Of a stretch of DNA of 64,000 nt, positions 1 to 64,000 are shown in pieces (position 1 is the stretch's first letter; the number at the start of each line of letters is the position of its first letter). The position numbers were made by a program, and so were the translations under genes. The notes beneath the pieces were generated by a model. That model did no database searches. It was given only the letters and a program-made list of their open reading frames with translations, and was not told the origin of the DNA. Origin of the DNA: a virus (lineage: Duplodnaviria; Heunggongvirae; Uroviricota; Caudoviricetes). Location of the stretch: IMG/VR virus record IMGVR_UViG_3300035188_001315; one strand, given 5' to 3'.

Positions 1-221
1 AATTTTTTATCACCATACTGATAAAGTTTTCACCACTGTATAAATTAATACTACCATACAAATTAAACCAATTAATAACATAATTCATAGCAGTTGGTTC
101 ATTTGTCAAACTACTAGTAAAAATAGGTATGATAACCGATTTCAAATCGCCATCTATTTTAGCAACTTCATCAAATAAATATGTTCTCAGTGATTCAAAA
201 TCTACAAAATTATCCATAATT

Positions 222-668
222 TTACATAGATGTTTGAACAGATTTATCTGAAATATACTCAAGATACATAATCATACTGATCAAAGATCGAACACTATAT
301 TTAACTCGATTTCTTACCCAACCAATATATTTTTCATTGGTTGGATCAATAGGCAAAACTTTCATTCTACGTAGTGAAGACATCATCCGATTAATATTGT
401 AGGCATCTTGATCACTAAACACTTCTTCCACATTTTCATAAATTTTGTTTTGGAATGGGATATATCCTAATTCAGACTCCAATACCCGCAGCAATCCTTC
501 CATCACATACATTTCCAAAGATGAAATAAGATTTTTAACAGTTTTGGGTTTAGAAAAATCAGCAGTAACACAAAAACTATAGGCTTTAAAATACAATTTG
601 TCACTTAATTGTTTATTAGTCATATTTAAAATTGATTCTTTAATAACTATTGGTGTCATGATATTCAT
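222..668 (-). CDS. hypothetical protein (148 aa)
   Basis: Intact ORF at start of long minus-strand block; no recognisable motif. Confidence 0.45.
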   Translation of the reverse strand: MNIMTPIVIKESILNMTNKQLSDKLYFKAYSFCVTADFSKPKTVKNLISSLEMYVMEGLLRVLESELGYIPFQNKIYENVEEVFSDQDAYNINRMMSSLRRMKVLPIDPTNEKYIGWVRNRVKYSVRSLISMIMYLEYISDKSVQTSM

Positions 669-816
669 CCTAGAAAAGTAATATAAACATTAGGTATGAT
701 ATATTATATCACACCAAACCCATTATGTCCAGGTATTCTAAAAAAATTTATCACAAATATGATGAATTACAGGGAAATGCGTTGTATAAGTTATTGATTT
801 AATTAATATTAGATAT

Positions 817-1098
817 TCAATCAAAATGCTCATCATTTGATACTTGGTTTTTAACCCAAATATTACCAGAGGTTTTTGTATAATTATCAACTTTCAAAAA
901 ATCCATTCTTCTCTTGAACAAAGCATATTTGAGTTTTTTTCGTTCATTTACATCTTTCGAATTTAACAAATCCTCCATTAATTTTTCACAAAACCTAGCT
1001 TCTTTTTTTAAGAAACTTGTTTTTTCTTCCTCTGATTCAAATTTAACAAGATGTGTATTATTTTCAACAGATGGATCGTCATTAGTGACACTAATCAT
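817..1098 (-). CDS. hypothetical protein (93 aa)
   Basis: ORF, Lys/Glu-rich; overlapped by unlikely antisense ORF. Confidence 0.35.
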   Translation of the reverse strand: MISVTNDDPSVENNTHLVKFESEEEKTSFLKKEARFCEKLMEDLLNSKDVNERKKLKYALFKRRMDFLKVDNYTKTSGNIWVKNQVSNDEHFD

Positions 1099-1191
1099 TA
1101 TATCCTCAATGAATTCACTTCAAAAAATTAATTGAAAAATAAATATATCAATCACCTCCAAACTAAAGTCTGAAGGTGATTTTGGAAAAAA

Positions 1192-1752
1192 TTATAAAAT
1201 TCCTTCAGATTTAAGAAATTCGACATCACTATCACACAAAGTTATTTCGGTCTTAATATTAAGTGCTAGAACTTCATCATTCAATTCCAATTTTTCTTTT
1301 TTTAAATTTTTGATACTTTGGTTTGCACTCTCAACCATATCTTGAGTGATAACAGTGGTATCTACTGAATTTCGGTAACTATATGATGTTTCCACCGAAT
1401 TTTTCAATCTTTCCAACCTACCTTTGATAACTTCCATATCAGTTTCAACCGCAGAATTTGCAATTTGTTCCAATTGACCGATACGTTTATCAATATATGC
1501 GAGTCTACTCAATTTCACATTAATTTCAGAAATTGCATTTGCTTGACCAACTAAACTTCGGATATTATATAAAGTTACCAACAATTGATTTCGTCTAACA
1601 TCATCTAAAATAAAATTATTTCTAGCTTTTGAAATTAACAGTTCAGGATCTTGAAATTCCGAAATATCAATATGATTTCTAAAGTTGATGGATTTAAGAA
1701 ATTGTTGAATTGATTGTTGTAAAGCATTAGCTTTTCTTAATGTAATATTCAT
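1192..1752 (-). CDS. hypothetical coiled-coil protein
   Basis: ORF; start moved to internal Met (MNITLRK) preceded by GAGAGGAAA RBS. Confidence 0.5.
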   Translation of the reverse strand: MNITLRKANALQQSIQQFLKSINFRNHIDISEFQDPELLISKARNNFILDDVRRNQLLVTLYNIRSLVGQANAISEINVKLSRLAYIDKRIGQLEQIANSAVETDMEVIKGRLERLKNSVETSYSYRNSVDTTVITQDMVESANQSIKNLKKEKLELNDEVLALNIKTEITLCDSDVEFLKSEGIL

Positions 1753-2184
1753 TTTATTTCCTCTCAGTATTATTAAAAAAATGGATCGGCGAAAGATTAA
1801 GTGGTATGGGGACAATTAGCAAAAATCAACTATCAACATACAACATGCAAGTACTGTTTATTTTAACTCGACAAATGACAAATGTTTTTTTGAGTTAGTG
1901 ACACACAGTTTGAAAGAATTAAAATCTTTCATGCCAAGTAACAATTTTTAAAATTGTGATTTTCATACTCTCATCTCCCTTTCACTTCACCATCCTAGGC
2001 ATTTACACCTAAAACTTGTTATAAATCATAGGATTTAATTTAAAAAATAATCTGTTATTTCAAAATTATTTTTTAAATTATCTTTGATATGTTTAATTAT
2101 ACTACAAAAATAAAAAATAAATAAATTGTTTTTAAATTTTTTAAAGTATCATAACACATGAACAAAGTTAAAACAAGGTAATCT

Positions 2185-2544
2185 ATGGACTCTTATTATA
2201 CCAGACAACTCGAAGTATTGAAAAATAAACTCAACTTATCTTTCAACCAATTAGCGGAATTGTTTCAAGTCGACGAAAAAACAATTTTCACCTGGTTTTC
2301 AAACGGTTATGTTGATGATGTAAACGGAACGAAAATAAAAGTAATGACAGTGTCGTTAAATATCCTCACACCCTACGATAACTTAATTCACCACAAACTA
2401 AAAAATGTATGGAATGTCAATGTTAACGGTAAATCATTTGTGAATACTATTAACGAACATACTGATTTTTCTTCATTAGTTGAAAAAACAATAGTTAAAT
2501 TACATGAATTAATACCCCATCTAGTTAGAAAACAAAACGTGTAG
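2185..2544 (+). CDS. hypothetical protein (119 aa)
   Basis: ORF followed by hairpin terminator. Confidence 0.5.
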   Translation: MDSYYTRQLEVLKNKLNLSFNQLAELFQVDEKTIFTWFSNGYVDDVNGTKIKVMTVSLNILTPYDNLIHHKLKNVWNVNVNGKSFVNTINEHTDFSSLVEKTIVKLHELIPHLVRKQNV

Positions 2545-2551
2545 AGACAAA

Positions 2552-2582
2552 AAAAGGTTGAATTCATTCAACCTTTTTTTAA
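2552..2582 (+). terminator. rho-independent terminator
   Basis: aaggttgaattcattcaacc hairpin followed by T7 run. Confidence 0.65.
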
Positions 2583-2626
2583 AATCATTATAGACCAATA
2601 AGTTTGGTAGATGTAATACTAGTTTT

Positions 2627-2812
2627 TCATTGTTCATTTGATTCCAAATTACCAGGCTTATTCAACTCAGTATTGATCAATAGTTTTAATTTCCTAGTAG
2701 CAATACTATCGTGTCTAGCATCTTGTATCAAATCACGAAATTCTAATTCCGTAATTTTAAATGATATTTCATCTCCACCATCATATGCAATTGAAATTGC
2801 AACATTTTTCAT
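2627..2812 (-). CDS. hypothetical protein (61 aa)
   Basis: ORF with AGGGAA RBS 8 nt upstream; preferred over overlapping low-complexity plus-strand ORF. Confidence 0.4.
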   Translation of the reverse strand: MKNVAISIAYDGGDEISFKITELEFRDLIQDARHDSIATRKLKLLINTELNKPGNLESNEQ

Positions 2813-3220
2813 TTATCATTCCCTACAATCAGATTATCTTTTAAAATTTACCAAAAGTACCATTGTTCTAAGCAACAATTTCATTGACAATCACAATCAA
2901 ATAACACCATCAAAACGATAATTGTCGAAATTATTGCAACCATTACTACCCCAAACTCACTTGCTATATCAACCATACTATCCCCCAATTAAGAAAGAAA
3001 CATAAGTTCCTGTTCTTTAAACACTATTAATATTTATTCCCACTGTGTCGGAAAACCCCATTATTTAGGTTGAAATACACGGAAAGAAATTGAAATAATT
3101 AAATTATGTAACACAATTATACAAAAAACTAAGTAAAAGAAACTGTTATGCTAACCTGTCCACATTGTAATAAACAAGGTCGAGGAAACATGTCAAGATA
3201 TCATGTTGACAATTGCAAAA

Positions 3221-3252
3221 AAAAGAAAGGAGACCTAAGTCTCCTTTCTTAG
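3221..3252. terminator. bidirectional hairpin terminator
   Basis: aaggagacctaagtctcctt perfect hairpin flanked by A-run and T-rich tail. Confidence 0.55.
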
Positions 3253-3602
3253 CAATTCTAAGCTAAATCATTTTTCAACAAATTAGATATTGCTTGTACT
3301 TCAATATTTACTACACCCAATACACCTAGTGCAGCCCACCCAAAAAATACAACATTATGTTCATATAAGGTCGTTACTCTTATACCGCTTGTTAAGCTGC
3401 TTATAGTTTCCTATAAGATCGGACTATATCTTTATCCATTTCTGGATACTACCCATTTCCACTTACTTAAGTGTACTCCCTTTCGGGATAGTCTCTGAAC
3501 CTTAAACTTATTACTAAGTTTCTTGGCTGCTGATTGTCCTTTCGGATGTCCCAGCAATTAAAGTAGTTTTCATTATATTATTACTAATATAAGGAGCCTG
3601 TA

Positions 3603-4268
3603 TTATTTTGACCCATAATGTAAAGGGGCTACAAATAACTCCTCCATAAACCAGAATGTGTGTCCCCATTCATTTAATCCAACGTTTGGAAGAATCATAA
3701 ATGGACCAATTACAGATACCATGTATTGTAATGGTAAACCTTGTTGATAGGTTGGCAATCTTGTTTTAGCATATAAAAATGCAGCAACACCTGTAATAAT
3801 GTAAATTGGATAACTTAAATAAAACTCAATAACATGACTTGGTGTAAAGTCAGTATCACGGACAATCGTTTGATGCCATGTACCATCTTGTTCTGTAAAG
3901 TATGATGCACCATAATAAATCGCAATACCATACATTACCAACCAAATCCAATGTGTGAAGTGTCGTCTCAATTCCTCACGAGGAGTAATTGACATTACTT
4001 TTCGATCACGTGTCTTCCAAATATAACCCCATAATACTGAAGCAGTAATTACTTCAAGTACCATTTCAATGTAAAGGAAATTCATCCAATACGTTTCAAA
4101 CTCCGGTGCAAATGAATCTAAGCCGGCTGACCAACCATAGACTCCTTCATACCAACGAACCCAACCATAAAATACAACGTATAACGCTGCACCTGCTAAC
4201 ATAGCTTTTTTGTTTAAAAGAGAAGATTCTTTTACTTCTGCTTTTACCATTTCTACTGTTGCTGACAT
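3603..4268 (-). CDS. pmoC: ammonia/particulate methane monooxygenase subunit C family protein (PmoC/AmoC-like), C-terminally short
   Basis: Translation carries the conserved blocks WVRWYEGVYGWSAGLDSFAPEFETYWMNF, WGYIWKTRDRK, SYFTEQDGTWHQTIVRDTDFTPSHV, MILPNVGLNEWGHTFWFMEELFVAPLHYG, diagnostic of PmoC/AmoC. AGGAGA RBS 7 nt before the MSATVEMV start. Ends right after PLHYG, so the last TM helix of bacterial homologues is missing. Confidence 0.85.
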   Translation of the reverse strand: MSATVEMVKAEVKESSLLNKKAMLAGAALYVVFYGWVRWYEGVYGWSAGLDSFAPEFETYWMNFLYIEMVLEVITASVLWGYIWKTRDRKVMSITPREELRRHFTHWIWLVMYGIAIYYGASYFTEQDGTWHQTIVRDTDFTPSHVIEFYLSYPIYIITGVAAFLYAKTRLPTYQQGLPLQYMVSVIGPFMILPNVGLNEWGHTFWFMEELFVAPLHYGSK

Positions 4269-4537
4269 GTTGTTTCTCCTAATCAAGGGAAAAAATATAA
4301 ACGTAGTGTACCAACACGGCACACTTCAACTTGAGTTAAAACAGTTTATAACAAACCTTAAAACTTAGTGTTTTACTCTGTTATTATAAACTGGGAGATA
4401 TTATACAAAAAAGTTTCAAAAACAAAATATTTTTAAAAAAAAAATTTAAAAAATGTTTCTGTCTATATTTTAAAGCAAAAAAAAATGTGTTCGTTAAACG
4501 CATTTTTTTCATAAGTATATGTTATTTAAATATTATA

Positions 4538-5482
4538 TTATAATTTTAAATCTGTAGCAGATAATACCGAAACACCTGTTAATTCAATAGAAATTTCTGG
4601 ATTGGCATCAGAATTTGTACTAGCATATAAGATACTAGCATCTTCATCAAACCATACCACACCCGTCGTTTGTGTTCCAGTTGGTGCTGTTGAAGACCAT
4701 ACGAAAGCACTATCAGTTTCAACACCATTATTATCCAAAGTACCTAAAAATGCATCAATTTTAGATAAATCAATTTTATCACCTTGAGAGTGATTGAAAT
4801 CAGTAATCACATCACGAGTAGTTGGTGTTACCCCAGAAGTAATGGCATTCGAAAATACAAAGGTATCAGCACCCAAACCACCAGTTAATTTATCTAATAA
4901 CATAGTGCTTGTTAATATATCATTAGCTGCAGATGTTCTTGTGCTATATGAAACGAATGAAGATGATGAACTTTCAGATTCTGCGTAACCTAATTTATCA
5001 GTATATGACACTTTTAAATTAATATAATTGTAACCAGAAGCATAATCAGAATCCTTTACTTTATAAGTTACCTTTGTACCCAAAACATCACCAGCAGCAT
5101 TTGTCCATTGATAATTCAATGTACCCAAACCATCAGCATCCTTCAAACTTGTTAATGCTGTTAATGTATTGCCCACATTAATTGCTCCATTAATAGATAC
5201 CTTCCCAGTATGTACGCGGTTAAAAATATGAAGGGCTGTAGATTCTACAGGTGTACCATCAGTGTTAACATATAATGCCTTTACGAAAACATCTGTTTTT
5301 AAATCAGCAGCAGTTAATATATAAGAAGGGTTAGTTGATAATGATTTAGTTGTACCATTTGATGTACTAAACCATTCATAAGTAAGATTATAAATACCGT
5401 TAGTATCTGAAAGTGTGCCAGGGACTACATTTACTGTACTCCCCGATGTGAGTTTACCAGTGATTTTTAATGTTCCAACCAT
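4538..5482 (-). CDS. secreted Ig-like repeat protein with type I secretion C-terminal target domain
   Basis: Two bacterial Ig-like repeats (GxLxYxW motifs). C-terminal GGLGADTFVF ... DVITDFNHSQGDKIDLSKIDAF matches the T1SS C-terminal target/RTX-like signature. GGAGAAA RBS upstream. Confidence 0.6.
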   Translation of the reverse strand: MVGTLKITGKLTSGSTVNVVPGTLSDTNGIYNLTYEWFSTSNGTTKSLSTNPSYILTAADLKTDVFVKALYVNTDGTPVESTALHIFNRVHTGKVSINGAINVGNTLTALTSLKDADGLGTLNYQWTNAAGDVLGTKVTYKVKDSDYASGYNYINLKVSYTDKLGYAESESSSSSFVSYSTRTSAANDILTSTMLLDKLTGGLGADTFVFSNAITSGVTPTTRDVITDFNHSQGDKIDLSKIDAFLGTLDNNGVETDSAFVWSSTAPTGTQTTGVVWFDEDASILYASTNSDANPEISIELTGVSVLSATDLKL

Positions 5483-5513
5483 TTAAGTTTCTCCATTTTT
5501 ATTAATTTAATTA

Positions 5514-5894
5514 CTATTGTGAATAAGTTTCCTCGAATGCTAATCGTATTAAAGCTTTTGTATTAGGAATAATACACTTATCAAATACTTTAACAGAAGC
5601 ACACATTTGATCACACACCACAGAAAAAAATTGATCTGCAAGACCAGCATATTCTCTGGGAATACGTTCAATCCAACTGGGAGTTGGAGATGCAATAAGT
5701 TTGGTTGCATAAAACAAACATTTTAATGAAATATCTTGTGCAACTTTCTCATATTGCTGTTTAGCAGAAGGATCCTTACTCTGTCTCATTTGTTTATAAA
5801 ATAAATCCCGAGAAACTATTTCATCTCGTAATTTCTCTAAATCAAATAAAAACTTTTCTGCATTTTTTAACAACAATTTATCAGAATCATTCAT
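5514..5894 (-). CDS. hypothetical protein (126 aa)
   Basis: ORF between response regulator and T1SS-substrate genes, same strand. Confidence 0.45.
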   Translation of the reverse strand: MNDSDKLLLKNAEKFLFDLEKLRDEIVSRDLFYKQMRQSKDPSAKQQYEKVAQDISLKCLFYATKLIASPTPSWIERIPREYAGLADQFFSVVCDQMCASVKVFDKCIIPNTKALIRLAFEETYSQ

Positions 5895-6088
5895 TTTTTA
5901 CACTTTATTATTTTTTCGAATATTTATTCTATCGAATATTTTTCAAATTTGATTTCAAATGATTACATCAAAAGTACACAAAATCAGTATCCCAATAACT
6001 TTGATCAACTGTATTTAGGAGGTGATTAACACTCAACAACAATTGATACAATTTTGATGTAACCAACACCATTTTTTCTGTAAAACGA

Positions 6089-6484
6089 TTATTTACCTTC
6101 AACAACCGGTTCTTTACTATCAAAAAACTGTTGTACAACGGTAATCAAATCTCTGGGACTAAATGGTTTAGTTTTAAAAAGATTTGCACCTGCTGCAAGT
6201 CCTTTTTGAATATCATATGTGTTACCAGATATTAATATTAAAGGACAAGCTGGATTAATTTCTTTAATCATACGACATAGTTCGACACCATCATATTCTC
6301 CTGACATCATAATATCAGTAAAAACTATATCTGGATCAATCTCTTGATATTTTGAAAATCCTTCTTCAGCATTTACTGCTTCAAATAGTTGTATGTTTGG
6401 TTGACGTTTGAATGTTAAGTACATTAAATCACGAATGTTTTCACAATCGTCAACTACTAACAATTTAATGGGTTTATGTTTCAT
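6089..6484 (-). CDS. single-domain response regulator (CheY-like receiver)
   Basis: LLVVDD acidic pocket, phospho-acceptor D in FTDIMM, conserved T and K (KTKPF). Start codon 2 nt after the kinase stop, i.e. translationally coupled. Confidence 0.8.
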   Translation of the reverse strand: MKHKPIKLLVVDDCENIRDLMYLTFKRQPNIQLFEAVNAEEGFSKYQEIDPDIVFTDIMMSGEYDGVELCRMIKEINPACPLILISGNTYDIQKGLAAGANLFKTKPFSPRDLITVVQQFFDSKEPVVEGK

Positions 6485-6486
6485 AA

Positions 6487-7653
6487 CTATTTCACCGGAA
6501 ATAATAACCTAAATGTCGTTCCACAATTTTCAGGGTTTGTGTTAGTATCAACTAATAGATGACCACCGGCATCGTGTACCATACCACATACCGTAGATAA
6601 ACCTAAACCTGTACCTTCACCAATAGGTTTAGTAGTATAAAATGGATCAAATATATGTTCCAGTATATCTACAGGTATACCTGTACCATTATCTTTTACT
6701 GACAACTCAATAAACTTACTAGGAACTATATGTGTTACACATGATGTACACAAAGTTGGTTCTAATAATACTATAGATTTCAATGAAAGAGTAATGGTAC
6801 CACCTGATTTCATAGAATCTCTAGCATTCACTACTAAATTAGTAATAATTTGATGTAAATCAGTTGAATCAATACGAATATCTAATCTCAAATCAGTATC
6901 AACTTCCAAATTAAATTTACTTGTTAATGCAGGTCCAATCATAGATACAACCTCACCGATAACATCGTGAGTTGCACGTATTTCAGATGGTGCATCTGGT
7001 GGACTATGTCTAGAATAAGCCAACATTTTTTTGATGAGATTTGATGCTCGTTTTGCGGCTTTTTGAATTTCTTCCGCATTATGTAATATCTCATCTTTAA
7101 TATCGCCACATTCACAATCCTCAACAACCATAGCAGTTATATCATTATAACCTACTACACAATTCAAAATATTGTTAAAATCGTGTGCAATACCTGCAGT
7201 TAATCGACTGAGACTTTCGATTTTTTGCATTTGATTTATTTGCTTATTAAGAGTTACTAATTTAACTTTGTTTTCTTCACGTTCAGAAATATCCTCAAAC
7301 TCAGCCATATAACCAAGACAATGATTATCATTATCTCTAATAGTGGTACATCGGATAAATACAATCATATCTGCAAATTTTAAAACTGAACTTAGACATT
7401 TACTCGATGATTCGAGTAAATGTCTAAGTTTTGAAGGATCTGGATAAATATCATCAACATTCTTCCCAATAAGGTTATGTATATCAAACCAGGGAAGTCT
7501 AGCTTTGATTATTGGTTCTGCACTTTTAAATATATTAATTGCACTTTTATTAACATAGACAATATTGCGATCAACATCAGTTATTATCACACCAGTAAAT
7601 AATTTGTCTAATCCTAACTTCAATTTTATCCCAGTTGATTTGGACTGTGGCAT
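6487..7653 (-). CDS. cytoplasmic PAS-domain sensor histidine kinase
   Basis: N-terminal PAS-like region. H-box AGIAHDFNNIL, N-box NLVVNARDS, G1 DNGTGIP, G2 GTGLGLS. No TM segments. Confidence 0.8.
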   Translation of the reverse strand: MPQSKSTGIKLKLGLDKLFTGVIITDVDRNIVYVNKSAINIFKSAEPIIKARLPWFDIHNLIGKNVDDIYPDPSKLRHLLESSSKCLSSVLKFADMIVFIRCTTIRDNDNHCLGYMAEFEDISEREENKVKLVTLNKQINQMQKIESLSRLTAGIAHDFNNILNCVVGYNDITAMVVEDCECGDIKDEILHNAEEIQKAAKRASNLIKKMLAYSRHSPPDAPSEIRATHDVIGEVVSMIGPALTSKFNLEVDTDLRLDIRIDSTDLHQIITNLVVNARDSMKSGGTITLSLKSIVLLEPTLCTSCVTHIVPSKFIELSVKDNGTGIPVDILEHIFDPFYTTKPIGEGTGLGLSTVCGMVHDAGGHLLVDTNTNPENCGTTFRLLFPVK

Positions 7654-7905
7654 AACGGTTCCTACAATGTTGGCATCAATGAATATCTACTATTATTTAT
7701 ATCGACAACAATAATATTATTTTAAGGATGGTTTAAACCAAGTGATGTCATACAATATTAAAAATTAACAGGTGAAGAAATTCATACTCTCGTATATCTC
7801 TCATTTCAACATGATTGAGTATTACTATCAATTATTTTTAGATATTATACATTAAATTTTAACCAAAGTAAATTTTTTTTAAAAAATCTAAAATAAGTAC
7901 AAATG

Positions 7906-8634
7906 TTACAATTTTTTAGATGTGTCGTTAAATTCATGAAACTCACAAAGTTTAATCAACTCGGTAGCGGTTTCATTATTAAACCCTAAGAATCTAACAA
8001 GAGTATCCATGTTTTGTCTTTCTAACCTACCCAATGATTCTCGCAATTCTAGTTGCTCTTTAGCTTTTAAAAAACGCCATTTGATATGGTTGTCTGATTC
8101 TGAAATACCAACTAAATATTTTTTAGCAATATTTTCATTTTTAGTCCAGTATTCATTCTCTTTGGAATCATTAAATTCTTCAATCTGCTTAGTTTCAAGA
8201 TTGTAAACTTTCTTCTTGAACTTTTGTAACTGTTTTTTCCAGGATTTAATTGCTCTCGGACTTTGCATTTCACCACCAAAAATATATTTAAAATGAGTTT
8301 TTGCCAAAATTATTTTAAATATAAATTCATACAAACCTATTTTTATTGATTCGGTTTTTTTAATTTCTTCAATTCTCTCTTTATTGACAAACGAAGTTGT
8401 GATGAACATTTTATCATTATCCAGTCTTTTGTATTCCACATGACCTAGATATTCATTTTCCTTATCAGTTAGATAAAAAACATCATGTCCTGAATAAATT
8501 TTACAACCCAGTAACTCAATATCAGTTGAGCACAGTTCTAGTTTTTTAAATTCCGCATTAAAATCCATCTGCATAGAATTACCACCATAGTTATCAGTAA
8601 TCAACGCCATTTCTTGTAGTTGTTTTAGATTCAT
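7906..8634 (-). CDS. hypothetical protein
   Basis: ORF; second ATG chosen because of AAGGA RBS. Confidence 0.45.
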   Translation of the reverse strand: MNLKQLQEMALITDNYGGNSMQMDFNAEFKKLELCSTDIELLGCKIYSGHDVFYLTDKENEYLGHVEYKRLDNDKMFITTSFVNKERIEEIKKTESIKIGLYEFIFKIILAKTHFKYIFGGEMQSPRAIKSWKKQLQKFKKKVYNLETKQIEEFNDSKENEYWTKNENIAKKYLVGISESDNHIKWRFLKAKEQLELRESLGRLERQNMDTLVRFLGFNNETATELIKLCEFHEFNDTSKKL

Positions 8635-8671
8635 ATTTTTTCCTTTCAATTGCATTTTACATTTCTTTAGG

Positions 8672-8706
8672 AAAAAAAAATACCCACTTTTGGTGGGTAT
8701 TTTTAT
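8672..8706. terminator. bidirectional rho-independent terminator
   Basis: acccacttttggtgggt hairpin flanked by A9 and T5 runs. Confidence 0.6.
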
Positions 8707-8713
8707 GTTTTTT

Positions 8714-8784
8714 AACGGGATAGGGTATTCGAAACCCTGATAATTGAATGGAAATCAACGGTGTTACCACTACACTAATCCCAC
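8714..8784 (-). tRNA. tRNA-Gly (UCC)
   Basis: Manual cloverleaf: acceptor GTGGGAT/ATCCCGT, D stem GTGT/ACAC, anticodon loop TTTCCAT, T arm AGGGT-TTCGAAT-ACCCT. CCA not encoded. Confidence 0.65.
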
Positions 8785-8791
8785 ATTTTTG

Positions 8792-8874
8792 TGGTTAGGG
8801 TTGGATTCGAACCAACGAAGCACAGAGGCGGCGGATTTACAGTCCGCTGGAATTAACCACTCTCCCACCTAACC
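8792..8874 (-). tRNA. tRNA-Tyr (GUA), long variable arm
   Basis: Acceptor GGTTAGG/CCTAACC perfect, anticodon arm GCGGA-CTGTAAA-TCCGC, 14-nt variable arm, T arm GTTGG-TTCGAAT-CCAAC. Confidence 0.7.
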
Positions 8875-8895
8875 AATCAAATTTTATAAATTAGA

Positions 8896-9174
8896 TTATT
8901 TAGTCATTCTACTTTTAAATACCACATCCAATTTTGAATTTGTTTCTTCCGCAAATTTAGCTGCACGGTTTGCAGCTTCTTCAGCAGCTGTTGCCCGTGT
9001 TGTTGCTTCATTAGCCAATGCTTGAGCACTTTGTGCATCATGTGATGCATGTTCAACAGAAACTTTCAAATTGTCAATTTGTGATTGCAATTTCGTTACG
9101 TCACTTGTACTTGCACAACCAACAATAACTGAGGTAAATAAAAAAACTACTGCAACTTTACTTAACATTTTCAT
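8896..9174 (-). CDS. lpp-like: Braun lipoprotein (Lpp)-like small lipoprotein
   Basis: Signal peptide with lipobox IVGC. Ala-rich heptad coiled coil resembling Lpp. C-terminal Lys (the peptidoglycan-attachment position in Lpp). AGGAG RBS. Embedded in tRNA cluster. Confidence 0.6.
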   Translation of the reverse strand: MKMLSKVAVVFLFTSVIVGCASTSDVTKLQSQIDNLKVSVEHASHDAQSAQALANEATTRATAAEEAANRAAKFAEETNSKLDVVFKSRMTK

Positions 9175-9200
9175 AATAAACTCCTATATTTCAACTACGT

Positions 9201-9279
9201 ATTTGGAGCAGGACTTGGATAGATTTGAACTATCACTTTTGGAGTGGAACTCCAATGTTCTACCATTAAACTACACCTG
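9201..9279 (-). tRNA. tRNA-like element with Gly (UCC) anticodon arm, copy A, non-canonical
   Basis: D arm, anticodon arm TTGGA-GTTCCAC-TCCAA and T arm GATAG-TTCAAAT-CTATC are fine. Three extra nt lie between T stem and acceptor, with 2 acceptor mismatches. Identical copy at 10336-10414. Confidence 0.35.
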
Positions 9280-9361
9280 CATATTATACTATTTTATGAC
9301 ATCGGTGAATCAATCACTAAACGGTGATGCCATATATTAAAAACCTTACAGGTTTGTTATT

Positions 9362-9437
9362 TGGCTGGCTAGGTAGGGCTCGAACCTACGACAGAGTGAT
9401 TAACAGTCACTTGATCTACCAACTGATCTACTAGCCA
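9362..9437 (-). tRNA. tRNA-Asn (GUU), copy A
   Basis: Clean cloverleaf: acceptor TGGCTAG/CTAGCCA, anticodon arm AGTGA-CTGTTAA-TCACT, T arm GTAGG-TTCGAGC-CCTAC, encoded CCA. Identical copy at 11039-11114. Confidence 0.75.
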
Positions 9438-9627
9438 ATATTTTTAAAGGAGATACTTAACGATCCCACTTTTATTTATAATAATTATACAACATTTTTT
9501 TGTCAATTTAAAAACAAATTCAAAAATCTAAAAAGAGAGATTTAACCACTGTTCCTTTCACAATCCAATTATACAAGAAAAATTTGTGAAAGGAATATTA
9601 TAAAAAAGAAATCAAAATCATTAGAAA

Positions 9628-9664
9628 AAAAATCCTAACAAAATCAATTTGTTAGGATTTCTAT
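9628..9664 (-). terminator. rho-independent terminator for leftward tRNA operon
   Basis: atcctaacaaa/tttgttaggat hairpin followed by U-run on minus strand. Confidence 0.55.
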
Positions 9665-9669
9665 GTTTT

Positions 9670-9741
9670 AGCTCCATTCCGGAATCGAACCGAATTATCA
9701 TGATTACAAGTCAAGTGCATCGCCACTTATGCTTATGGAGC
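9670..9741 (-). tRNA. tRNA-Thr (UGU)
   Basis: Acceptor GCTCCAT/ATGGAGC, D stem GCAT/ATGC, anticodon loop CTTGTAA (one U-U mismatch in stem), T arm TTCGG-TTCGATT-CCGGA. Confidence 0.55.
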
Positions 9742-9746
9742 GTATT

Positions 9747-9821
9747 TGGTCAGAAGTGAGAGAATCGAACTCCCTTAATCTAGTTCCCAAAACTAGCGGA
9801 CAACCAATGTCCCAACCTCTG
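9747..9821 (-). tRNA. tRNA-Pro (UGG)
   Basis: Acceptor CAGAGGT/ACTTCTG (one G-U), anticodon arm CTAGT-TTTGGGA-ACTAG, T arm GGGAG-TTCGATT-CTCTC, CCA encoded. Confidence 0.65.
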
Positions 9822-9837
9822 AAATATATGGAGCAGG

Positions 9838-9975
9838 TAAGTTGGATTTGTACCAACATTTTACTATCAATCTACATCTGCACCATTCTAAATTTAATTT
9901 TCTCCTAGTTACGAACCACCGACTCGGTGATTAAAATAGTCAATTGCTCTACCAAACTGAACTAATAAGAGAAAA
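9838..9975 (-). pseudogene. two degenerate tRNA-like remnants
   Basis: Segments with recognisable D-arm (AGTTCAGTTTGGTAGAGC) and T-loop-like motifs, plus a tggagcagg start resembling the Gly-like repeat. No closable acceptor or anticodon stems. Confidence 0.3.
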
Positions 9976-10006
9976 TGATCTGGAAACCCTGATCAGTAAT
10001 AATATT

Positions 10007-10291
10007 TGGCATCCTCTAGTGGATTCGAACCACTGACCTACGGCTTAGCTTACCACTATAGTTTTCACTACCACATAAGTGTTTGTGGTCTGGACTTTCT
10101 CTTTACCATATCCTCTGAATTGGACTTAGGTAGTTGCCATTAAGTCTCTACACGTTCCCATTACTGGGCTTCGCTCGGGATTGACATTTTACAGTTTTCC
10201 CCGAATTTGACAACTTACATTCATAATGTTTCCACTATGACGCTCCAATGTATTCAAAGGCCGTTGCTCTATCCAGCTGAGCTAAGAGGAC
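10007..10291 (-). tRNA. tRNA-Arg (UCU) interrupted by a group I intron in the anticodon loop
   Basis: 5 prime half GTCCTCTTAGCTCAGCTGGATAGAGCAACGGCCTT and 3 prime half CTAAGCCGTAGGTCAGTGGTTCGAATCCACTAGAGGATGCCA assemble into a canonical cloverleaf with loop CUUCUAA. The two halves are separated by 208 nt. Confidence 0.7.
10049..10256 (-). ncRNA. ORF-less group I intron (Azoarcus/cyanobacterial tRNA-intron type) between anticodon positions 34 and 35
   Basis: Intron RNA contains GUUGUCAAAUUCGGGGAAAAC (P3-P4 core) and GUGUAGAGACUUAAUGGCAACUACCUAAGUC (P7 region), closely resembling the Azoarcus pre-tRNA-Ile intron. 5 prime exon ends in U; intron ends in G. Confidence 0.65.
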
Positions 10292-10335
10292 AAATTTTTA
10301 CCATTTAAAAAATTAATTTTATTTACACTTATTTG

Positions 10336-10414
10336 GAGCAGGACTTGGATAGATTTGAACTATCACTTTTGGAGTGGAACTCCAACGTTCTACCATTAAA
10401 CTACACCTGCATTA
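10336..10414 (-). tRNA. tRNA-like element with Gly (UCC) anticodon arm, copy B
   Basis: Near-identical to 9201-9279 (one substitution). Confidence 0.35.
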
Positions 10415-10484
10415 TTCCATTTATTCACAAAATGTATTATACAATAATATTTTGTAATAATTCATTTTTTTATAATTACTATTT

Positions 10485-10560
10485 TGGGGTAATTACTGAG
10501 AATTGAACTCAGATCATGTGAATCACAATCACATATGTTAACCATTACACCATAATTACC
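10485..10560 (-). tRNA. tRNA-His (GUG) with encoded G-1
   Basis: Acceptor GTAATTA/TAATTAC plus extra 5 prime G opposite C73. Anticodon arm TGTGA-TTGTGAT-TCACA, T arm CTGAG-TTCAATT-CTCAG, CCA encoded. Confidence 0.7.
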
Positions 10561-10953
10561 ATTGTTTGGTGGACCTGGCGAGTTCTGCCCCTCGCGTCCA
10601 TAAATAACCACACTTAAAGTACTACACGTTTATTTCAATTTTATTTTTCATTTCTTAACAAAAATGAACAAAATGTTAAAAAATATATTCCGTAACTTTA
10701 GTTTGAATTCTATTTCCAGAATGTATAGAATTCTATCTTGTGTCCATGACACCCAAACGATAATCAGATTATCTCTATTCGCACAAGCACAAATAGTTGA
10801 GTGGGTAGATAGGGTGTTTAAGCCGCTACTGCTACCTGGTAGTAAGAGTCATTTGCAATTACTTTAAATTTGGATCGTTTAAAGAGAACTCCACCTCTAC
10901 GTGCACTTCAAAGCTTCATCATCTATGTCGATTCTGATTCAAGCCCTAAATTT

Positions 10954-11030
10954 TGGTAGCGGATGCAGGATTCGAACCTACGATTCTTGGCTTATGAGAC
11001 CAAGCGGATGACCACTTCCATAACCCACAT
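10954..11030 (-). pseudogene. tRNA-Met (CAU)-like element with non-pairing acceptor ends
   Basis: Good T arm GTAGG-TTCGAAT-CCTGC and anticodon arm TTGGT-CTCATAA-GCCAA. The 5 prime segment repeats ATCCGCT instead of complementing it. Confidence 0.3.
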
Positions 11031-11038
11031 TTTTTATT

Positions 11039-11114
11039 TGGCTGGCTAGGTAGGGCTCGAACCTACGACAGAGTGATTAACAGTCACTTGATCTACCAAC
11101 TGATCTACTAGCCA
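11039..11114 (-). tRNA. tRNA-Asn (GUU), copy B
   Basis: Identical to 9362-9437 including about 12 bp of each flank. Confidence 0.75.
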
Positions 11115-11164
11115 ATATTTTTAAAGTTTAAATTAAAAATTTTCATTAGTTAAAAACATTTAAT

Positions 11165-11450
11165 TTAAACACCTAAAAATAACATTATACAATAAAAAAT
11201 TTCATTTATCAAGATTTTTTAAAAAATATTTTTTTCATCACTTCTTAAAAATAACATTATACAATAAAAAATTTCATTTATCAAGATTTTTTAAAAAATA
11301 TTTTTTTCATCACTTCTTAAAAATAACATTATACAATAAAAAATTTCATTTATCAAGATTTTTTAAAAAAATATTTTTTTCATCAATTCTTAAAAATAAC
11401 ATTATACAATAAAAAATTGCATTTATCAAGATTTTTTAAAAAAAAGGGGA
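11165..11450 (-). repeat. four tandem ~72-bp repeats, each carrying a consensus sigma70 promoter directed leftward into the tRNA cluster
   Basis: Each unit on the minus strand reads cTTGATAaatgaaattttttattgTATAATg (TTGATA-17-TATAAT) with an A/T-rich UP-like tract. Copies start at about 11181, 11253, 11325, 11398. Confidence 0.6.
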
Positions 11451-11650
11451 TTATGTTTGTATAACCCCTTGTCATAGAAAAATAGTTTAGTATCTTCATA
11501 GTTTTTTGTAAAAACTCAGACGCATTTGAAAACGAACCATATTCCTTGTAAGAATAGTCGTATTATCAGTTCCTTGTAAGAAGTGATTTTCTAATTATTT
11601 AATTTTTTAGCCGTCATTTTTATTTATGTCAATAAAAATTATTTTTTTGT

Positions 11651-11887
11651 TTAAAATGAATTTGGTTTAGCAACTGATCTCGTGATTGCCATTAATCCTT
11701 TTTGTAAATCAGTTTTTCCTACAGTTAACCACCAAGTATCAGTAGTTTCAATGGATTCCAATTTTTCAATCAGATTACCCAATTTTTCGCCAATATCCTT
11801 AATTTCATTTATTGCAGAAACTTCTTCTTCAGTTAAGTTTCTGTATCCTTTGATTTTTTGTTTTTCTTCTGTCATCATAATCTCCAA
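11651..11887 (-). CDS. hypothetical protein (78 aa)
   Basis: ORF, acidic, upstream of 295-aa gene on same strand. Confidence 0.4.
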   Translation of the reverse strand: MEIMMTEEKQKIKGYRNLTEEEVSAINEIKDIGEKLGNLIEKLESIETTDTWWLTVGKTDLQKGLMAITRSVAKPNSF

Positions 11888-11896
11888 ATTGAGTTG

Positions 11897-12784
11897 TCAA
11901 TATTTAATTAATGGTTTTACAGTACCAGAGGTAACTCTTTCCAAAAATATATTATCATATTTTACATTACCAATACTAATAATCTTGCCTCTATGGGATT
12001 TACAAACTTTATGATTAAAAAAAATCACATTATGATCAGAAAAATAATCTGCAACATGTTTCCGATATTCATTCTCAATAACTTGAAATTGCAAATCAGT
12101 TCGTACCGAATTAATAATCGATCCTGGAATCTCATTTGTTTCTATTTTACATAATTTTTTTAATCGCAAGATTGTTTCATTTAAGGAAACAGTACCACCC
12201 AACTTAAAATCAGATAAACACGACCCTAAAATTTTGTGTTGGGTAGGTTTTACCGCCTTTACTTCAAAATTCCCATGTTTGGAAATTATATCTACACTAC
12301 TCGAGGAACCACCACCTAAAACTACATCATCTACTAAAAAATATATCACTAATTCCCCAGGACCAATACCAGGGATTACATAAGAATACAATGAATTAAA
12401 CCCATCAAAACTAATAGTTTTTAATGTTTCTATTTTTTTGTTTAATGTATCCAATGACATATCATCACAAAATAATGAGTAGTTTGATTTTAAATCATCA
12501 AACGGTTGATTAAACCACATATCCGAAATAACATTTCGGATTTCATCTTTGTAATCGAGAGAAGTCAAATCCTTAGTAGTAACATACAATGTTTTTTTAT
12601 GATTGTGATTATATAATCCAAGATCAGTTATCAAATTTTCAAACTTATATCTCAACATTGGTGGTAAACTAGTATAGTCACCACCATTATCACGATCTTT
12701 CAAAATTTTAAACCTTTCTAATTTTTCATTCAATGAATCAAATAGAGAATTAAATTCAGCAAATTCATCTTGTACAAACACCAT
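11897..12784 (-). CDS. hypothetical protein, possible PD-(D/E)xK nuclease fold
   Basis: Motif GPGELVIYFLVDD ... SVDIISKHGNFEVKAVK fits a D ... ExK catalytic signature. Weak. Confidence 0.45.
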   Translation of the reverse strand: MVFVQDEFAEFNSLFDSLNEKLERFKILKDRDNGGDYTSLPPMLRYKFENLITDLGLYNHNHKKTLYVTTKDLTSLDYKDEIRNVISDMWFNQPFDDLKSNYSLFCDDMSLDTLNKKIETLKTISFDGFNSLYSYVIPGIGPGELVIYFLVDDVVLGGGSSSSVDIISKHGNFEVKAVKPTQHKILGSCLSDFKLGGTVSLNETILRLKKLCKIETNEIPGSIINSVRTDLQFQVIENEYRKHVADYFSDHNVIFFNHKVCKSHRGKIISIGNVKYDNIFLERVTSGTVKPLIKY

Positions 12785-12858
12785 AACTTTCCTAATAACT
12801 ACAACAATTTAAAATCATTGCAGTTATTTTACCATAACAAAAATTAAAAGTCAAGAGA

Positions 12859-13995
12859 TTATTCAAACAATTCATAAGAAATAGTATCAAATCCTTCACT
12901 GTACATTGGTAAAGTAAAAGTGGTCATCATATCAAGCATAACCTGTCTGGAAATTCTTTTACCCGTTTCCATTTCTCGATTTTCTGAATGCTCCATAAGT
13001 TTATCAAATCCTTTCAAAAATAAAATACAATGTTTTTTATAATTTGAAGGAAATGTGTTTATCCATGATCTACGTCTTTTTTTGCTCATCATAGTCATAT
13101 CAACCAACACAGACTTGTTATGTTGTTTTGCATCCAGTGTCAAAGATTCAATGAGATTAGAAACCTCATTTTTTTCTATCTCTTTGTTTTCATTCAAAAA
13201 ATTGAAAGCTTCATTATAACCAGAAAGATTATATTTTACAACCACTTGTTCAACCAAATCATCTCGACTAATAACTACCATACCAGGATGTGATAACAAA
13301 ATTTTTTCCCGTTCAGTAGATTTACCACTACAAGGTGGTCCACATAAAATAATCAGTTGTGGATTATCATCAATTTGCATAATTGGAGTATTATCAACAA
13401 GTTGATCAACAACATTTTTTACATTATCAAACGCTACATTTGAAATTGCAGAAGCAGTACCTTCTTTCCAAAATCTACCAGCTGCATCAGCTTTTACTTG
13501 ATATAAGAGATGATGTAATAAGGTTTTTTCATTTTTAAATGTTTCAAGCAACTCATATTTTACACTACCATCCGATTTAATGAAATTAAACAAACTACCA
13601 TGTAAGGCAATAATTTTGAAAATCAAAACTTTATCATCCACCGATAAAGAGCTTTTGTTCATCACATCTAATGATAAGAAAGCACTGATTCCTTCATGAC
13701 CGATGAAATTAACTCGTTGTTTTTCCTCATTAACTTTTCTAGCTAATGGTTTTCCAATATCATGCAACAATGTAGACCATCGGACATAACCATTTTCAGG
13801 TACAAAATTTTGTGCTTGTAAACACACCATCATAGTATGAGTGAATATAGATCCCTCAATATGATACGGATTTATTGTGGTTTCATCATAATGATGAGTC
13901 GATGCACACATTGTTTTTACCAAATGTGGAAATTCTACCTGAAACCATGAAACTAAATCACTGGTACTCGTTGTCAAATCTATTGTATCTGGCAT
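12859..13995 (-). CDS. HD phosphohydrolase domain fused to P-loop kinase domain (polynucleotide kinase/phosphatase-like, RNA repair candidate)
   Basis: N-terminal H ... HD motif (HIEGSIFTHT ... LLHDIGKP). C-terminal Walker A GPPCSGKST. Confidence 0.6.
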   Translation of the reverse strand: MPDTIDLTTSTSDLVSWFQVEFPHLVKTMCASTHHYDETTINPYHIEGSIFTHTMMVCLQAQNFVPENGYVRWSTLLHDIGKPLARKVNEEKQRVNFIGHEGISAFLSLDVMNKSSLSVDDKVLIFKIIALHGSLFNFIKSDGSVKYELLETFKNEKTLLHHLLYQVKADAAGRFWKEGTASAISNVAFDNVKNVVDQLVDNTPIMQIDDNPQLIILCGPPCSGKSTEREKILLSHPGMVVISRDDLVEQVVVKYNLSGYNEAFNFLNENKEIEKNEVSNLIESLTLDAKQHNKSVLVDMTMMSKKRRRSWINTFPSNYKKHCILFLKGFDKLMEHSENREMETGKRISRQVMLDMMTTFTLPMYSEGFDTISYELFE

Positions 13996-14205
13996 TTATA
14001 ACTCCTTGATATTATTCACTTTTATTATTATACAACATTATTTCGATTTAGTCGAGGATTTTTTACCCGTTTTGAAATTATTTTTGTTAAATTTTAACGC
14101 TATATTAATAAGGGGTTTTAGCCGAACAAATGCACGTTTCTGAATATTGGGGTTTTTGCCGTTTTTTCCACGCGCCAACCCAACTTAATTCACTAGATAA
14201 AATTT

Positions 14206-14485
14206 GAATGGATTTTGATTTCCTCTAATGGATTTTTTTCAAAATAAGTTTGACATGAAATTTCCAAATTGACCTGATCGATTTTTTTCAAACTAGATTT
14301 TGATTTCCTCTAATGGATTTTTTTCAAAATAAGTTTGACATGAAATTTCCAAATTGACCTGATCGATTTTTTTCAAAATAATTGATTTGATTTTTTTGAG
14401 ATGATTTTGATTTCCTCTAATGGATTTTTTTCAAAATAAGTTTGACATGAAATTTCCAAATTGACCTGATCGATTTTTTTCAAAC
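14206..14485. repeat. three direct repeats of ~85-105 bp
   Basis: gattttgatttcctctaatggatttttttcaaaataagtttgacatgaaatttccaaattgacctgatcgattttttt occurs 3 times (about 14211, 14297, 14403), each with paired TTGACATG/TTGACCTG motifs. Confidence 0.7.
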
Positions 14486-14652
14486 TGGATGCTTTTTGCT
14501 TTTCGCTTTTTGCTGAAAGCAGATCCTCTCCTCAAGGGAGTCTCTTTTTTAAAAGAGGCTCCTCTTTAATATTCTTAATATCTATTCTTTAGGAAATTTC
14601 GATCGTTTTTTTGCCCTTATTAATAAGGCGTTTTTTCGGAAATGCAAAAAAA

Positions 14653-14823
14653 TTTATGTGCAAAATAATGGCAATGAGGTAAAATTTATGTGCAAAATAA
14701 TGGCAAAAATCAAAATTTATGTGCAAAATAATGTGCCTTGGCGCATTTTATGTGCAAAATAATGTAATTTTATTGTGAATAAATATGGTAAAATACCAAA
14801 AAATTCACATTATTTTGCACATA
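14653..14823. promoter_or_regulatory. iteron array: four direct 18-bp repeats at ~31-bp spacing plus one inverted copy overlapping the rep start region (putative origin/autoregulation)
   Basis: tttatgtgcaaaataatg at 14653, 14685, 14716, 14747. Inverted cacattattttgcacata at 14806-14823, 15 bp before the rep ATG. Confidence 0.65.
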
Positions 14824-14837
14824 GGAATAGGTAAAAA

Positions 14838-16058
14838 ATGCAAAAATACGACAGAAATAATTACGAGTTTAAAAAACCGTCAGGGGTAATTCAGAGTAAA
14901 ATTTTTAAAATCGTCAACAAAAAACGAGTGCATTATGAGTTAAATCCGATACAATTTGACACGATGAATTTGATGATGTACAAGGTCAAAGAATCACTGA
15001 TTGTCCAATATGGGTCCACAGATAACATCATTGATAAGATTCAAAATGATTATGATACGTTTGAAAAAATCATTGATACTCACTGGTATGAAATATCATT
15101 AAGTGAATTATTTAACTTTGTTAATCGATCACAAAATAATCATAGTATAATACATGAAGCCTTAGATGAACTAACTGAAGTAAAGATAAAAACTAATATT
15201 TTTGATAAAAATAAAAATGTTGGTCAAACCACTTTTAACTTAATTCGCAAGTATTCAAAGTTTAAAAACAAAATAAAATTTAAACTAGAACCTGAATTAT
15301 TTCAAATGATTTTATTGCAGAAACCGTTGACTGATGAAAGTTTTGCGGTTTTGCGATTAAAAATACAAGCACAGAATTTAAAAACTGTAGGTTCGAAAAG
15401 ATTATATGAATTTTTAAAGGATTGGGAATTTAGAAATACAGTAACAGTAACGATAAGTGATATTAAAATGATTATGAATTTAGATGAAAATAAAACAAAT
15501 AATCAAATATATGCAACAATTAATAGAGACCATATTAAAAAAGCTGTTAATGAAATTAATTACAGTTCAGATATAAAAGTATCCTATACACCCATAAAAG
15601 AAAAATCCGCCTATGGAAGGTTACAAGTAACTAAAATAAAATTTTTAATTGAACCCCAACACCAATCAAAATTAGATGAATTAGGTTTAACACCACCAAA
15701 AAACAACAACACCAAATTTTATAACAAATCAAAAAATAAATTAGATAAATTGATTAGTACCGGTTATAAAGTTATTGATGAAACATTATGGATTGAAACA
15801 GATATTAAAAAGAACGAAGAGAGGTATGATGCAGAAGTCAGAATTGATACTTGGTTGAAAAATACTCCACAGGATGACAGAAATAAAATTTATGAATTAC
15901 TAGCAAAATCAATGGATGATTGTGACGAACAATTTATTACTATCGATGGTTATTTAATTAAAGGGGTATTTTCAAATGATGCCTATACTAAGAATCCAAT
16001 GGAAACCATTGCAGTTATGAATTCATTTCTTGGATCATTAACTAGCACAGGTGAATGA
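14838..16058 (+). CDS. rep: replication initiator (Rep)-like protein
   Basis: 406-aa basic protein directly downstream of the iterons; only plus-strand gene in this block. No enzymatic motifs. Assignment by context. Confidence 0.5.
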   Translation: MQKYDRNNYEFKKPSGVIQSKIFKIVNKKRVHYELNPIQFDTMNLMMYKVKESLIVQYGSTDNIIDKIQNDYDTFEKIIDTHWYEISLSELFNFVNRSQNNHSIIHEALDELTEVKIKTNIFDKNKNVGQTTFNLIRKYSKFKNKIKFKLEPELFQMILLQKPLTDESFAVLRLKIQAQNLKTVGSKRLYEFLKDWEFRNTVTVTISDIKMIMNLDENKTNNQIYATINRDHIKKAVNEINYSSDIKVSYTPIKEKSAYGRLQVTKIKFLIEPQHQSKLDELGLTPPKNNNTKFYNKSKNKLDKLISTGYKVIDETLWIETDIKKNEERYDAEVRIDTWLKNTPQDDRNKIYELLAKSMDDCDEQFITIDGYLIKGVFSNDAYTKNPMETIAVMNSFLGSLTSTGE

Positions 16059-16059
16059 C

Positions 16060-16098
16060 GAAAAAAAAGGATTCTTTTTTTAGAATCCTTTTTTTAAA
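16060..16098. terminator. bidirectional terminator
   Basis: aaggattctttttttagaatcctt hairpin with A8 and T7 flanks. Confidence 0.65.
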
Positions 16099-16101
16099 TT
16101 T

Positions 16102-16365
16102 TTAAGCTGGTTGAATTTTTTCACCATTCCAATAAACCAAGAGTCTTTGTTTAAATGAATAAGCCCCTCGTTCAGTAGTTATATTACCAAATGGATTAAT
16201 TTCTTTATATTTTTCAATAGCATATTCGTTATTTTCTAATAACACTGAATAAGTATCAGCTTGAGGTTCGACAACCACATCATTTAAATCCAAACCAAAA
16301 AAAGATGCAACAAGTTGTCTTTCCGATCTTTCTGCTTCTTTTGGTAAATCTTTTACTCTCATCAT
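16102..16365 (-). CDS. hypothetical protein (87 aa)
   Basis: ORF. Confidence 0.4.
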   Translation of the reverse strand: MMRVKDLPKEAERSERQLVASFFGLDLNDVVVEPQADTYSVLLENNEYAIEKYKEINPFGNITTERGAYSFKQRLLVYWNGEKIQPA

Positions 16366-16396
16366 AACATTTTCCTCTTTTATCCAAATATCTTTT

Positions 16397-16615
16397 TTAC
16401 TTATTTATCGGTACACAACTGAAATAAGGATTTGTATAACCTAAGTTTTTATATTGTTGTTTTTCAAGTTGTTGCCGAACATATTTTTCACCATAATAAT
16501 TACATTGACTTTCCGAATTATAAGGTGTTCTGATTACATTAACGTCCGTTTTATTGTGATCCATATTACCATTTGCCAGCATTACAATCGTAGCGTAAAC
16601 TAATACAAATTTCAT
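16397..16615 (-). CDS. small secreted protein (72 aa)
   Basis: N-terminal signal-peptide-like hydrophobic segment; overlaps upstream gene stop by 4 nt. Confidence 0.4.
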   Translation of the reverse strand: MKFVLVYATIVMLANGNMDHNKTDVNVIRTPYNSESQCNYYGEKYVRQQLEKQQYKNLGYTNPYFSCVPINK

Positions 16616-17217
16616 CTCTTTACTCCCAACTTTTTGATTTTTTTGACAATATCTTTGTTTTCACTAAAAATGTTTAACCATAATTCTTTTGAATTTGTAA
16701 AAATGATATGCAGTTGTATCATATCCATTAATTGTTCGACAAATAACATATGCTCTTGACTATCTTTAATTAACACATACCTATCAAATGTGCGATTAAT
16801 GAATTCCTCTTTAAAAATTTTTTCAGTTTTTTTAATTTCTGCAGCTTCAGACAATTTACTTTGTGGAATCAGATGGGTTAAATTATACTCTTTTAATTTA
16901 TCAATCAATTCAAAAATATTGCCATCAAACCATGAATGAGAGCTGTGGAATATATCTATAATATCGGATTCTTTTTTTAAATCCCATAGTAAATCAAAGA
17001 CATATGGTAAATTTGGATTTGTGGTGTTTGGAAATTCATTTAAATCTGTCCTACATTTCCAATCAACTGTTTCGGTTTCAGTGGTTATATATAAATTACC
17101 CTCACTATCTCGATAATTGATACAATCTTTTGAACACTTTTCACTAAATGTACCACCTGCAGTAATAACAACCATACCTTCAGGCAATTCATAAAAACAA
17201 TTATTGATTATTCCCAT
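16612..17217 (-). CDS. hypothetical protein (201 aa)
   Basis: ORF. Confidence 0.45.
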   Translation of the reverse strand: MGIINNCFYELPEGMVVITAGGTFSEKCSKDCINYRDSEGNLYITTETETVDWKCRTDLNEFPNTTNPNLPYVFDLLWDLKKESDIIDIFHSSHSWFDGNIFELIDKLKEYNLTHLIPQSKLSEAAEIKKTEKIFKEEFINRTFDRYVLIKDSQEHMLFVEQLMDMIQLHIIFTNSKELWLNIFSENKDIVKKIKKLGVKR

Positions 17218-17406
17218 AATAGTAATACCTTTAAAATTTAGTATTTATTTATCACTCCCGTTGAAAGATAAAGTTTGAGAATCAACAGATAATACCGCAT
17301 AATTTCTCTTGTACGTAGTATAACATATACAAAAACAAATGTCAACAAAAAAGGCATATTTTTTACAAAATATACCTTTTAAATTATTTAGGATTGTTTC
17401 CTAAAA

Positions 17407-17664
17407 TTAGACTAATTCGGCACTCAAATCAGTATCGGTTGAATCACTTTGTGCTTCTACAGGTGCATCAACTTCTTCCAAGTTTTCAGTTTCTACTAAG
17501 AGTTTATCAACTAATGTACCTTTTGCTAGACTAACAATCGATGTTTGTAATGATAAACGACCAAGCTCACCATCAACTTTACGAATATCATTCAATAAAG
17601 TAATAGCTTGTTCAGTTAAGTTTTCAGCATTATAATATTTGTCGCCAATTCTAATAGTTTCCAT
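17407..17664 (-). CDS. hypothetical acidic protein (85 aa)
   Basis: ORF. Confidence 0.4.
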   Translation of the reverse strand: METIRIGDKYYNAENLTEQAITLLNDIRKVDGELGRLSLQTSIVSLAKGTLVDKLLVETENLEEVDAPVEAQSDSTDTDLSAELV

Positions 17665-17907
17665 TTTTATTTCCTTTTGTGTTTGTTAAAGTTTTTGTTC
17701 AAACCTATTATACAATACTTTTTTTTCTTTTTTAAAAATTTACAAGCCCATGAAAAAAAGTATTGTGATACCCATTATTAATCCTACTGCTTCTAAAATA
17801 ATAAGGTTTCTTGATACAAAACTAATTAAAGTTTCTTCAAAAAAATCTAAATATTTCAAAGTATTATCCATACCATATTGTTTCATTTTGTTAATCTCCA
17901 ACTAAAA

Positions 17908-18270
17908 TTATTTTTCTGCATTATTTTTTTGATACAACCTAACACGTTTTTCTTCTTCTGCAACGAGTGCATCTTTTAATTTTTGTAACATTGCAATCAT
18001 TCTATCGGGATCATCACTCTCAGTGTTAATTTCCCAGCAATTGTAAGCGTGTTGGATTTCAAAGCCAAAAACATATTTTACCGATAATACTATACGTTTA
18101 TACCAGGGTAAATATGTCCCCAATGCGATTTCAGTATAAATCGTTGGAAACGACATTTCATCATCCTTTACATTTTTATCTAGATCTAAAACAAAACGTA
18201 AAGAATGATCGAAACTATGACAGGCACAATCAAAATATTCACTACCATCTAACATGTTGGTTTCCTTCAT
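17908..18270 (-). CDS. hypothetical protein (120 aa)
   Basis: ORF. Confidence 0.4.
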   Translation of the reverse strand: MKETNMLDGSEYFDCACHSFDHSLRFVLDLDKNVKDDEMSFPTIYTEIALGTYLPWYKRIVLSVKYVFGFEIQHAYNCWEINTESDDPDRMIAMLQKLKDALVAEEEKRVRLYQKNNAEK

Positions 18271-18457
18271 TTTTGTGTTTTTCTTTGCGGTTATATTTTA
18301 ACTTATCCTCTACAACACGTTGCTTGTAAAGAGGAATCATAACCATTGATTTTGCTAAATTTATTCTTTTTGGTTTGTGCATTGTGTTTCACCTTATAGT
18401 TTAAATATTGAGAACTAATTCACGTTAAAAACAAAATAGTACCACCTTTTCAATCTG

Positions 18458-18805
18458 TTATATTTTTTTCATCGGTAAGTTGACGTATTTTTCAATGAAT
18501 TCCAACCGTTCCAATTCTCTTTGTTCTGATTTGTCGATAATTTCAATACCGTTTTCCAAAACATACAATCCAATTTCAAACATATACCTCGATGATAATC
18601 TATTGAGTGAACATGGACACATAGAAAAATTATTTTGACGACCAAGACAACCACAAAACATAATTTTAGGTTGCCATTCATTAAAAATTTCATCAAATGA
18701 ATCAACCACACTTATTTTCCATTCAACTAATTCACGCAATGAATCGGTGTCAATTGGTCGGTTACATTTTTCAACAATTTTTTGTTTTAACTCTATAATA
18801 TCCAT
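18458..18805 (-). CDS. hypothetical Cys-rich protein (115 aa)
   Basis: ORF with CGCLG ... CPCS cysteine cluster. Confidence 0.4.
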   Translation of the reverse strand: MDIIELKQKIVEKCNRPIDTDSLRELVEWKISVVDSFDEIFNEWQPKIMFCGCLGRQNNFSMCPCSLNRLSSRYMFEIGLYVLENGIEIIDKSEQRELERLEFIEKYVNLPMKKI

Positions 18806-18808
18806 AAC

Positions 18809-19009
18809 TTAATTCGCTAAATCAGTTAATGCCTTAATTTCAGCCGTTTGTTTTCGGTCTTCTAAAATTTCAGTTGCAATCATTTCACTATATTTGATTT
18901 TCATAAGTTTAGTATATTCTGCTCTGCTATCGGTGGTCATTTCAGATGCCCAAATACCTTTATCCGTCATCACACCGTTATTATTAAGAACGTATGGTCC
19001 ACTACTCAT
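18809..19009 (-). CDS. hypothetical protein (66 aa)
   Basis: ORF 3 nt upstream of next gene. Confidence 0.35.
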   Translation of the reverse strand: MSSGPYVLNNNGVMTDKGIWASEMTTDSRAEYTKLMKIKYSEMIATEILEDRKQTAEIKALTDLAN

Positions 19010-19076
19010 AATTTTATCTCCATATTTTTATATATTATAACACATTCGTGGTTGTATGTCAAGAGTTTATTTTACA

Positions 19077-20948
19077 TCATTTTTGTGCTGACAAATACAA
19101 ATATGTATTTTCTAAATCTTTCATATCCAAAACACCACGCCAGTTAATATAAATGTTACCTTGCATACTGTTAAATGGAACTAAACGATCTTTTCTACTA
19201 GTTGATTGCTTTTCTTTATTAATTACTAAGGATCTCATAGACTGAATACTTAATAATGCTTTATAGGACATTGTGTAATTTTTACCATTAAACGTAATTG
19301 GTTTAAAATGTTTATTATTGATAACCACACACATATTTTTATGTTTCTTAGGATCTTTAAACACCGCTTTGAATTCTGTTGCCGCTGCTGAAAAAAACTT
19401 ACCAATTACAGTTATTAATGCCTTTCTACCATCTTTATTTTCGGGTATTTTACCACCTGGATTTAATGGTGTCCTATTACTCTTAGCATTTAAAGCTAAA
19501 TCAATAAAATTCTGAACACCATCGACTTTAATATCTGATTCATTTGATATATGATTAGCAAAATCATCAAAATCATTGTTTGATTCTTGATCGTTATCTG
19601 CTTCACTCGCATAGGATACTAACTCTTGGACAACACCACTTACATTATTTATCCATTGACCAATACCATTTATTTGAGTATCAGGGTTTAACAATTTACC
19701 ATTTTGATCATATATTGGTCTATCATCAGGTACAAAACCATATCTAAACCAGGCATATCCCCCAATGTCAACATTAGCCTCTAATGTTATTTCATCAATA
19801 CCCATCGATTTGTATAATTCCAAATGTTTTTTAAATAATACTTTATTAAAACCCTTATCTTGTCCACTATATGGAAATTGCAACTTATCACAATTCAACG
19901 TAGTTTTATTATCAACCGTGGTAATTGTACGTTCAGTAAAAAACATTTCATCGTTTAAATTTTGTTCCCTTGTTGCCGGTGGTACACCTACTACTGTTCT
20001 AACGGTGAATCCATTTGCAACCTTTTCAACATCCATTCTAATATAATCTTTATAGGTATTTAAATAACCATTGTGTCTATCCAATGTGGTATAAACATCC
20101 TGCATAAATTTTCCTACAAAATTGGCAATTTCAACACCATATTCATTTTTAGTTTCTGCGTACAGGTTAGTTATTTTTTGGTTGATTGTATCACTTGCAT
20201 CTGCGTTCTCATTATTTAGAGAAACATGAAAAACTGAAGGATCCTCATTAGTTTTTAAAGTATCAGTTAAATCGGTAGAATTCTCAATTTCAGTACGAAC
20301 AACACTATCTAAATGTTGTCTTGCAGTTGATACAATACTTTCCAACTCTTCAGTAGTTTTTTGATTAAATTTACCAACGTTAACACTAAGCTTTTTATTA
20401 CCGGGGGAACTTACACTAGCTGTTAATGGTGTGTTTGATGTGGGTAATTCATCAGTATTATCATCAACTCCATAAGCTTTAAGAACAATCAAATCATTGG
20501 ATTTTAATTTTATTTTCTTACTATGTAATATAGCTTTACCAACTAACAACGAAGATTTTTTTATTGTTTCTTGATCTTTACCTTTTGCATGCAAAGTAGT
20601 CAACTTACTAATATTAAGTGGTATAGTAGTTTCACCAATAATAGGGAGTAACAATGAAAAAATCGCATTGAAATAACCGGTTTTTGCAGTTTGAGTGGGT
20701 TTTCTCTTTACATTGGTAAATGCTGTAGTCAGTGATTTTATATTTTTCTTAATTTTATTAAGTTCATCCACATTATCCGAATTATCATTAATAAGATCAG
20801 ACAAACGTTTATCTATAACTGCAGGTCCAGTCAAAGGTGCACCATTTTCAACACAAACCATTAACTGGAATAAATTTACAGCTGGACTTAATGTTGTATA
20901 TTTTGGTTCATCACTTTGAACTTCTGTAAGTTGTGATAATTTAGGCAT
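19077..20948 (-). CDS. large hypothetical protein (623 aa), possible virion/injected protein
   Basis: Long ORF downstream of spike-like gene; no motif recognised. Confidence 0.5.
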   Translation of the reverse strand: MPKLSQLTEVQSDEPKYTTLSPAVNLFQLMVCVENGAPLTGPAVIDKRLSDLINDNSDNVDELNKIKKNIKSLTTAFTNVKRKPTQTAKTGYFNAIFSLLLPIIGETTIPLNISKLTTLHAKGKDQETIKKSSLLVGKAILHSKKIKLKSNDLIVLKAYGVDDNTDELPTSNTPLTASVSSPGNKKLSVNVGKFNQKTTEELESIVSTARQHLDSVVRTEIENSTDLTDTLKTNEDPSVFHVSLNNENADASDTINQKITNLYAETKNEYGVEIANFVGKFMQDVYTTLDRHNGYLNTYKDYIRMDVEKVANGFTVRTVVGVPPATREQNLNDEMFFTERTITTVDNKTTLNCDKLQFPYSGQDKGFNKVLFKKHLELYKSMGIDEITLEANVDIGGYAWFRYGFVPDDRPIYDQNGKLLNPDTQINGIGQWINNVSGVVQELVSYASEADNDQESNNDFDDFANHISNESDIKVDGVQNFIDLALNAKSNRTPLNPGGKIPENKDGRKALITVIGKFFSAAATEFKAVFKDPKKHKNMCVVINNKHFKPITFNGKNYTMSYKALLSIQSMRSLVINKEKQSTSRKDRLVPFNSMQGNIYINWRGVLDMKDLENTYLYLSAQK

Positions 20949-20997
20949 TAATATATTCCTCTTATTTTTTTAATTATTTATTATTTATTTATTAATT

Positions 20998-23055
20998 TTA
21001 ATTAACTGGTTTACCTGAATTGCCTGAGACTGGCCCTGCAAGTGAATCTAAGTATTCTCCTTCTGGGTGTTTGTGAGTACCAACATTTAATCCATTTATC
21101 AGTAATTTTCCACCTTTAACAGATACTCCCCCTGGAGTTATTGAAACCGATACTCCCCCAACTTTTAAAAGAATTTCAGATGCAGCTTTTAAAATAATAG
21201 TATCCCCCGCATTATATTCAATATTCAAATCTGCATTACCATATATATTTTTTGTTGTAATGGCAGAAATATTATCTCCTGCGGTAATATCAACGTAACC
21301 ACCTGCAGTAAACGACATATCAATATCTGCTTTTTCCACTATATTTTTCTTTGCATGCATTTTTATATTTTCAACAGCTTTAAGATCTATATCAATACCA
21401 GCTTTCATAAGAATATATTCAACTGCCTCTAATTCAATATTAACCCCGGCTTTAATAATTTTTGTTTTGGGTGCAATATCTTCCACATTACCTTTTGGTG
21501 GCACAGCTGCTAATAATGCTGCTTTTTTTTCATCTTCAATTTTTTGAATTTCATCTTCTTTATCTTTTTTAGCTTTTTTTATGTCCTCTTCTTTCTTTTT
21601 CTTAGCCTGTTTTAGTTTATCTTCTTTGGATTTCTTAACTTCTTCTTCTTTTGCAGTAACAGCCAATTTCAATTTAGTAATTTCATTTTGAGTATCTAAT
21701 TTAACTTTTTTTTCTAATGCCGCAACAGCATCATCAAATTCCTTTTTCTTTTTTTCTTCAGGACTTAATGCCGCCTCTGCTTCTTTTTTTGCAGTCACAA
21801 TTTCTACAATCTTGGCCTTCATTTCATCAGATAATTCAATATCTGGTTCTTCAGGACTTAATGCCTTTTTTAAGGCGTCATTTTCTGCTATTACAATTTC
21901 TTCTATAGTGATTTTTGTACTATCTAATAAATCTAAATCTTCTTCAATTCCAGTAACATTTTCGACTGGTTTATTAATAAATGATAATGAATCGTTACCG
22001 ACTAAATCCTGTATTACCAAAGTATCATTATTTTCAGTTTTATCATTGTAACTTACGGTTATGATTTCACCAATTTCAACAGGGGTTGTTAATAGTAAGG
22101 TAACTGTTTTTTTAGCAGAATTTACTCTTAAATCCTTGACCGTATATCCAGGTACTGAAAATAAACTCACTTTTGGTAAATTTGCATCATCTAAATGATG
22201 AACATCGGTAAAGGCGATTGTTAATTTTGTACCATTAACGGAGGCACTAGAAAAAATAGGAGATATAATATCGGGTTTTATTTCATCTAATGCAAGAAGT
22301 TCTGCATTTGCAATAGTAACAATTTCCTCATCCGTCGCCAACTTTATAAGTTCAGCTTCTTTTTCTTCTGCTATTTTTACTGCTCTATCTGCAGAATCAA
22401 TAATATTGTCGATTTCATCCTTTTTAGCTTTTTCTATTGCTGCAAGTGCATCCTCTAAATCTTTTTTAGCCTTTTCTTCCGCTAATTTCTTCGCTAACTC
22501 AGCATCCATATTTGCACGTTCTATTGCAGCTGCTAACTCGGCTAACCTATTGATTTCATCCTGTTTATCTTTTCGTTTTTGAACTGCCTCAGCTAAAATG
22601 TCATTAACTAATTTTTTTAATACAAATTGATGTGCAGTTTTTGGACAGTATTTCCACATAACAGATGTACCATGAACACCACATTTGGATGTGATTGGGC
22701 ATTTTTCACTGTCTTTATAACTCGATTCAGGAATTACAGGTATAAGTATTGGTTTTTTAACAGGAACTGGATTTTTAACTTCTGGTATAACGGGATTATT
22801 CGCTTTATCAATTATACTTTGTATAAGTGCTGTTTTTTGGTAAGCTAATAATTTTTCTTGTTGTTCTTTGTTTTTTAAGGCTTCTTGTAGTGCTAATTCT
22901 TCAGCGGAAATAGTTAATTTTTGTTGTGCTGCAATAAGTTCCTTTTCTAAGGTTTCTTTATCTTTTTTTTCTTTTGCAATACGAATGATGTCGTCGACAG
23001 TTAGTTTTGCAACTTTTATTTCCTCTTTATGATTTGTGTGATTATTTACAGTCAT
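20998..23055 (-). CDS. coiled-coil protein with C-terminal beta-helix and HxH apex motif (central spike/needle-like)
   Basis: About 450 aa Glu/Lys-rich coiled coil. C-terminal repeats (VGGVSVSITPGGVSVKGGKLLINGLNVG) ending in THKHPEG. An HxH apex is known in iron-loaded P2 gpV / phi92 gp138-type spikes. Confidence 0.4.
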   Translation of the reverse strand: MTVNNHTNHKEEIKVAKLTVDDIIRIAKEKKDKETLEKELIAAQQKLTISAEELALQEALKNKEQQEKLLAYQKTALIQSIIDKANNPVIPEVKNPVPVKKPILIPVIPESSYKDSEKCPITSKCGVHGTSVMWKYCPKTAHQFVLKKLVNDILAEAVQKRKDKQDEINRLAELAAAIERANMDAELAKKLAEEKAKKDLEDALAAIEKAKKDEIDNIIDSADRAVKIAEEKEAELIKLATDEEIVTIANAELLALDEIKPDIISPIFSSASVNGTKLTIAFTDVHHLDDANLPKVSLFSVPGYTVKDLRVNSAKKTVTLLLTTPVEIGEIITVSYNDKTENNDTLVIQDLVGNDSLSFINKPVENVTGIEEDLDLLDSTKITIEEIVIAENDALKKALSPEEPDIELSDEMKAKIVEIVTAKKEAEAALSPEEKKKKEFDDAVAALEKKVKLDTQNEITKLKLAVTAKEEEVKKSKEDKLKQAKKKKEEDIKKAKKDKEDEIQKIEDEKKAALLAAVPPKGNVEDIAPKTKIIKAGVNIELEAVEYILMKAGIDIDLKAVENIKMHAKKNIVEKADIDMSFTAGGYVDITAGDNISAITTKNIYGNADLNIEYNAGDTIILKAASEILLKVGGVSVSITPGGVSVKGGKLLINGLNVGTHKHPEGEYLDSLAGPVSGNSGKPVN

Positions 23056-23107
23056 AGTTTAACTTCTCCAATATTTCATATATTTATCTTCTTTTTGATG
23101 GAAAGAT

Positions 23108-23192
23108 GATAAGTGAATTTCATAAGTGACTGATTTTTCAACATAACATTATTATTCTTTGTGTTTTAAATCAGTCACTTATGAAATTCATC
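23108..23192. promoter_or_regulatory. 26-bp perfect inverted repeat pair in divergent start region
   Basis: tgaatttcataagtgactgattt ... aaatcagtcacttatgaaattca, arms about 35 bp apart, between the leftward and rightward gene blocks. Confidence 0.55.
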
Positions 23193-23217
23193 AATTGGTT
23201 TTTTTAAAAAAAATCTC

Positions 23218-23246
23218 TTGACAAACATATTAAAATATGCTATAAT
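23218..23246 (+). promoter_or_regulatory. consensus sigma70 promoter
   Basis: TTGACA (23218) - 17 bp - TATAAT (23241) upstream of the sirtuin gene. Confidence 0.6.
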
Positions 23247-23275
23247 ATACTATATGTAAATTATGGGAGACGCCT

Positions 23276-24079
23276 ATGTTGGAAAAAGCAAAACAGATTA
23301 TTAAAGATGCTGATGTAGTCATTTTGATGACCGGTGCTGGAATGTCAGCTGAAAGTGGGTTAGATACTTTTCAGAATACAACCAACAGTAGAAAAAAAGT
23401 TAAAAACCAAAAAATCACCTATGCAAACTTAACTACTCAGGAAGCATTCAAAGAGAACAATGAGTTAGCATGGACTTTCCATGGTCAAAGATTTAACTCC
23501 TATAAAACTACTAAACCCCATAAGGGTTATAAAATGTTACTCGATCTTGTAAAAGAAAAAGAGGATCATTTTGTGGTAACATCAAATATTGATGGTGCTC
23601 ATCATAAAGTGGGTTTTGATAATGTGTATGAAATTCATGGTCGATTACATAAATTTCAATGTATTGAGTGTGATGATGTTTGGTCTGCACCAGAAGATAC
23701 TTTTTTTGATGTTGATGTAAAATCTTACACTTTAAAGAATGAAGTTCCAAAATGTGTTTGTGGTGGAATTACTCGCCCCAATGTAATGATGTTTGGTTAT
23801 GATACAGGTTTTAACAAAACTGAAACGAATCAGCAATCTAAGGCGTTTAATGAATTTATGGTTAAATATGATAAAGGTGACCATAAAATCGCAATCATTG
23901 AAATTGGTGCAGGTGAATCAGTTCCTACTATTAGAACAATGAGTGAATTTATACATGAAAGAGTTCCAGGGGCAACATTAATCAGAATCAATCCAACAGA
24001 TACATTTGTTCCTGATGTGGACGCTATTTCGATAAAAATGACCGCCTTGGAAGCAATTGAAAGTTTAATTAATTTTTGA
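23276..24079 (+). CDS. SIR2-family NAD-dependent deacylase/ADP-ribosyltransferase (sirtuin)
   Basis: GAGMSAESGL nucleotide-binding motif, TSNIDGAHH, HG, four-Cys zinc ribbon (CIEC ... CVCG), GAGES motif. Confidence 0.7.
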   Translation: MLEKAKQIIKDADVVILMTGAGMSAESGLDTFQNTTNSRKKVKNQKITYANLTTQEAFKENNELAWTFHGQRFNSYKTTKPHKGYKMLLDLVKEKEDHFVVTSNIDGAHHKVGFDNVYEIHGRLHKFQCIECDDVWSAPEDTFFDVDVKSYTLKNEVPKCVCGGITRPNVMMFGYDTGFNKTETNQQSKAFNEFMVKYDKGDHKIAIIEIGAGESVPTIRTMSEFIHERVPGATLIRINPTDTFVPDVDAISIKMTALEAIESLINF

Positions 24080-24232
24080 AAAAACTCTTGACATAACTCC
24101 ATTGCAAATGTATAATATGTATAACAAATGGAAATACAGATTTTTTTTCATACCAGTTTATCATGCAGTCCTCCTAACTCGTGAGAACTCTGTTAAAGGG
24201 TTCTCAACTTTTTTATAAGTTGGATTAAAAAA

Positions 24233-24523
24233 ATGAACAAAACCAAATTATTAGAAACGATTATTGCAGCAGATAAAAACCATCAAGCTCACCCAGTTAA
24301 ACAATTATTGGATAAAGCACAACCGATTAATGCGACTTTTACTGTTATGGTTGAAGCGACAAATAGTAAATTCCAAGAATGGTCATATGTAGTTTTAAAA
24401 TTTAAAAATTCACAGGTAATACCTTATTATGTCCCAAAAGTACAAATGTTTGCTATTGGTATTGATACGAAAATAGATTTAGAATATACATATAATACTA
24501 AATCTGTACTTTCAAAATTATAA
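24233..24523 (+). CDS. hypothetical protein (96 aa)
   Basis: ORF downstream of TTGACA-17-TATAAT promoter at about 24090. Confidence 0.45.
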   Translation: MNKTKLLETIIAADKNHQAHPVKQLLDKAQPINATFTVMVEATNSKFQEWSYVVLKFKNSQVIPYYVPKVQMFAIGIDTKIDLEYTYNTKSVLSKL

Positions 24524-24539
24524 TATTGTGGAGAATAAC

Positions 24540-25214
24540 ATGAAAAAACTTATAATGTACCCGGTAATAAAAACAACTGTAAATGGTGATATGGTAATTC
24601 ACGTAGGTGAACATAAAATAGAGACCTCCCATTCTTATTCAGATTGTATGGTTCACGCAAAACGATATATTGAAAATGAATTAAAACAATACGTTATCGG
24701 TAATGATGACAATCATATTGTTGCTTCACTTACTCCCACAAAATTAATAGACATTTACAAGTTCGAACAATTGTCTGTTGATGCGAAAAAACGGGCAATC
24801 AATCAATTAGATATAGTTTATGATGAGGCGTTAGATTTTTTTATCGAACAAACTATCACACCAATGCTAGAATTATTAGGATTTGATGCAAGTTTAACCT
24901 ACTTTGGTAGTTATGTAACCCTAGAAGGTTCATTTACAAAACCGGATGAAGTTGATGAAAACGATGGTGAGTATTTGGATGGATTTGAAGAAATAATTGG
25001 TTTGATATTACAGTTACCTGAAAACTTTCAACTAACCGATATTAATATCCACGATAATGAAACTTTTACACAAATAAGACAATTATTAGAAAGTTTATTA
25101 CTTGTTATTTTGACTGATGAAAATGAATATCAAACCAGTGATGACTATATCCACGAATGTGTCATAGCAACAAACTATGATTATGATGTCGATGGAAAAT
25201 TATTAAACTCTTAA
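24540..25214 (+). CDS. hypothetical acidic protein
   Basis: ORF; start at MKKL after GGAGAATAAC RBS. Confidence 0.5.
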   Translation: MKKLIMYPVIKTTVNGDMVIHVGEHKIETSHSYSDCMVHAKRYIENELKQYVIGNDDNHIVASLTPTKLIDIYKFEQLSVDAKKRAINQLDIVYDEALDFFIEQTITPMLELLGFDASLTYFGSYVTLEGSFTKPDEVDENDGEYLDGFEEIIGLILQLPENFQLTDINIHDNETFTQIRQLLESLLLVILTDENEYQTSDDYIHECVIATNYDYDVDGKLLNS

Positions 25215-25244
25215 TTTATCAATACCTTATAAGGATAATATACT

Positions 25245-25547
25245 ATGTTGAAATCATTAACACCTAAACAACAAGAAAGTATTGTGAAAAATGTTGTTGC
25301 AGCAGTTAACAACATTGAGAATTTAAACAAAACAGGTTATAGTTTCATTAATTTATCGAATGGATTTATCGCGCATCACAATCTATATGGGTTTATTGGT
25401 CATTATCAGGAACATGATTTAAAATCCGATATTTTGTACAACCACGATAGAAATCAATGGTCTAATTTTCGTCCAGGTGAACAAAACTATGAATACTACA
25501 TGACGAAAAAAGAGATTTACAATCGAATTGTAGCTGAAATTAAATGA
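25245..25547 (+). CDS. hypothetical protein (100 aa)
   Basis: ORF. Confidence 0.45.
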   Translation: MLKSLTPKQQESIVKNVVAAVNNIENLNKTGYSFINLSNGFIAHHNLYGFIGHYQEHDLKSDILYNHDRNQWSNFRPGEQNYEYYMTKKEIYNRIVAEIK

Positions 25548-25618
25548 TTAAAAATTCTTGACATTCGATAACAGGCATGTTATAATAACTTATAGTTTGC
25601 TAACTTACGGGAAACATT

Positions 25619-26185
25619 ATGAAAAAAATGAGCACATTATTTAAAGTCGATTACTATAAAAAAGGCATACCTGGAATTATTTATGATTTGGTTAGACCGG
25701 AAAATGAGTGGGTTTTTTCAGATTCATCCAATGTTACCATTACTAGAAAATGGGATGGTCAGGCAACAGCTGTTATAAATGGTAAACTATTTAGACGATA
25801 TGATGCAAAGCATGGTAAAAATATACCTAGCGGAGCAATTCCCTGTTGTGGACCTGATCCCGTAAGTGGTCATCATCCTCATTGGCTAGAAGTAACCGAG
25901 TCAACGAGAAATGACCAATTTTTATGGCAACAGTGGCTTCAACAAAAACATCTGATGACCGATGGAACCTATGAATTTTGCGGTGAAAAAGTAGGTAATA
26001 ATAAAGAAAACATAGTTGGTCATCAATTTATCAGACATGGTACTGAGACCTATGATGTTCACCCTTTGTCATTCGACAATATTAAACATTTTCTTGAAAA
26101 TCAAAACGTTGAGGGATTAGTTTTTCATCACATTGATGGAAGAATGTGCAAAATTAGAAAAACCGATTTTGGATTGATTAGATAG
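25619..26185 (+). CDS. hypothetical protein with nucleotidyltransferase-like KxDG motif
   Basis: TRKWDGQAT resembles ligase motif I. Weak. Confidence 0.4.
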   Translation: MKKMSTLFKVDYYKKGIPGIIYDLVRPENEWVFSDSSNVTITRKWDGQATAVINGKLFRRYDAKHGKNIPSGAIPCCGPDPVSGHHPHWLEVTESTRNDQFLWQQWLQQKHLMTDGTYEFCGEKVGNNKENIVGHQFIRHGTETYDVHPLSFDNIKHFLENQNVEGLVFHHIDGRMCKIRKTDFGLIR

Positions 26186-26251
26186 TTTTGATATAATATG
26201 GGTTTAATTACACCCATTACCAAAATCAACTATAAAACTTTGGAGATAAAA

Positions 26252-26593
26252 ATGACAGCTGATCAGGCAAAAGATATAACATTAAGCAGTGCAGCGTTTA
26301 ACCGCAAACGTCTAATCATAAGAGAAATTCTGGATTTTATTTATGATCGAATCCATGATACTGCTATGGCAGGTAAAACAAAATTTTCTGTGGATTTTAA
26401 AAAATGTTATGAAAACAGTGATGGTCAAAGTAAATTAAAAACCGATATTAATCCCATTATTGTCAGAGACATCATTGTGGATATACTTAAACATGATGAA
26501 TTTAATGCTTGGATTAGACATAATGATGAGTTATGTGTTAGTTGGCATATTAGTAGAGAAGAATACCTGGCAAATTATACCGAGGATGAATAA
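26252..26593 (+). CDS. hypothetical protein
   Basis: ORF; start at MTADQ after GGAGATAAAA RBS. Confidence 0.4.
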   Translation: MTADQAKDITLSSAAFNRKRLIIREILDFIYDRIHDTAMAGKTKFSVDFKKCYENSDGQSKLKTDINPIIVRDIIVDILKHDEFNAWIRHNDELCVSWHISREEYLANYTEDE

Positions 26594-26838
26594 TGAGTGG
26601 ATACGGTAATGTTGATGATGAGCAGTTACATGCTCAGGCATTCATTGATGTTAATATAGCGTTTGTTAGAAGTTTACTTCCCACCGGTGAAAGTCGTTCA
26701 AAATGTATCGAATGTGATGACGTAATACCTATCGCAAGACAAAATGTTTTACCAGGTGTAAAACATTGTATTAACTGCCAACATGAACGCGATAAAAATA
26801 AAGTTAAATTGAAACCACAAATACAATTTGCAATTTAA
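26593..26838 (+). CDS. TraR/DksA-family C4 zinc-finger protein
   Basis: CIECDDVIP ... R ... CINCQ spacing typical of phage TraR/DksA zinc fingers. Confidence 0.55.
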   Translation: MSGYGNVDDEQLHAQAFIDVNIAFVRSLLPTGESRSKCIECDDVIPIARQNVLPGVKHCINCQHERDKNKVKLKPQIQFAI

Positions 26839-26839
26839 T

Positions 26840-27109
26840 TTAAAATTTTAATATGGGGTTATGTACCGTAACCTCATATTCTTTAGTTTTCTTATTGAAA
26901 ATCACACCCATTATAAAGGGATTACCTCTATATTTTGTATTTGGTAAAAATCCCAATACACAGTGTAAAACATCAGCATCTAATAATTCGTTAAAATCCT
27001 GAACTGTATAGACATGCTTAATGAAATAATCGTTTGATTGCGTTACCATCGTATCTCTATAAATCTTACTAACAATTTTACTAACTAACTCTTCACTAAT
27101 TTCTTTCAT
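26840..27109 (-). CDS. hypothetical protein (89 aa)
   Basis: Lone minus-strand ORF in plus-strand block. Confidence 0.35.
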   Translation of the reverse strand: MKEISEELVSKIVSKIYRDTMVTQSNDYFIKHVYTVQDFNELLDADVLHCVLGFLPNTKYRGNPFIMGVIFNKKTKEYEVTVHNPILKF

Positions 27110-27186
27110 ATTTGCTCACAGGTTCAATAGCGGTTAAAATATCTTATTATTTATTTGTTTTTTCAACACAAATCATAAATAATAAT

Positions 27187-27441
27187 ATGGACTACTTAAA
27201 TTTGTTATTAATCACATTTACGGTACCATTTAATTCAGTCGATACCATGAATATAAATGATACTTATATTTCAACTACATTAAATGGATGTATAGATTTA
27301 TCTGCATTTTACAAAACTACAGATACTCAAGATGCCTATCTGTGTCACGAACAAACGGTAAAGTTTCCAGATAAAACTGTTCATAAAGCTTCTCAGGAAT
27401 TTATCGATACATTCCAAAAAAATATCAAAAATAATTATTAA
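27187..27441 (+). CDS. hypothetical secreted protein
   Basis: ORF beginning with hydrophobic segment. Confidence 0.3.
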   Translation: MDYLNLLLITFTVPFNSVDTMNINDTYISTTLNGCIDLSAFYKTTDTQDAYLCHEQTVKFPDKTVHKASQEFIDTFQKNIKNNY

Positions 27442-27502
27442 ACCTCTTGACAATTAAATTCAAATATGCTATAATAAACCATCTTAAAAAAATGGTGAAA
27501 GT

Positions 27503-27688
27503 ATGAAAATTCCAGAAAAAATCCAACCTGTAGTAAATTCAATTTGTGATGCTTATCGTCTTAAAGGTGAAAAAATTGCAATCAAACGATTTAACCATAT
27601 TGTAAAAAGAGATAAGTTGGCGTATTTTGAAATGGAAATGTTGAATGGTTATGTAAAACATCAATTAAAATTAAATAATTTGATCTAA
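27503..27688 (+). CDS. hypothetical protein (61 aa)
   Basis: ORF after promoter TTGACA-17-TATAAT at about 27443. Confidence 0.4.
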   Translation: MKIPEKIQPVVNSICDAYRLKGEKIAIKRFNHIVKRDKLAYFEMEMLNGYVKHQLKLNNLI

Positions 27689-27767
27689 AAACTATTGACA
27701 ACAACAACGTAATTTGCTATAATATATCAAAGTTGGTATTTAATTTATTAATCAAAGGATTAAAATT

Positions 27768-28331
27768 ATGAGTCATTTCAACAATTCAGTACCCAACGAA
27801 CTACAAAATCACATCGAAGTGTTTGCAAATATGGTATTGGATGATTTTATTTCAGATTTTAAAGATTCAACAGGTTGTGCGTCATTGGAAGAATTATCGG
27901 GTATTCCTAAATCTGGTTGGATTCCATTACAACAAGGTGGTTTTGTAATTACCGAACTATACAACAATGGTATTGACCCATCATATCATTTTAATGATGC
28001 TCATTCGAGATTCAATGATAAAAAATATGAAGATTTCATTGAACAATACATGAAAAACAATGAGTTAGATGAAATTGATTATAATGATGATAATTTTCAA
28101 ATAGATGAACTAGAATTATTTGACCCAACACTTTTGAAAGTTACCATTTATGTCGATTCGGTAGAAAACGAAAAACTGGTCAAAATTCAATTGGCAGTAA
28201 ACTATACCGATGCCCCTTACTACACTCAGAAATATGATAACATTTTGAAGGAACTAACCTACCCAACAAAAGAATTTATGAATGTTAATTTTGTCGATGT
28301 TTTAGAACAATTGAAAAATTATCACCTATAA
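27768..28331 (+). CDS. hypothetical acidic protein (187 aa)
   Basis: ORF after promoter at about 27693. Confidence 0.5.
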   Translation: MSHFNNSVPNELQNHIEVFANMVLDDFISDFKDSTGCASLEELSGIPKSGWIPLQQGGFVITELYNNGIDPSYHFNDAHSRFNDKKYEDFIEQYMKNNELDEIDYNDDNFQIDELELFDPTLLKVTIYVDSVENEKLVKIQLAVNYTDAPYYTQKYDNILKELTYPTKEFMNVNFVDVLEQLKNYHL

Positions 28332-28427
28332 TGTAATGAACTTAACAAGCATATTGTATAATCAAACAAATATTGCAAACTATTACAGTATGTTATTATA
28401 CTAAACAATTAATTAGGAGGCTCATAA

Positions 28428-28649
28428 ATGAGAGCGTTAAAAATCAAAATTTCGGATGAACCACGAATTTTAGCTACTGCGGTTAGACATCCATATCAGG
28501 TAGTATTAAACTTTGAAGGTATCACCGAAACCTTAACTGGTTTGATCGAAGGGGATAGTTTTGTTTTTGTTTCTAAAGAAGATCAACCTTTTAAAGATGC
28601 TATCATATTATTAACTGACAATAAAATTAACTATTCTGTGGAGTTTTAA
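28428..28649 (+). CDS. hypothetical protein (73 aa)
   Basis: ORF with GGAGG RBS. Confidence 0.4.
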   Translation: MRALKIKISDEPRILATAVRHPYQVVLNFEGITETLTGLIEGDSFVFVSKEDQPFKDAIILLTDNKINYSVEF

Positions 28650-28651
28650 CT

Positions 28652-28840
28652 ATGTTTGCGATTTTAACTTATGCGATTACAATTGGTGGTGTTTTAACAA
28701 CTAACACTGTTGAGTTGTCAACTATGGCAGAATGTTTGAAAGAGAAAGATCGAATTGAATTGTATTATTTGGAAACATATAAATCTGAAAACTATTCAAT
28801 TACAACCACATGTGATCAACATACCCATTACGATAAGTAA
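28652..28840 (+). CDS. small secreted protein (62 aa)
   Basis: N-terminal hydrophobic segment, two Cys; resembles 54424-54603 product. Confidence 0.4.
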   Translation: MFAILTYAITIGGVLTTNTVELSTMAECLKEKDRIELYYLETYKSENYSITTTCDQHTHYDK

Positions 28841-28872
28841 GATAATTCTGTCATTTGAGTAATTATAAGTCT

Positions 28873-29226
28873 ATGAAAAACTTAACAATTAGTGGAAACC
28901 ATCAATTAGTTGCATCCGTTTTTGGTGTAATTAGTGAAATTATACAAGCTATATCCACCGATTCATACCAACGATTGTTCACTGACTGGAACAACAGTAA
29001 ATCCGATGAGGAAAAATTCAAAGAATTGAAAAAATATCTCAAACGAAATATACCTTCATCACAGGTGGTTGACTCGTTTAAAGTATGCATTATGAATTTT
29101 GCAGGTTTAAATCAACCAATGATTAAAATAAGAGTAGGTACGATAAAAATTAATGTTCGACTGGGTTTTGCATTTGTAATCAATGTAAAACCCACAAAAA
29201 CCAATTTTCCAAATCATTGGGTATAA
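28873..29226 (+). CDS. hypothetical protein
   Basis: ORF from first ATG. Confidence 0.35.
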   Translation: MKNLTISGNHQLVASVFGVISEIIQAISTDSYQRLFTDWNNSKSDEEKFKELKKYLKRNIPSSQVVDSFKVCIMNFAGLNQPMIKIRVGTIKINVRLGFAFVINVKPTKTNFPNHWV

Positions 29227-29265
29227 TTGACATTGAGGTCTCTTTAATTCATTTAAGGTTATTAT

Positions 29266-29559
29266 ATGAGTAATATTGTTAACTTGGAACATTTAAAAAA
29301 ATATCTGCACTGTGAGGATGATAGGGGGTTTTTTTGGATTGTTAACACCAAATATTTTGGGTTTTTAAACCGTCATCCCATCGATTATATCGAATTCCAT
29401 ACGCAAGATGCCGACGATTTACATGTCCGAGTATTCACCAATGATTTTTTCAATGAATTCAACATTGTACTGGTGGATGGTCATGAAACTATTAGCGATC
29501 CCGAACGTTCATTAATAATCATTCAAATGGATACTTTTTTAGAAAATTCGGTAATTTAA
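29266..29559 (+). CDS. hypothetical protein (97 aa)
   Basis: ORF. Confidence 0.4.
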   Translation: MSNIVNLEHLKKYLHCEDDRGFFWIVNTKYFGFLNRHPIDYIEFHTQDADDLHVRVFTNDFFNEFNIVLVDGHETISDPERSLIIIQMDTFLENSVI

Positions 29560-29657
29560 AAAACTTTAAAAAACTCTTGACATCCGTTACAGGTATCGGA
29601 TATAATATATCAACAGTTAAAAAAATGTTTAAATAATTTTCTAAAAAAGGTGATATT

Positions 29658-30056
29658 ATGTCTGCATTTCTTTGTTCTAAAAAACACATTCAACTTATTG
29701 CATTCAACTATGTTGAAATTATGAAAACGGGTAATGTGTTACCAATCGCAAATGAATTATTCAAAGAAAACTTGGATAGTGTCAATTTTCGATACAGTGA
29801 AGTAACCAAATTTAAAAAATGGACAAGTCTTGTTCCCAATTTAAATGTGCTACCCTTAGTTGAACTTTACAAAGCAATTCTATGCTTAGATTATCAATCA
29901 TGTGAACACGACGGTTGGTATGAATCTAAGGCACAAACATTATTAAACAATTTAATTGCAGTAATAGTTCCAAAAATTTTAAAAGAGTTTAATCTTACCA
30001 CTGAGGATGAAATTGCCTCTTTAGATGCTTATACTAAGGCACCTTGGTCTCGGTAG
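29658..30056 (+). CDS. hypothetical protein (132 aa)
   Basis: ORF after promoter at about 29577. Confidence 0.45.
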   Translation: MSAFLCSKKHIQLIAFNYVEIMKTGNVLPIANELFKENLDSVNFRYSEVTKFKKWTSLVPNLNVLPLVELYKAILCLDYQSCEHDGWYESKAQTLLNNLIAVIVPKILKEFNLTTEDEIASLDAYTKAPWSR

Positions 30057-30065
30057 ATTTTAAAG

Positions 30066-30097
30066 GTCAAGAGTTTTAAATTATTAAAACTCTTGAC
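30066..30097. promoter_or_regulatory. perfect 14-bp inverted repeat overlapping a -35 region
   Basis: gtcaagagttttaa-atta-ttaaaactcttgac. The right arm provides aaaactcTTGACA of the promoter for 30161. Confidence 0.5.
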
Positions 30098-30160
30098 ATC
30101 TGCATCTCAATATGATATAATATATTATATATTAAATTCAATGGTTGATTTGGAGTTTGC

Positions 30161-30517
30161 ATGTTTGAATTAGAATTAGTTACTGATTGTAAATTTGATA
30201 GATCATATCATGGATTTTTTGTTAAAAAAACTGAAGTAATTAAAACTTTCAATCATATCAAAGTCGTTGATGAATGTGATGTGACCCAAGATATGTTGTG
30301 GGATTTTTATGAAAACGCACTAAAAAAACAACTAAAAACCGTTTTCATTGGCAACCCCGATGATGAAGAAATGCGGTATTCAGTTGATTATGATGGGATG
30401 TATGCATATTTGTTTGAAAATTCAAATAATAAAAATTCTCTATTTCCATTGCATCGAATAAAAATTGTTGAACCCACTTATGTTCGTTTACACGATGTGA
30501 TTCATAAATTCTTATAA
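30161..30517 (+). CDS. hypothetical protein (118 aa)
   Basis: ORF. Confidence 0.45.
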   Translation: MFELELVTDCKFDRSYHGFFVKKTEVIKTFNHIKVVDECDVTQDMLWDFYENALKKQLKTVFIGNPDDEEMRYSVDYDGMYAYLFENSNNKNSLFPLHRIKIVEPTYVRLHDVIHKFL

Positions 30518-30527
30518 GGGACACAAA

Positions 30528-30863
30528 ATGAAAATTTTAAATGAATACCTCGATTATATTCTAAACTTAAATTTAACTAAATTTGGTGACATGGATCGAG
30601 TTAATTTCCGATTGGGAGCAATTTTTATTGATCGTGTTAGAATCGCATGTGATCAAAATTTAAAACGCAATGGTGATTCCATTGTTGATTTAGTAGATTC
30701 TCTTCATTTCAAACCCTTGGATTCGATTGATGACAAAACGACATATTTATTAGAATTGATAAACACCATCACCAACAAAGAACACCCATTATTGATTTTA
30801 ATGTTTTTTGCAGCAGATGGAATAAACTCTGAAATTTATAAAAAATTCAAACATTTTGCATAA
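30528..30863 (+). CDS. hypothetical protein (111 aa)
   Basis: ORF. Confidence 0.45.
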   Translation: MKILNEYLDYILNLNLTKFGDMDRVNFRLGAIFIDRVRIACDQNLKRNGDSIVDLVDSLHFKPLDSIDDKTTYLLELINTITNKEHPLLILMFFAADGINSEIYKKFKHFA

Positions 30864-30887
30864 TACTCTTACTACAGGATTGACATC

Positions 30888-31106
30888 ATGCACATCATTA
30901 CTTTAACCAACAACGCAGCATACTACAAAAAATCAAACACTGTATATTCTGATGAATTGAAAACCGCTTACAAAATTCATTTAGTTGCTAGTAAAATCAA
31001 TGCTATCTCAGAAAAAAATGATACTACGGCAATTTTAACAGATAATGGCACTTTCAATGTTACTGAATCTGCGGCGACAGTGATTGGGCTGTTACAAAAT
31101 CAGTAA
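30888..31106 (+). CDS. hypothetical protein (72 aa)
   Basis: ORF. Confidence 0.4.
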   Translation: MHIITLTNNAAYYKKSNTVYSDELKTAYKIHLVASKINAISEKNDTTAILTDNGTFNVTESAATVIGLLQNQ

Positions 31107-31259
31107 AGTTTTTTCAAACTCAACACCACACTGATTAAAAAAGATTACTAAAAATAACCTTTTTAATCTCATCAATCCTTTTCAATTTTTAAAATTTTTA
31201 AAATTTTTGGTATAATAAATATTAATAACATTCAGTTAAACTTTAAAAGGACAGCCAAA

Positions 31260-31379
31260 ATGCCATATTTAGTATTTTCACTAATATCAGTTGTAGTTGG
31301 TTACACCATTACAAAAATTGAATTTTCAAAATATTTAAACGACAGAAAAACACCTAAGAGTGTAGAAAAACCACAATGA
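31260..31379 (+). CDS. 39-aa transmembrane peptide
   Basis: Short ORF with one TM helix, promoter upstream (tggTATAAT), overlaps next start (ATGA). Confidence 0.3.
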   Translation: MPYLVFSLISVVVGYTITKIEFSKYLNDRKTPKSVEKPQ

Positions 31380-31561
31380 ACGCATATTTAAAATTTTTAA
31401 GTTTTGTTACTATTTTCGTACTACAATTTGGTTGGATTTTACCAAATCTTATTTCAAGTGCCGATTGGTTATTATTTACATTTGGTTGGATTATTTTACT
31501 TGTGTTTGATCCATTACTAATATTTTTATATTTAAAACATTTGAAATTGATAAACCACTAA
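31376..31561 (+). CDS. small two-TM membrane protein (possible NfeD-like partner)
   Basis: Hydrophobic 61-aa ORF immediately upstream of SPFH gene. Confidence 0.45.
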   Translation: MNAYLKFLSFVTIFVLQFGWILPNLISSADWLLFTFGWIILLVFDPLLIFLYLKHLKLINH

Positions 31562-31585
31562 CTATTATCTTGGGAGAAGCAAAAA

Positions 31586-32443
31586 ATGAAAAAATTATTA
31601 CTGACTCTTATGTTATTATCTCCGTTAACTTTAGTAAGTTGTAGTAAAGTTCCTGCAGGTACAGTAGGGATTAAAGTGCATTTACTAGGTGGTGATAAAG
31701 GTGTAGATACACAAGAACTATCACCTGGGTTGTATTGGATTGGTATGAATGAAGATTTATATACATTTCCAACATTTACACAAAATTATACCTGGACTAA
31801 AGATGATAAAGAAGGTAGCCCAAACGATGAATCCATTACTTTCCAAACGAAAGAAGGTTTAAGTGCTAACGCAGATATTGGTATTTCGTACCACATTCAA
31901 CCTGAAAAAACCTCTGTACTATTTCAAAAATATAGAAAAGGTGTTCGAGAAATTACGGATGTATATATTCGCAACATGGTTCGAGATTCAATCAATATTG
32001 AAGCAAGTACCCAATTAATTGAATCTGTGTATGGTTCTGGAAAAGCTGATCTAATTACTAATACTGAAAAACGTATTCAACATGAATTATTAGATACTGG
32101 CATTGTATTAGAACATCTATATTGGATTGGTGAAATTAGATTACCTCCATCCGTGGTTGCCTCTTTAACCAATAAGGTAAATGCATCCCAAATTTCACAA
32201 CAAAAACAACAGGAAATTGAACAGGCCAAAGCAGATGCATTAAAAGCTCAGGCGGTTGCAGAAGGGGAAGCGAATGCTAAGTTAACACTAGCTCGTGCTG
32301 ATGCTGAAGCAATTAGATTGCGTGGTGAAGCAATCAAAAATAACCCAAGTGTAGTTCAGTTAAACGCAATTGAACGATGGGATGGACACTTACCACAAAT
32401 CACTTCTGGTGCAACCCCTTTTGTGGATTTAACCAAAAAATAA
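31586..32443 (+). CDS. SPFH/band-7 (stomatin/HflKC-like) domain lipoprotein
   Basis: Lipobox LTLVSC; C-terminal Ala/Glu/Gln-rich coiled coil typical of SPFH proteins. Confidence 0.6.
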   Translation: MKKLLLTLMLLSPLTLVSCSKVPAGTVGIKVHLLGGDKGVDTQELSPGLYWIGMNEDLYTFPTFTQNYTWTKDDKEGSPNDESITFQTKEGLSANADIGISYHIQPEKTSVLFQKYRKGVREITDVYIRNMVRDSINIEASTQLIESVYGSGKADLITNTEKRIQHELLDTGIVLEHLYWIGEIRLPPSVVASLTNKVNASQISQQKQQEIEQAKADALKAQAVAEGEANAKLTLARADAEAIRLRGEAIKNNPSVVQLNAIERWDGHLPQITSGATPFVDLTKK

Positions 32444-32526
32444 AATATCTTGACATTGACATCTTATTTTGATATAATATACCTAACCATAAAAAGTTAG
32501 GTATTTTTTGTTGTAGGTACACTAAT

Positions 32527-33024
32527 ATGAGTTTAAGCATCGATTTGTATGAAGTTAAAAAAGAGGGCGATTCAGTTATTGTTGAATTCTTTGATGATGA
32601 TTTGGAAACAAAACAATATGTGGATATTTTCAACTATTTTAAACCGTTTTTAGTGGAATCAATGGAAACCGTTTTTAATACCAATGCAGCATTAATAGCA
32701 TTGGGTGTAGATAAACAGGTATCCATGACTGATTATTATGTGTCTGCGGGTGGTTGGTCTTACTGGGTTGATAATCAGAGATATATCATTCCCAAAAATG
32801 AAATACCTACTGAAAATTTAAAAATGTACACTTTAAAAGGCACATGTTTGCGTGGTTTGGATAGTACGTTTACTGATAAATATTTAAATGAAATGTATGA
32901 AAACGAACACCGTTATATTTTTGGAAAACAGAATTTTAATCATTACAAAAAGTTTTCTAAAAAAAATGTTGGTTTGAATAACATTCAATGGACAGAAAAT
33001 TTACTGGTCCATAATAGTTACTAA
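32527..33024 (+). CDS. hypothetical protein (165 aa)
   Basis: ORF after promoter at about 32445. Confidence 0.45.
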   Translation: MSLSIDLYEVKKEGDSVIVEFFDDDLETKQYVDIFNYFKPFLVESMETVFNTNAALIALGVDKQVSMTDYYVSAGGWSYWVDNQRYIIPKNEIPTENLKMYTLKGTCLRGLDSTFTDKYLNEMYENEHRYIFGKQNFNHYKKFSKKNVGLNNIQWTENLLVHNSY

Positions 33025-33040
33025 ACAGGATAAAACAAAC

Positions 33041-33496
33041 ATGAACAAAATAAAACTTTTTTTAGATTTAGAGGACACAATCGTTGATAATTGGGATGAT
33101 TTTTTATTCATTCCATCAAATTGTGAAAAAATAAAAACGTATATCAAAGAACACAAAATAACAGATATTACTGTTTTTAGTTTTGCGATTGATGATGAAG
33201 ATGATGTGATTACTTTTGTTAAACAACATCAAGAAGAGGTGGAAAGAATTTTAGATGTGAAAATCAACCATGTTATGCCATTAACAGAAGTAACCGATTT
33301 ACTTTATCGGGGGTTAAATTTATCAAAATATGATATAAAATCTTTTGGTAAACAAGCCATCTTTTTAAATTTTATCGATTATATTATCGTGGATAATACA
33401 ACTTACATTTTAATTGATGATATGGTAGACAATTTAACGATAACATACCACGATTCAAACAACACAGTGAAATTAACAAACATAAATAAGTGGTAG
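33041..33496 (+). CDS. hypothetical protein (151 aa)
   Basis: ORF. Confidence 0.45.
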   Translation: MNKIKLFLDLEDTIVDNWDDFLFIPSNCEKIKTYIKEHKITDITVFSFAIDDEDDVITFVKQHQEEVERILDVKINHVMPLTEVTDLLYRGLNLSKYDIKSFGKQAIFLNFIDYIIVDNTTYILIDDMVDNLTITYHDSNNTVKLTNINKW

Positions 33497-33528
33497 ATAC
33501 CATCAAATTGTAATTTTTGGAGGAATTT

Positions 33529-33744
33529 ATGGCAAATTTAAAAGCTGGTTCAACAGTTGAATTCAGAGATGTATCTGGAACGTTCAAAGTATTATCAACA
33601 TCTAGAACCACTAGAGGAATGTTTCAGGTTGTTCTTGAAAATGATGAACGTCGAATTTGTGTTACTAGACATTTATCGGCGTTCAAAATCATATCGTCAT
33701 CACAGAACGACAGAACTGTATATACAACACCAACGGATGAGTAA
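33529..33744 (+). CDS. hypothetical protein (71 aa)
   Basis: ORF with GGAGG RBS; preferred over overlapping frame. Confidence 0.4.
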   Translation: MANLKAGSTVEFRDVSGTFKVLSTSRTTRGMFQVVLENDERRICVTRHLSAFKIISSSQNDRTVYTTPTDE

Positions 33745-33748
33745 TAAT

Positions 33749-33901
33749 ATGAAATTTTCTAATGTACTGGAATTAGAAAAAACAAAAGTTAACAGTAGAA
33801 AAAAACAGTCTACTGTCAATGTGCCAAGGTTCGAAGATAGACATGAGTTTTTACAACGCAGATCCGTTACTATCATAAAACCACAAAATAAGAAAAATTA
33901 A
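33749..33901 (+). CDS. hypothetical basic protein (50 aa)
   Basis: Short ORF directly following. Confidence 0.3.
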   Translation: MKFSNVLELEKTKVNSRKKQSTVNVPRFEDRHEFLQRRSVTIIKPQNKKN

Positions 33902-33937
33902 AATAATATTGTTAACCTTGGATAAATGGAGAAATTT

Positions 33938-34114
33938 ATGCAGCTATACCAAAACACGTCATATAACATTGAAAAAAACAAATATACTCAAAATGACATG
34001 ATTCTACCAAATTATATTCATTATAATGGAATAGGTAGTTATAATCATAGTACATGTTTGTTTAATGCTGCGGTTATTTTTTGTCCATTAACTTATGATT
34101 ATATTAAAAAATAA
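33938..34114 (+). CDS. hypothetical protein
   Basis: ORF with GGAGAAAT RBS. Confidence 0.3.
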   Translation: MQLYQNTSYNIEKNKYTQNDMILPNYIHYNGIGSYNHSTCLFNAAVIFCPLTYDYIKK

Positions 34115-34391
34115 ATCAAAATAAAACAGGTACCACCATGAAATCAAAATTAAAAACCTTGGTGATGTCTACTGTCGGCATAATGACTTTTATTAGTGTG
34201 AGTCTCATTGCAATAATCTCGACTATAATAACCATTTTTTTAGGTAGTATCATCATTGTAGTTCTCGCAGCATATGAAAATAAGTTATTATGAAATTAAA
34301 AAAACTTAAAAACTCTTGACATCTGTCAACATATTTGATATAATAGTTTTAACAAATTAACTCCAAACCAAAACTCTCTAAGGAATAAAAA

Positions 34392-35222
34392 ATGATCCCA
34401 CATATCTATAATGGCAATGGTACAATTTCTTTAATGATTGACGGTGTTATGAAACCTGTTGATACAGCTCACAAATTTTATGAACAAATCAAAGAGGCAT
34501 TAAAAGCTAAAAATTGGGATGTAATTCCAAATTTGGTAAACATCACACAACAAGTTGAAAATGCTATTAATGCTAGTACAATCAATGGTAATTCGGTTGA
34601 AATTAAATATGGTGAGGTGTTTTATAAAGGAACACTAATTCATAATGCGTTAACAACTCGCATCGTTAGTATGGCGAAAGATGGATTTGACATTGGTCAC
34701 ATGGTAAAATTTTTAGAAAATTTAATGTTAAATCCATCAAATCGAGCAGTTAAAGAATTGTATTCTTTCTTAGAAGTGGGTAATATCCCTATTACTGAAA
34801 ATGGTACATTTTTAACTTATAAAAAAATCAGAAATGATTGGACTGACATTCATTCTGGTAAATTTAACAATTCTGTTGGTGCAGTTGTAAAAATGGAACG
34901 TAACTTTGTTGATGAAGATTCATCCGTTACGTGCTCGACTGGATTGCATGTATGCTCTTATAGTTATTTGCCACATTTTGGCAACACGCATGATAGTCGA
35001 GTTGTTATTTGTGAGGTAAATCCAAAAGATGTAGTGTCAATTCCTCAAGATTACAATAACTCAAAAATGCGTGTTTGTGAATACACCGTTATCGGGGAAG
35101 TGAAAAATTATACCGAGGATGATGTTTTGGCTAAAAATGCAGTTATGTTTACCACTGACATTAAACCTCATTTCACAGTTACCGAAACTGAAACTGATTT
35201 GAATATTACTGTTACTATTTAA
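34392..35222 (+). CDS. hypothetical protein (276 aa)
   Basis: ORF after promoter at about 34306. Confidence 0.5.
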   Translation: MIPHIYNGNGTISLMIDGVMKPVDTAHKFYEQIKEALKAKNWDVIPNLVNITQQVENAINASTINGNSVEIKYGEVFYKGTLIHNALTTRIVSMAKDGFDIGHMVKFLENLMLNPSNRAVKELYSFLEVGNIPITENGTFLTYKKIRNDWTDIHSGKFNNSVGAVVKMERNFVDEDSSVTCSTGLHVCSYSYLPHFGNTHDSRVVICEVNPKDVVSIPQDYNNSKMRVCEYTVIGEVKNYTEDDVLAKNAVMFTTDIKPHFTVTETETDLNITVTI

Positions 35223-35401
35223 AATTGGTCGATCTACACCATGTAGTATAATTTGTGGAGGGAGAAGGTTTACCTCCACAAATAAAATGTAGTGATGTCG
35301 TTGACAACGGAAAAAACACTAAAAAACTATGGACATTCGGTTAGATTTGTAGTATAATAGTATTACAAAACCAAATTTACTTTTTAATAAGGAATCACAA
35401 A

Positions 35402-35764
35402 ATGCAAAAAACAATTACTATCACAGTTGATTTCACTGATCAGTATTCTTACAATTCATTTAAAAATGAAGTTTTATCGGTTGTTGAAAAATTTAAATCA
35501 AAATCTTATCAACCAGATAGCTTTGTATCTGCAAAAGTAATTGGTAAACAAATAACATCATTGCTACGCTCAAATCATTTAGATTCGGGAGACATTGAAG
35601 ATATGTGTATAAAGGCAAATTTAAATAAAAATGATCTTTACTCTATCACAGATTTAACTGATGCAGGTGAATATAAAAGAGTTGGTAAAAAAATCGCATT
35701 TTTCATTGATTATGGTCGTCTTGAAAAAGACGTTGTTGTGAAGTTTTTAAAAACCTGGTTTTAA
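35402..35764 (+). CDS. paralogue 1 of a tandem triplicated small-protein family
   Basis: Shares IGKxxT ... C ... GL ... GEYKRVGKK-A-FID pattern with the next two ORFs. Confidence 0.5.
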   Translation: MQKTITITVDFTDQYSYNSFKNEVLSVVEKFKSKSYQPDSFVSAKVIGKQITSLLRSNHLDSGDIEDMCIKANLNKNDLYSITDLTDAGEYKRVGKKIAFFIDYGRLEKDVVVKFLKTWF

Positions 35765-35862
35765 ATTTCTTTAAACCAATCAAATGTTAAAAGTAGTGGT
35801 TGGTTTCTTAAAATTAACCACTACAAAAAACAAAATTACAAATTAAATTAAGGATACCAACA

Positions 35863-36129
35863 ATGAGCACTATTGAAAAAACACCATTATCAGAACAAGG
35901 TAAATTAATTGGTAAAAAAGTAACCGAGGCTTTAGAATCAGCAAAATTAAATAACATCAGCATCGTACAAATGTGTGTAGATGCAGGTTTAGAAATTCGA
36001 GCAGCTGCGTTGATTGGTGATTTAGCAAATTATGCACAATTTAAAAAAGCTGGTAAAAAAGTGGCTTATTACGTCGATCGTGATGTAATCAACAAAGACA
36101 CCATTTTGGAAAAATTGAGTTTTGCATAA
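35863..36129 (+). CDS. paralogue 2 of tandem family
   Basis: Same conserved pattern. Confidence 0.5.
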   Translation: MSTIEKTPLSEQGKLIGKKVTEALESAKLNNISIVQMCVDAGLEIRAAALIGDLANYAQFKKAGKKVAYYVDRDVINKDTILEKLSFA

Positions 36130-36183
36130 ATTACTTTATTTTGGTATAATAACAAAAAACTAAAATAACTTAAACAGGATTAA

Positions 36184-36462
36184 ATGATGAGTACTGAAAC
36201 TGAAAAACCAATTCCCGAAAATAAAACCATTGGTAAACAAGTAACAGCTGCATTTGAAAATAAACAAATCGATGTATCTGATTTGAATACTATTTGCACT
36301 GCCAGTGGTTTATCTATGGATAAAGTGATTGAACTTTCAGAATTAGCGACTAATGGTGAATACAAACGTGTGGGTAAACGTATTACTTGTTTTATTGATG
36401 AGGGTGAATTGGTGAATTGGGTGTTTTATTTACAATTCCAACAATCGTTACCAAAGAGTTAA
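36184..36462 (+). CDS. paralogue 3 of tandem family
   Basis: Same conserved pattern. Confidence 0.5.
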   Translation: MMSTETEKPIPENKTIGKQVTAAFENKQIDVSDLNTICTASGLSMDKVIELSELATNGEYKRVGKRITCFIDEGELVNWVFYLQFQQSLPKS

Positions 36463-36557
36463 ATACCCGAATTTTAAATATTTTAAAAAAACACTTGACA
36501 TCACTAATGAATATGTGATATAATATATTCACACTAAGATAATCACTGGAGTTTAAA

Positions 36558-36791
36558 ATGTATAAAGTAATTAAAAACATTGATGAAGAAGTAACTGTTG
36601 AAGGTGAATTCCTAACAAGAGATTTGGCAGAAGAAAGGTTAATTGATGTTATTGCAGATACCATTTCAAATTTTGACGATTATGATTTTGAAGATATTGA
36701 CGCAATAATGGAACGTGGTTTTGAAAACACTAGTTTTGGTTCAATGTATATTGAAGAATATGGTGAAATTCCAGAAGGGGCAAATGTTTGA
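36558..36791 (+). CDS. hypothetical acidic protein (77 aa)
   Basis: ORF after promoter at about 36495. Confidence 0.4.
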   Translation: MYKVIKNIDEEVTVEGEFLTRDLAEERLIDVIADTISNFDDYDFEDIDAIMERGFENTSFGSMYIEEYGEIPEGANV

Positions 36792-37042
36792 TGAAAGTGT
36801 TTAAAACAGAAACCTGGTTAAATCCAAAAAATCATCCAAGTACAGGTAGTGTTGTTTGTTACCACGGAAAAGCACCTTGGAAAAAACACAAAAAGAAATT
36901 AACTTTTTTGCAAATTAGTGATTGTAGTGGTTCAATCAGATTACATAGGACAGATTATGATACTAAGGAAGATTTTGCATCCAAACTTGAAAATCTTGAG
37001 ATGGCAATTTCAGAATTTAGAAAATACTTACTCACTAATTAA
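36788..37042 (+). CDS. hypothetical protein (84 aa)
   Basis: ORF overlapping previous stop; followed by terminator. Confidence 0.4.
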   Translation: MMKVFKTETWLNPKNHPSTGSVVCYHGKAPWKKHKKKLTFLQISDCSGSIRLHRTDYDTKEDFASKLENLEMAISEFRKYLLTN

Positions 37043-37068
37043 AGTGTTGTAACCAAATTTAAAATTCA

Positions 37069-37114
37069 AACCAGTTAATGTGGAATGGGGTATTTCCAGT
37101 TAACTGGTTTTTTG
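37069..37114 (+). terminator. rho-independent terminator
   Basis: ccagttaa ... ttaactgg stem followed by T6. Confidence 0.55.
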
Positions 37115-37155
37115 TAACTTAAATTATAATGGACTAATTAATAGGAACTCAACAA

Positions 37156-38079
37156 ATGGAACAAAAATCTTTCAAAATTGCCTTTATAAGTGATGTACAT
37201 GTGGATAGTTATGTGCGTAATGATACTCATTCACCAAGTACAGTTGAAAAACTAATTGACACATTCATTGATACTCACCTGCAATTAGAATCTGCAGACA
37301 TATTAGTGATCGCCGGTGATATTAGTCATTATGTTGAATTAAGTCAGTTATTTTTTAAGGTATTGGTTGAAAGAAAACTATTCAAAAAGATTTTTGTTAC
37401 TTTTGGCAATCATGATCTTTATATGTGTACACAAATGGATATGACACAATATAAAACCTCCTGGGATAAGATATTAGATCTTAAAAGAGTTTGTGCCTCC
37501 TTTGACGGTATAGAATTTTTAGATGGTGGTATTATCGATGTTGATGGGGTGTCGATCGGTGGATGTGGTTGCTGGTACGATTTTACTTATGGGTATTCGC
37601 AGTTTGGTTTGAATAAATTTCAAATGATGCATAAGTGGAAAGATCATATCAATGATGCAAACTATATCAAAGGAACAGATAGTCCAACAGAAATAAACGA
37701 TAGTCGTACATCCTCATTAGGTGAATGGGGCTATAGAAAAATCAAACAATATTCATTCGATCCAATAAAATTCTTTGAAACGGAAAAACTGAAATTGGAA
37801 GCAATAATTGAAAAATGTGATATTTTTGTTTCACATGTTGGTCCCGTAGTTCCCGATACATTACGACCTGAATATCAAACACCTGTCACGGGGTGTTTTT
37901 ATTTTGATGGGTTACAATATTTAAATGCTGAAAAAGCCCCAAAATTATGGATATTCGGACATACACATGATTCGTATAATTTTAAAATTAACAACACGAC
38001 TTTAATGTGTAACCCCCTAGGTTATAAATCCGAAAATAAAAACACTGTGGTTGCAACAGTTGATTACTTCGAATTGTGA
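37156..38079 (+). CDS. calcineurin-like metallophosphoesterase
   Basis: Motifs IAFISDVHVD, VIAGDISH, GNHD. Confidence 0.65.
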   Translation: MEQKSFKIAFISDVHVDSYVRNDTHSPSTVEKLIDTFIDTHLQLESADILVIAGDISHYVELSQLFFKVLVERKLFKKIFVTFGNHDLYMCTQMDMTQYKTSWDKILDLKRVCASFDGIEFLDGGIIDVDGVSIGGCGCWYDFTYGYSQFGLNKFQMMHKWKDHINDANYIKGTDSPTEINDSRTSSLGEWGYRKIKQYSFDPIKFFETEKLKLEAIIEKCDIFVSHVGPVVPDTLRPEYQTPVTGCFYFDGLQYLNAEKAPKLWIFGHTHDSYNFKINNTTLMCNPLGYKSENKNTVVATVDYFEL

Positions 38080-38164
38080 TTTTTTTTCAAAAAAATAAAA
38101 ATTCTCTTGACTATAGGTTATCATTGTGCTATAATAACCTATCAATTTAATAAGGGGGTTAAGA

Positions 38165-38401
38165 ATGAAACTATTTATTTTGAAAAGACTAGTAACTGAC
38201 AATATGTTATTCTGTGATGTTTGGGTTGCAAAAACAGAAGAAGAAGTTAAGAAAAAAGCAGTTGATTCTGTAATGTCAGAATGGTATTTTTCCTTTACTG
38301 AAGATGAACAACAAAATGTATCTTGTGATGAAATTTATAAAGCCTACATCGATTACTGGCAAGATGAAGAATTATGGCAGTTAAGTGAAGATACATTGTA
38401 A
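38165..38401 (+). CDS. hypothetical protein (78 aa)
   Basis: ORF after promoter at about 38107. Confidence 0.4.
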   Translation: MKLFILKRLVTDNMLFCDVWVAKTEEEVKKKAVDSVMSEWYFSFTEDEQQNVSCDEIYKAYIDYWQDEELWQLSEDTL

Positions 38402-38454
38402 AGTTAAAAACGTAGTAAAACTCTTTAATTCTAAAAATTACAATGGTGAATAAA

Positions 38455-38721
38455 ATGGTTACAATTAGAAGTTATTATGGTACATCTCCTTCTGCTGAAA
38501 ACAATGCAAAAGTAGTAACTGTTAAAGGTACAAGATTCTTTTTTTCTTATGAAACCTTAGTTGGTGTTGAAAGTGCACAAGGACCAGTAATTGTTCATGA
38601 AAACATTTGGGGCACAACCACAGGCAAACATTTAAATTCAATTGATGGTGGAACAAAAGATGCAAAGGCTAAGAGATTAAACCATGATGATTTTATGATA
38701 GCGATAAAAGATTTTTTGTAA
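38455..38721 (+). CDS. hypothetical protein
   Basis: ORF; followed by terminator at about 38746-38778. Confidence 0.4.
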   Translation: MVTIRSYYGTSPSAENNAKVVTVKGTRFFFSYETLVGVESAQGPVIVHENIWGTTTGKHLNSIDGGTKDAKAKRLNHDDFMIAIKDFL

Positions 38722-38819
38722 AATATCAACTAATCTAATATGTTTAAAAAGGACTTAGAAATAAGTCCTTTTTTTTAATCATAAATAATGTTACACCATC
38801 CACAGTAAAGGCAAAATTC

Positions 38820-39674
38820 ATGACACAGAAAAATATAAAAATTGAGATATTGGTTGACACATATTATGCTCGGTTTATAGCGATTTGGTATCCAGAAGAA
38901 GAACCTGGTTTTGTACCACCTACAGTTATACCCGATGGCTATGAGGCAAATCTCCCAGTTTTACTTGTTGTAACTAATATGTTTGTAGGTAGAAGTGAAG
39001 TAATTGGGAATACTCCTATTGTTAGTAGTCAACACCCAATGCCAGCAGATTTTTTAAAAAAACAAACTAGAAATATTGCCCATATGTTTGAAAATGATTT
39101 GGGTACTTTTAAACCTGAATCAAAAGCACAAGCCGCCTCATTCTTAGCTAAAATGACTGTAGGGTTTACTAAAGTAAAAGAGATGCGAGTCAAAATTAAT
39201 CCAATTCAAGGGTCTATGTCTTTAAAAGAGTTAAAAGATAGTTTGAGTACATTAACGGATGAACAACTCACCAAAATAAGAGTACCTATTTTTGCGGAAA
39301 ACCCCTTAGATATAACTGATCGAGGGTTATCTGATAATTTACATACAATAGGTGATTCAACCACTAAACAATTTATATCGATTACAAAGATTTTAAACAT
39401 TTATGATGTTGAAAACCCTTACATTGATACTAATCAACTACCCACTAGGGAAATGGTTGATGAAGCATATGCCGGTATGGAAAATGACCCAGTAGCACAA
39501 GCAAGTAAAAAAGCTACATTGGACGCAATCACCAAACATGAATATGAATTTGAGCTATTGAAAACCATTGATAAAATTAGGGCAGATACATTAGTAACGG
39601 ATACACCTAGAGAATTAACAAGAGATATGGTGCAAAGTGAAATGATTAAAATCTTACGAACCCCAAAATTGTAA
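38820..39674 (+). CDS. hypothetical protein (284 aa)
   Basis: ORF. Confidence 0.5.
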   Translation: MTQKNIKIEILVDTYYARFIAIWYPEEEPGFVPPTVIPDGYEANLPVLLVVTNMFVGRSEVIGNTPIVSSQHPMPADFLKKQTRNIAHMFENDLGTFKPESKAQAASFLAKMTVGFTKVKEMRVKINPIQGSMSLKELKDSLSTLTDEQLTKIRVPIFAENPLDITDRGLSDNLHTIGDSTTKQFISITKILNIYDVENPYIDTNQLPTREMVDEAYAGMENDPVAQASKKATLDAITKHEYEFELLKTIDKIRADTLVTDTPRELTRDMVQSEMIKILRTPKL

Positions 39675-39720
39675 ATTTTTGGTATAATAATAATTATTAA
39701 TTTATTTTTGAAGGAATAGT

Positions 39721-40122
39721 ATGTTTGGTTTAATAATTGCCACCATCTCATTTATCATTGCAGATTCTGAACATTTTGGTGGTGACATGATATATGCACT
39801 GTCAATTCTTAAAAACTGGTATTACTTTAATTTTGGGTTACTGCTTATTATTGCAAGTGTAGTTGCTGCTTTCATTTATATTAGTATCATGCCACAACAG
39901 ATAGCATCAAAACTTGAATTGGTTGGTTCATACTTGGCAAAAACAACGGTAAGTTTAGTGGTCATTTGTCTTATAATGGCAAGAATATTAATTCAAATTA
40001 TGCTTGTAAATTGGTTAATTACCGATATAAATCCAATGGTGGATGACCTAAATACAAAACAAATATTGGCAACATTGTTACTATGTTTGTTAGCTATTTA
40101 CCCCAATAGTAATAACGGGTAA
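39721..40122 (+). CDS. multi-pass membrane protein (133 aa)
   Basis: Three or four hydrophobic helices. Confidence 0.45.
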   Translation: MFGLIIATISFIIADSEHFGGDMIYALSILKNWYYFNFGLLLIIASVVAAFIYISIMPQQIASKLELVGSYLAKTTVSLVVICLIMARILIQIMLVNWLITDINPMVDDLNTKQILATLLLCLLAIYPNSNNG

Positions 40123-40212
40123 AATAGTTTTTTAATTCTCTTGACAGTGGGTAAAATTTCTGCTATAATATATCATACTTAGAAATTACCAACCACCAAT
40201 AGGATTTAAAAA

Positions 40213-40596
40213 ATGACGATTTCAAAATTCGACAAAACAAACTTAAAAGCGTTACGTAGTGATTTAATGAATGCCCTTAGTGGAATTGAAAAAAAATATG
40301 GTATTAAGATGTCTTTAGGTAATATTAATTATACCGAAACTTCTTTTAAAGCATCAATGTCAGCAACTACTGCATCGGATGATGTTCCTGTAGATAACGC
40401 AAAATGGAAAACAGATTTTGTTAAAGCTGCAGCAGCTTTGGGTATGAAACCCACAGATTTTGGTCGTACGGTTACATCCAATGGTAAACTCTACACTATT
40501 GCAGGTGCAAGAGCAAGAAAAGCGGAGTTGATTTTAAAATCCACAGATAAAACAGCATTCTATTATGCACCAGTAAAATTAGTAAGTTTCGTATAA
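40213..40596 (+). CDS. hypothetical protein (127 aa)
   Basis: ORF after promoter at about 40140; terminator hairpin at 40616-40650. Confidence 0.45.
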   Translation: MTISKFDKTNLKALRSDLMNALSGIEKKYGIKMSLGNINYTETSFKASMSATTASDDVPVDNAKWKTDFVKAAAALGMKPTDFGRTVTSNGKLYTIAGARARKAELILKSTDKTAFYYAPVKLVSFV

Positions 40597-40692
40597 TATC
40601 AGTTACTTACTTTTGGAAAAACCACCAACATTATCTCCAGGTGGTTTTTTCAATTCACCACAGAATATCTTTAGCCACGGAAATTAAAGTAT

Positions 40693-40899
40693 ATGAATAT
40701 CGCTGAATGTTTTGAATACTATGAAGAAACTGGTAACACTCAATATCAAATATTTACTCACACCGATGGTGAATGGTATCTGATGCAACTATCATATGAT
40801 GGCAAATATGAATTTTGGAACATTGATTATCCAGATGTAAAAGTAACAAGTGTAATTTTTGACGAATTAGAATCATCCGATCAATGGTGTGCAATCTAA
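40693..40899 (+). CDS. hypothetical acidic protein (68 aa)
   Basis: ORF. Confidence 0.4.
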   Translation: MNIAECFEYYEETGNTQYQIFTHTDGEWYLMQLSYDGKYEFWNIDYPDVKVTSVIFDELESSDQWCAI

Positions 40900-40935
40900 A
40901 ATAAATGGTAAATTTAATTTTTTTTGGAGGTAATT

Positions 40936-41604
40936 ATGAAAAAATATCCTAGAACATATCATTTACCTTTTAGTCCAGAGGTTCATAGTGATGATAAAAT
41001 TTGTGATTTGGGTGATTTAAATCGTATAATTGATGAAAAAATTGAAGTAGTTATCTTAGTTAAGCTAGATGGTGGTAATGCATGTTTATCAAAAGATGGA
41101 GTTTTTGCAAGAACACACGCACAAGAAACTTCCTGTCCAACGTTTGATTTTATAAAAAATGTGCATTATTATCAAAATTTAAATGACTTAACTGAACAAA
41201 ATTTAAAAATTTTTGGTGAAAATATGTTCGCAGTGCACTCAATTGTGTACGAAAATCTCAAAGATTATTTTTATGTTTTCAATATTTTGGACGAAAATTC
41301 AAATAATTTTTTAAGTCATGATGAAGTTGATGAATGGGCTACAGCCCACAAAATGCAAGTGGTTCCAAAAATTTACGAAGGGGTGATTCCTTCTTTGACA
41401 TGGTTAGAAAAATATTTGGCACTGATGTTGTCAAAAAATGACCTTGGTGGTCCGCGAGAAGGATTTGTTATTCGCACAAAAAAAGCATTTTCAAGTGATG
41501 ATTTTTCAAAAAATGTGTTCAAATATGTTAGAAAAGATCACGTACAAGACAAAAATAATCACTGGTCACGTAACTGGGTTCAGCAACCAAAATTAGTAAA
41601 GTGA
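40936..41604 (+). CDS. RNA ligase-like nucleotidyltransferase
   Basis: N-terminal KKYPRTYHLPFSPE signature and KLDGGN (motif I KxDG). GGAGG RBS. Confidence 0.55.
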   Translation: MKKYPRTYHLPFSPEVHSDDKICDLGDLNRIIDEKIEVVILVKLDGGNACLSKDGVFARTHAQETSCPTFDFIKNVHYYQNLNDLTEQNLKIFGENMFAVHSIVYENLKDYFYVFNILDENSNNFLSHDEVDEWATAHKMQVVPKIYEGVIPSLTWLEKYLALMLSKNDLGGPREGFVIRTKKAFSSDDFSKNVFKYVRKDHVQDKNNHWSRNWVQQPKLVK

Positions 41605-41812
41605 AATTCTTGGAGGAAAAATGCAAGCATATGGGTTAAAAAGGTTCCTAAGTGTAAGAAAAAAATCTACAAAACGACATTGGAAACATGTTGCTAGAGC
41701 CTCTGTAAAAAAAATAATTTGTGAAAATTTTTAATTTTTTTTGGAAAAAACTCTTGACAATTGAGAATATTTTTGCTATAATAACCCATCAATCAAATAA
41801 AGGAAATTGAAA

Positions 41813-42901
41813 ATGAAACGAGTAATCAAATATTCAAGTATCGAACAGTTCAACCAAGTTATTCGTACTGTAAAAGAACGTGCAGCATTTATGTATTTTG
41901 ATGAAGAAACACAAAAAGCTGTGTTTGATCCTGCACCTAACTATCCAGTAGTATTAGCTAAAGTTACTGAAAAAATTCACGGTACTAATGGTTCGATTTG
42001 TTTTTCTAATCCAGATGGTTTTTGGGTTCAATCTAGAACTAATATTATTACCCCAGAATCCGATAATGCGTCATGTGCGTCGTACGCCATGAAAAATAAA
42101 GATGAATGGTTATCGATCGTAAACTCTTTAGCGACCGAGTATAATATCGACCTAGATAATAACATTATCGTGATGTATTTTGAATGGTGTGGTGATGGCA
42201 TTCAGAAAAAAACTGCGTTAACTGGTACGTCAGATAAAATGGCAATTATTTTTAGTCATTTTAAAGTGGAACCAATTGATGACGTCGATGAAGATGATGT
42301 GGGATCAGTGCAGTCGAATTGGTTTGAAACAAAAGTAGGTGATAAATGGGTTTCTTCACCTGAAGCTAACATTTTCAATATCAACGATTTCCCAACTTAT
42401 GAATTCACAATCGATTTTAATAAACCATTAATGGTTCAAAATGAGATGATCTCGTTGGTTAAAGAAGTAATTGAACCTGCTTCACCAGTTGGCAAGAAAT
42501 TCGGTTTTGATGCAAACATTGGTGAAGGAATCGTAGTTACATTTATTTTTAAAGACAGATTATATAAATTCAAGGTAAAAGGTGAGGCTCACACAACTTC
42601 TAAAGTAAAAACGTTGAATAGAGTTGATGATGAAAAATTGCAAAAAATTCAGGATATTGCTCAGAAAGTTTCACCGGTCTGGAGACTTGAACAAATGTTT
42701 GATTTGGCAATTGATGCCTTAAATGGTGGTAAACCCGATATGACCAAAATGGGTGATTTCATTAGACTGATTTCTAATGATATTATCAAGGAAGAAATTG
42801 ATATTATCATTGATGCAGGTTTAGAACACAAAACCATTATGCCTGTTGTTTCTACAATTGCCAGACAGTTCTTTAAAGAAAAATGTCTAGAATCTGAATG
42901 A
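41813..42901 (+). CDS. Rnl2-family RNA ligase-like protein
   Basis: EKIHGTN matches T4 Rnl2 motif I (KIHGTN). Promoter at about 41752; terminator at 42912-42941. Confidence 0.55.
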   Translation: MKRVIKYSSIEQFNQVIRTVKERAAFMYFDEETQKAVFDPAPNYPVVLAKVTEKIHGTNGSICFSNPDGFWVQSRTNIITPESDNASCASYAMKNKDEWLSIVNSLATEYNIDLDNNIIVMYFEWCGDGIQKKTALTGTSDKMAIIFSHFKVEPIDDVDEDDVGSVQSNWFETKVGDKWVSSPEANIFNINDFPTYEFTIDFNKPLMVQNEMISLVKEVIEPASPVGKKFGFDANIGEGIVVTFIFKDRLYKFKVKGEAHTTSKVKTLNRVDDEKLQKIQDIAQKVSPVWRLEQMFDLAIDALNGGKPDMTKMGDFIRLISNDIIKEEIDIIIDAGLEHKTIMPVVSTIARQFFKEKCLESE

Positions 42902-43023
42902 ATTGAAAACCAAAAAGGGAAGTAAATCTTCCCTTTTTTTAGGCAAATAAATTACAAAAAACTCTGGACATACTAAGTCAGGTATGGTATAATAAACCAT
43001 ACATTAAATAGAAGGAGGTTTCA

Positions 43024-43224
43024 ATGTTATATTCAATTCAAGACTGGCTTATCAGAATAGCAATCTCAATTGTGGTATCATCGACTATTTTGGGCATATT
43101 ATGGTTTACAACACTATACGATTATAATAAATTGGTAAATAATAATACCCTATATTGTAAAATGGTTAAAGAAGGTAGTTGGAAAGATTTCAACCATAAT
43201 TTCGATGAACTCTGCAAAAAATAA
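43024..43224 (+). CDS. small membrane protein (66 aa)
   Basis: One TM helix; GGAGG RBS; promoter-like TGGACA-17-TATAAT upstream. Confidence 0.4.
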   Translation: MLYSIQDWLIRIAISIVVSSTILGILWFTTLYDYNKLVNNNTLYCKMVKEGSWKDFNHNFDELCKK

Positions 43225-43262
43225 AACTCATGGTAATGTTTCCATTAAATTGAGGAGTTGTT

Positions 43263-43496
43263 ATGTGTGTATTGTTGCGTCAATTAGTAGATTTAACGAA
43301 TTCAAGTGATAAAGAACAAATCACTTCCACTATTAAGAAATTTGAATTTATGAATAACCGAGAATTCAGCATTAACATCTTAAACGATCGAGCAACAGTA
43401 TTCATTAAATGGTCTGTAAATGGACACCAACAAATGAAATGTTTCACCATTAAAGGTAATTTCAAAAAAATGTCAAAATTAGAATTTCTAATTTAG
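43263..43496 (+). CDS. hypothetical protein (77 aa)
   Basis: ORF. Confidence 0.35.
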   Translation: MCVLLRQLVDLTNSSDKEQITSTIKKFEFMNNREFSINILNDRATVFIKWSVNGHQQMKCFTIKGNFKKMSKLEFLI

Positions 43497-43525
43497 ATTC
43501 GACTCAAATAGGTTCTTGTTGGCAA

Positions 43526-43873
43526 ATGGTCCAAAAATCTGTTAATAGTATAAAAGGAACAGTCATGTTAAGTGCAGAAGAAGCATCAAAATTATCGATT
43601 GAAGCAGTTAGATTAAAAAATGAAGAATTGGAGCGAAATATTACTTTCATCATGAATGATATAATTGAACCTCAAATAATTAAAGCTTCTTCAAATGGTA
43701 ATTTCATAATAACCACTATTATTAAACCCGAAAATTTGCCATCAACAATGAGTGACGCAGATATATATAACATTGTTAATTTGACAATGGTTAACCTTGG
43801 TGGTTTAGGATATGACGCAGAATTTACCAAATCTAATGGCGATTATAAATTAGTGGTTAAATGGAAAAAATAA
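43526..43873 (+). CDS. hypothetical protein (115 aa)
   Basis: ORF. Confidence 0.45.
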   Translation: MVQKSVNSIKGTVMLSAEEASKLSIEAVRLKNEELERNITFIMNDIIEPQIIKASSNGNFIITTIIKPENLPSTMSDADIYNIVNLTMVNLGGLGYDAEFTKSNGDYKLVVKWKK

Positions 43874-43963
43874 TTTTCGGTCTAACTGAAATTTTACTTG
43901 ACATCATGGGCGTTTTGTGTTACAATAACTCATCAATTGAAAACAATCGTGAGGAAATATTTT

Positions 43964-44383
43964 ATGAACGGCGTGAAAGTAGTAATTAACGGTACATATG
44001 GTGGTTTCGGATTATCGGAAGAAGCAGTTAAAGAATACGCAAAATTGAAAGGGTTAACTTTGACGATCACTAAAACCGAATATGGTAGCAATGTATATTG
44101 GACAAATAAATTCTGGGAAGGGAAATATAAAGGCCCATTATCACATAAAGAATTCATGGCACTCGATGAAAAAAATCAAAAAGAATATTTACAATCAAGC
44201 ATTTCCGCCATGTTAGTTGTAGATGAAATTCCAAGAAACGATGTGACCCTAATTCGTGTAGTAGAAAAACTGGGAAACCGGGCTAATGGTCCATACGCAG
44301 AGTTGTACATAGAAGAAGTTTATGGGGAACATTATACTATTGACGAGTATGACGGTTGCGAACAAATTCGGTATTTAGGATAA
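43964..44383 (+). CDS. hypothetical protein
   Basis: ORF; GAGGAAATATTTT RBS. Its promoter (gacatcatgggcgtt ... tacaat) is duplicated at about 46622. Confidence 0.45.
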   Translation: MNGVKVVINGTYGGFGLSEEAVKEYAKLKGLTLTITKTEYGSNVYWTNKFWEGKYKGPLSHKEFMALDEKNQKEYLQSSISAMLVVDEIPRNDVTLIRVVEKLGNRANGPYAELYIEEVYGEHYTIDEYDGCEQIRYLG

Positions 44384-44662
44384 CCAATTAATTAATGGGG
44401 GTTACAATGGGTTTAATTAGGCAAATGGAAATGGTAGTGGATAAACGTGAATCCAAAGCAAGAAAACCTTGGATTATCCGAGCGTATCCCTACCATAGAT
44501 TTTATGTTTTTATCAACACAAGCAATTTTGCCCGAAATTCCCTAAGAAAAAAATAATATGTAAACACTTGACATCTTATTCAAAATACGATATAATATAT
44601 CAACAGTCAAGTATTGATTGTATAATTTCTTTGTAATTAATCTTTTAAAGTGAGTAACCCTT

Positions 44663-44899
44663 ATGTCAATTAAATCGACAAACAATCAAAAAGGATTTCA
44701 ATGGTTAATGGATAACAGAGAAGTATTGGATGAGGCATTGCGTTATTGGGCAGCAAGAGAATATAATGGTTTTGAAATTGGTGAACAATTAATTGATGAG
44801 ATGTATGAAATTCTTGGAATGGAAAATGAATTATCCACAATGAATTTCACCTCAATGGGGTTATTTGAAAACAAATATATCTTAGATTCAGAAGATTAA
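44663..44899 (+). CDS. hypothetical protein (78 aa)
   Basis: ORF after promoter at about 44566. Confidence 0.4.
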   Translation: MSIKSTNNQKGFQWLMDNREVLDEALRYWAAREYNGFEIGEQLIDEMYEILGMENELSTMNFTSMGLFENKYILDSED

Positions 44900-44964
44900 A
44901 ATAAAAACCACTGTAGAGACACTCTATTTTTAGTTGTGTCTCTCTTGAAATAGTGATACACAAC

Positions 44965-45234
44965 ATGGATTTAAAAATGAGAATTTCAGCAATGGGTTTT
45001 AAATGGTGGGTGTTATTTATTACACCTAATAAGGAAATTGAACACTCAGTGGGTTTCGAAGGTTTGCCAAATGTAGCTTCATTAGTAGAAATTTTAAATG
45101 AGTTGAACACAGATGTTAATGTTGAGTTCAGTGTTCCAGTGGATGAGCTCCATGTAATGATTATCCAAAATGAGGAATATTTAGAAATCTTTGGTGATTT
45201 AGATTTAGAGGAAATTACTAATGTACACCACTAG
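44965..45234 (+). CDS. hypothetical protein
   Basis: ORF from first ATG. Confidence 0.35.
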   Translation: MDLKMRISAMGFKWWVLFITPNKEIEHSVGFEGLPNVASLVEILNELNTDVNVEFSVPVDELHVMIIQNEEYLEIFGDLDLEEITNVHH

Positions 45235-45712
45235 AACCAATGTTGCCCAAAACTATTATAATCTTCGTAATCCAACAAAACAAACCAAAAGTAGTCCTGT
45301 TCCTATCATTTCCAATTTTGCGTTAATCCTACTGTATGTTTATCAGGATATGAAAAAAAATAAATCATGTGAATACATTAAAAAAGAGTTAGTGGGTGAT
45401 GCATTAGGACACATCGATCAGAAGTATGTTTTATGGAACTGGTCTTCTTCAGCATTTGGCAGAGAATTTGATGCGTTTTCCTTTAACAACTTAATCAAAT
45501 ATGATAAGATTAAAAAGAGATGGTATCCAACAAACCAATTGGTGGAATATATCGATTATCATTTTGGTCCATATACTAAAATACCACTTACCTCTGCTCT
45601 CTATCCATTTAAGGAAGCTATCACTTATAATGAAAATGCAAACATACAGAAACAAAAAAACATTGTCCTGTATCGAAAGAAGAAAGAAGTAATGAACAAA
45701 TTTTTCTTCTAA
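45221..45712 (+). CDS. hypothetical protein (163 aa)
   Basis: ORF overlapping previous stop. Confidence 0.4.
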   Translation: MYTTRTNVAQNYYNLRNPTKQTKSSPVPIISNFALILLYVYQDMKKNKSCEYIKKELVGDALGHIDQKYVLWNWSSSAFGREFDAFSFNNLIKYDKIKKRWYPTNQLVEYIDYHFGPYTKIPLTSALYPFKEAITYNENANIQKQKNIVLYRKKKEVMNKFFF

Positions 45713-45788
45713 AAAAATAAAAATAAGTGTTGACAACCATGTTGAGCTATGATATAATAACCTATCAATTTAATAAAGGGGTTCCAAA

Positions 45789-46025
45789 ATGAAAAGCAAT
45801 TGGTTTGAAACATTGGTAGCAGCACTTGATTCAGAAGGTTTAAATGATAAATGGCCTTTGGGTTTAAACATTTCTTATGGTGAAACAGTTCGATTTGTCA
45901 CGGATGATTTTTATTTGATTTCTGTTTATCGCAGTGACACTGGTCGCTATGAAAGACCAGTTTGGTATTCAACTATTACCGCCGCGGCAAGAAGAAAAAT
46001 GGAAGACCAACTACAAGCAGTTTAA
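45789..46025 (+). CDS. hypothetical protein (78 aa)
   Basis: ORF after promoter TTGACA-17-TATAAT at about 45732. Confidence 0.4.
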   Translation: MKSNWFETLVAALDSEGLNDKWPLGLNISYGETVRFVTDDFYLISVYRSDTGRYERPVWYSTITAAARRKMEDQLQAV

Positions 46026-46075
46026 CCTTACATTCTCACCAATTATACTAAATCTAATATCAAATGGAGAACAAA

Positions 46076-46252
46076 ATGGTCGTTCAATATGTCGCAATGA
46101 TTGAATTTAGCACTAGACAACAAAACGTATTAGTCACTGTAAAACGATATGGTTTGGACATTGATCAAGTTAAAGAACATGTTGAAAATGGTTATCCAGG
46201 TGGAAAAGTTTTACAACTTATCCAATTGCAGGGTGAAATAGAACTGTTCTAA
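46076..46252 (+). CDS. hypothetical protein
   Basis: ORF with GGAG RBS. Confidence 0.35.
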   Translation: MVVQYVAMIEFSTRQQNVLVTVKRYGLDIDQVKEHVENGYPGGKVLQLIQLQGEIELF

Positions 46253-46324
46253 CGGCCTACTTTCACTTGACATCCTGCATTAGATTTGATACAATAAACC
46301 GCACTTATTGATAAAGGGTACAAA

Positions 46325-46486
46325 ATGAATTATTTCACCACTCGTTATGCAGCAATGAAAGCATTCCCTAACAGTATCATCAGAAAAATTTTGAACCACC
46401 ACGTAAACGCGAATGTCGGTGATTATGTGGTTTTCAATGATTATTCAACCTATGAAGATTGGAAACAATGTGGTCATGTGAGATAA
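46325..46486 (+). CDS. hypothetical protein (53 aa)
   Basis: Short ORF, not in supplied track. Confidence 0.3.
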   Translation: MNYFTTRYAAMKAFPNSIIRKILNHHVNANVGDYVVFNDYSTYEDWKQCGHVR

Positions 46487-46904
46487 ATTAAACTCAATTA
46501 CATCAACCACAACTAAAGGAAAGCAAAATGAATTTGTTAGATGCAATCGAAGCAATAGAAAAAGAAAAAAGAAATGCAGTATGTAATAGTACCAGGGTAT
46601 GGCAGAGTGTTTGTAACTGTATTTGCTAAAAATCTCGACATTATGGGCGTTATTTGTTATAATATAGTTGTAGTATAAATTTAATCAATCTCTATAGGTA
46701 ATCAAATAAACGAATTAAAAACCAATGTTTTCCCATTAAGTTATTGCGCCTCAACAGTAGCAAACGCAGTTATCGACAGCACAATTATTGCTGTAATTTT
46801 GGTTGCTATTGACTTTATGAAAAAAATTGAATACTGATATTCAAATCAGTTTATCATATTTACGGTTTCAATCATCAATTCAACTCAATAAGAGAGTCAA
46901 TATC

Positions 46905-47144
46905 ATGACTATCACCAGAACCGAAGCGGAACAAATCTTAACACCATTATTTCAAGCAATTAAAAGCAAAGCAGAAGTTGGTGTACCTGACGAAGACGAA
47001 GACGAGCGTCAATTGGCTGAGTTCAGAAGTTTATACGAGTTACAGTATATGCAAGCACATATGGCTAGTTTACTAATGATGCTCGACAACTATCAACTCG
47101 AGTGCGAACAGCAAAGAATAACTCAAATCATTGCCGGAATTTAA
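46905..47144 (+). CDS. hypothetical acidic protein
   Basis: ORF from MTITRTE; flanked by 16-bp direct repeats caaatcagtttatc. Confidence 0.4.
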   Translation: MTITRTEAEQILTPLFQAIKSKAEVGVPDEDEDERQLAEFRSLYELQYMQAHMASLLMMLDNYQLECEQQRITQIIAGI

Positions 47145-47373
47145 TTAAGAATAATACAACTCATTGGTGGACATGGATGTCCAAATCAGTTTATCTTGTT
47201 TGTTGGAATTTGTCAATAGGACATTAATAGTGTGAAAACCAAAGGAAATTGATGCTGGGTCACTATCCGAAATTTCTTAAACATCACCACAAAAACAGTT
47301 TAAAAAATCCTTGACATTTAGAACCCCACCTGTTATAATATCTCATCAATTAAATAATCAGTCGGAGATGAAA

Positions 47374-47619
47374 ATGAATAAAAAAATCCAAAACATTATG
47401 AAGGAATGCTACATTCCTGTAATTGATCGGGATGGTGATGGTGAGTACGATATGGAAAAATTTGCTAAATTACTTATCCTTCACTGTGCTCAGGCGGCTG
47501 AAATGGCATCACAAACAGATATGGATTCTACAGAAATCTACATCATAGAACAAATGGGATTGGGTACAGAAAATGGAGCTGTTAATTGGTATTATGATAA
47601 CAAACATTTAGTCAAGTAA
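47374..47619 (+). CDS. hypothetical protein
   Basis: ORF with GGAG RBS after promoter at about 47312. Confidence 0.4.
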   Translation: MNKKIQNIMKECYIPVIDRDGDGEYDMEKFAKLLILHCAQAAEMASQTDMDSTEIYIIEQMGLGTENGAVNWYYDNKHLVK

Positions 47620-47650
47620 TTCATAATTAATTGAAACTGGAAAAAACATT

Positions 47651-47953
47651 ATGCAAGCATACTTAGAACAATTGGTTAAAGTAAATGTACTAAAATTCAA
47701 CCAAGAAAATAACACATATGAAACCAGTAATGGGTTCAAAATCACTTTAGCTGATCATGGTTGTGAATGGAATATAGATTGTTTTTATATTAACAAGACA
47801 TCAAATAAAGTAATGGCAGTTACCGATGAATGGGATTATGATGAATGTAATGACCTCGAAAAAGAATTTTCTAACCCCGATTATTTAACCATTGAAAAAG
47901 TTGTTGAAGTAACGCTCGAACAGTTGCTTGATGAAGCTACTAACGGACAATAA
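47651..47953 (+). CDS. hypothetical acidic protein (100 aa)
   Basis: ORF. Confidence 0.45.
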   Translation: MQAYLEQLVKVNVLKFNQENNTYETSNGFKITLADHGCEWNIDCFYINKTSNKVMAVTDEWDYDECNDLEKEFSNPDYLTIEKVVEVTLEQLLDEATNGQ

Positions 47954-48018
47954 AAAAGATTGGTATTTGGAAGACGTGAAAACAGTAGTTGACCTAAACA
48001 CCGAAGAGGACAAATAGT

Positions 48019-48252
48019 ATGCCACTTAACATTCACAAAGAACACTTTCAAGGTTTGGTTAACAAGAATAAAGATCTTAGACAAACATTACAGGCTGCAG
48101 CCAAAGCTAAGATAAATGGTGATTGGTGTATTATTGAAGCAGTACCATTTGATGAAGAAATGGTCTATTGCTACAATGAAGAAACTCACGTTCAATACGC
48201 AATTCGATTTAGAGATATTGACTTTGGTAATCTCAAAACAATTTTGAAATAA
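48019..48252 (+). CDS. small protein, paralogue of 53503-53745
   Basis: Shares IIEAVPFDE-M-YCY-E ... QY-I-F block. Confidence 0.45.
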   Translation: MPLNIHKEHFQGLVNKNKDLRQTLQAAAKAKINGDWCIIEAVPFDEEMVYCYNEETHVQYAIRFRDIDFGNLKTILK

Positions 48253-48308
48253 GGATATGTACGACAGCAACAACTACTCAGGTACGTGAACTACTGCGTA
48301 AACATTAT

Positions 48309-48647
48309 GTGTTTCCGAAAACAGCTGAACTCTACACAAACAAACTCCAGAATTCAATTGGTTTAGTAACAGGTTTATTTGTGGCTACATTGTTTGACAA
48401 TGTGGTTAACGATGTTCTAGAACAAGTTGAGAGAGAAATTATCAACTCTTGTGGTATTGGTGAATCCTCAACAGCGTTTCATATTACAGCAAGAATTGTT
48501 CCGTATGAGTATAAACAAGAGTTGATAAAATTAGTTGCTGATGCGGTATCCGGTGAATTGATTAAATTAGGCTACATTGTTTCGATAGAAAAAGAATACT
48601 CAGAATACACGATTTACACACTTGAAATTGATTGGCATGAAGAATGA
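48309..48647 (+). CDS. hypothetical protein (112 aa)
   Basis: ORF. Confidence 0.45.
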   Translation: MFPKTAELYTNKLQNSIGLVTGLFVATLFDNVVNDVLEQVEREIINSCGIGESSTAFHITARIVPYEYKQELIKLVADAVSGELIKLGYIVSIEKEYSEYTIYTLEIDWHEE

Positions 48648-48679
48648 TTTAAAAACCATTTACAACCACGGAGTGAGTT

Positions 48680-48997
48680 ATGACACACGAATTAGACGTT
48701 ATTGCAAAAATTGATGGATCTACATTAGTGTTAAAAGGCCAACTGTTTGGCAAAGTTGAATACGACTTAACTGAATGGGTAGATAGCGACGACATGTCAG
48801 AACTGACGTGTGATGTTGTAGTAGACGGCGATCCACGCTATCCAACATTAGTATTGTCAACACGAGTTGGGTTTAGTTTAAGTCCACGTACAGGCAAGTT
48901 AGACCGTTGCTGTATCTGCTGTGCCTATAGTTCACGCGACTGTGTTTGCGGTGCATGGGATAACGTAGATGATTACTACAATGACGACGAGTATTAA
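48680..48997 (+). CDS. hypothetical Cys-rich protein
   Basis: C-terminal CCICCAYSSRDCVCG cluster. Confidence 0.4.
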   Translation: MTHELDVIAKIDGSTLVLKGQLFGKVEYDLTEWVDSDDMSELTCDVVVDGDPRYPTLVLSTRVGFSLSPRTGKLDRCCICCAYSSRDCVCGAWDNVDDYYNDDEY

Positions 48998-49034
48998 ACG
49001 TCTTTACAATCCAATAACACACGCAGTGAGAAAA

Positions 49035-49253
49035 ATGGCTAAAATTAACTTAGATGTAAACTTGTCAACAGAACAATTAATCGTTGCGTTAAAAGACGGA
49101 ATCGAACAATTAGAATTATACGACCACTGTACGATAGAATTAGGTGGGGACGTAGTAATTCAATTAGCATCACCCAGAGCAAAAAGGTTTAGTTTACACG
49201 CGGTAGATTGTGTTAAATATTCTTTGGCAACTGATGTAAATAGTCCTTCATAA
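49035..49253 (+). CDS. hypothetical protein
   Basis: ORF with GAGAAAAATGG RBS. Confidence 0.35.
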   Translation: MAKINLDVNLSTEQLIVALKDGIEQLELYDHCTIELGGDVVIQLASPRAKRFSLHAVDCVKYSLATDVNSPS

Positions 49254-49380
49254 TCTAATAACACACGGTGATGAAAATGCAAACTTTTTGAGTGTGTATT
49301 AAAAAATTGTTAAAAAAGTGCTTGACAAACTTGCCAAAGTAAAGTATAATAATTCATACTTAATTAAACGGAGAAAAAAA

Positions 49381-49587
49381 ATGATAGACGCAACTGGTAA
49401 AGAATTACAAATTGGTGATAAGGTTGTAACTAATCAGAATGATATTCGATTAGTTGTTGGTATTGTTGAAAGTTTCACTGAAGGTTTTACTGCACAGAAA
49501 GTCAAAATTAGATTAACATCCATATCAGGTGAGTATAGCGATTATACCTGTTTAAAATTCCCTGATCAATGTGCAAAAGTAGATTAA
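49381..49587 (+). CDS. hypothetical protein (68 aa)
   Basis: First gene carrying the conserved promoter/leader cassette (aaaaagtgcTTGACA ... TATAAT ... catacttaat ... cGGAGA ... ATG). Confidence 0.45.
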   Translation: MIDATGKELQIGDKVVTNQNDIRLVVGIVESFTEGFTAQKVKIRLTSISGEYSDYTCLKFPDQCAKVD

Positions 49588-49632
49588 AAAAGTGCTTGCT
49601 TTGTTCAAGCGGATAAGGTATAATGAATCATA

Positions 49633-49792
49633 ATTAAATTAAACGCTTTCAGGACGGCTTTGCTGGTGACCGAATCCAGCTTAACGATAGTTTGGCGAGT
49701 AGGGTGGTTCCTATGGTCTGGACTAATCGGGATACCATACTGCTGACCACAGTTACTGGCGAAAACCCAGTGCCGTCCTGAAAGCGTTTCTA
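49633..49792 (+). ncRNA. GC-rich structured leader RNA closed by a 15-bp perfect stem
   Basis: cgctttcaggacggc at 49636-49650 pairs with gccgtcctgaaagcg at 49775-49789. The ~120 nt between are about 50 percent GC with internal hairpins (GCUGG ... CCAGC, UAUGGU ... ACCAUA). Transcribed from the TATAAT at about 49617. Confidence 0.45.
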
Positions 49793-49808
49793 CAATAGCG
49801 GAGGGAAA

Positions 49809-49964
49809 ATGAATAATGAATTGCGACAAGATGTACTTAGATTAAAAGACGAGTTGTCTAAACGAGCATTTGATGAAAATCAAGAAGTCAAAAATAGCGA
49901 TTTGGCTGAGGTGGTTTGGAAATTAAATAGTTGCCTTGGCCAAGGCTATCCTAGAAAAAAATAA
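49809..49964 (+). CDS. hypothetical protein (51 aa)
   Basis: Short ORF with GGAGGGAAA RBS immediately after the structured leader. Confidence 0.35.
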   Translation: MNNELRQDVLRLKDELSKRAFDENQEVKNSDLAEVVWKLNSCLGQGYPRKK

Positions 49965-49977
49965 TAGCGGCCGGGAA

Positions 49978-50190
49978 ATGAATATAAAAAATAAATTTAT
50001 CGAGAATACATTTTTGTTTATTGTGATACATTTGTATTGTTTAATTGCTATGCCTTGGCATATCTATCAAATAAAACAGCGAGATAAACAAAACCAAAAA
50101 TCACAAATTACAAAAGAAATGATGGATAAAAAAATTCAAGATTTAAATAAATTTTACGGTAAAAAGTGCTTGACAAACTCGACAAAGTAA
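49978..50190 (+). CDS. small membrane protein
   Basis: TM helix; 3 prime end runs into next promoter. Confidence 0.3.
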   Translation: MNIKNKFIENTFLFIVIHLYCLIAMPWHIYQIKQRDKQNQKSQITKEMMDKKIQDLNKFYGKKCLTNSTK

Positions 50191-50224
50191 AGTATAATGA
50201 ATCATAATTAAAGAGGAGAGGAAA

Positions 50225-50482
50225 ATGGCTAGAGAAACCACTCAACAATATATCGATAGATATTGGAGAAAAGTGTTTAATAAATCTACAACTAAAGATA
50301 GATTAATTGAAATGGGATTAAAAATTGATCAACATGAGTTCAACCTACAAAGACTTAACAGTCGTGTTAAGTCACTGGTAACTGTTTTAGATGATGTAGG
50401 TAAATTACTCGAAGAACAAATGTCTTTGTTAAATAAAGCCGAGACTCATATAGATAATGCAATAAAAATTTTACAGGAATGA
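50225..50482 (+). CDS. hypothetical coiled-coil protein (85 aa)
   Basis: ORF after cassette promoter at about 50170, RBS GAGGAGAGG. Confidence 0.45.
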   Translation: MARETTQQYIDRYWRKVFNKSTTKDRLIEMGLKIDQHEFNLQRLNSRVKSLVTVLDDVGKLLEEQMSLLNKAETHIDNAIKILQE

Positions 50483-50596
50483 TGGTTTTATCAGTGGTAA
50501 TGTGGATGATGAATTTTGGTGCGGTCATGAATCTGGAGAGATTCAATTGGTGAGTGATGTGCTAAGTGAACGTGGTATTACCTGATGGGAGGAATA

Positions 50597-50827
50597 ATGT
50601 CCGAAACAGCGTTTCTAATATGTTGGATGATTGTAGGTTTAGTAATTGTAGACTTAATATTTCAGTATCTAGATAATGTGAATGACCTAATTAAAAAACG
50701 ATGGTTGAGAATCACTATAAAAAGTATTGGATTAGTAGCCTGGCCATTTTATCTTATGCTAATAGGTGTAGGTGTGGCAATTACGTTCATCTTAGAAAGT
50801 GATATTTTTAAAAGATTCTTTGAATAA
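50597..50827 (+). CDS. small membrane protein
   Basis: Two TM helices; GGGAGG RBS. Confidence 0.45.
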   Translation: MSETAFLICWMIVGLVIVDLIFQYLDNVNDLIKKRWLRITIKSIGLVAWPFYLMLIGVGVAITFILESDIFKRFFE

Positions 50828-50901
50828 ACTTTTAAAAACTCTTGTCATTCAATGTTGGTTGTAATATAATAATTCTTATTTAATAACATCGGAGATAAAA
50901 A

Positions 50902-51036
50902 ATGAAAGATTTTCAAACAGAAATTCATTTGATGTTCACTGTTGGTGGATGCACAATGGCACAGATTGCCGCCTCACAAGGTTTAACCCTAGATGAAGTG
51001 GAAAACATTATTAAATTCATGTCATCATTGGGTTAA
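50902..51036 (+). CDS. hypothetical protein (44 aa)
   Basis: Short ORF after cassette-type promoter at about 50838 with cGGAGAtaaaaaATG leader. Confidence 0.3.
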   Translation: MKDFQTEIHLMFTVGGCTMAQIAASQGLTLDEVENIIKFMSSLG

Positions 51037-51038
51037 GT

Positions 51039-51182
51039 ATGAATTTCACCCAGGCAGAAATAGATCTAATTAAATCGGCTATACAATATACTATGGAGCA
51101 TGGGTATGTATGGCGAGATGAAGAAGAAGAACGAGAATACCAAAATTTTAAAAAACTGTTAGATAAATTGAACACCAATTAA
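51039..51182 (+). CDS. hypothetical protein (47 aa), paralogue of 53286-53438
   Basis: Both share a conserved ML(E/M)xGY aromatic core and a C-terminal YQxxxxLLD block. Confidence 0.3.
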   Translation: MNFTQAEIDLIKSAIQYTMEHGYVWRDEEEEREYQNFKKLLDKLNTN

Positions 51183-51201
51183 ATAGTGTGGGGAAATTAA
51201 A

Positions 51202-51408
51202 ATGGGCATTAAAGTTAAACAAGCACCTAACATTCCAGCTATCAAACATTGTTCAGAATGTGGTTCAGAGGCTCATTTAGTAGACTGGTATTTTCGTGGT
51301 ATGTGGGCGGTAATGTGTGATTACTGTCATAACAGTAATTCAGAATGTATTAGTAAGCATCGGGCAGTGTCTCGATGGAATAGAAAACAAGAAATGGAAA
51401 TGACTTAA
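51202..51408 (+). CDS. zinc-ribbon protein, Lar-like (possible restriction alleviation)
   Basis: IKHCSECGSEAHLVD ... AVMCDYCH: CxxC ... CxxC/H arrangement as in Lar-family small proteins. Confidence 0.35.
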   Translation: MGIKVKQAPNIPAIKHCSECGSEAHLVDWYFRGMWAVMCDYCHNSNSECISKHRAVSRWNRKQEMEMT

Positions 51409-51477
51409 TATTCTTTAAATCCGGTTTAATGATTCGTACCTAATAAATAATATTGATTTTAAAATAGGTGAGGAAAT

Positions 51478-51729
51478 ATGAAAACATTTAAACAACTTAA
51501 AGAAGACTTCGAAATGATTGAACTGCAGGAATCTGGAGATATTACCGATGAGATTAAAGATGGTAAAGATCGTCGGGCAGCAAAAGGATTGTTGAACATG
51601 CATAACGATGAACTTAAAAAAAGTAGAATGGCAAAGAGCCCTACTAAAAAATCTCACCATGCAGATATGGCCGATCAGCATTTACAAGGGGTACATGATA
51701 TTCTACGAAAGCACAACCTGATTGATTAA
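51478..51729 (+). CDS. hypothetical protein (83 aa)
   Basis: ORF with GGTGAGGAAAT RBS; terminator at 51733-51760. Confidence 0.45.
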   Translation: MKTFKQLKEDFEMIELQESGDITDEIKDGKDRRAAKGLLNMHNDELKKSRMAKSPTKKSHHADMADQHLQGVHDILRKHNLID

Positions 51730-51844
51730 TTTAAAAGGGGTATTAAATATCCCTTTTTTTATGTCTTTTTTTTTAAAAAACTCTTGACATTAGTTGCCCG
51801 GTAAGGTATAATGATTCATACTTAATGAATTGGAGATAAAAAAA

Positions 51845-51931
51845 ATGAATGAAGCAGCATTGGAAAGAATGTTTGAATATGTGGTAGCTGGTACGGCGGT
51901 ATTCATTGTGGTAACAATACTCGGTATGTAA
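51845..51931 (+). CDS. 28-aa transmembrane peptide (family member 1)
   Basis: MNEAALERMFEYVVAGTAVFIVVTILGM directly after a cassette promoter/leader; paralogue at 57166. Confidence 0.35.
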   Translation: MNEAALERMFEYVVAGTAVFIVVTILGM

Positions 51932-51986
51932 AAGTTTCAATCAAAAATAAATCGGCACACTATCTTAATAAATTGGAGAAGCAAAA

Positions 51987-52244
51987 ATGATCAAATATAA
52001 AACTATAAAAAATTATGTAATCACAGAATTTGACAGAGAAGTTTCAAAACACCTAAATGATGGATGGCAAATAACCGGTGGTATTTCGGTCACTGTAAAT
52101 CTAAGTAATGAAGCTTTGTATTTCGTGGGCATGACTAAAACCGAAGTAGAAGAAAAAGAAACTAACCAAACTGTGTCACCTATTACCACACAACAACGTG
52201 ATACGATGTTGGCTGGAATAACCACTAATCGTAGATACCTATAA
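51987..52244 (+). CDS. DUF1737-like small phage protein
   Basis: MIKYKTIKNY ... EFDREVSKHLNDGWQITGG pattern; GGAGAAG RBS. Confidence 0.5.
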   Translation: MIKYKTIKNYVITEFDREVSKHLNDGWQITGGISVTVNLSNEALYFVGMTKTEVEEKETNQTVSPITTQQRDTMLAGITTNRRYL

Positions 52245-52266
52245 CAGTCCTCTATTGGTAAACAAA

Positions 52267-52458
52267 ATGAATAAAAAATTTAATTTTGATAACAAGCAAG
52301 AATGGTTAGATGCGGTGAAAGATCTGGGTTTAAAAATATATTACTGGGGAAATAACAGCATGGAAGTGTATGACGAAAATGATAGAGTAGCGGGTAGCTG
52401 GGTTGCTGAGTTTGATTGCAACAATGGTACTAGACCTTATGGTTGGTTGAGAAGTTAA
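52267..52458 (+). CDS. hypothetical protein
   Basis: ORF. Confidence 0.4.
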   Translation: MNKKFNFDNKQEWLDAVKDLGLKIYYWGNNSMEVYDENDRVAGSWVAEFDCNNGTRPYGWLRS

Positions 52459-52492
52459 AAAGCCCAATCAAACTTATTCTGGAGATAGAAAA

Positions 52493-52708
52493 ATGCAAGT
52501 AACTAAAAATACCACTTACCACATTAAATTTTGCGTTGTTAGTTTTGAAGGAACCGAAGGTGGGATGTGTGTCGATCATTTTGGTGATGAAGTAGATACA
52601 ATAGCAGAAGCTTTGGATTTGTTAGAAACTGCCAACGCTAAAGATTCCAGTGCTGATTGGAGAATCTGTTTAAATGTAGATAAAAAAATATCAAAAATAT
52701 CGGGTTAA
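52493..52708 (+). CDS. hypothetical protein (71 aa)
   Basis: ORF with GGAGATAG RBS. Confidence 0.45.
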   Translation: MQVTKNTTYHIKFCVVSFEGTEGGMCVDHFGDEVDTIAEALDLLETANAKDSSADWRICLNVDKKISKISG

Positions 52709-52742
52709 GCCCAACATCTTTATTTTTAAAAGAGGAAATTAT

Positions 52743-53057
52743 ATGGATGCTTTAAAAGCATTTGATGCAATCAAAAATGAATTTGGTGTACTAATCGCAT
52801 TGAGTGTTCTCCAAATCCACACTATTAATATGGTAACGAAAGTTAAAAAATCTGACATGGGTGCTAAATCAAATAGAACTGAAAGAGTTCTAAAGAAAGC
52901 AAAAAAATTGCTAAGTGGTATTTCGGATGACGAATACGAATTGGCATTGAAAGTGTGGTCAGTATTACATGACTGGGATGTGCGTCAAAATTTAAAAGGG
53001 CTTGGTGGTTGTGAAACCAAAACATTTTTAGAGTTGATAGTTAGTACCACACCATAG
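52743..53057 (+). CDS. hypothetical protein (104 aa)
   Basis: ORF with AGAGGAAA RBS. Confidence 0.45.
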   Translation: MDALKAFDAIKNEFGVLIALSVLQIHTINMVTKVKKSDMGAKSNRTERVLKKAKKLLSGISDDEYELALKVWSVLHDWDVRQNLKGLGGCETKTFLELIVSTTP

Positions 53058-53081
53058 TTGTACGACAGAGCAGGGGGTGAA

Positions 53082-53270
53082 ATGAAAAATCCAAATAAAA
53101 AAATGTTTGAAGTGAAATTTGAAAAATCAAACCATTTTTCAAAAAATGGGGTTGTTGCTTGTTATGATCACATTCAAGCATACGATGAAAAAGATGCTTT
53201 AATCATAGCAGTTTTAAAGCATGGTAACGGTATCACTATCACCCATGTATTAGAAGATGATAACGAATAA
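53082..53270 (+). CDS. hypothetical protein
   Basis: ORF with GGGGGTGAA RBS. Confidence 0.4.
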   Translation: MKNPNKKMFEVKFEKSNHFSKNGVVACYDHIQAYDEKDALIIAVLKHGNGITITHVLEDDNE

Positions 53271-53285
53271 AAGTTGGGTGTTGGA

Positions 53286-53438
53286 ATGAGTGATGATTTC
53301 AATGCAGAGGAACTGGACCTATTGTTTATTGCTCTTTGTCACATGCTCGAAACAGGTTATCCAGTACAGAGAGCTTCCGAGATTGAAACAGAATACCAAA
53401 AAATGTTAGATTTACTGGTAAAAGTATTTGACAAATGA
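53286..53438 (+). CDS. hypothetical protein (50 aa)
   Basis: Short ORF, paralogue of 51039-51182. Confidence 0.3.
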   Translation: MSDDFNAEELDLLFIALCHMLETGYPVQRASEIETEYQKMLDLLVKVFDK

Positions 53439-53502
53439 CTTTTGATTTGCTATAATAACCCATAGTTGAAAAAACCAGTTTAATTTTTTGGAGAATAACA
53501 AA

Positions 53503-53745
53503 ATGAATACTTTACACCATAACCACTTTGTTAATTTAGTAAAGGAAGGCAAAGATCTTAGAACGTTGTTAAAAGAAAGTAAAAAAATTAAAATGGAATC
53601 CGATGTAAATTGGTTAATCATTGAGGCAGTTCCCTTTGATGAAGATATGTTGTATTGTTATGATGAAGTAACCTTTGAACAATATGTAATCCCATTTAAA
53701 TACATCAATAAAAACACAACAGAATTTGCTACCATCGGTCAATAA
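53503..53745 (+). CDS. small protein, paralogue of 48019-48252
   Basis: Shared LIIEAVPFDEDMLYCYDE block; GGAGAATAAC RBS. Confidence 0.45.
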   Translation: MNTLHHNHFVNLVKEGKDLRTLLKESKKIKMESDVNWLIIEAVPFDEDMLYCYDEVTFEQYVIPFKYINKNTTEFATIGQ

Positions 53746-53773
53746 AATCACACAATTAAACGGAGAAAATAAA

Positions 53774-53920
53774 ATGAATATTACTCAAATGTACGAAAGT
53801 TTAATCGCTGGTGAAACCACTTTGGATCAGTTTGAAATCTGGATCTGGGAACGTGAAAATATGGCTTCATATTACACGTCTTGTGCTTTACATGAACAAA
53901 CAAATGAATTGGAAGAATAG
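53774..53920 (+). CDS. hypothetical protein
   Basis: ORF with cGGAGAaaataaaATG. Confidence 0.35.
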   Translation: MNITQMYESLIAGETTLDQFEIWIWERENMASYYTSCALHEQTNELEE

Positions 53921-53977
53921 CTTGATTTTTGTTTTCTGATGTGTTACAATGAATCATAATTTAATAGGAGATCCAAA

Positions 53978-54064
53978 ATGAAAAATGTTATTGAGTGGTT
54001 ACAATTGGTGGTTATTGGTTTAGGTATGGCGGTTGTGTTTGCTGGTTGGTGGTTGGGTTATTAA
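53978..54064 (+). CDS. 28-aa transmembrane peptide
   Basis: MKNVIEWLQLVVIGLGMAVVFAGWWLGY after TTGATT-17-TACAAT promoter and AGGAGAT RBS. Confidence 0.3.
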   Translation: MKNVIEWLQLVVIGLGMAVVFAGWWLGY

Positions 54065-54110
54065 GAAGAAGCCTCCTAGGCAATCAATCTTAATTCTCGG
54101 AGAAATAAAA

Positions 54111-54341
54111 ATGAATAACGAAGAACTACAAGCAAAGTTTGATGTGTTTGAAGATGTGGTTAGAGAACACAGTAAGCGTGAAACGGTCGGTGAAGGTGAA
54201 GTTTGTTATCCCTTTCTTGCGGGTTACCTTCCCTCGTTCTACAGTAGTTTGCTCACAGACTTAGAACTAACTAATGAACAGATTAAAAAAGTTAATGCCC
54301 GAATTGATTACCACATAGATAAATTAGTACAGATAAATTAA
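54111..54341 (+). CDS. hypothetical protein
   Basis: ORF with cGGAGAaataaaaATG. Confidence 0.4.
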   Translation: MNNEELQAKFDVFEDVVREHSKRETVGEGEVCYPFLAGYLPSFYSSLLTDLELTNEQIKKVNARIDYHIDKLVQIN

Positions 54342-54423
54342 TTCAATTATTCAAAAAAAGTTCTTGACATTGTATGGTTGATTAGGTATAATTACCCATA
54401 CTTAACAAAACGGAGAAGTAAAA

Positions 54424-54603
54424 ATGTTTAAATTAGTAATCACATTAATGTTTCACATTTCAACACCAGCTACAATCAGCACATTTGAGTACGATTCGTT
54501 AACAGACTGCTTGAAACACAGAGAAGAAAAAGTTCAAGTTCTTGATAAAATGAATCAAGAGTCAATCATCATTGGTTACAGTGCTGTTTGTGGTAAAGCG
54601 TAA
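54424..54603 (+). CDS. small secreted protein (59 aa)
   Basis: Cassette promoter at about 54364; hydrophobic N-terminus, two Cys; resembles 28652-28840. Confidence 0.35.
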   Translation: MFKLVITLMFHISTPATISTFEYDSLTDCLKHREEKVQVLDKMNQESIIIGYSAVCGKA

Positions 54604-54790
54604 TTTATTGATAAACAGGTGAAGGGAATGGTTGTTAATGAATTAATCGAAAAATTAAACCAAACCAAAAATAAAAATTTAGAAGTATTGATGGACCCCT
54701 TACAGAATCATAACTAGAAATCATAACTAAAAATCATAAGTAGGAGCATATTAATATGCTCCTTTTTTAACGACTGAGAGATCATTTACT

Positions 54791-55165
54791 ATGTTACAAT
54801 TATTCAAAACTCTACTTTCAAAACCATTATCTGCAAGTGAATTGCGAGAAAAAGCAGAAAAGGTAAAATCTAAAAATATGGTGATTGGTGCTAAAAAATT
54901 AATTGATTCAATTGATAACACCCTGATTGAAAGATCTGAACAAGGTGTTAAATCTGGAATCATTTCAGTTTATTCGTCGTTTAGTGGTTACATATTACAA
55001 GAAGGAAAATTGTGCACCCTAACGTATGTGGCGGCCGATGCTGACATTCTCAAAGTCGTAACTGCCAAATGTGTCGATGAATATCGTAGTCGGGGTTATG
55101 ATGTAACCGTTGACCGAGTTGAAAGAGAAGATGGAAAATTTCAAATCATCACTATAGCATGGTAA
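54791..55165 (+). CDS. hypothetical protein (124 aa)
   Basis: ORF after terminator hairpin at 54741-54768. Confidence 0.45.
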   Translation: MLQLFKTLLSKPLSASELREKAEKVKSKNMVIGAKKLIDSIDNTLIERSEQGVKSGIISVYSSFSGYILQEGKLCTLTYVAADADILKVVTAKCVDEYRSRGYDVTVDRVEREDGKFQIITIAW

Positions 55166-55178
55166 CGAGGTGATTAAA

Positions 55179-55577
55179 ATGGCGTATCGCTCTACCATTG
55201 CCATTGCGGTATACGGAAACAAAGGAAAATTAACCGAGTTAAAATCCTACTATTTGCGTGAAGTGGAAAAGTTAAATGATCCCGATGTGATCGATGATTT
55301 AAATACTATGATTAGTGCAAGCATCAACCATACAGGGAAACCTATTTGGGATGACGAATCCGGTGAATTTTTCTTCTACGCCACTAGGGTAATATGGTGG
55401 CCGAGGTATCCTACTGTTAGTTTATTTGATGGAATATTTGAGAAATCACAAGAGCTAGGATTGTATGCAGAATCGATTCGCATTGGAGATGAATTAAAAG
55501 ATATTGAGGTACATTATGCTGATGGTGATGCCGAATGTGAGCGTCGTTTAAAAGTGTCTAGAGCAATTTTATTTTAG
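55179..55577 (+). CDS. hypothetical protein
   Basis: ORF with GAGGTGAT RBS. Confidence 0.45.
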   Translation: MAYRSTIAIAVYGNKGKLTELKSYYLREVEKLNDPDVIDDLNTMISASINHTGKPIWDDESGEFFFYATRVIWWPRYPTVSLFDGIFEKSQELGLYAESIRIGDELKDIEVHYADGDAECERRLKVSRAILF

Positions 55578-55585
55578 CAGAAGAC

Positions 55586-55646
55586 TTGACATTTAACATC
55601 AAGTCAATTATAATAGCTCATACTTAATAAATTGGAGATACAGAAA
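55586..55646 (+). promoter_or_regulatory. promoter/leader cassette (representative of at least 12 copies)
   Basis: TTGACA (55586) - 17 - TATAAT (55609), then conserved leader agctcatacttaataaattggagatacagaaaATG. Near-identical copies at about 55918, 57600, 58182, 58914; related copies at 49321, 50170, 51784, 54364, 57095, 59866. Confidence 0.6.
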
Positions 55647-55910
55647 ATGAAAAAATTAATGGTTGCTTTGGTATTGATGGTAATCACTGGAGTGGTTGAA
55701 GCAAAAGGGTCTGCCGGTGCTGCGGGTCATGGTGGTGGTCATGCAGCATCAATCGTACATGTAGTTAGTGCGGGTCATGTAGTTACTTATGGGTCTGCCA
55801 ATAACCAATCCAATACAAATACCGGTGAATTAAAAGAGATGACAACAATCCAAAAGGTTCTTACTGGTGGAATTGTACTTTTATTTTTAGGTGCGTTTGT
55901 TAATCTTTAG
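55647..55910 (+). CDS. His-rich secreted C-terminally anchored mini-protein (family member 1)
   Basis: Signal peptide MKKLMVALVLMVITGVVEA, His-rich core GHGGGHAASIVHVVSAGHVV, C-terminal TM helix. Confidence 0.5.
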   Translation: MKKLMVALVLMVITGVVEAKGSAGAAGHGGGHAASIVHVVSAGHVVTYGSANNQSNTNTGELKEMTTIQKVLTGGIVLLFLGAFVNL

Positions 55911-55979
55911 ATCAGTACTTGACATTTAACATTAAAACAGTTATAATAAATCAAACTTAATAAATTGGAGATACAGAAA

Positions 55980-56150
55980 ATGATTAGAACTAAAGTGGAT
56001 AAATCAAAAGCCTGGTTCACAGGTGACAAAGTGTGGTTAGCACAAAATGATACTAAAACTAATCAAACCTACTTTGTTAGCAACACTGGTAACGAAATAA
56101 AAACAAGTGTACCGTGTAAAAATTATTCACAAAAACCATTTTCTTTTTAA
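55980..56150 (+). CDS. hypothetical protein
   Basis: ORF after cassette copy. Confidence 0.4.
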   Translation: MIRTKVDKSKAWFTGDKVWLAQNDTKTNQTYFVSNTGNEIKTSVPCKNYSQKPFSF

Positions 56151-56165
56151 ACCTCGGAGAAAAAA

Positions 56166-56411
56166 ATGAATATGACAGTTGCCGAGTTACTTGAAAAATT
56201 ATTAGCTAAAAATGTTTTGGTAACTTTTGAAAATGATATAGTAAATTATATTAACAATAAGTGTATTGTTAATGTCAATGGTAATATTATTAATGGGATT
56301 TTTCAATACGAAAATAAATCTATTTTCATTGAATTTGACGACCAGTCAGGTAATCAATATTATCCAGGGGAAATTGTTTCGGTTTATTTTTATCGACTAG
56401 AAGAATTATAA
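56166..56411 (+). CDS. hypothetical protein (81 aa)
   Basis: ORF with cGGAGAaaaaaATG. Confidence 0.4.
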   Translation: MNMTVAELLEKLLAKNVLVTFENDIVNYINNKCIVNVNGNIINGIFQYENKSIFIEFDDQSGNQYYPGEIVSVYFYRLEEL

Positions 56412-56489
56412 TTTTCGAGATAAGAAAGTGTTTGGCATTGTATGGTTGATTAGGTATAGTCCATCACACTATAAACCGGAGAAATGAAA

Positions 56490-56668
56490 ATGACTAATAA
56501 AATTAAATTTAAAACTATCATTAAATCTGACCATGACCATGTTTGACACCGAAGTCAACAGACACTTAAATGATGTGTGGAAATTACAGGGTAGCGTGGG
56601 CGTAGGAATTAACCCTTCTAATCGAAACTATTGCTATTCAATCGATGTTATTAAAGAGGTGGAGTAAG
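56490..56668 (+). pseudogene. frameshifted DUF1737-like paralogue
   Basis: MTNKIKFKTIIKSDHDHV-stop, then out of frame FDTEVNRHLNDVWKLQGSVG; both parts align to the 51987-52244 product. Upstream promoter degenerate (TTGGCA ... TATAGT). Confidence 0.45.
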
Positions 56669-56672
56669 CCTA

Positions 56673-56858
56673 ATGGAAAAGGATGATTTAATTGAACGTG
56701 CGGCACTAGCATTAGAAAAGGATAAAGTACGTCAATATGGTTGGTCTAAAAAAGAGTTCGAGATTTGGTGTTACTCTGATAATAGAGGAATAAAATCTTT
56801 TGCTGAGTCTAAAAAACAAGCAACAATTGTTTATGATATTATAAATGTGCTTACTTAA
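56673..56858 (+). CDS. hypothetical protein (61 aa)
   Basis: ORF. Confidence 0.4.
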   Translation: MEKDDLIERAALALEKDKVRQYGWSKKEFEIWCYSDNRGIKSFAESKKQATIVYDIINVLT

Positions 56859-56872
56859 TAACGGAGAACAAA

Positions 56873-57082
56873 ATGGCTTACACATACGCGGAATTTTGTC
56901 AATGGTTGGTATCGGGCGACAGCAACTCGCTAAGACAAGGACTCTACGTCAGTGTTGATGTTCGTAGAAATTTCTTACTAAAAGACCAAAATAAAATAAT
57001 TAGACACGGTGGCGTAATTAGTCCGGAATGGGAAAACATGGGCTCTGATGTTTATTTCGTAAAATTTGTTGGAAATGAATAA
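56873..57082 (+). CDS. hypothetical protein (69 aa)
   Basis: ORF with cGGAGAacaaaATG. Confidence 0.4.
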   Translation: MAYTYAEFCQWLVSGDSNSLRQGLYVSVDVRRNFLLKDQNKIIRHGGVISPEWENMGSDVYFVKFVGNE

Positions 57083-57165
57083 AAAAGTGCTTGACATTGT
57101 CGGAACACTAAGGTATAATGAATCATACTTAATTGAAAAGGCGTTAACGCCAAACGGAGAGAAAA

Positions 57166-57252
57166 ATGAATAACGAAATCCTAGAACAAGTGTTTGAATC
57201 TGTGTTAGCTGGAGCGTTTGTATTTATCGTTGTAACTGTTCTGAGCCTATAG
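57166..57252 (+). CDS. 28-aa transmembrane peptide (family member 2)
   Basis: MNNEILEQVFESVLAGAFVFIVVTVLSL after cassette promoter at about 57095. Confidence 0.35.
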   Translation: MNNEILEQVFESVLAGAFVFIVVTVLSL

Positions 57253-57262
57253 GAGAGACCTG

Positions 57263-57409
57263 ATGAAATATCAAGAATTTGTATTTGAAACTGCGTATGA
57301 TGCATGTGAGTTCGCCACAGAGTGTGGTGATAAATTCGTGAGATATAATGGTACCTCATGGAAAACTGAAGACGAAGGCGACTATGGCGTTGTGGTAGAA
57401 GGGGAATAA
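57263..57409 (+). CDS. hypothetical acidic protein (48 aa)
   Basis: Short ORF with GGAGAGACC RBS. Confidence 0.3.
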   Translation: MKYQEFVFETAYDACEFATECGDKFVRYNGTSWKTEDEGDYGVVVEGE

Positions 57410-57410
57410 T

Positions 57411-57605
57411 ATGCAAAGAGATTATTTAATCGATCGTATGAAACGCACGAATGCAAATGTTTTGAATTGCGTTGCTTGCTTACCGTTTTCTTTGGATTTA
57501 GACAAAGACCAACAAAAAATGATTGAAGAAATAGAATACATTTTGCTTCAGGCGTATGAACAAATTGATGATAAAATTGCTGAATATGCGTTAAAAAGTG
57601 CTTGA
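57411..57605 (+). CDS. hypothetical protein (64 aa)
   Basis: ORF; 3 prime end overlaps next cassette promoter. Confidence 0.35.
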   Translation: MQRDYLIDRMKRTNANVLNCVACLPFSLDLDKDQQKMIEEIEYILLQAYEQIDDKIAEYALKSA

Positions 57606-57662
57606 CAATCCATAACAGAACAATTATAATAGCTCATACTTAATAAATTGGAGATACAGAAA

Positions 57663-57920
57663 ATGAAAAAATTAATGGTTGCTTTGGTATTGATGGTAAT
57701 CACTGGAGTGGTTGAAGCAAAAGGGTCCACTGCTATTGCTCATGCCGGTATTGCCCATGCAACAGTTGCAAGTCATATGGTGGTTCATAATGTTAGTGGT
57801 CAAACCAATTCAACCACCACTGGTGAAAAATTATCAGATAAAGCTAGTACAACTATTACGGTTGCATTAATCTCACTTATTGCTATCGGGATAAGTGCTA
57901 TGGCTGGGTACAGTGAATAA
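57663..57920 (+). CDS. His-rich secreted C-terminally anchored mini-protein (family member 2)
   Basis: Identical signal peptide to member 1; core AIAHAGIAHATVASHMVVHNV; C-terminal TM. Confidence 0.5.
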   Translation: MKKLMVALVLMVITGVVEAKGSTAIAHAGIAHATVASHMVVHNVSGQTNSTTTGEKLSDKASTTITVALISLIAIGISAMAGYSE

Positions 57921-57975
57921 CAAAGTGTTTGACACTCTATAGTACATCAATCATAATAACTTCAGAGATAAAAAA

Positions 57976-58158
57976 ATGACTACATCCAAAACGAATGCTG
58001 AAAATAACTTGTCTGGTTTACGGGTTTTGATACACGACCGGTGCGAATGCTCTGTGCTAACCAAAGAACAAATCGAAGTATCCCCAGGTTACAGTTATTA
58101 TTGCCCACAATGTGATGAGGATCTATTTGCATTCGAAACTCAAACCGTGATAGTTTAA
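57976..58158 (+). CDS. small Cys protein (60 aa)
   Basis: CEC ... CPQC zinc-ribbon-like; promoter TTGACA-17-CATAAT upstream. Confidence 0.4.
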   Translation: MTTSKTNAENNLSGLRVLIHDRCECSVLTKEQIEVSPGYSYYCPQCDEDLFAFETQTVIV

Positions 58159-58239
58159 GCAGAAATAATCGAAAAAACACTTGACAATTACTGTGAGAAC
58201 AGTTACAATAGCTCATACTTAATAAATTGGAGAAGAAAA

Positions 58240-58650
58240 ATGTCAATTGAACAATCATTCTTAAGCAAATTCCCTAACGGCTATTTCTCGGTTTACCAAG
58301 CAGCGTTAGGTAATAATCATAATTTTGTTCGTTTGGGGTTAATCGGTAAAACTGAATTGTGCTCTAATAAAATCCGTGAAAACGATCCAATGCACACAGT
58401 GTTATCTATCCAACAATACGATGACCAAATTACAGTAAATTTAATCTCTGGGGGTTTATCACTTAACCCCGAAAAAGGTTCGTATTATGCTATGAACACA
58501 ATTAAATTACCATTTAGAAAATTCACAGTTAAAAACGAAAAAGAGTTATTAACCAAAATGGACAAATTTTTTGTCAAATTACGTTCGTTTGTTGATGAAC
58601 ACAAAGCAGAAATTTATCGTGTTGAACAGTACCCAGCTGGAATAATTTAA
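58240..58650 (+). CDS. hypothetical protein (136 aa)
   Basis: ORF after cassette copy. Confidence 0.5.
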   Translation: MSIEQSFLSKFPNGYFSVYQAALGNNHNFVRLGLIGKTELCSNKIRENDPMHTVLSIQQYDDQITVNLISGGLSLNPEKGSYYAMNTIKLPFRKFTVKNEKELLTKMDKFFVKLRSFVDEHKAEIYRVEQYPAGII

Positions 58651-58661
58651 GGAGAAAAAAT

Positions 58662-58901
58662 ATGACCACTGTAGCCCAACTAATCGAATACCTACAAACT
58701 CTGCCACAAGACGCAGAAGTTGATGTTCTAAAAGAAGTATCCGCAAATTGGTCAACCTGGACTGAATTTACTTCACTAGAGATTCCCGATAAATACGGTT
58801 GTTCAGATAACCTGGAAGTTTACGATTACCGAGACAACCAGTTTGTAAAAGAAGGTGACCCACGGTTCGGAAAAGTGTACGTATCTTTTGGTGAAAAATA
58901 A
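58662..58901 (+). CDS. hypothetical protein (79 aa)
   Basis: ORF with AGGAGAAAAAAT RBS. Confidence 0.45.
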   Translation: MTTVAQLIEYLQTLPQDAEVDVLKEVSANWSTWTEFTSLEIPDKYGCSDNLEVYDYRDNQFVKEGDPRFGKVYVSFGEK

Positions 58902-58972
58902 ATTTAAAAAACACTTGACATTCTATCAAAAATCAATTACAATAACTCATACTTAATAAATCGGAGAAGAAC

Positions 58973-59128
58973 ATGACTGTTAATGAATTAATCGAAAAAT
59001 TAAACCAAATCGAAAATAAGGATTTAGAAGTGGGCATGGATATTGGGGGTGCTAGTAGAGATATTGGTGAAATAGTAATGCTTGAATGTTCTGATGGTTC
59101 TACCTATGTAGAATTACAAATGGGTTAG
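58973..59128 (+). CDS. hypothetical protein (51 aa)
   Basis: After cassette copy. Truncated paralogue at 54628-54720 (MVVNELIEKLNQ ...). Confidence 0.35.
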   Translation: MTVNELIEKLNQIENKDLEVGMDIGGASRDIGEIVMLECSDGSTYVELQMG

Positions 59129-59160
59129 TTGAAAATTCCAAAAAAGCAGAGATCAATACA

Positions 59161-59301
59161 ATGAATGAAGAAACAATTGAAAAATTAAAAGTGTTAGCAG
59201 AAAGAAATTCATGGGAAGAGGATTTAACCATGAACCCCAATTTTGAGGTAGGCGAATCTTTACTAGCACAAGAAATTCTGTTTAACTTAGGGTTCAACTA
59301 A
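59161..59301 (+). CDS. hypothetical protein (46 aa)
   Basis: Short ORF. Confidence 0.25.
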   Translation: MNEETIEKLKVLAERNSWEEDLTMNPNFEVGESLLAQEILFNLGFN

Positions 59302-59303
59302 TA

Positions 59304-59471
59304 ATGAATAAAAATAGCAGTAGAATTGTTCACAGAGAATCCAACAAAGCAGATCAAAGATTGGGCATTACTTATTATACAGTCTGTGGCAAAACCAACC
59401 CCAATGTTTTAAAAGATTCAGACCCAGCTAAAGTCACCTGCAGACATTGTATGGTTGCACACACAGAATAA
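59304..59471 (+). CDS. small zinc-ribbon-like protein (55 aa)
   Basis: YYTVCGK ... VTCRHC. Confidence 0.3.
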   Translation: MNKNSSRIVHRESNKADQRLGITYYTVCGKTNPNVLKDSDPAKVTCRHCMVAHTE

Positions 59472-59491
59472 CAGAACGGAGAACATACCTA

Positions 59492-59848
59492 ATGACCACT
59501 ACATTCGACACACTTTCAAAAGAGTTAACCGATCCTTCCAAAGCCGAAGAAGCATTGGTTGCTATTATCAATCATTGCACAGAACGTAATCTTTCCTTTA
59601 CACGAATTTTAGAATTGGCAATTGAACGATCAGGGAATAAAGCAATCAAGAGTAACCCCAATGCCACAAACTTATTTAAGCTCGAAGGTGAACATATTGA
59701 AAGTGGCGAACCCTGGCAACCTTATGCTGATAAAATCTATACTACAAAAGAGCTAGCAGAATATCAAATGCAGCGTGAAATAATTGCCTATACCTACAAA
59801 GGTAAATGCGAATACGAATTTAAAATAAAAGAAATAACTATCAAATAA
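59492..59848 (+). CDS. hypothetical protein
   Basis: ORF with cGGAGAacatacctaATG. Confidence 0.45.
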   Translation: MTTTFDTLSKELTDPSKAEEALVAIINHCTERNLSFTRILELAIERSGNKAIKSNPNATNLFKLEGEHIESGEPWQPYADKIYTTKELAEYQMQREIIAYTYKGKCEYEFKIKEITIK

Positions 59849-59923
59849 ACCAAAAATAATGCTTGACATCTCTGAACACACTAAGTATAATTAGCCATAC
59901 TTAATGAAACGGAGATGTCAAAA

Positions 59924-60175
59924 ATGAAAAATGTATTATTGGTTCTGATGTTAATCTTAGCAAGTATGAATACAGTGTCTGCAAAAGGTGTTGCAGGTCA
60001 TGGTGTTGCTCATGCTACTGTTGTAGGTCACAGCACTAGTCATGGTAGTCCAACAAATCACTTTAGTCATGATAACAAGAAAGGTTTAACCAAGCAAGAA
60101 AGTGTTGCGGTGTTTATAACCTTTCTAATCGCCTCAGCATTTGGCATAACTGCCATTCGTTACTCAGACAAATAA
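59924..60175 (+). CDS. His-rich secreted C-terminally anchored mini-protein (family member 3)
   Basis: Signal peptide, core GVAGHGVAHATVVGHSTSHGSPTNHFSHD, C-terminal TM; after cassette promoter at about 59866. Confidence 0.5.
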   Translation: MKNVLLVLMLILASMNTVSAKGVAGHGVAHATVVGHSTSHGSPTNHFSHDNKKGLTKQESVAVFITFLIASAFGITAIRYSDK

Positions 60176-60191
60176 TCAAAAATAAATCGTA

Positions 60192-60216
60192 TAAAGGTGT
60201 TGACATCGACACCTTT
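60192..60216 (+). promoter_or_regulatory. palindromic operator overlapping -35 (copy 1)
   Basis: aaaggtgtTGACAtcgacaccttt, then tgaTACAAT and an 85-bp leader duplicated at 61238-61314. Confidence 0.55.
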
Positions 60217-60277
60217 ATTTGATACAATAGCTCATCAATTTAGAAATCCACTTAATTTAATCAAAAGGAAGGTACTT

Positions 60278-61207
60278 ATGTCAAATGCACAAATTCTCAC
60301 TTTGGTTTCATCAGACAGCCACACTGTTAATTTCACCGTTGGTACAGGTAAAGCGGTTTATTCTCGTACTGTTAATGCCGATGGTATTTTTTCTAAAAAA
60401 GGCTTTAGCTACCAAGTAACCGAAAATGGCATTGAATTGTTAGATGGTGACTATGTGAGCAATTCAGTAACAAGAACAGTGATGCCATTTAAACCCATTC
60501 AATCAGAATTTTCAATTAACCAACGATTCGATTTTTTAAATAAATTTACTAACATGGTATTAGATGGTGAAGTGGCATCCGAAGTTATCACTGGTGAAGG
60601 TGGTCTAGGTAAAACACACACCGTTTTAACTGCCATGACAAAACGGGGTTGGGTAGAAGGAACTCACTATGTCATCATTAAAGGTTTCTCTACACCTAAA
60701 GCACTCTATGCCACTCTCTATGAGAACAATGGTAAAGTAATCATTTTTGATGACTGTGACTCTGTATTGAAAGACCCTATTTCAGTAAACATTTTAAAAG
60801 GGGCATTAGATTCTTACGAAGTGAGAACAATTAGCTGGTTAACAAAAGGGTTTATTGAAGATGAGTACCCAGCATCTTTTGAATTCACTGGTCAAGTCAT
60901 TTTTATTTCAAACATTGGTTCGGATAGATTAGATGGGGCAATTAAATCTCGGTCAATTACAATCGATTTGAGCATGACTATCCAAGATAAAATTGAACGG
61001 ATGCAATTTATTTTACCCGAGATCCTACCTAACTACGCAATGGATGTTAAAGAAGCCGCATTGGAATTTATGGCATTTCATTCAGAAGAAGCAAGAGAAT
61101 TCAATTTGAGAACCTTAATGAAAGTTACGAAAGTGATTAACTCTTATGGATTAGAAAATTCTGACGAATGGTCACCCGCTGCAAAATACCTATTGTTGCA
61201 TGTGTAA
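60278..61207 (+). CDS. AAA-type P-loop ATPase with N-terminal unknown domain
   Basis: Walker A GEGGLGKTH, Walker B VIIFDDCD, downstream Arg-containing SRS block. Confidence 0.6.
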   Translation: MSNAQILTLVSSDSHTVNFTVGTGKAVYSRTVNADGIFSKKGFSYQVTENGIELLDGDYVSNSVTRTVMPFKPIQSEFSINQRFDFLNKFTNMVLDGEVASEVITGEGGLGKTHTVLTAMTKRGWVEGTHYVIIKGFSTPKALYATLYENNGKVIIFDDCDSVLKDPISVNILKGALDSYEVRTISWLTKGFIEDEYPASFEFTGQVIFISNIGSDRLDGAIKSRSITIDLSMTIQDKIERMQFILPEILPNYAMDVKEAALEFMAFHSEEAREFNLRTLMKVTKVINSYGLENSDEWSPAAKYLLLHV

Positions 61208-61237
61208 TTAATCAAAAATAATTGACATAAAGGTGTT

Positions 61238-61262
61238 GACACCAACACCTTTATTTGTTACA
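61238..61262 (+). promoter_or_regulatory. palindromic operator overlapping -35 (copy 2)
   Basis: aaaggtgtTGACAccaacaccttt plus the same leader as copy 1. Confidence 0.55.
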
Positions 61263-61314
61263 ATAGCTCATCAATTTAGAAATCCACTCAATTTAATCAA
61301 AAGGAAGGTACACT

Positions 61315-61503
61315 ATGTCATCAACTACTTTATACGTCGAACCAGCATTTTTTGAAAACTTTGACGGTGAAAAAAGTCCTTTCGACTACACCTTAACAGA
61401 CGTCGAAAAATTGTGTTTTACCTGCCCTTTGTTGGAGTGTAAGGAGAACTCTGTGAAATGCCCGATGAATATCGCACTCGCAGCGATGAAAAAAGGAAAA
61501 TAG
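61315..61503 (+). CDS. small Cys-containing protein (62 aa)
   Basis: CFTCPLLEC ... CPMN; AAGGAAGG RBS. Confidence 0.4.
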   Translation: MSSTTLYVEPAFFENFDGEKSPFDYTLTDVEKLCFTCPLLECKENSVKCPMNIALAAMKKGK

Positions 61504-61538
61504 TTCGCTTAGAGGCGCCTCTTTTCGATGAATTTTTT

Positions 61539-61567
61539 AAAAAACCCGCCCAAAAACGGGTTTTTTT
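61539..61567 (+). terminator. rho-independent terminator
   Basis: cccg-cccaaaaa-cggg followed by T7; ends the plus-strand array. Confidence 0.6.
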
Positions 61568-61892
61568 CCGTAAAAATGCCCACCAAACAAATTATTTACC
61601 GAAAAACGGCATAGCGAATTAAAATTTTTGTATAATAGTGACATGAAACCATTTTTTAAAAATATTCATTTAGTGGGCGAAATTAACCGTACTAGCAACT
61701 GAAAAATTGGGTTAAAAAATCGGTCGCACGGGGAAACGCTATATAAATAAGGGAAAATAGCCGAGTGTCAAAATTTTTTTACCAGATTTCGGGTTTAGAG
61801 ACGGCGGAAAAATTCTCGTTGTGCCATAAGACTTCAACCAAATTTTTTCGTGAAAAGTCCCAAAAATACCTCGAAAAATCATGAAAAGTCCT

Positions 61893-61996
61893 TCTAAAAG
61901 TTCTCCAAATTCATGCTAGTTTTCTTCTAAAAGTTCTCCAAATTCATGCTAGTTTTCTTCTAAAAGTTCTCCAAATTCATGCTAGTTTTCTTCTAA
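61893..61996. repeat. three tandem 34-bp repeats
   Basis: ttctaaaagttctccaaattcatgctagttttct x3 in noncoding DNA. Confidence 0.7.
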
Positions 61997-62059
61997 ATTT
62001 CCCCTAAATCTACTAACAGTTTCACTCTCAATATTCGGATAATTTACATGGTCACATTC

Positions 62060-62400
62060 ATCTCTTTCCCGTTATTTTTATGGTATTCTTCTGTATTTTT
62101 GCAGTCTTCCCAAACTGTTCCAAGCTGTATAATTTTCCAGACAATTTCCCTACCATTTCCCACACCATTCTACCGATAATTTTTCCTCTTTTAATTGCCC
62201 CGAAACAATTCCCCCAAACACTTCCCATTAATTTCGTCAACTTCCCACTTACACACCAAAAAAGCGGATTTATAACTTTTGTCCACTTGCTATATTTTAT
62301 TGGCATTTCCCTCCTTCCACTTTTCACTCAACTGCGGCATCGGATGACATTCCCAAATTTAATTCGCTATATTTTAAAGGAGTTTTAACATCCACAAATC
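62060..62400. other. pyrimidine-rich noncoding tract with about 12 TTCCC(A) motifs
   Basis: Strong C/T strand bias; motifs ttccca, tttccc, cttccc every 10-25 bp. Both predicted ORFs here are low-complexity and overlap each other. Confidence 0.5.
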
Positions 62401-62471
62401 ACTGCTCTACACTACACCATCTGAATTTTTACTACTTTATCATAAATATTTGGTAAAATACTAATAAACTC

Positions 62472-62726
62472 ATGGGGAATTACTTAAAAATGAAAAAAGA
62501 AAAATTTAAATTAACGATTCACACTCTACAACAATCTTACCCAGAACATAAAAAATCAATCACTACCTTAGTAAGATTGATCAGACAGGATTATACAAAG
62601 CATGACAAATACAGTGTCGATATTATCACTACACTTATCGATGTCTTAGCACAAATGATAGAGAATGAACTAACACTGTTAGAAACAAAAAAAGAAATTT
62701 ATTCAAAACTCTATTCTGTGTTATAA
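62472..62726 (+). CDS. hypothetical protein (84 aa)
   Basis: ORF. Confidence 0.4.
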   Translation: MGNYLKMKKEKFKLTIHTLQQSYPEHKKSITTLVRLIRQDYTKHDKYSVDIITTLIDVLAQMIENELTLLETKKEIYSKLYSVL

Positions 62727-62769
62727 TATAATTTTAATTTTTCGCTCTTACTTTAAAGGGATTAAGACC

Positions 62770-63093
62770 ATGATTACTGATAACCATTTAACTCATTTAA
62801 GAACCATTCATTATGATGGAACTAATGTCGAAGAAGTAGTAGATTTTATAGAATCATTCTACGATTTTCATTTTCCCTTTTCAGGAATTAAAATGGTTTC
62901 TTTTACTGAGCAAGGAGATGACATCCACCTTAACTATGAATCTCACTCTAAGGTGGATGAAGACAACAATCTAATAACCTATGTTGTCCCAATGTCATGG
63001 ATTATTATTTCTGATCCTCACAACATCAATGGTATCTCATGTCTACCACATTTTAAATTCTATAACCTAGTTGCTGGTCTAGGAGCAAACTGA
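62770..63093 (+). CDS. hypothetical protein (107 aa)
   Basis: ORF. Confidence 0.45.
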   Translation: MITDNHLTHLRTIHYDGTNVEEVVDFIESFYDFHFPFSGIKMVSFTEQGDDIHLNYESHSKVDEDNNLITYVVPMSWIIISDPHNINGISCLPHFKFYNLVAGLGAN

Positions 63094-63096
63094 AAT

Positions 63097-63324
63097 ATGT
63101 TAGTTGAAAAAGTATTGGAATTTTATAAATATATTGAAAACAATGAATTCAAACTAAAAAAAGGTTATACCTTTTTAATTGATGGGGATTCATTTAGTTA
63201 CTACAGTGATGACAACCAGTCTGTTACCTTCTATGAGTTTGAGTTCAACTACACCATTGAAAAAAGTAAACACTTTGATGTAGAGGTTCAACTACTGTAC
63301 CACAATCGAGTGATTTCTCTTTAA
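63097..63324 (+). CDS. hypothetical protein (75 aa)
   Basis: ORF 3 nt after previous stop. Confidence 0.4.
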   Translation: MLVEKVLEFYKYIENNEFKLKKGYTFLIDGDSFSYYSDDNQSVTFYEFEFNYTIEKSKHFDVEVQLLYHNRVISL

Positions 63325-63344
63325 CTTACTAAGACAAAATCAAA

Positions 63345-63911
63345 ATGCCAAAATTTATAATTTGCAAACATAAAAAATCACAGGTGGTAGATAAATTACG
63401 AAAATTTGGTTATAACTGTGATATGTTAACTACCGATGGATATTATAACCACATGAATTCATCCAATTCAGTTAACACAGAATCCTTCAAAGAATTTATG
63501 CAACATAATGTGGTTGCTGCATTTGATAATAAAATAGTTTTCTTAATTTCTGAAAGTAAATTTCAAACCAATAAATTGTATGATCTTTTCAAATCATCTA
63601 CTCCTGTTACTATCCTCGAAGAAGATGAATTTTTAGAATTACCTCTTAGAGTTACTACGTCTGAACTAAGAGAATCTATTTTTTCATCTGTCAGTGAAGA
63701 AATGAAAGCTAACCTCGAACGTGACTTAAATAAACTAATGAATCTCATCGTAGAGAACCGAGAACAGTTCTCCTTGGTCTACGGTCTCTATGATTTAAGT
63801 TATAACACCACAACCTACCTTATGATGGTGATTACTCAGTTAACGGATTTAGGCTATGGGGTAGAACAGTCTACTCAAGAAAATACCCCTCGGTTAATAA
63901 TCACATGGTAG
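63345..63911 (+). CDS. hypothetical protein (188 aa)
   Basis: ORF. Confidence 0.45.
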   Translation: MPKFIICKHKKSQVVDKLRKFGYNCDMLTTDGYYNHMNSSNSVNTESFKEFMQHNVVAAFDNKIVFLISESKFQTNKLYDLFKSSTPVTILEEDEFLELPLRVTTSELRESIFSSVSEEMKANLERDLNKLMNLIVENREQFSLVYGLYDLSYNTTTYLMMVITQLTDLGYGVEQSTQENTPRLIITW

Positions 63912-64000
63912 TGAACACCATTGAATTTATTGTACTAGTCGCTTATTATTTTGGCATCTTTTACTTTATTGATTACTGTGCCTTAGTCAATCGTGTTAAA

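Follow-up and report, generated by a model that had tools for sequence, protein, structure and literature searches.

In bacteriophage lambda, the N-terminal part of the O protein binds four origin iterons beside an AT-rich region and its C-terminal part recruits the helicase via P-DnaB. Lysogeny functions and the parABS partition system are encoded by phage P1, which also has incA, a second cluster of iterons. T4 has multiple origins per genome, and its origins oriF/uvsY and oriG combine a middle promoter with a DNA unwinding element (DUE) and employ an R-loop primer. In model plasmids, iterons are packed at about two helical turns. To our knowledge, little has been learned about how replication starts in jumbo phages, very few of which have had an origin mapped. 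In the searchable literature no paper connecting iterons or Rep_3 proteins with jumbo phages was found, and neither iterons, nor a multi-copy arrangement, nor modular shuffling has been described for phage Rep_3-like proteins. In the model plasmids RK2, F, P1, R6K, and pPS10, iterons measure 17–22 bp, and iterons combined with an autorepression operator constitute the copy-number control layout of low-copy plasmids (PMC4980987). In F and pPS10 an AT-rich region is followed by four iterons upstream of rep and by an inverted iteron at the promoter or leader (PMC4980987), and for the mechanism of iteron plasmids we follow three sources (PMC4980987, PMC4081077, PMC10602881).

The locus analyzed here lies in a window of 64 kb, which is the whole stretch of DNA studied and belongs to a contig of at least 228 kb; gene inspection covered about 84 kb, comprising the window and its flanks. 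Re-inspection of the sequence between 14.1 and 16.1 kb recovered every element listed in a preliminary description of this DNA, each in its reported place, and their order matches that known from F and pPS10. Four direct iterons of the sequence TTTATGTGCAAAATAATG(G/T) occupy positions 14653–14765 on the plus strand, with exact 18-mers starting at 14653, 14685, 14716, and 14747, and the array ends 73 nt before the ATG of rep. Start-to-start spacings of 32, 31, and 31 bp correspond to three helical turns, a period longer than the 17–22-bp iterons given for model plasmids (PMC4980987). Within the 64 kb the iteron is matched 5 times (4 direct copies and 1 inverted) against 0.66 expected, and as none of 100 shuffled sequences reached 5 matches, the array of four 18-bp iterons about 31 bp apart proposed earlier is both exact and non-random. 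No copies were detected elsewhere in the 64 kb, including the interior of rep (14838–16058), whereas in lambda the iterons are located inside the O gene.

Downstream of the array, an extended -10 element TGGTAAAAT for rep was read from the sequence at 14786–14794 (plus strand), where it falls within the least stable 40-mer of the region. It is followed on the minus strand by an inverted iteron, a putative operator: the iteron match covers 14808–14825, with an exact 16-nt core (14808–14823), and the 18 nt at 14806–14823 are 100% complementary to iteron 3. The preliminary description had correctly noted this inverted copy but had placed it across the start region of the gene; it is situated in the 5' leader, between the extended -10 element and the ribosome-binding site, and 15 nt separate its end from the ATG at 14838, leaving the start codon clear. 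By analogy with iteron plasmids, it is presumed to be the site of autorepression by Rep dimers. Lambda lacks an inverted iteron of the operator type. A search for DnaA boxes, which had been suggested as a further sign of an origin and which many iteron plasmids have though not all, revealed no enrichment (18 matches to TTWTNCACA against 18.5 expected). Local matches to this motif are nearly all the iterons themselves, plus one at 14774–14782, and the idea that the iteron is a DnaA box was discarded because the motif match is missing from the iterons of relatives, in which no conserved DnaA boxes occur. The window thus differs from mini-F, as neither DnaA boxes nor a second, incC-like iteron cluster were found in the 64 kb.

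The rep gene (14838–16058, plus strand) encodes a protein of 406 aa consisting of a first winged-helix domain (WH1, about aa 36–195, with N-terminal strands), a second one (WH2, about aa 196–284), and a C-terminal domain (aa 285–406). The preliminary description had named Rep_3 and RPA among the families to which this protein might belong, and both Rep_3 domains score above their cut-offs: Rep3_N (WH1, PF01051) marginally, with 23.7 bits against 22.4 over aa 64–194, and Rep3_C (WH2, PF21205) with 30.2 bits against 21.1 over aa 205–270. Pfam RPA (PF10134), which we take to be, possibly, the family of P1 RepA, gave no match. In precomputed Pfam assignments Rep3_N is clear in most homologs, P0021 reaching 41.1 bits, and a profile of 35 homologs compared with PDB sequences retrieved RepE (2z9o, 3.3e-9), pi (2nra, 1e-8), and 1rep (1.1e-8). 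An AF2 model of Rep (pLDDT 83.4) is predicted to contain the two tandem winged-helix domains of the RepE54/pi monomer fold, and Foldseek matched it in the PDB to RepE54-iteron complexes (E 8e-10, TM 0.74–0.81 when normalized to the target), pi (2nra, E 5e-8), RctB (7.5e-6), and also 8aan/8ac8, in which a Rep is bound to iteron dsDNA and DUE ssDNA. Rep, with a sequence identity to RepE of only about 17%, therefore belongs to the Rep_3 (RepE/pi) family of initiators with two winged helices, and it shares this fold and both Rep_3 Pfam domains with RepE of mini-F oriS and RepA of pPS10. The functional logic of the cassette also resembles that of lambda O and ori-lambda, and Rep is matched weakly in fold by a BFVD entry with the name 'Replication protein O' (E 1e-3); lambda O, however, is not a Pfam Rep_3 protein and lambda is a temperate phage of 48 kb.

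Remote homologs with the same fold are found in phrog_4402, annotated as 'replication initiation protein' and matching Rep at 1.3e-15, and in the BFVD protein A0A6J5MGL1 (COG5527; Foldseek E 1.5e-10), and such Rep_3-like proteins annotated in uncultured phages provide a precedent for plasmid-type initiators in tailed phages. Rep and its closest relatives form a separate small clade, set apart from proteins of the phrog_4402/A0A6J5MGL1 type by the C-terminal domain (aa 285–406, nt 15690–16055). These 122 aa are acidic (pI 4.9) and absent from plasmid Reps such as RepE and pPS10 RepA. The protein had been described as basic, which holds for its overall pI of 8.85 but not for this domain, the basic charge being confined to the N-terminal 284 aa. 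The C-terminal domain is the best-conserved part of Rep (51% compared with 31% for WH1) and is confined to the clade, a search of 1.84 billion proteins giving 29 representative clusters; searches for a structural or sequence analog of it found none. Our guess, made by analogy, is that it recruits a replication partner, a role suggested by the DnaB-like helicases and topoisomerases that relatives encode beside rep.

A common layout, with 3–4 direct iterons of 31–32 bp period upstream of Rep, was seen at ten related loci, carried by virus-like contigs that reach 306 kb, and the loci with iteron arrays include L024, L022, L006, L007, L012, L013, L018, L045, and L164. The relatives are viral contigs from IMG/VR in which tail genes and Gp23-like genes occur. 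Nearly all of their iterons are spaced at 28–33 bp, and inverted iterons are located at or beside the rep start in L024, L006, L022, L013, L045, and L164, while none was detected in L007 or L012. The repeats are thus conserved in relatives as a layout and not as a sequence: iterons are unrelated between loci, whose Reps are 28–60% identical to that of the window, and the iteron changes along with its cognate Rep. At the -10 position, TGTATAAT or TGGTAAAAT is present in L007, L012, L013, and L018, and TATAAT without TG in L006. The earlier view that the locus has the layout of an iteron replicon with a plasmid-family Rep and an autorepression operator is therefore borne out by Pfam, the PDB profile comparison, the predicted fold, and the layout of relatives, repression itself being assigned by analogy.

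Upstream of the iterons, an AT-rich block CCTCTTTAATATTCTTAATATCTATTCTTTAGG with tandem T-rich sub-repeats of the TATTCTTTA type (14560–14595) occurs once in the window and is nearly invariant in 8 loci, the Reps of which are 38–60% identical. In 7 of these 8 loci, 70–80 nt separate the end of the block from the first iteron. The block is 80% AT and forms a local minimum of duplex stability, yet reaches only about the 97th percentile of instability in this AT-rich genome; the nearby AT-rich DUE that the preliminary description had envisaged accordingly has a conserved candidate in 14560–14595, but one which is not exceptional for such a genome. On the basis of its sequence, we regard it as a candidate DNA unwinding element. 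A scan of IMG/VR with the block alone for orphan origins was uninformative, the degenerate pattern being too unspecific; among the matches listed, a Rep was adjacent in 3 of 118 newly fetched loci and in L013. The block is preceded at 14510–14563 (plus strand) by a TTGCTGAAAGCA box and a 12-bp hairpin with a T-rich tail (14536–14563), which the terminator scan reported as terminator-like. L006, L007, and L012 retain the box, and L013 does so in part. The hairpin was rejected as a core element, as it has a changed stem in L006 and is absent from L007 and L012, and a structured RNA in the conserved upstream block was likewise rejected (RNAalifold on 7 loci, 0 pairs).

Two further boxes bracket the AT-rich block and three long repeats upstream of it. 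Box 1, TATATTAATAAGGGGTTTTAGCCGAA (14101–14126), is the upstream member of a pair of direct repeats, the other being at 14618–14641 within box 2 (14615–14641), which is located between the AT-rich block and the iterons and consists of the perfect palindrome CCTTATTAATAAGG followed by CGTTTTTTCGG. Exact matches to TATTAATAAGG are present in the window only at 14103 and 14615/14618. The paired arrangement is also seen in L007 and L012 and, with a degenerate upstream copy, in L006, and at the position of box 2 the motif TATTAATAAGG-N-GTTTTTT is kept in L006, L007, and L012 and degenerate in L013, L018, and L022. Box 2 may be where an accessory or architectural factor acts.

The three long direct repeats (14203–14490, 85-nt core) start at 14203, 14288, and 14395, that is, at spacings of 85 and 107; they are 92–96% identical over 96 nt and TRF reported periods of 85 (100% match) and 107. 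Each unit contains two copies of TTGACMTGA 19 nt apart, as the preliminary description had indicated with its paired TTGAC boxes, as well as two copies of GATTTTTTTCAAA and one GATC. All six copies of TTGACMTGA in the 64 kb are in these repeats. Three independent assemblies break within them, and L012 possesses two 68-nt repeats in the equivalent relative position. The repeats were considered as degenerate iterons (best match 12/18, p=0.21, and likewise for those of L012) and as tandem sigma-70 promoters (one weak match only, in the variant second copy), both of which were rejected, and short TTG ORFs on their minus strand were judged spurious as no ribosome-binding site is visible. They fall outside what the origin model explains.

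Between 2921 and 23276, no ORF of 100 aa or more other than rep points rightward, in agreement with the earlier statement that rep is the only rightward gene in its block. An intrinsic terminator hairpin found by the terminator scan (16062–16095, a 14-bp stem between A and T runs) separates it from a convergent leftward gene (16102–16365) and closes the cassette. The 842-bp intergenic region is identical in two independent assemblies (L001 and L003), and the exact Rep protein recurs on 12 or more contigs, drawn from no fewer than 5 samples. The window also contains rIIB, three RNA-ligase ORFs, an Acb2-like gene, Sir2, 8 tRNAs, and many small genes. A likeness to T4 as a large phage is seen in this rIIB and in the Gp23-like gene of a relative; T4 origins, however, have neither a dedicated origin-binding initiator nor iterons, whereas the window has both. 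No known phage showed direct similarity at the DNA or protein level, and tblastn of Rep against INPHARED yielded no phage record at E <=1e-3.

From these data we conclude, with moderate confidence and by analogy with characterized replicons, that an iteron-type replication origin, self-contained as a cassette, lies between 14.1 and 16.1 kb and belongs to a jumbo phage which is probably virulent. The mechanism that we propose is drawn from F RepE, R6K pi, and RK2 TrfA. Rep monomers would assemble cooperatively on the four iterons, all along one helical face, as 31–32 bp make three turns. The Rep-iteron complex would then open the conserved AT-rich block, located about 60 bp upstream, and one strand of that block may be held by the complex. 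The acidic C-terminal domain would bring in the phage's own helicase or replisome, and Rep dimers on the inverted iteron, between the extended -10 element and the ribosome-binding site, would repress rep transcription. The cassette would probably fire early in infection and initiate replication of the theta type. Such a mechanism would be a known one in altered form and is not novel. It would nevertheless provide a concrete, testable candidate origin and initiator for an uncultured lineage of 230–300-kb phages, in which the RepE/pi machinery is adapted to giant viral genomes by three-turn iterons, a new C-terminal domain, and, in relatives, two orthogonal copies.

In each of two relatives the contig holds two Rep/iteron cassettes, whose Reps diverge in their DNA-binding parts and are similar at their C-termini; between paralogs of the same genome the winged-helix part is 26–42% identical and the C-terminus 68–77%. 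The C-terminal domain thus follows the phage background and not the DNA-binding module, and the discordant patterns of winged-helix and C-terminal similarity imply recombination. Related phages may accordingly use two such origins with orthogonal specificities and a common C-terminal adaptor, which sets them apart from the F and pPS10 plasmids, as does the size of the phage genome (at least 228 kb) in which the window cassette resides. A wider reading, which we put forward tentatively as a possibility, is modular multi-origin licensing, in which a giant-phage genome has several orthogonal Rep-iteron origins with swapped specificity modules and shared C-terminal docking. Each origin would be served by its own paralogous initiator, WH1-WH2 and iterons would be exchanged between phages by recombination, and the clade-specific C-terminal domain would dock all paralogs on one phage replisome; the window cassette would be one such origin, and its TTGACMTGA repeats an extra, lineage-specific control element. 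If this picture is true, these phages contain natural orthogonal replication initiators and possible parts for synthetic replicons, and if it is false, the cassette is one more Rep_3 replicon, notable chiefly for its location.

The same recombination could also indicate a selfish mini-replicon, that is, a semi-autonomous mobile module of about 2 kb, made up of the boxes, AT-rich block, iterons, rep, and terminator, which spreads among giant phages, over-replicates or persists to its own advantage, and is not the principal origin. The gene neighborhoods of rep vary: in L006 the neighbors are structural genes, in L007 a topoisomerase, in L022 DnaB and helicases, and in both L013 and the window Sir2. 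Some homologs carry an N-terminal T5orf172/MUG113 fusion (GIY-YIG clan), a domain often found in mobile genes of phages. Changing neighborhoods and fusions are together compatible with a semi-autonomous mobile module as well, and so are the two contigs with 2 copies each and the lone rightward gene in a leftward block, surrounded by its own signals and a terminator. We nevertheless consider this reading unlikely, given that the cassette encodes Rep only, with no nuclease in the window copy and no recombinase or packaging signal seen, and that the position of rep near Sir2 and rIIB is common to the window, L013, and L018. The presence of the exact protein on many contigs from several samples argues in the same direction, and a C-terminal domain that follows the phage background is what would be expected if it were fitted to the phage's own replication proteins.

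Of the two alternatives offered in the preliminary description, use of a plasmid-derived initiator is the favored one, and the other, a plasmid prophage, appears quite improbable. In that case the cassette would be a maintenance replicon of low copy number and theta type, like P1 RepA/oriR, and other functions would serve lytic replication. P1 RepA is likewise an autoregulated, iteron-binding initiator inside a phage genome, and the combination of iterons with an autorepression operator is that of low-copy plasmid copy control (PMC4980987). The long direct repeats by the origin might function like a centromere or in incompatibility, L022 encodes a small serine recombinase of the Resolvase type near rep, and the inspected 84 kb are part of a contig of at least 228 kb. 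Within these 84 kb, however, no integrase, for which the preliminary description had proposed a genome-wide check, is annotated, and ParA/ParB (or parABS as in P1), a repressor, and other lysogeny genes are likewise absent from the annotation, nor was a second copy-control iteron cluster of the F incC or P1 incA type found in the 64 kb. Among 185,579 bacterial and archaeal species, represented by one genome each, no close homolog of Rep was detected (best 31%, winged-helix part only), and a search of the 72,556 plasmids of PLSDB gave no DNA match and only weak partial hits of Rep (29–35%). That these searches found no integrase, partition genes, or relatives in bacterial genomes favors the origin of a lytic phage over a plasmid prophage. 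The gene content, with rIIB, the tRNA cluster, RNA repair, and an anti-CBASS sponge, resembles that of large virulent phages, and the two differently specific cassettes of relatives are hard to square with single-copy plasmid control.

That Rep is a Rep-derived DNA-binding protein with no replication role, acting as a regulator on the repeats or as a device for plasmid or phage interference, is very improbable: Rep_3 dimers do act as repressors of transcription (RepE operator complex 2z9o) and we infer origin activity where neither DnaA boxes nor a skew signal are present, but a repressor would need the inverted site alone, whereas four phased repeats and an AT-rich block at a fixed distance across ten loci are the architecture of an origin, and the conserved extra domain and the helicase and topoisomerase neighbors in relatives point to replication.

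GC skew, which the preliminary description had expected to bear on an origin at this place, changes sign locally due to the single plus-strand gene, and its cumulative minimum is located not at the cassette but at a switch to divergent transcription near 23 kb; as it tracks gene orientation, it was set aside as uninformative. Comparison of the intergenic region with Rfam families yielded sub-threshold noise only. An alternative genetic code was considered as the cause of ORF-poor stretches and dismissed, as no stop-codon reassignment clearly improved coding, and the gap between 8.7 and 11.1 kb is the cluster of 8 tRNA genes.

The 842-bp intergenic region that separates a leftward gene (end at 13995) from the rightward ORF 14838-16058 (rep) contains all the parts listed in the preliminary description; apart from rep, no rightward ORF of 100 aa or longer exists between 2921 and 23276. 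Four iterons and one inverted copy near the start of rep were confirmed by exact sequence matches: direct copies of TTTATGTGCAAAATAATG are located at 14653, 14685, 14716 and 14747 (spacing 32/31/31), and the inverted iteron at 14806-14823, 100% complementary to iteron 3, ends 15 nt 5' of the ATG. The TTTATGTGCAAAATAATG iteron gave 5 matches where 0.66 were expected, none of 100 shuffles gave 5, and it is absent elsewhere in the 64 kb. A conserved extended -10 element, TGGTAAAAT (TGTATAAT in relatives), is present at 14786-14794, 3' of the last direct iteron and 5' of the inverted copy. As the inverted site lies just downstream of this element, Rep bound there would sit just 3' of the promoter, an arrangement that would fit autorepression of rep.

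Relatives of the window Rep (45) were obtained from a large protein database and the upstream DNA was inspected for ten. All ten loci possess 3-4 direct repeats in the same position relative to rep, nearly all with spacings of 28-33 bp, and the repeat sequence differs from locus to locus. Four copies are found in L024 (Rep 60% identical to that of the window; TGTTAAAAAATAATACTT, spacing 32/31/29), L006 (46%; TTCATTTTCTATTGGGA, 31/31/28) and L007 (43%; AAATCNATTTTAGTTTTGGTTGT, 32), three copies in L022 (52%; TGTTAGAGTTCTTAGTT, 32/31) and L012 (45%; a 32-nt unit, 32/32), and L013, L018, L045 and L164 display the same pattern. An inverted iteron is located at or just 5' of the start codon in L024, L006, L022, L013, L045 and L164. 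Constant position, number and phasing, together with a sequence that changes with Rep, are expected of cognate initiator-binding sites, suggesting that the repeats are functional. Chance or simple repeat instability as the cause of the iterons is excluded by this comparative pattern across loci.

Between loci, the DNA 5' of the iterons is far better conserved than Rep or the iterons themselves. Its main element, at 14560-14595, is the AT-rich block CCTCTTTAATATTCTT(T)AATATCTATTCTTTAGG, which is nearly invariant in eight loci, occurs once in the window and ends 70-80 nt 5' of the first iteron in 7 of the 8 loci. It consists of tandem T-rich TATTCTTTA-type sub-repeats, is 80% AT and forms a local duplex-stability minimum; neither a consensus RNA structure nor an Rfam match was found at this block. 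Unwinding elements of iteron plasmids are AT-rich, contain repeated 13-mers and adjoin the iterons; TrfA and RepE recognise a single strand of the element by its sequence (PMC4980987, PMC4081077, PMC10602881). Because such elements are AT-rich repeats adjoining iterons, the block at 14560-14595 is, by analogy, probably the DNA unwinding element. Between the AT-rich block and the iterons, a second conserved motif, TATTAATAAGG-N-GTTTTTT, is present, whose window form is the perfect palindrome CCTTATTAATAAGG at 14615-14628. With a further copy at 14101-14126, two copies bracket the long repeats, likewise in L007 and L012, and this motif may be a candidate site for an accessory factor.

The three long direct repeats of the preliminary description are present at 14203, 14288 and 14395 (spacing 85 and 107, which are also the TRF periods) and are 92-96% identical over 96 nt. 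TTGACMTGA occurs in six copies, all in the long repeats and none elsewhere in the window, and GATTTTTTTCAAA is also found six times there. Comparison with the iteron led us to reject the long repeats as degenerate iterons, and a function as promoters was not convincing. In L012, two 68-nt repeats occupy the equivalent position, and in the IncHI2 plasmid R478 long repeats lie next to short iterons (PMC4980987); the role of the window repeats could be that of a control element, an enhancer or a centromere. On the minus strand of 14193-14483, each unit contains a TTG-initiated ORF of 27-36 aa (MKKIDQVNLEISCQTYFEKNPLEEIKI...), probably spurious as no ribosome-binding site is visible. Within the origin region, several independent assemblies break off, some in the long repeats and others at the shared AT-rich block, at distances 5' of the rep ATG of about 381 nt (L002, L004, L005), 297 nt (L023), 238 nt (L024) and 15 nt (a contig of sample 3300059473), and these breaks were probably caused by sequences repeated within or between co-occurring genomes.

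Judged against curated cut-offs, both Pfam halves of Rep_3 are detected in the 406-aa Rep, Rep3_N/WH1 with 23.7 bits (cut-off 22.4) and Rep3_C/WH2 with 30.2 bits (cut-off 21.1). In PHROGs, phrog_4402 'replication initiation protein' was matched with 1.3e-15, and the RepE match in NCBIfam was sub-threshold. With its positions 46-260, a profile of 35 homologs matched the known structures of mini-F RepE (2z9o, 3.3e-9; 1rep, 1.1e-8) and R6K pi (2nra, 1e-8). The AlphaFold2 model (mean pLDDT 83.4) superposes on RepE54-iteron complexes (E about 1e-9, target-normalised TM 0.74-0.81) and also on pi and RctB domains 2-3. These sequence matches and the superposition establish that Rep belongs to the winged-helix initiators of the RepE/pi/RepA family, in agreement with its earlier reading as a Rep-type initiator. 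Its description as a basic protein is true of the whole (pI 8.85) and of the first 284 aa, whereas the last 122 aa are acidic (pI 4.9).

This C-terminal domain (aa 285-406), confidently modelled as helices and a beta-hairpin (pLDDT 89.2), has just 29 representative clusters in a set of 1.84 billion proteins, almost always as the C-terminus of Reps of this clade, and is the best-conserved part of Rep (mean identity 51% versus 31% for WH1). Two relatives possess two Rep/iteron cassettes per contig on opposite strands: the 306-kb UViG IMG/VR UViG_3300035665_000001 (L006/L010 and L012, about 120 kb apart) and the 73-kb ENA scaffold_42 of ERZ23495385 (L045 and L164, about 45 kb apart). The two cassettes of a pair have different iterons and encode Reps whose winged-helix regions are only 26-42% identical, against 68-77% for the C-terminal domains. 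The winged-helix region of the window Rep is closest to L024 (63%) and L022 (53%), whereas its C-terminus is closest to L006 (75%), L012 (71%) and L007 (68%). Judging from these discordant similarities, the DNA-specificity module and the C-terminal module differ in history, as would be expected if the C-terminus must suit a phage-encoded partner while the winged-helix/iteron module is exchangeable. As rep adjoins genes for DnaB-like and other helicases (with inteins), PhoH and topoisomerases in relatives, we infer that a phage helicase or replisome is the obvious candidate partner. In L022, a DnaB-like and an SF2 helicase near rep (1-815 and 6690-7835) both have Intein_splicing/Hint matches. 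The Rep P0009 of L007 (43% identical, next to a topoisomerase) co-occurs with the window Rep in three samples and could come from the same phage.

On all the sequence and structure criteria applied, the cassette is a member of the Rep_3 family; the initial observation is real, and its interpretation as an iteron origin with a Rep gene in a phage is correct. By analogy, the cassette would work like F oriS/RepE and pPS10. It differs from these in four respects: its iterons recur every three turns, Rep has an added C-terminal domain, DnaA boxes are lacking, and it resides in giant phages, with two copies in some relatives. A functional parallel is lambda O, whose N-terminal part binds iterons and whose C-terminal part recruits the helicase. 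Plasmid-type initiators have already been annotated in uncultured tailed phages (phrog_4402; a COG5527 protein in BFVD), and the literature searched yielded no description of an iteron origin in a jumbo phage.

An identical Rep is encoded on a metagenomic contig of 227,833 bp as well as on contigs from five or more samples, and Rep relatives are found on viral contigs in IMG/VR (224-306 kb), one of them with Gp23-like and tail genes. The source is an uncultured jumbo phage with a GC content of about 31%. No DNA similarity of the window to deposited phages or plasmids was detectable. Its genes include rIIB, Sir2, three RNA-ligase ORFs, an HD/polynucleotide-kinase-like gene, an Acb2/Tad1-like gene, a two-component sensor/regulator pair, eight tRNAs and dozens of small genes without assigned function. 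Variable gene neighbourhoods between relatives, and the fusion of some homologs to a T5orf172/MUG113 domain, hint at another, less likely reading, a semi-autonomous mobile Rep cassette; against it, the position near Sir2 and rIIB is shared with L013 and L018 and the Rep C-terminus tracks the phage background. The fusion proteins P0004, P0021, P0030 and P0035 (550-590 aa) carry the T5orf172/MUG113 domain (GIY-YIG clan) N-terminal to WH1-WH2, hinting at a nuclease-linked or mobile initiator variant.

The preliminary proposal of a plasmid prophage or a plasmid-derived initiator holds for the initiator, which is of the plasmid Rep_3 family, but a plasmid-prophage replicon is improbable. No integrase, ParA/ParB or repressor is annotated in about 84 kb (window and flanks) of a genome with some 144 kb or more beyond, a further iteron cluster resembling F incC or P1 incA is absent from the 64-kb window, and searches of 185,579 bacterial and archaeal species (one genome each) and of PLSDB gave no close relative of Rep. 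Together with a gene content resembling that of virulent phages, this favours an origin for lytic growth. GC skew, proposed as a check, gave no independent support for the origin because it follows gene orientation.

An alternative genetic code was ruled out as the cause of gaps in ORF coverage; the ORF-free stretch at 8714-11114 is due to a cluster of eight tRNA genes on the minus strand (Gly, Tyr, Asn, Thr, Pro, His, Met, Asn). Directly 5' of this cluster as transcribed, a tandem array of 72-nt units (11174-11443; 3.7 copies, 97% match) contains TTGATA-17 nt-TATAAT in each unit on the minus strand and, judging from these motifs, looks like tandem strong sigma-70-type promoters driving the tRNAs. 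A perfect array of the 33-nt unit CTTCTAAAAGTTCTCCAAATTCATGCTAGTTTT is present at 61891-61997 (3.2 copies, 100% match). Pfam annotation indicates an Acb2/Tad1-hairpin-like gene of the anti-CBASS/Thoeris sponge family at 11651-11887 (minus) and a phage-encoded histidine kinase and response-regulator pair at 6089-7653 (minus); large hybrid PAS-HisKA-response-regulator proteins are encoded in L007 and L164. The three separate RNA-ligase-family ORFs (25619-26185, 40924-41604 and 41807-42901) and, immediately 5' of the origin region, the HD/KTI12/AAA_33 polynucleotide-kinase-like gene (12859-13995) suggest an RNA-repair toolkit.

Follow-up and report, generated by a model that had tools for sequence, protein, structure and literature searches.

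In the promoter-early stem-loop (PeSL) cassettes of T4-type phages (Arbiol et al. 2010, PMC2839356; Comeau et al. 2014, PMC4122927), crossovers map to the interval from the -10 box to the ATG or to an AT-rich region, and Arbiol et al. (PMC2839356) likened these elements to the gene cassettes of integrons. Here, we describe cassette and gene reshuffling of this kind in a large, uncultured phage from freshwater with a methane-oxidation gene, pmoC. The window, i.e., the whole stretch of 64,000 nucleotides that was analysed, is part of this pmoC jumbo phage, whose host is probably a gammaproteobacterial methanotroph. The PmoC matches 6cxh_C over its full length (E = 8e-153), and the identity of the phage is further documented by rIIB and by an ATPase that it has in common with T4-like phages. 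The "fragmented" pmoC is a gene split by a group I intron.

The original prediction was of at least 12 repeated promoter/leader cassettes between 49.3 and 60 kb. We count 17 copies of a class-1 module of 65-78 nt at 49.3-59.9 kb, a total that includes weaker -35 boxes judged by eye, and two class-2 cassettes at 60.2 and 61.2 kb (-35 boxes starting at 60200 and 61236), i.e., about 19 near-identical cassettes in front of tiny genes (Table 1). A repeat search of positions 49304-59927 gave families of 13, 8, and 11 copies, with modules of 65, 78, and 37 nt, respectively. The leader motif CATACTTAATNAANYGGAGA, with up to two mismatches, was observed 9 times for 0.01 expected, a count equalled in 0 of 100 shuffles, and the window has 43 matches to TTGACA-N17-TATAAT (up to one mismatch) for 2.5 expected. 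The predicted limits of the region stood only in part: consensus promoters on the + strand extend over 38 kb, from 23218 to 61264, but the class that combines an AAAGTGC upstream box with the CATACTTAAT leader, and whose -10 is not TG-extended, is specific to 49.3-59.9 kb (TG-extended -10 boxes in 1/14 of this class versus 18/21 elsewhere).

The cassette consensus is aAAGTGCTTG(ACA/CTT)-N17-TATAAT-N4-CATACTTAAT..GGAGAGA..ATG. Each cassette would be a near-ideal promoter for the host sigma70 RNA polymerase: the A-tract and AAAGTGC fit the proximal UP-element consensus and are followed by TTGACA or TTGCTT, a 17-bp spacer, TATAAT, and a fixed start region, in which the A of CATACTTAAT is the probable transcription start. 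The expected product is a short A/U-rich 5' leader with a strong GGAGA(G) ribosome-binding site, and each cassette may drive one to five very small ORFan genes. Promoter activity and early timing are predictions made from this consensus. A stem-loop is present in both class-2 copies and in 25-50% of the cassette copies of relatives, and is not significant in 16 of the 17 class-1 cassettes of the window. Terminator-like sites are not enriched over shuffles (8 versus 7.4), and terminators are nearly lacking between the cassette units.

Table 1. Cassettes and associated features, with the genes that each cassette is predicted to drive.
Feature	Position	Strand	-35 start	Details	Genes predicted to be driven
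C1, class 1	49304..49380	+	49322	UP-like AAAAAAGTGC, TTGACA, 17 nt, TATAAT, CATACTTAAT leader, GGAGA	49381-49587 (68 aa), matching phrog_2251
C2	49580..49640	+	49597	weak TTGCTT, a promoter subtype common in relatives; predicted to drive structured RNA 49641-49790 first	49809-49964, 49978-50190
Promoter-to-promoter module, 580 bp	49587..50166	+		alignments to L035, L043	
Structured RNA or 5' leader, 150 nt	49641..49790	+		18-bp closing helix	
Single-gene indel (51-aa gene)	49809..49977	+		missing from L035, L043	
C3	50152..50224	+	50170	spacer same as that of C1 at 15/17 positions, leader different	50225-50482
C4	50824..50901	+	50842	TTGTCA	50902-51036, 51039-51182, 51202-51408, 51478-51729
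Intrinsic terminator-like hairpin	51733..51757	+		directly upstream of C5	
C5	51766..51844	+	51784		28-aa membrane peptide 51845-51931, further genes to ~53438
Promoter-less leader relic	51955-51986	+		precedes DUF1737-like gene 51987-52244	
C6	53410..53502	+	53428	TG-extended -10, atypical leader	53503-53745
C7	53905..53977	+	53922	weak TTGATT, TACAAT; homologues in L028, L030, L035	28-aa membrane peptide 53978-54064
C8	54346..54423	+	54364		54424-54603, truncated copy of the 58973 gene 54628-54717
Intrinsic terminator-like hairpin	54742..54763	+			
C9	55568..55646	+	55586		His-rich secreted/membrane mini-protein 1, 55647-55910
C10	55901..55979	+	55919		55980-56150, 56166-56411
Decaying unit with C11	56414..56667	+	56432	mutated boxes TTGGCA / TATAGT; spacer identical to that of C8	
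Frameshifted DUF1737-like pseudogene	56491-56544 + 56533-56667	+		behind C11	
C12	57073..57165	+	57091	small GGCG..CGCC leader hairpin	28-aa peptide 57166-57252, 57263-57409, 57411-57605
C13	57584..57662	+	57602		His-rich mini-protein 2, 57663-57920
C14	57911..57975	+	57929	CATAAT -10, short leader	57976-58158
C15	58163..58239	+	58181	AF2 model pLDDT 91.5, fold search without match	58240-58650 (136 aa), 58662-58901
C16	58897..58972	+	58915		58973-59128, 59161-59301, 59304-59471, 59492-59848
C17	59845..59914	+	59863		His-rich mini-protein 3, 59915-60175
Class-2 cassette	60170..60277	+	60200	stem-loop AAAGGTG..CACCTTT around -35 box (z -5.7); TG-extended TACAAT; leader CATCAATTTAGAAA..AAGGAAGGTAC	Cdc6-like AAA ATPase 60278-61207
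Class-2 cassette	61206..61314	+	61236	92% identical to 60170-60275; z -5.2	61315-61503
Terminator-like hairpin	61544..61569	+		CCCGCCCAAAAACGGG then T-run, read directly; end of + strand gene array	

All of the pairs of paralogues that had been proposed among the small genes were recovered with BLASTP. They include the pairs 48019 (48019-48252)/53503 (52% identity, E = 3e-20), 51039/53286 (41%, E = 7e-5), and 58973 with the truncated 54628 (78%, E = 4e-8), the DUF1737-like 51987 with its frameshifted relative 56533 (50%, E = 1e-7), and the His-rich mini-proteins 55647/57663 (54%, E = 1e-9), a family to which 59915 belongs as a more distantly related third protein. Of the two to three 28-aa transmembrane peptides expected to be related, 51845 and 57166 are a pair (57%, E = 7e-7), but the similarity of 53978 to either is not significant. 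One unit is in decay, with the mutated promoter C11 before the frameshifted DUF1737-like gene. Among the 50 array proteins, one has a Pfam match (DUF1737, E = 1.3e-4) and nine match PHROGs of unknown function. By analogy, the small proteins may act in host takeover, defence evasion, or exclusion; with 49 of 50 proteins outside any Pfam family, the proposed host-takeover array is best kept as a putative label. The RNA at 49641-49790 (MFE -67.7 kcal/mol, z = -5.0) has no Rfam match and is near-invariant in four related phages, before three different genes.

Related phages, with protein identities of only 40-80%, carry the same cassette consensus in 131 unique copies from 15 loci. These copies are almost constant in AAGTGC, in the TTG of the -35, in TATAAT, and in CATACTTAAT, and variable in the spacers (median identity between cassettes of 7/17). 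Across phages, the cassettes are more conserved than the coding sequence. Strict synteny is not seen: gene order is scrambled in the relatives L019, L028, L029, L032, and L035, and the blocks of homology with relatives correspond to single genes or to promoter-to-promoter modules. We found 109 pairs of cassettes that share a spacer (≥15/17 bases) in front of unrelated genes and 24 pairs with unrelated spacers in front of the same gene. The ends of the homology blocks (n = 50) lie in cassettes (36% versus 16% by chance) or at other, promoter-less gene boundaries (50% versus 16%) much more often than within coding sequence (14% versus 60%).

Two tracts of perfect identity have edges in the cassettes. 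The 107 bp at 55605..55711 (+ strand) are 100% identical to 57621-57727 and extend from the -10 box through the signal peptide; since the flanks are ~55% identical, the tract is a product of gene conversion or recombination. The 89 bp at 61270-61358 are identical to a paralogous locus ~85 kb away (L008). Both tracts begin at the -10 box/leader and stop within the 5' part of the coding sequence, in paralogues that have diverged. In L035 and L043, the 49587-50166 module has counterparts of 92-97% identity in another genomic context, with both ends of the homology at a cassette's 5' edge (A-tract/AAAGTGC). The indel at 49809..49977 is flanked by direct repeats of 21-22 nt, AATAGCGG(A/C)(G/C)GGAAA(A)TGAATA, which are Shine-Dalgarno (SD)/start regions. 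Within the phage population, no cassette-junction variants were seen, all contigs of the phage being identical. A single candidate recombinant, L010, has its junction between two loci within an 89-bp exact repeat and may be a chimera of the assembly.

We favour, with a probability of about 0.75, the interpretation that these are early promoter/leader cassettes for the host RNA polymerase, in a hyperplastic ORFan region, that double as recombination patches. The array would be a section of the phage's hyperplastic early-gene region, over which the cassettes provide dispersed stretches of near-identity of 30-110 bp. We infer that general homologous recombination crosses over in the cassettes and in the repeated leader/SD sequences. 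The expected outcome is duplication (paralogue families), gene conversion, deletion, and pseudogene formation, together with the swapping of promoter-gene modules between co-infecting relatives.

The similarity of the cassettes is not by itself proof of common descent or of a role in recombination because selection for function explains much of it. They might be a shared regulatory signal, required by each early gene in one optimal form of promoter and leader, alike through selection and without mechanistic part in the shuffling, with the small genes moved by illegitimate or microhomology recombination that selection filters at gene boundaries. The consensus positions are indeed the known functional ones (UP subsite, -35, -10, start site, SD), they outdo the coding sequence in conservation across phages while most spacers differ, and promoter-less gene boundaries account for half of the homology ends. 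We nevertheless regard this explanation as unlikely. We know of no sequence requirement in the spacer, so the identical or near-identical 17-nt spacers of 109 pairs in front of unrelated genes are not convergence. The perfect tracts of 107 and 89 bp that begin exactly at the -10 box/leader, the module ends that match the cassette 5' edges, and the leader repeat on both sides of the indel also argue against a signal alone.

It is very improbable that the array is a host-takeover module in a long terminal repeat, in the style of SPO1 or of the T5 pre-early region, with the repeats as its strong early promoters. Small genes with strong promoters and ribosome-binding sites do recall the description of SPO1 genes 37-60 (PMC6873191), one 228-kb contig ends ~1.4 kb beyond the array, and a non-coding stretch with 33-bp tandem repeats lies behind the array. 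However, other contigs run through this point into further genes, the contig breaks fall on the tandem repeat, as is typical of assemblies, a second copy of the array did not turn up, and 38 kb of consensus promoters go well past a plausible terminal repeat; nor would this placement conflict with the evidence for shuffling. As for assembly duplications or chimeras, repeats can give rise to chimeric joins in short metagenomic contigs, perhaps in L010. Yet the copies differ from each other and precede different genes, and the whole region is base-for-base the same in at least five independent assemblies from different pipelines (100% identity in ENA, JGI, and Logan contigs of different samples). 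This rules out duplication of the array as a whole and makes an artefactual origin of the copies a negligible prospect.

Among known systems, the morons of temperate phages are also extra genes with their own promoter between other genes, but they have their own terminator, prophage expression, and no conserved bounding sequences. The array units lack terminators and show no prophage signs; given the terminator scan, none of these moron traits applies, and the proposed moron array was abandoned. Integron gene cassettes are likewise arrays associated with promoters, in which the genes are small, exchangeable, and for the most part unknown, but the array has one promoter per unit, no attC-type sites, and no integrase (no integrase family among the scanned window proteins). 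As described in 1998 work cited in PMC6873191, the SPO1 module similarly groups a few dozen early genes, all very small, into short operons, every one of which has a strong promoter of the host type and a strong ribosome-binding site; it differs in lying in the terminal redundancy and in having several products with demonstrated host shut-off activity, and promoter-mediated recombinational shuffling is not among the features described for SPO1. The predicted likeness to PeSLs was upheld in the proposed checks, since the copies are no assembly duplications and relatives lack strict synteny, and by the homology blocks, the reassortment, and the leader-edged identity tracts. The array is PeSL-like rather than strictly PeSL because 16 of the 17 class-1 cassettes of the window lack the stem-loop/terminator half. 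Its CATACTTAAT leader and AAAGTGC box are also far more fixed than in any PeSL description, and it resides in an uncultured pmoC jumbo phage whose membership in the T4 superfamily is not established. Like PeSLs, the cassettes have ~70-100 conserved bp with an AT-rich upstream region, a near-consensus sigma70 promoter whose TTG(A/C)(C/T)(A/T) resembles the -35 variants TTGYVH of nt-1/KVP40, and a 3' end made up of SD and start codon. They are dense in hyperplastic regions of small ORFans and bound indels, replacements, and displacements between relatives, with probable crossovers in the AT-rich sequence or downstream of the -10 box as far as the ATG.

The promoter/leader module that had been noted in front of unrelated small genes recurs well beyond chance. 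A repeat search recovered three module families (65 nt, 13 copies; 78 nt, 8 copies; 37 nt, 11 copies), all within 49304-59927. The leader pattern CATACTTAATNAANYGGAGA occurs nine times (0.01 expected in a pattern scan), and TTGACA-N17-TATAAT with at most one mismatch is found 43 times in the window (2.5 expected). Inspection of every site with its flanks gave 17 cassettes of one class (class-1, C1 to C17) between 49.3 and 59.9 kb, of which 11 have a perfect TTGACA-N17-TATAAT and six have one to three mismatches. Two of them show weak -35 boxes (TTGCTT at 49597 and TTGATT at 53922). The cassette at 56432 is decaying (TTGGCA/TATAGT) and lies upstream of a frameshifted gene, which shows that a unit freed from selection decays as a whole. 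Most class-1 copies carry an A-tract before AAAGTGC (consensus taaaAAAGTGC), and GGAGA(G) stands 5-9 nt ahead of the ATG in the cassettes; GGAG was found within 18 nt of the start in 27 of the 42 array genes. The idea that such promoters are limited to 49.3-60 kb holds for this class, which is marked by AAAGTGC adjoining the -35 box and by the leader CATACTTAAT; it does not hold for consensus promoters in general, which on the + strand reach from 23.2 to 61.3 kb. The two sets also differ in the TG-extended -10 box, present in 1 of 14 promoters of the class versus 18 of 21 elsewhere. Two further modules of a second class lie at the end of the array (see table).

Counting in the window and 14 related metagenomic loci, with the -10 box and leader as anchors, this census yielded 131 unique class-1 cassettes with the consensus taaaAAAGTGC-TTG(ACA/CTT/ATT)-N17-TATAAT-(g/a)A(a/c)T-CATACTTAAT-(0-25 nt)-cGGAGAGA-(4-7 nt)-ATG. 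AAGTGC, the TTG of the -35 box, TATAAT, and CATACTTAAT are near-invariant, and the 17-nt spacer is variable overall (median pairwise identity 7/17). The proteins encoded behind the cassettes are only 40-80% identical between phages, so selection holds the cassette tighter than the genes. We read this conservation as functional, the motifs themselves suggesting maximal early expression by the host RNA polymerase. In a 31% G+C relative (L014, positions 1-12000), 12 kb contain 28 class-2 cassettes, close to one for each small gene, with the leader CATCAAATcAGAAAACA..AAAAGGTAGGT..AAATG. An architecture of one cassette per gene, in at least two cassette classes, thus characterises the phage group as a whole. 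Searches of 50,697 phage records gave no match to the region (megablast) or to a 685-aa protein (tblastn), and IMG/VR scans with the leader pattern and two proteins returned nothing useful.

The relatives were checked for strict synteny with the window, and their gene order is scrambled. In one of them (L019), the homologues of the window genes, named by start coordinate, follow the order 58240, 53082, 45789, 55980, 57166+57263, 56673, 51987, 59915, and four others (L028, L029, L032, and L035) each show yet another order. A tandem duplication is present in L018/L019, and the genes of the 136-aa and 79-aa proteins are swapped in L029, possibly by circular permutation (through a mini-circle). 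The blocks of DNA homology each cover one gene and as a rule run from the -10 box or leader to its stop codon. Among 50 block ends, 18 fall at cassettes and 25 at other gene boundaries (16% each expected by chance), and seven lie within coding sequence, versus 60% by chance. Since half of the break-points are at gene boundaries that lack a promoter, the cassettes are one exchange route and not the sole one.

Several individual tracts point to recombination at the cassettes. Two His-rich paralogues have in common a 107-bp tract that is 100% identical (55605-55711 and 57621-57727); it begins slightly upstream of the -10 box, runs to where the signal peptide ends, and is bordered on both sides by sequence of about 55% identity. 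A second tract, of 89 identical bp, links the 62-aa gene at 61315 to a paralogue about 85 kb away (on locus L008) and consists of the leader plus the first 44 coding nt; beyond this tract the two genes are about 85% identical, and their promoter spacers are unrelated. The module 49587-50166, which extends from promoter to promoter, recurs at 92-97% identity in a different context in L035 and L043, and its homology ends on both sides at the edge of the cassette A-tract/AAAGTGC, the same place where Arbiol et al. put the crossovers of PeSL (promoter-early stem-loop) elements (PMC2839356). A 51-aa gene (49809-49977) is missing from these two loci, and on either side of it the SD/start region is directly repeated over 21-22 nt. 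Among 117 unique units of cassette and gene, there are 109 pairs in which at least 15 of 17 spacer bases agree but the genes behind are unrelated, 24 pairs in which one gene (in some cases with identical N-termini) follows unrelated spacers, and only 19 pairs with both spacer and gene in common. Gene 45789 has a class-2 cassette in front of it in the window and one of class 1 in L019. Genes and promoter cores therefore reassort, with the conserved leader as the zone of exchange. One locus, L010, joins window positions 59951-61255 to L008 9664-12025 in what resembles an inversion joint; since it falls within the 89-bp exact repeat, it may be an assembly chimera, and we excluded it from the evidence.

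PeSL elements are defined by a promoter and a stem-loop (PMC2839356). Compared with dinucleotide shuffles, a significant fold (p≤0.01) was found in 1 of the 17 class-1 copies, and the class-2 copies at 60200 and 61236 have fold z-scores of -5.7 and -5.2. Stem-loops are a frequent optional part in relatives (3/6 copies in L019, 7/28 in L014, 3/14 in L011, and 3/9 in L008), recurrently with AAGTGCTTG paired to CAAGCACTT in the spacer; those of L011 have the form GGGGC..GCCCC, as in RB49. The family thus has PeSL-type members, and the window array is its stem-loop-less form. Terminator-like sites are not enriched in 47-63 kb (8 versus 7.4 in shuffles), and only two + strand terminator-like hairpins (51733 and 54742) lie between the 17 units. 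Transcripts probably read through from unit to unit up to a hairpin and T-run at 61544-61569. This hairpin, together with a pyrimidine-rich tract, lies in a region of about 1 kb that follows the array and has few genes (61500-62470); several assemblies break there.

The array holds about 45 genes in 13 kb. One of 50 array proteins has a Pfam match, to the only family seen, DUF1737, and nine match PHROGs of unknown function; neither database gave an informative match for the small proteins. They include signal-peptide, His-rich, and TM proteins, 28-aa membrane peptides, and Cys-rich mini-proteins. BLASTP recovered all paralogue pairs named in the original prediction, the third His-rich protein being a distant member. 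The AF2 model of the 136-aa protein is confident (pLDDT 91.5) and without a fold match in the PDB (best E 0.047). The Cdc6-like AAA ATPase at the array end (60278-61207) is a lineage-specific duplicate, 81% identical to another copy (L008 10001-10930) whose position, beside HD_4, RNR, and Cpn10 genes, is conserved both here and in related phages (loci L008, L014, and L016). The family has >5000 metagenome members, and distant homologues (<40% identity) occur in 1304 mostly T4-like phage records.

The window (about 31% G+C) encodes a PmoC (PF04896, E 2.8e-112) whose gene is interrupted by a group I intron (see table). The exon junction is predicted as ...CATTATGGGT|TTGTATTTTTT... after splicing, and the spliced 250-aa protein aligns over 1-250/250 with the pMMO C subunit (PDB 6cxh_C, E 8e-153). 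This full-length match and the content of the window make it one of the large freshwater pmoC-phages of Chen et al. 2020 (PMC7674155). That study reported a 'fragmented' pmoC in four pmoC-phages, with a weakly transcribed non-coding gap between the fragments, and the word 'intron' is absent from its text; our result suggests that these genes are intact after splicing. The pmoC-phages were described there only as myoviruses, and one of them, LM_4, has a genome of 353 kb, 32% G+C, and 14 tRNAs, with a Methylobacter as predicted host. With its E. coli-like promoter consensus, the phage is well suited to a host among the Gammaproteobacteria. The window also encodes about 10 tRNA genes, one tmRNA, two group I introns, Sir2, RNA ligases, a polynucleotide-kinase-like protein, and a rIIB homologue (34392-35222, +; phrog_609, E 5.7e-77). 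Three small paralogous genes follow rIIB (35402, 35863, and 36184, +, within 34392-36462), at least two of which resemble part of the rIIB-annotated protein of L016. T4 core structural or replication genes were not found in the window.

Positions of the intron-containing pmoC gene, the structured RNA, and the class-2 cassettes
Feature	Location	Strand	Description
pmoC	3258-4268	-	exon 1 4268-3611, group I intron 3610-3353 (258 nt), exon 2 3352-3258
Structured RNA	49641-49790	+	150 nt, G+C-rich, 18-bp closing helix and internal hairpins, directly behind cassette C2
Structured RNA, copy in relative L029	6323-6478	-	
Structured RNA, copy in relative L035	3662-3817	-	
Structured RNA, copy in relative L041	7422-7576	-	
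Structured RNA, copy in relative L043	1385-1540	+	
Class-2 cassettes	60200, 61236		leader CATCAATTTAGAAA..AAGGAAGGTAC, strong stem-loop around the -35 box

The structured RNA behind C2 has a minimum free energy of -67.7 kcal/mol (z -5.0). Its five phage variants differ at four positions, too little variation for covariation analysis, and have three different genes downstream. It belongs to no Rfam family and has no match in bacterial genome contigs, and is a candidate for a new phage ncRNA or cis-regulatory leader. Other RNA features lie on the opposite strand. A tRNA gene at ~10007-10291 (-; anticodon UUG, ARAGORN) has a 196-nt intron in the anticodon loop, which coincides with the second Rfam group I intron match (10072-10266, 75.6 bits); the gene lies inside the tRNA cluster. 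The tmRNA (10567-10946, -; Rfam, 124 bits) was missed by ARAGORN, and its tag, read by eye from the alignment, is ANDSYYQVAVAA, of proteobacterial type. Immediately before the tRNA/tmRNA cluster, a 72-bp unit is repeated in tandem 3.7 times (11174-11443, -); each copy has a promoter-like TTGATAAATGAAATTTTTTATTGTATAAT, and the units may act as stacked promoters of these RNA genes.

Two further gene groups were observed outside the array. A Rep3-family initiator gene (plasmid-type, iteron-binding; 14838-16058, +) is near iteron-like direct repeats (85/107 nt at 14211-14484, 32 nt x2.7 at 14649-14733, and 24 nt x2 at 14745-14791), so that 14211-16058 is laid out like an origin, here in a jumbo phage. 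A histidine kinase of the PAS-HisKA-HATPase type (6487-7653, -, within 5514-7653) and, in the Pfam survey, a response-regulator receiver domain are also encoded, and a two-component system is unusual phage cargo.

Several other accounts of the array were weighed. Repeats of this sort can be duplications made by the assembler, and this was ruled out: exact-protein look-ups found the region 100% identical in ENA, JGI, and Logan contigs from different samples, one of which is 227,833 bp long. All contigs of this phage are identical, with no within-population variants seen among them, save for one 33-bp tandem unit outside the array (3.2 perfect copies at 61891-61997, one fewer in the ENA contig). 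Host-takeover modules of the SPO1 type lie in the terminal redundancy of the genome; here a second copy was not found, the contigs read through, contig ends fall at the tandem repeat, and a terminal-repeat location gained no support. A role in host takeover may be proposed by analogy with T4 early ORFans and the SPO1 module (PMC6873191). The label 'moron', also proposed for these genes, has to be dropped. Morons have their own promoter and their own terminator in a temperate phage, whereas most units here lack a terminator and the window revealed neither an integrase nor lysogeny genes.

The strongly fixed motifs of the cassette were also compared with known promoter elements. The proximal UP-element subsite of E. 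coli promoters has the consensus AAAAAARNR, which AAAAAAGTG fits, and CAT is the preferred start context in these promoters. The AAAGTGCTTG box is kept even where the remaining -35 box is TTGCTT. A Mot box sits about 12 bp upstream of the -10 box. The TGCTT within the invariant GTGCTTG has the sequence defined for the Mot box (PMC4122927), yet it ends 21 bp before TATAAT, and we rejected a T4 middle (MotA-dependent) promoter. We hold it improbable that AAAGTGCTTG and the transcribed CATACTTAAT, which flank every promoter, are, beyond an optimised sigma70 signal, recognition sites for a dedicated phage factor. On such a reading, all early messages would be shut off jointly (RegB-like) by a regulator or through an RNA-level tag with the uniform GGAGAG SD, or else the factor would be a recombination helper, in which case there would be true integron-like cassette exchange across the methanotroph/freshwater jumbo phage clade.

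Taken as conserved early-promoter cassettes that double as portable recombination sites shuffling small accessory genes, these elements extend the PeSL idea beyond cultured T4-type coliphages and vibriophages to the large freshwater pmoC phages, which are environmentally important. The evolutionary mechanism is a known one and nothing known is overturned; the array adds a clear further case of it, from a phage group of ecological note. The data set is unusually clean, with promoter cores and genes reassorting independently over the census. The cassette consensus also provides a handle for early genes and fast-evolving host-interaction genes in unannotated metagenomic phage contigs.

The suggested likeness to the T4-type PeSL, the closest known system, is supported, apart from the label 'moron' and the host-takeover role, and three differences stand out. 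The class-1 array of the window lacks the stem-loop in all but one copy, its upstream box and transcribed leader are very strongly fixed, and it belongs to another phage lineage, whose possible ties to the T4 superfamily are rIIB, the RNA ligases, and the shared ATPase. What does agree is the sigma70-like promoter, the AT-rich region, the SD/ATG end, the setting in a hyperplastic ORFan region, the rearrangements bounded by the elements, and the positions of the crossovers. We therefore describe the array as one that works like a PeSL array, a variant of these elements and not a member.

Follow-up and report, generated by a model that had tools for sequence, protein, structure and literature searches.

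What is the short, GC-rich block that lies between an early promoter and a small open reading frame (ORF) in the AT-rich DNA of an uncultured phage? The stretch that we analysed, 64,000 nucleotides long and here called the window, matched nothing at the DNA level among GenBank phages. The ORF beside the block is also found on a 227.8-kb metagenome contig from ENA, and the window therefore belongs to an uncultured jumbo phage. High GC content in an AT-rich genome is a classic compositional signature of structured RNA. Few structured RNAs of phages beyond tRNAs, tmRNAs and introns have a known role; the ones with a role, among them pRNA, RNA anti-CRISPRs and antitoxin mimics, brought new biology to light. 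GC-rich intergenic regions have served as a guide to structured RNA discovery (PMC6429828, PMC8723152).

A GC-rich element closed by a perfect inverted repeat

The element is 149 nt long (49641-49789 of the window, + strand) and sharply bounded. Its ends form a closing stem, P1, in which AAACGCTTTCAGGACGGC (49641-49658) pairs with GCCGTCCTGAAAGCGTTT (49772-49789) over 18 bp without a mismatch, and the two arms are 113 nt apart. A first-pass annotation of this DNA had described a perfect stem of 15 bp, which thus proved to be longer. In most relatives a 19th pair, G-C, extends P1 further; these copies carry AAACGAAACGC, with an extra AAACG upstream. When the 15-mer of P1 was searched with up to two mismatches, not one of 100 dinucleotide shuffles of the window held even a single copy. 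A perfect 18-bp stem is therefore far beyond chance.

The GC content of the element is 0.51-0.525 over spans of 120-150 nt as compared to a mean of 0.314 for the 64-kb window, and the element is the top GC peak within these 64 kb. This bears out the GC-rich segment of about 50% noted before (52% versus a window mean of 31%). The other GC peaks in the window are coding or belong to a tRNA/tmRNA cluster, which is the sole other non-coding peak.

Promoter, leader and downstream ORF

Upstream of the element is an early promoter that we read from the sequence at 49596-49624 (+), with a -35 box TTGCTT (49596-49601), a 17-nt spacer that holds a 5-bp palindrome (GCTTG/CAAGC) and a -10 box TATAAT (49619-49624), the whole preceded by the cassette motif AAAAAGTGC. 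The annotation had called this promoter consensus, a description that fits the -10 box and the upstream AAAAAGTGCTTG motif but not the -35 box, which matches at four of six positions. The promoter cassette is present in at least eight copies in the 47-58 kb part of the window, and the combination of -10 box and leader, GGTATAATGAATCATAATTAAA, is found at five sites in the window where none is expected by chance. Transcripts would start at about 49631 within the generic early leader GAATCATAATTAAATT (49625-49640, +), which is common to other early promoters, and the leader GAATCATAATTAAA that follows the promoter of the element also follows at least four other early promoters of the window.

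The 5' end of the element lies 9-10 nt past the inferred start site and its 3' end about 10 nt before a ribosome-binding site (RBS). Since the leader of ordinary early promoters runs straight into the RBS, the element looks inserted between leader and RBS. The 3' flank CUACAAUAGC, the RBS GGAGGG (49800-49805) and the start codon (49809-49811) make up a conserved stretch (49790-49811, +) that is unpaired in the predicted fold. The order after the element is CTACAATAGC-GGAGGG-AAA-ATG followed by a 51-aa ORF (MNNELRQ..., 49809-49964, +), and the small ORF with its RBS reported earlier is thus confirmed, with the ATG 19 nt past the stem. This ORF is one of four alternatives that directly follow the element in relatives; it belongs to no known family and a protein homologue search found essentially no homologues. 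No terminator-like site was found after the element in the window sequence.

The same part of the window (47300-58000, +) has a regular layout, with the cassette AAAAAGTGCTTGACA-17 nt-TATAAT-GAATCATA(A/C)TTAA recurring at intervals of 0.5-1 kb ahead of small ORFs. In the leader of the promoter at 57084 there is a small GC hairpin, GGCGTTAACGCC (57140-57151), at the same place that the element takes in the leader of the promoter at 49596. The promoter of the element has two alternative spacers that each contain a palindrome: GCTTG..CAAGC, or CTTTTCTC-GTA-GAGAAAAG (49594-49610 and the contigs L123, L226 and L230). These palindromes may be operators or terminators of antisense transcription.

Predicted fold of the element

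The whole element folds at -67.7 kcal/mol with a z-score of -5.1 on the + strand and -4.8 on the minus strand. The inner 113 nt alone reach z-scores of only -1.3 (+) and -0.6 (-), no better than shuffled sequence. Thus, the significance of the fold is due to the closing stem P1. The several internal hairpins described by the annotation are indeed predicted, with pair probabilities of 0.8-0.9, but have no support beyond chance.

The predicted architecture is a four-way junction consisting of P1, UUU, P2, a 12-nt joining segment, P3, CAGUU, and P4 that abuts P1; it is the minimum-energy architecture in all six sequence variants of the element that we collected, with helix probabilities of 0.8-0.9. 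The 5' arm of P1, AAACGCUUUCAGGACGGC (49641-49658, +), is invariant in 6/6 variants. P2 (49662-49680, +) is predicted as a hairpin with a 5-bp stem, GCUGG/CCAGC, and a 9-nt loop, UGACCGAAU (49667-49675), which is the only hypervariable spot of the element (sites 49668, 49670 and 49674). The joining segment J2/3, UUAACGAUAGUU (49681-49692, +), is invariant and could form a mini-hairpin of 3 bp. It is followed by P3 (49693-49749, +), predicted as a long irregular hairpin with four G-U pairs, and by P4 (49755-49771, +), a predicted hairpin ACUGG-CGAAAAC-CCAGU that has no spacer to the 3' arm of P1, GCCGUCCUGAAAGCGUUU (49772-49789, +), the inverted-repeat partner of the 5' arm. In this model it is possible that P4 is coaxially stacked on P1.

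The P3-containing interior folds at -34.4 kcal/mol on the transcribed strand versus -27.5 kcal/mol on the other strand, a difference that comes about because P3 needs four G-U pairs. The interior fold is therefore best regarded as a prediction that mildly favours the transcribed strand. In 6/6 variants the P2 loop remains complementary over 4-6 bp to (A/G)UCGG in P3, a level that 8-9% of shuffled loops also match.

The element belongs to no described RNA family

We compared the window to all 4227 Rfam families at the gathering score, and segments of 171-451 nt around the element at E<=10; the element matched none of them. Hits to MEG8_3, snR54 and RAGATH-8 were at noise level and were rejected. 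The element thus belongs to no described RNA family, and the ribozyme-like reading offered by the annotation finds no Rfam ribozyme match even at E<=10. Neither ARAGORN nor the Rfam models called it as a tRNA or tmRNA, and it lacks T-loop and D-loop sequences; its likeness to tRNA is limited to the four-way-junction topology. A likeness to 5S rRNA that we saw by eye (CCGAA..CAG, GCGAG.AGUAGGG) received no support from the 5S model. Candidates of other kinds, namely a tRNA-like RNA, 6S, Y RNA, SRP, a put-type antiterminator and an anti-CRISPR repeat mimic, had no model match either, and antitermination is not needed because promoters occur every 0.5-1 kb. Among the scanned ORFs there was no Ro/TROVE and no TnpB-like protein.

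The annotation had also raised the possibility of a riboswitch or thermosensor. A riboswitch or RNA thermometer that controls the small downstream ORF would fit the position in a 5' leader, the GC-rich fold with several helices and the ORF close behind. However, no Rfam aptamer family was matched at the gathering score or at E<=10, a perfect P1 of 18-19 bp is too stable for switching, and there is no expression platform in the form of a terminator or a helix that sequesters the Shine-Dalgarno (SD) sequence. The SD and AUG (49790-49810) are unpaired in both the minimum-energy and centroid folds, which speaks against a thermometer as well. The four ORFs found downstream of the element in different relatives are unrelated, leaving no consistent association with a pathway. 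We therefore regard this type of regulation as very unlikely.

Likeness to a retron fared still worse. If the element were a retron-type msr/msd template, the 18-bp arms would correspond to a1/a2, and the two do share inverted repeats that flank a structured non-coding segment, a feature that is not diagnostic alone. Unlike retron repeats, those of the element are longer and perfect. A search of the window's 20 ORFs of 200 aa or more, and of the small neighbours, turned up no reverse transcriptase domain, the genes after the element encode only 47-72 aa and belong to no family, and no Rfam retron family matched. A retron origin is extremely improbable on these grounds.

The element is non-coding

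Could the segment be a decayed protein-coding fragment on the minus strand, for example of an RCC1-like repeat protein? A minus-strand ORF of 73 aa does span the element, and phmmer gave weak matches (E 4e-7 to 3e-4) to RCC1 and FG-GAP repeat proteins. These are unrelated repeat families and the scores were summed over 4-6 repeats, so that we judged the matches to be spurious. An exhaustive phmmer search with the 73-aa ORF returned a single real homologue, predicted as a gene on a related contig. The 73-aa ORF itself lacks any Pfam match at E<=1, gene callers call it in only one of more than 20 contigs, and a 1-nt deletion in one relative (L007) breaks every frame. A coding origin would also leave the perfect inverted repeat unexplained. 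The degraded coding remnant that the annotation had named as an outcome speaking against an RNA was thus not encountered, and we give this origin very little weight.

The element is confined to one clade of freshwater jumbo phages

The element is confined to one clade of uncultured freshwater jumbo-phage contigs, where it is found in at least 10 contexts and always in sense orientation relative to the flanking genes. A blastn search with the element and its surroundings gave no match in GenBank phages, plasmids or E. coli, and the 185,579 species genomes of GTDB held no two-armed copy; a scan with the 18-mer gave 66 single-arm matches that are due to chance. In Desulfobacterales (L152, L203, L183 and nine other loci) stretches of 36-44 nt show 86-89% identity to the 3' end of the element, the 18-mer included; they lie within a conserved sdhB/frdB-like coding region, and we judged the similarity coincidental. 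IMG/VR was scanned with exact seeds (the stem 15-mer, a central 19-mer, a loop/junction pattern with free stem positions and a two-arm pattern) and yielded only two true copies; two other loci, L120 and L121, were chance high-GC repeats. The two-arm pattern applied to metagenomes picked up three true copies along with two chance matches. A covariance model (R1) that we built from five copies and ran on 53 loci of related phages found near-identical copies only, and look-ups of neighbour proteins and homologues added more contexts but no new divergent variant. Covariance-model search showed a single copy of the element per contig or per 64-kb window.

Relatives in which the neighbouring 130-aa protein is at most 82% identical lack the element, and the genes there simply abut. 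Because both closer and more distant relatives simply lack it, the element is dispensable.

The contexts, which proved the most informative result, vary on both sides. Upstream there are three or four types of gene, with products of 68 aa (DUF7205), 130 aa, 116 aa (a divergent gene) or 60 aa, and three types of promoter spacer. Downstream are four unrelated ORFs (the 51-aa MNNELRQ, a 70-aa MNIKNKF, a 49-aa MRNLIID and MPKHW). In one contig (L244) the element is intercistronic, with no promoter between the upstream ORF and the element, so the promoter is not an obligatory part of the conserved unit, which is ATTAAACG + element + CYAMAATARCGGAG. The element is thus independent of its neighbour genes and of the promoter. 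Given four ORFs, three or four upstream genes and one promoterless context, it is not a regulator dedicated to one gene, and the varied neighbours together with the promoterless context argue against a gene-specific cis-regulator.

An influence in cis that is not tied to a particular gene is a different matter. The element might be a leader or intercistronic element that insulates, stabilises or processes the mRNA that follows, with no product acting in trans. In phage T7, RNase III sites between early genes provide a precedent for processing in cis that gives a defined 5' end upstream of an RBS. The element always lies 10-11 nt before an RBS and ORF, offers RNase III a suitable long perfect helix and stands between cistrons in L244, and ordinary early leaders have nothing at that place or a small hairpin such as the one at 57140-57151. 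Yet a processing site needs the helix alone, and the 113-nt interior matches the stem in its invariance. Dozens of early leaders elsewhere in this genome have no such block, and the downstream ORFs are unrelated. We consider a purely cis-acting element unlikely.

Sequence variants and recombination around the element

The element is carried by about 25 contigs from assemblies of JGI, ENA and Logan, which reduce to six sequence variants. In element numbering (1 = 49641) the variable sites are 28 (G/A), 30 (C/A) and 34 (A/T), all in the P2 loop; 82 (49722), where a loop-closing A at the tip of P3 is deleted in L007; 86 (49726), an A/G change in the internal loop of P3; and 95 (49735), a C/U change that turns a G-C pair of P3 into G-U. 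Two contigs (L207 and L215) have three substitutions in the P2 loop and the L123 type has one, in each case with the stem intact. Of the six variable sites, three fall in the P2 loop and one in an internal loop, one is a loop-closing deletion and one exchanges G-C for G-U.

There is no covariation, as no compensatory change was seen among the six variants with their six variable sites only. The annotation had listed missing covariation support as counter-evidence to a structured RNA; its absence here is trivial given that the variants are too similar for such a test. When substitutions were placed at random, an equally mild summed energy cost arose in 10-15% of trials (P ~0.10-0.15). By our own count, four of five substitutions are energy-neutral as compared to a background of 28% (P ~0.02), a result that is not robust, and the three loop changes may be one event.

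Between contigs the element is 98.7-100% identical, while the upstream gene is 85-98% and the promoter region 79-100% identical. The ORF directly downstream is 97-100% identical where it is shared, and identity drops to 53-83% only beyond that ORF. The region around the element is a recombination mosaic in which the element stands out as the constant pivot, with upstream and downstream modules recombined around it. From sequence comparison, the high identity of the element can reflect recent cassette exchange as well as selection.

These observations bring up selfish or functionless DNA, either a captured foreign fragment or a MITE-like insertion, that would ride along at a cassette junction or itself provide the homology for recombination between co-infecting relatives. 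Such an origin would account for the terminal inverted repeats, the foreign-looking GC content, the restriction to one narrow clade with sister lineages that lack the element, the many combinations of upstream and downstream modules around it, and high identity that extends to the adjacent ORF before its sharp drop. Shuffling of this type is documented for the PeSL cassettes of T4-type phages, which are short composites of terminator and promoter that recur many times in a genome (PMC2839356, PMC4122927). The resemblance lies in the repeated early-promoter cassettes that flank small variable genes and in the position of the element at a junction of gene shuffling among relatives; the element differs from PeSLs in that it is single-copy, 149 nt long, GC-rich, located downstream of the promoter and found in a promoterless context too.

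Correia elements of Neisseria and ERIC of enterobacteria are MITEs of about 100-150 bp that are co-transcribed and form long hairpins that RNase III can cut. The element shares their length and terminal inverted repeats. Unlike them, it has no target-site duplication (in 10 contexts there was only a tandem AAACG, on the 5' side alone), is present once per contig or 64-kb window, has an invariant interior and is always in sense orientation, and neither a copy nor the same inverted repeat was found in 185,579 species genomes, plasmids or E. coli. Its substitutions also avoid the predicted stems. On balance, an origin as selfish or functionless DNA is unlikely, to about the same degree as a purely cis-acting element.

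A structured RNA domain with a putative processing helix as the favoured explanation

The reading that we favour, with a probability of about 40%, is that the element is a structured RNA domain of early transcripts whose long helix is an RNase III-type processing helix that releases a four-way-junction RNA. The structured and possibly processed RNA suggested by the first-pass annotation remains in this form the best explanation; this part of the suggestion agrees with the composition and strand of the element and with its unchanging orientation relative to transcription, and the riboswitch, retron and ribozyme-like versions fall away.

We infer that the element is transcribed right after an early promoter in the window and most relatives, or between two cistrons in L244. 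The ends would then pair into a perfect helix of 18-19 bp, which with P4 stacked on it may form a duplex of about two turns. P1 would then be cut by an RNase III-type nuclease specific for double strands, or would at least clamp both ends together. Cutting would release an RNA of about 115-150 nt with the four-way junction P1-P2-P3-P4 as a discrete product and leave a downstream mRNA that starts a few nucleotides before its own RBS. The selected unit would be the RNA itself and not any particular downstream gene. With no terminator, a free RBS and a possible intercistronic site, processing would be the simplest, and perhaps the only, route to a discrete RNA.

An uninterrupted helix of 18-19 bp is a classic RNase III substrate, and RNase III separates the early mRNAs of T7 and excises rRNAs from their precursors. 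The element has two features of such a signal, namely 18-19 uninterrupted pairs with P4 abutting and a position in a leader (window) or between cistrons (L244). Like the early T7 sites R0.3-R1.3 and the precursor stems of 16S and 23S rRNA, its helix spans about two turns and is built from sequences on either side of a unit in a longer early or polycistronic transcript. As with the T7 helices, it is located in a leader or between cistrons, shortly before the following RBS; as with the 16S and 23S precursors, it encloses a structured RNA, which by analogy would be set free by the cut. In T7 the sites are simple hairpins, about 60 nt long and with an internal loop. The helix of the element differs in being perfect, in enclosing a conserved 113-nt domain of several predicted helices and in occurring once per 64 kb. 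In kind, small structured RNAs or leader modules of phages that are closed by a helix of the RNase III type are thus not unprecedented.

Another parallel is the pRNA of phi29 (RF00044), also a phage RNA of about 120-170 nt from an early promoter with ends paired in a long helix below a multi-helix junction. Two loops of the element could pair over 4-6 nt in all six variants, as would be needed for oligomerisation of the pRNA kind, and 8-9% of shuffled loops reach this level. Unlike pRNA, the element had no covariance-model match at E<=10 and is located in a jumbo phage, not a phi29-like podovirus.

A more far-reaching version of the favoured reading, in which the element represents a new class of trans-acting phage RNA that is freed from transcripts early in infection by cutting of the closing helix, is unlikely. 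Such an RNA might serve to decoy or to scaffold, for instance, a host defence that targets RNA or an RNA-processing factor; the phage itself also encodes tRNAs, a tmRNA, two RNA ligases and a kinase/HD repair enzyme. Alternatively, it might self-associate by pairing of the variable P2 loop with the internal loop of P3. The case for a function at the RNA level is circumstantial and the distribution of the element is very narrow. What makes it worth attention is that it is a small, sharply bounded orphan in an ecologically interesting phage group. Should it be only a recombination linker or processing site, it would still provide a clean natural 5'-leader insulator module that moves between gene cassettes.

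Gene content of the phage

The window contains an AmoC/PmoC-family gene (3400-4322, -; Pfam PF04896, E = 3e-112) that is interrupted near its 3' end by a group I intron (3400-3620), with a plausible exon 2 below 3399. Freshwater phages with pmoC or amoC have been described (PMC7674155; bioRxiv 10.64898/2026.06.18.733297). The amoC-phages of the latter report have 36-39% GC and 1-6 tRNAs and its text mentions no intron, whereas the window has 31% GC and at least 10 tRNAs. Because they carry an AmoC/PmoC-family gene, the phages may infect ammonia or methane oxidisers.

The tRNA genes, at least 10 in number, form a cluster (8714-11114) that includes a tmRNA gene (10567-10946, -) found by Rfam with 124 bits and missed by ARAGORN. 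Within the cluster a second group I intron (10072-10266; region 10000-10330, -) splits a tRNA gene into a 5' half, GTCCTCTTAGCTCAGCTGGATAGAG, and a 3' half that ends with GGTTCGAATCCACTAGAGGATGCCA. With the intron removed ARAGORN calls a tRNA, the identity of which varies with the precise junction.

At 14655-16058, four to five iterons, TATGTGCAAAATAATG, directly precede a gene for a Rep3-type (plasmid-like) replication initiator, and this site is likely to be a replication origin. An RNA-repair kit is encoded at four places (12859-13995, -; 37156-38079; 40924-41604; 41807-42901) and comprises an HD-domain and kinase protein, a metallophosphoesterase and two RNA ligases. Other genes encode a PAS-HisKA-HATPase histidine kinase (6487-7653, -), a Sir2-family protein (23276-24079) and an SPFH/Band 7 protein (31586-32443). 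A perfect inverted repeat of 23 bp, with arms 31 nt apart, lies between divergently oriented genes at 23114-23190.
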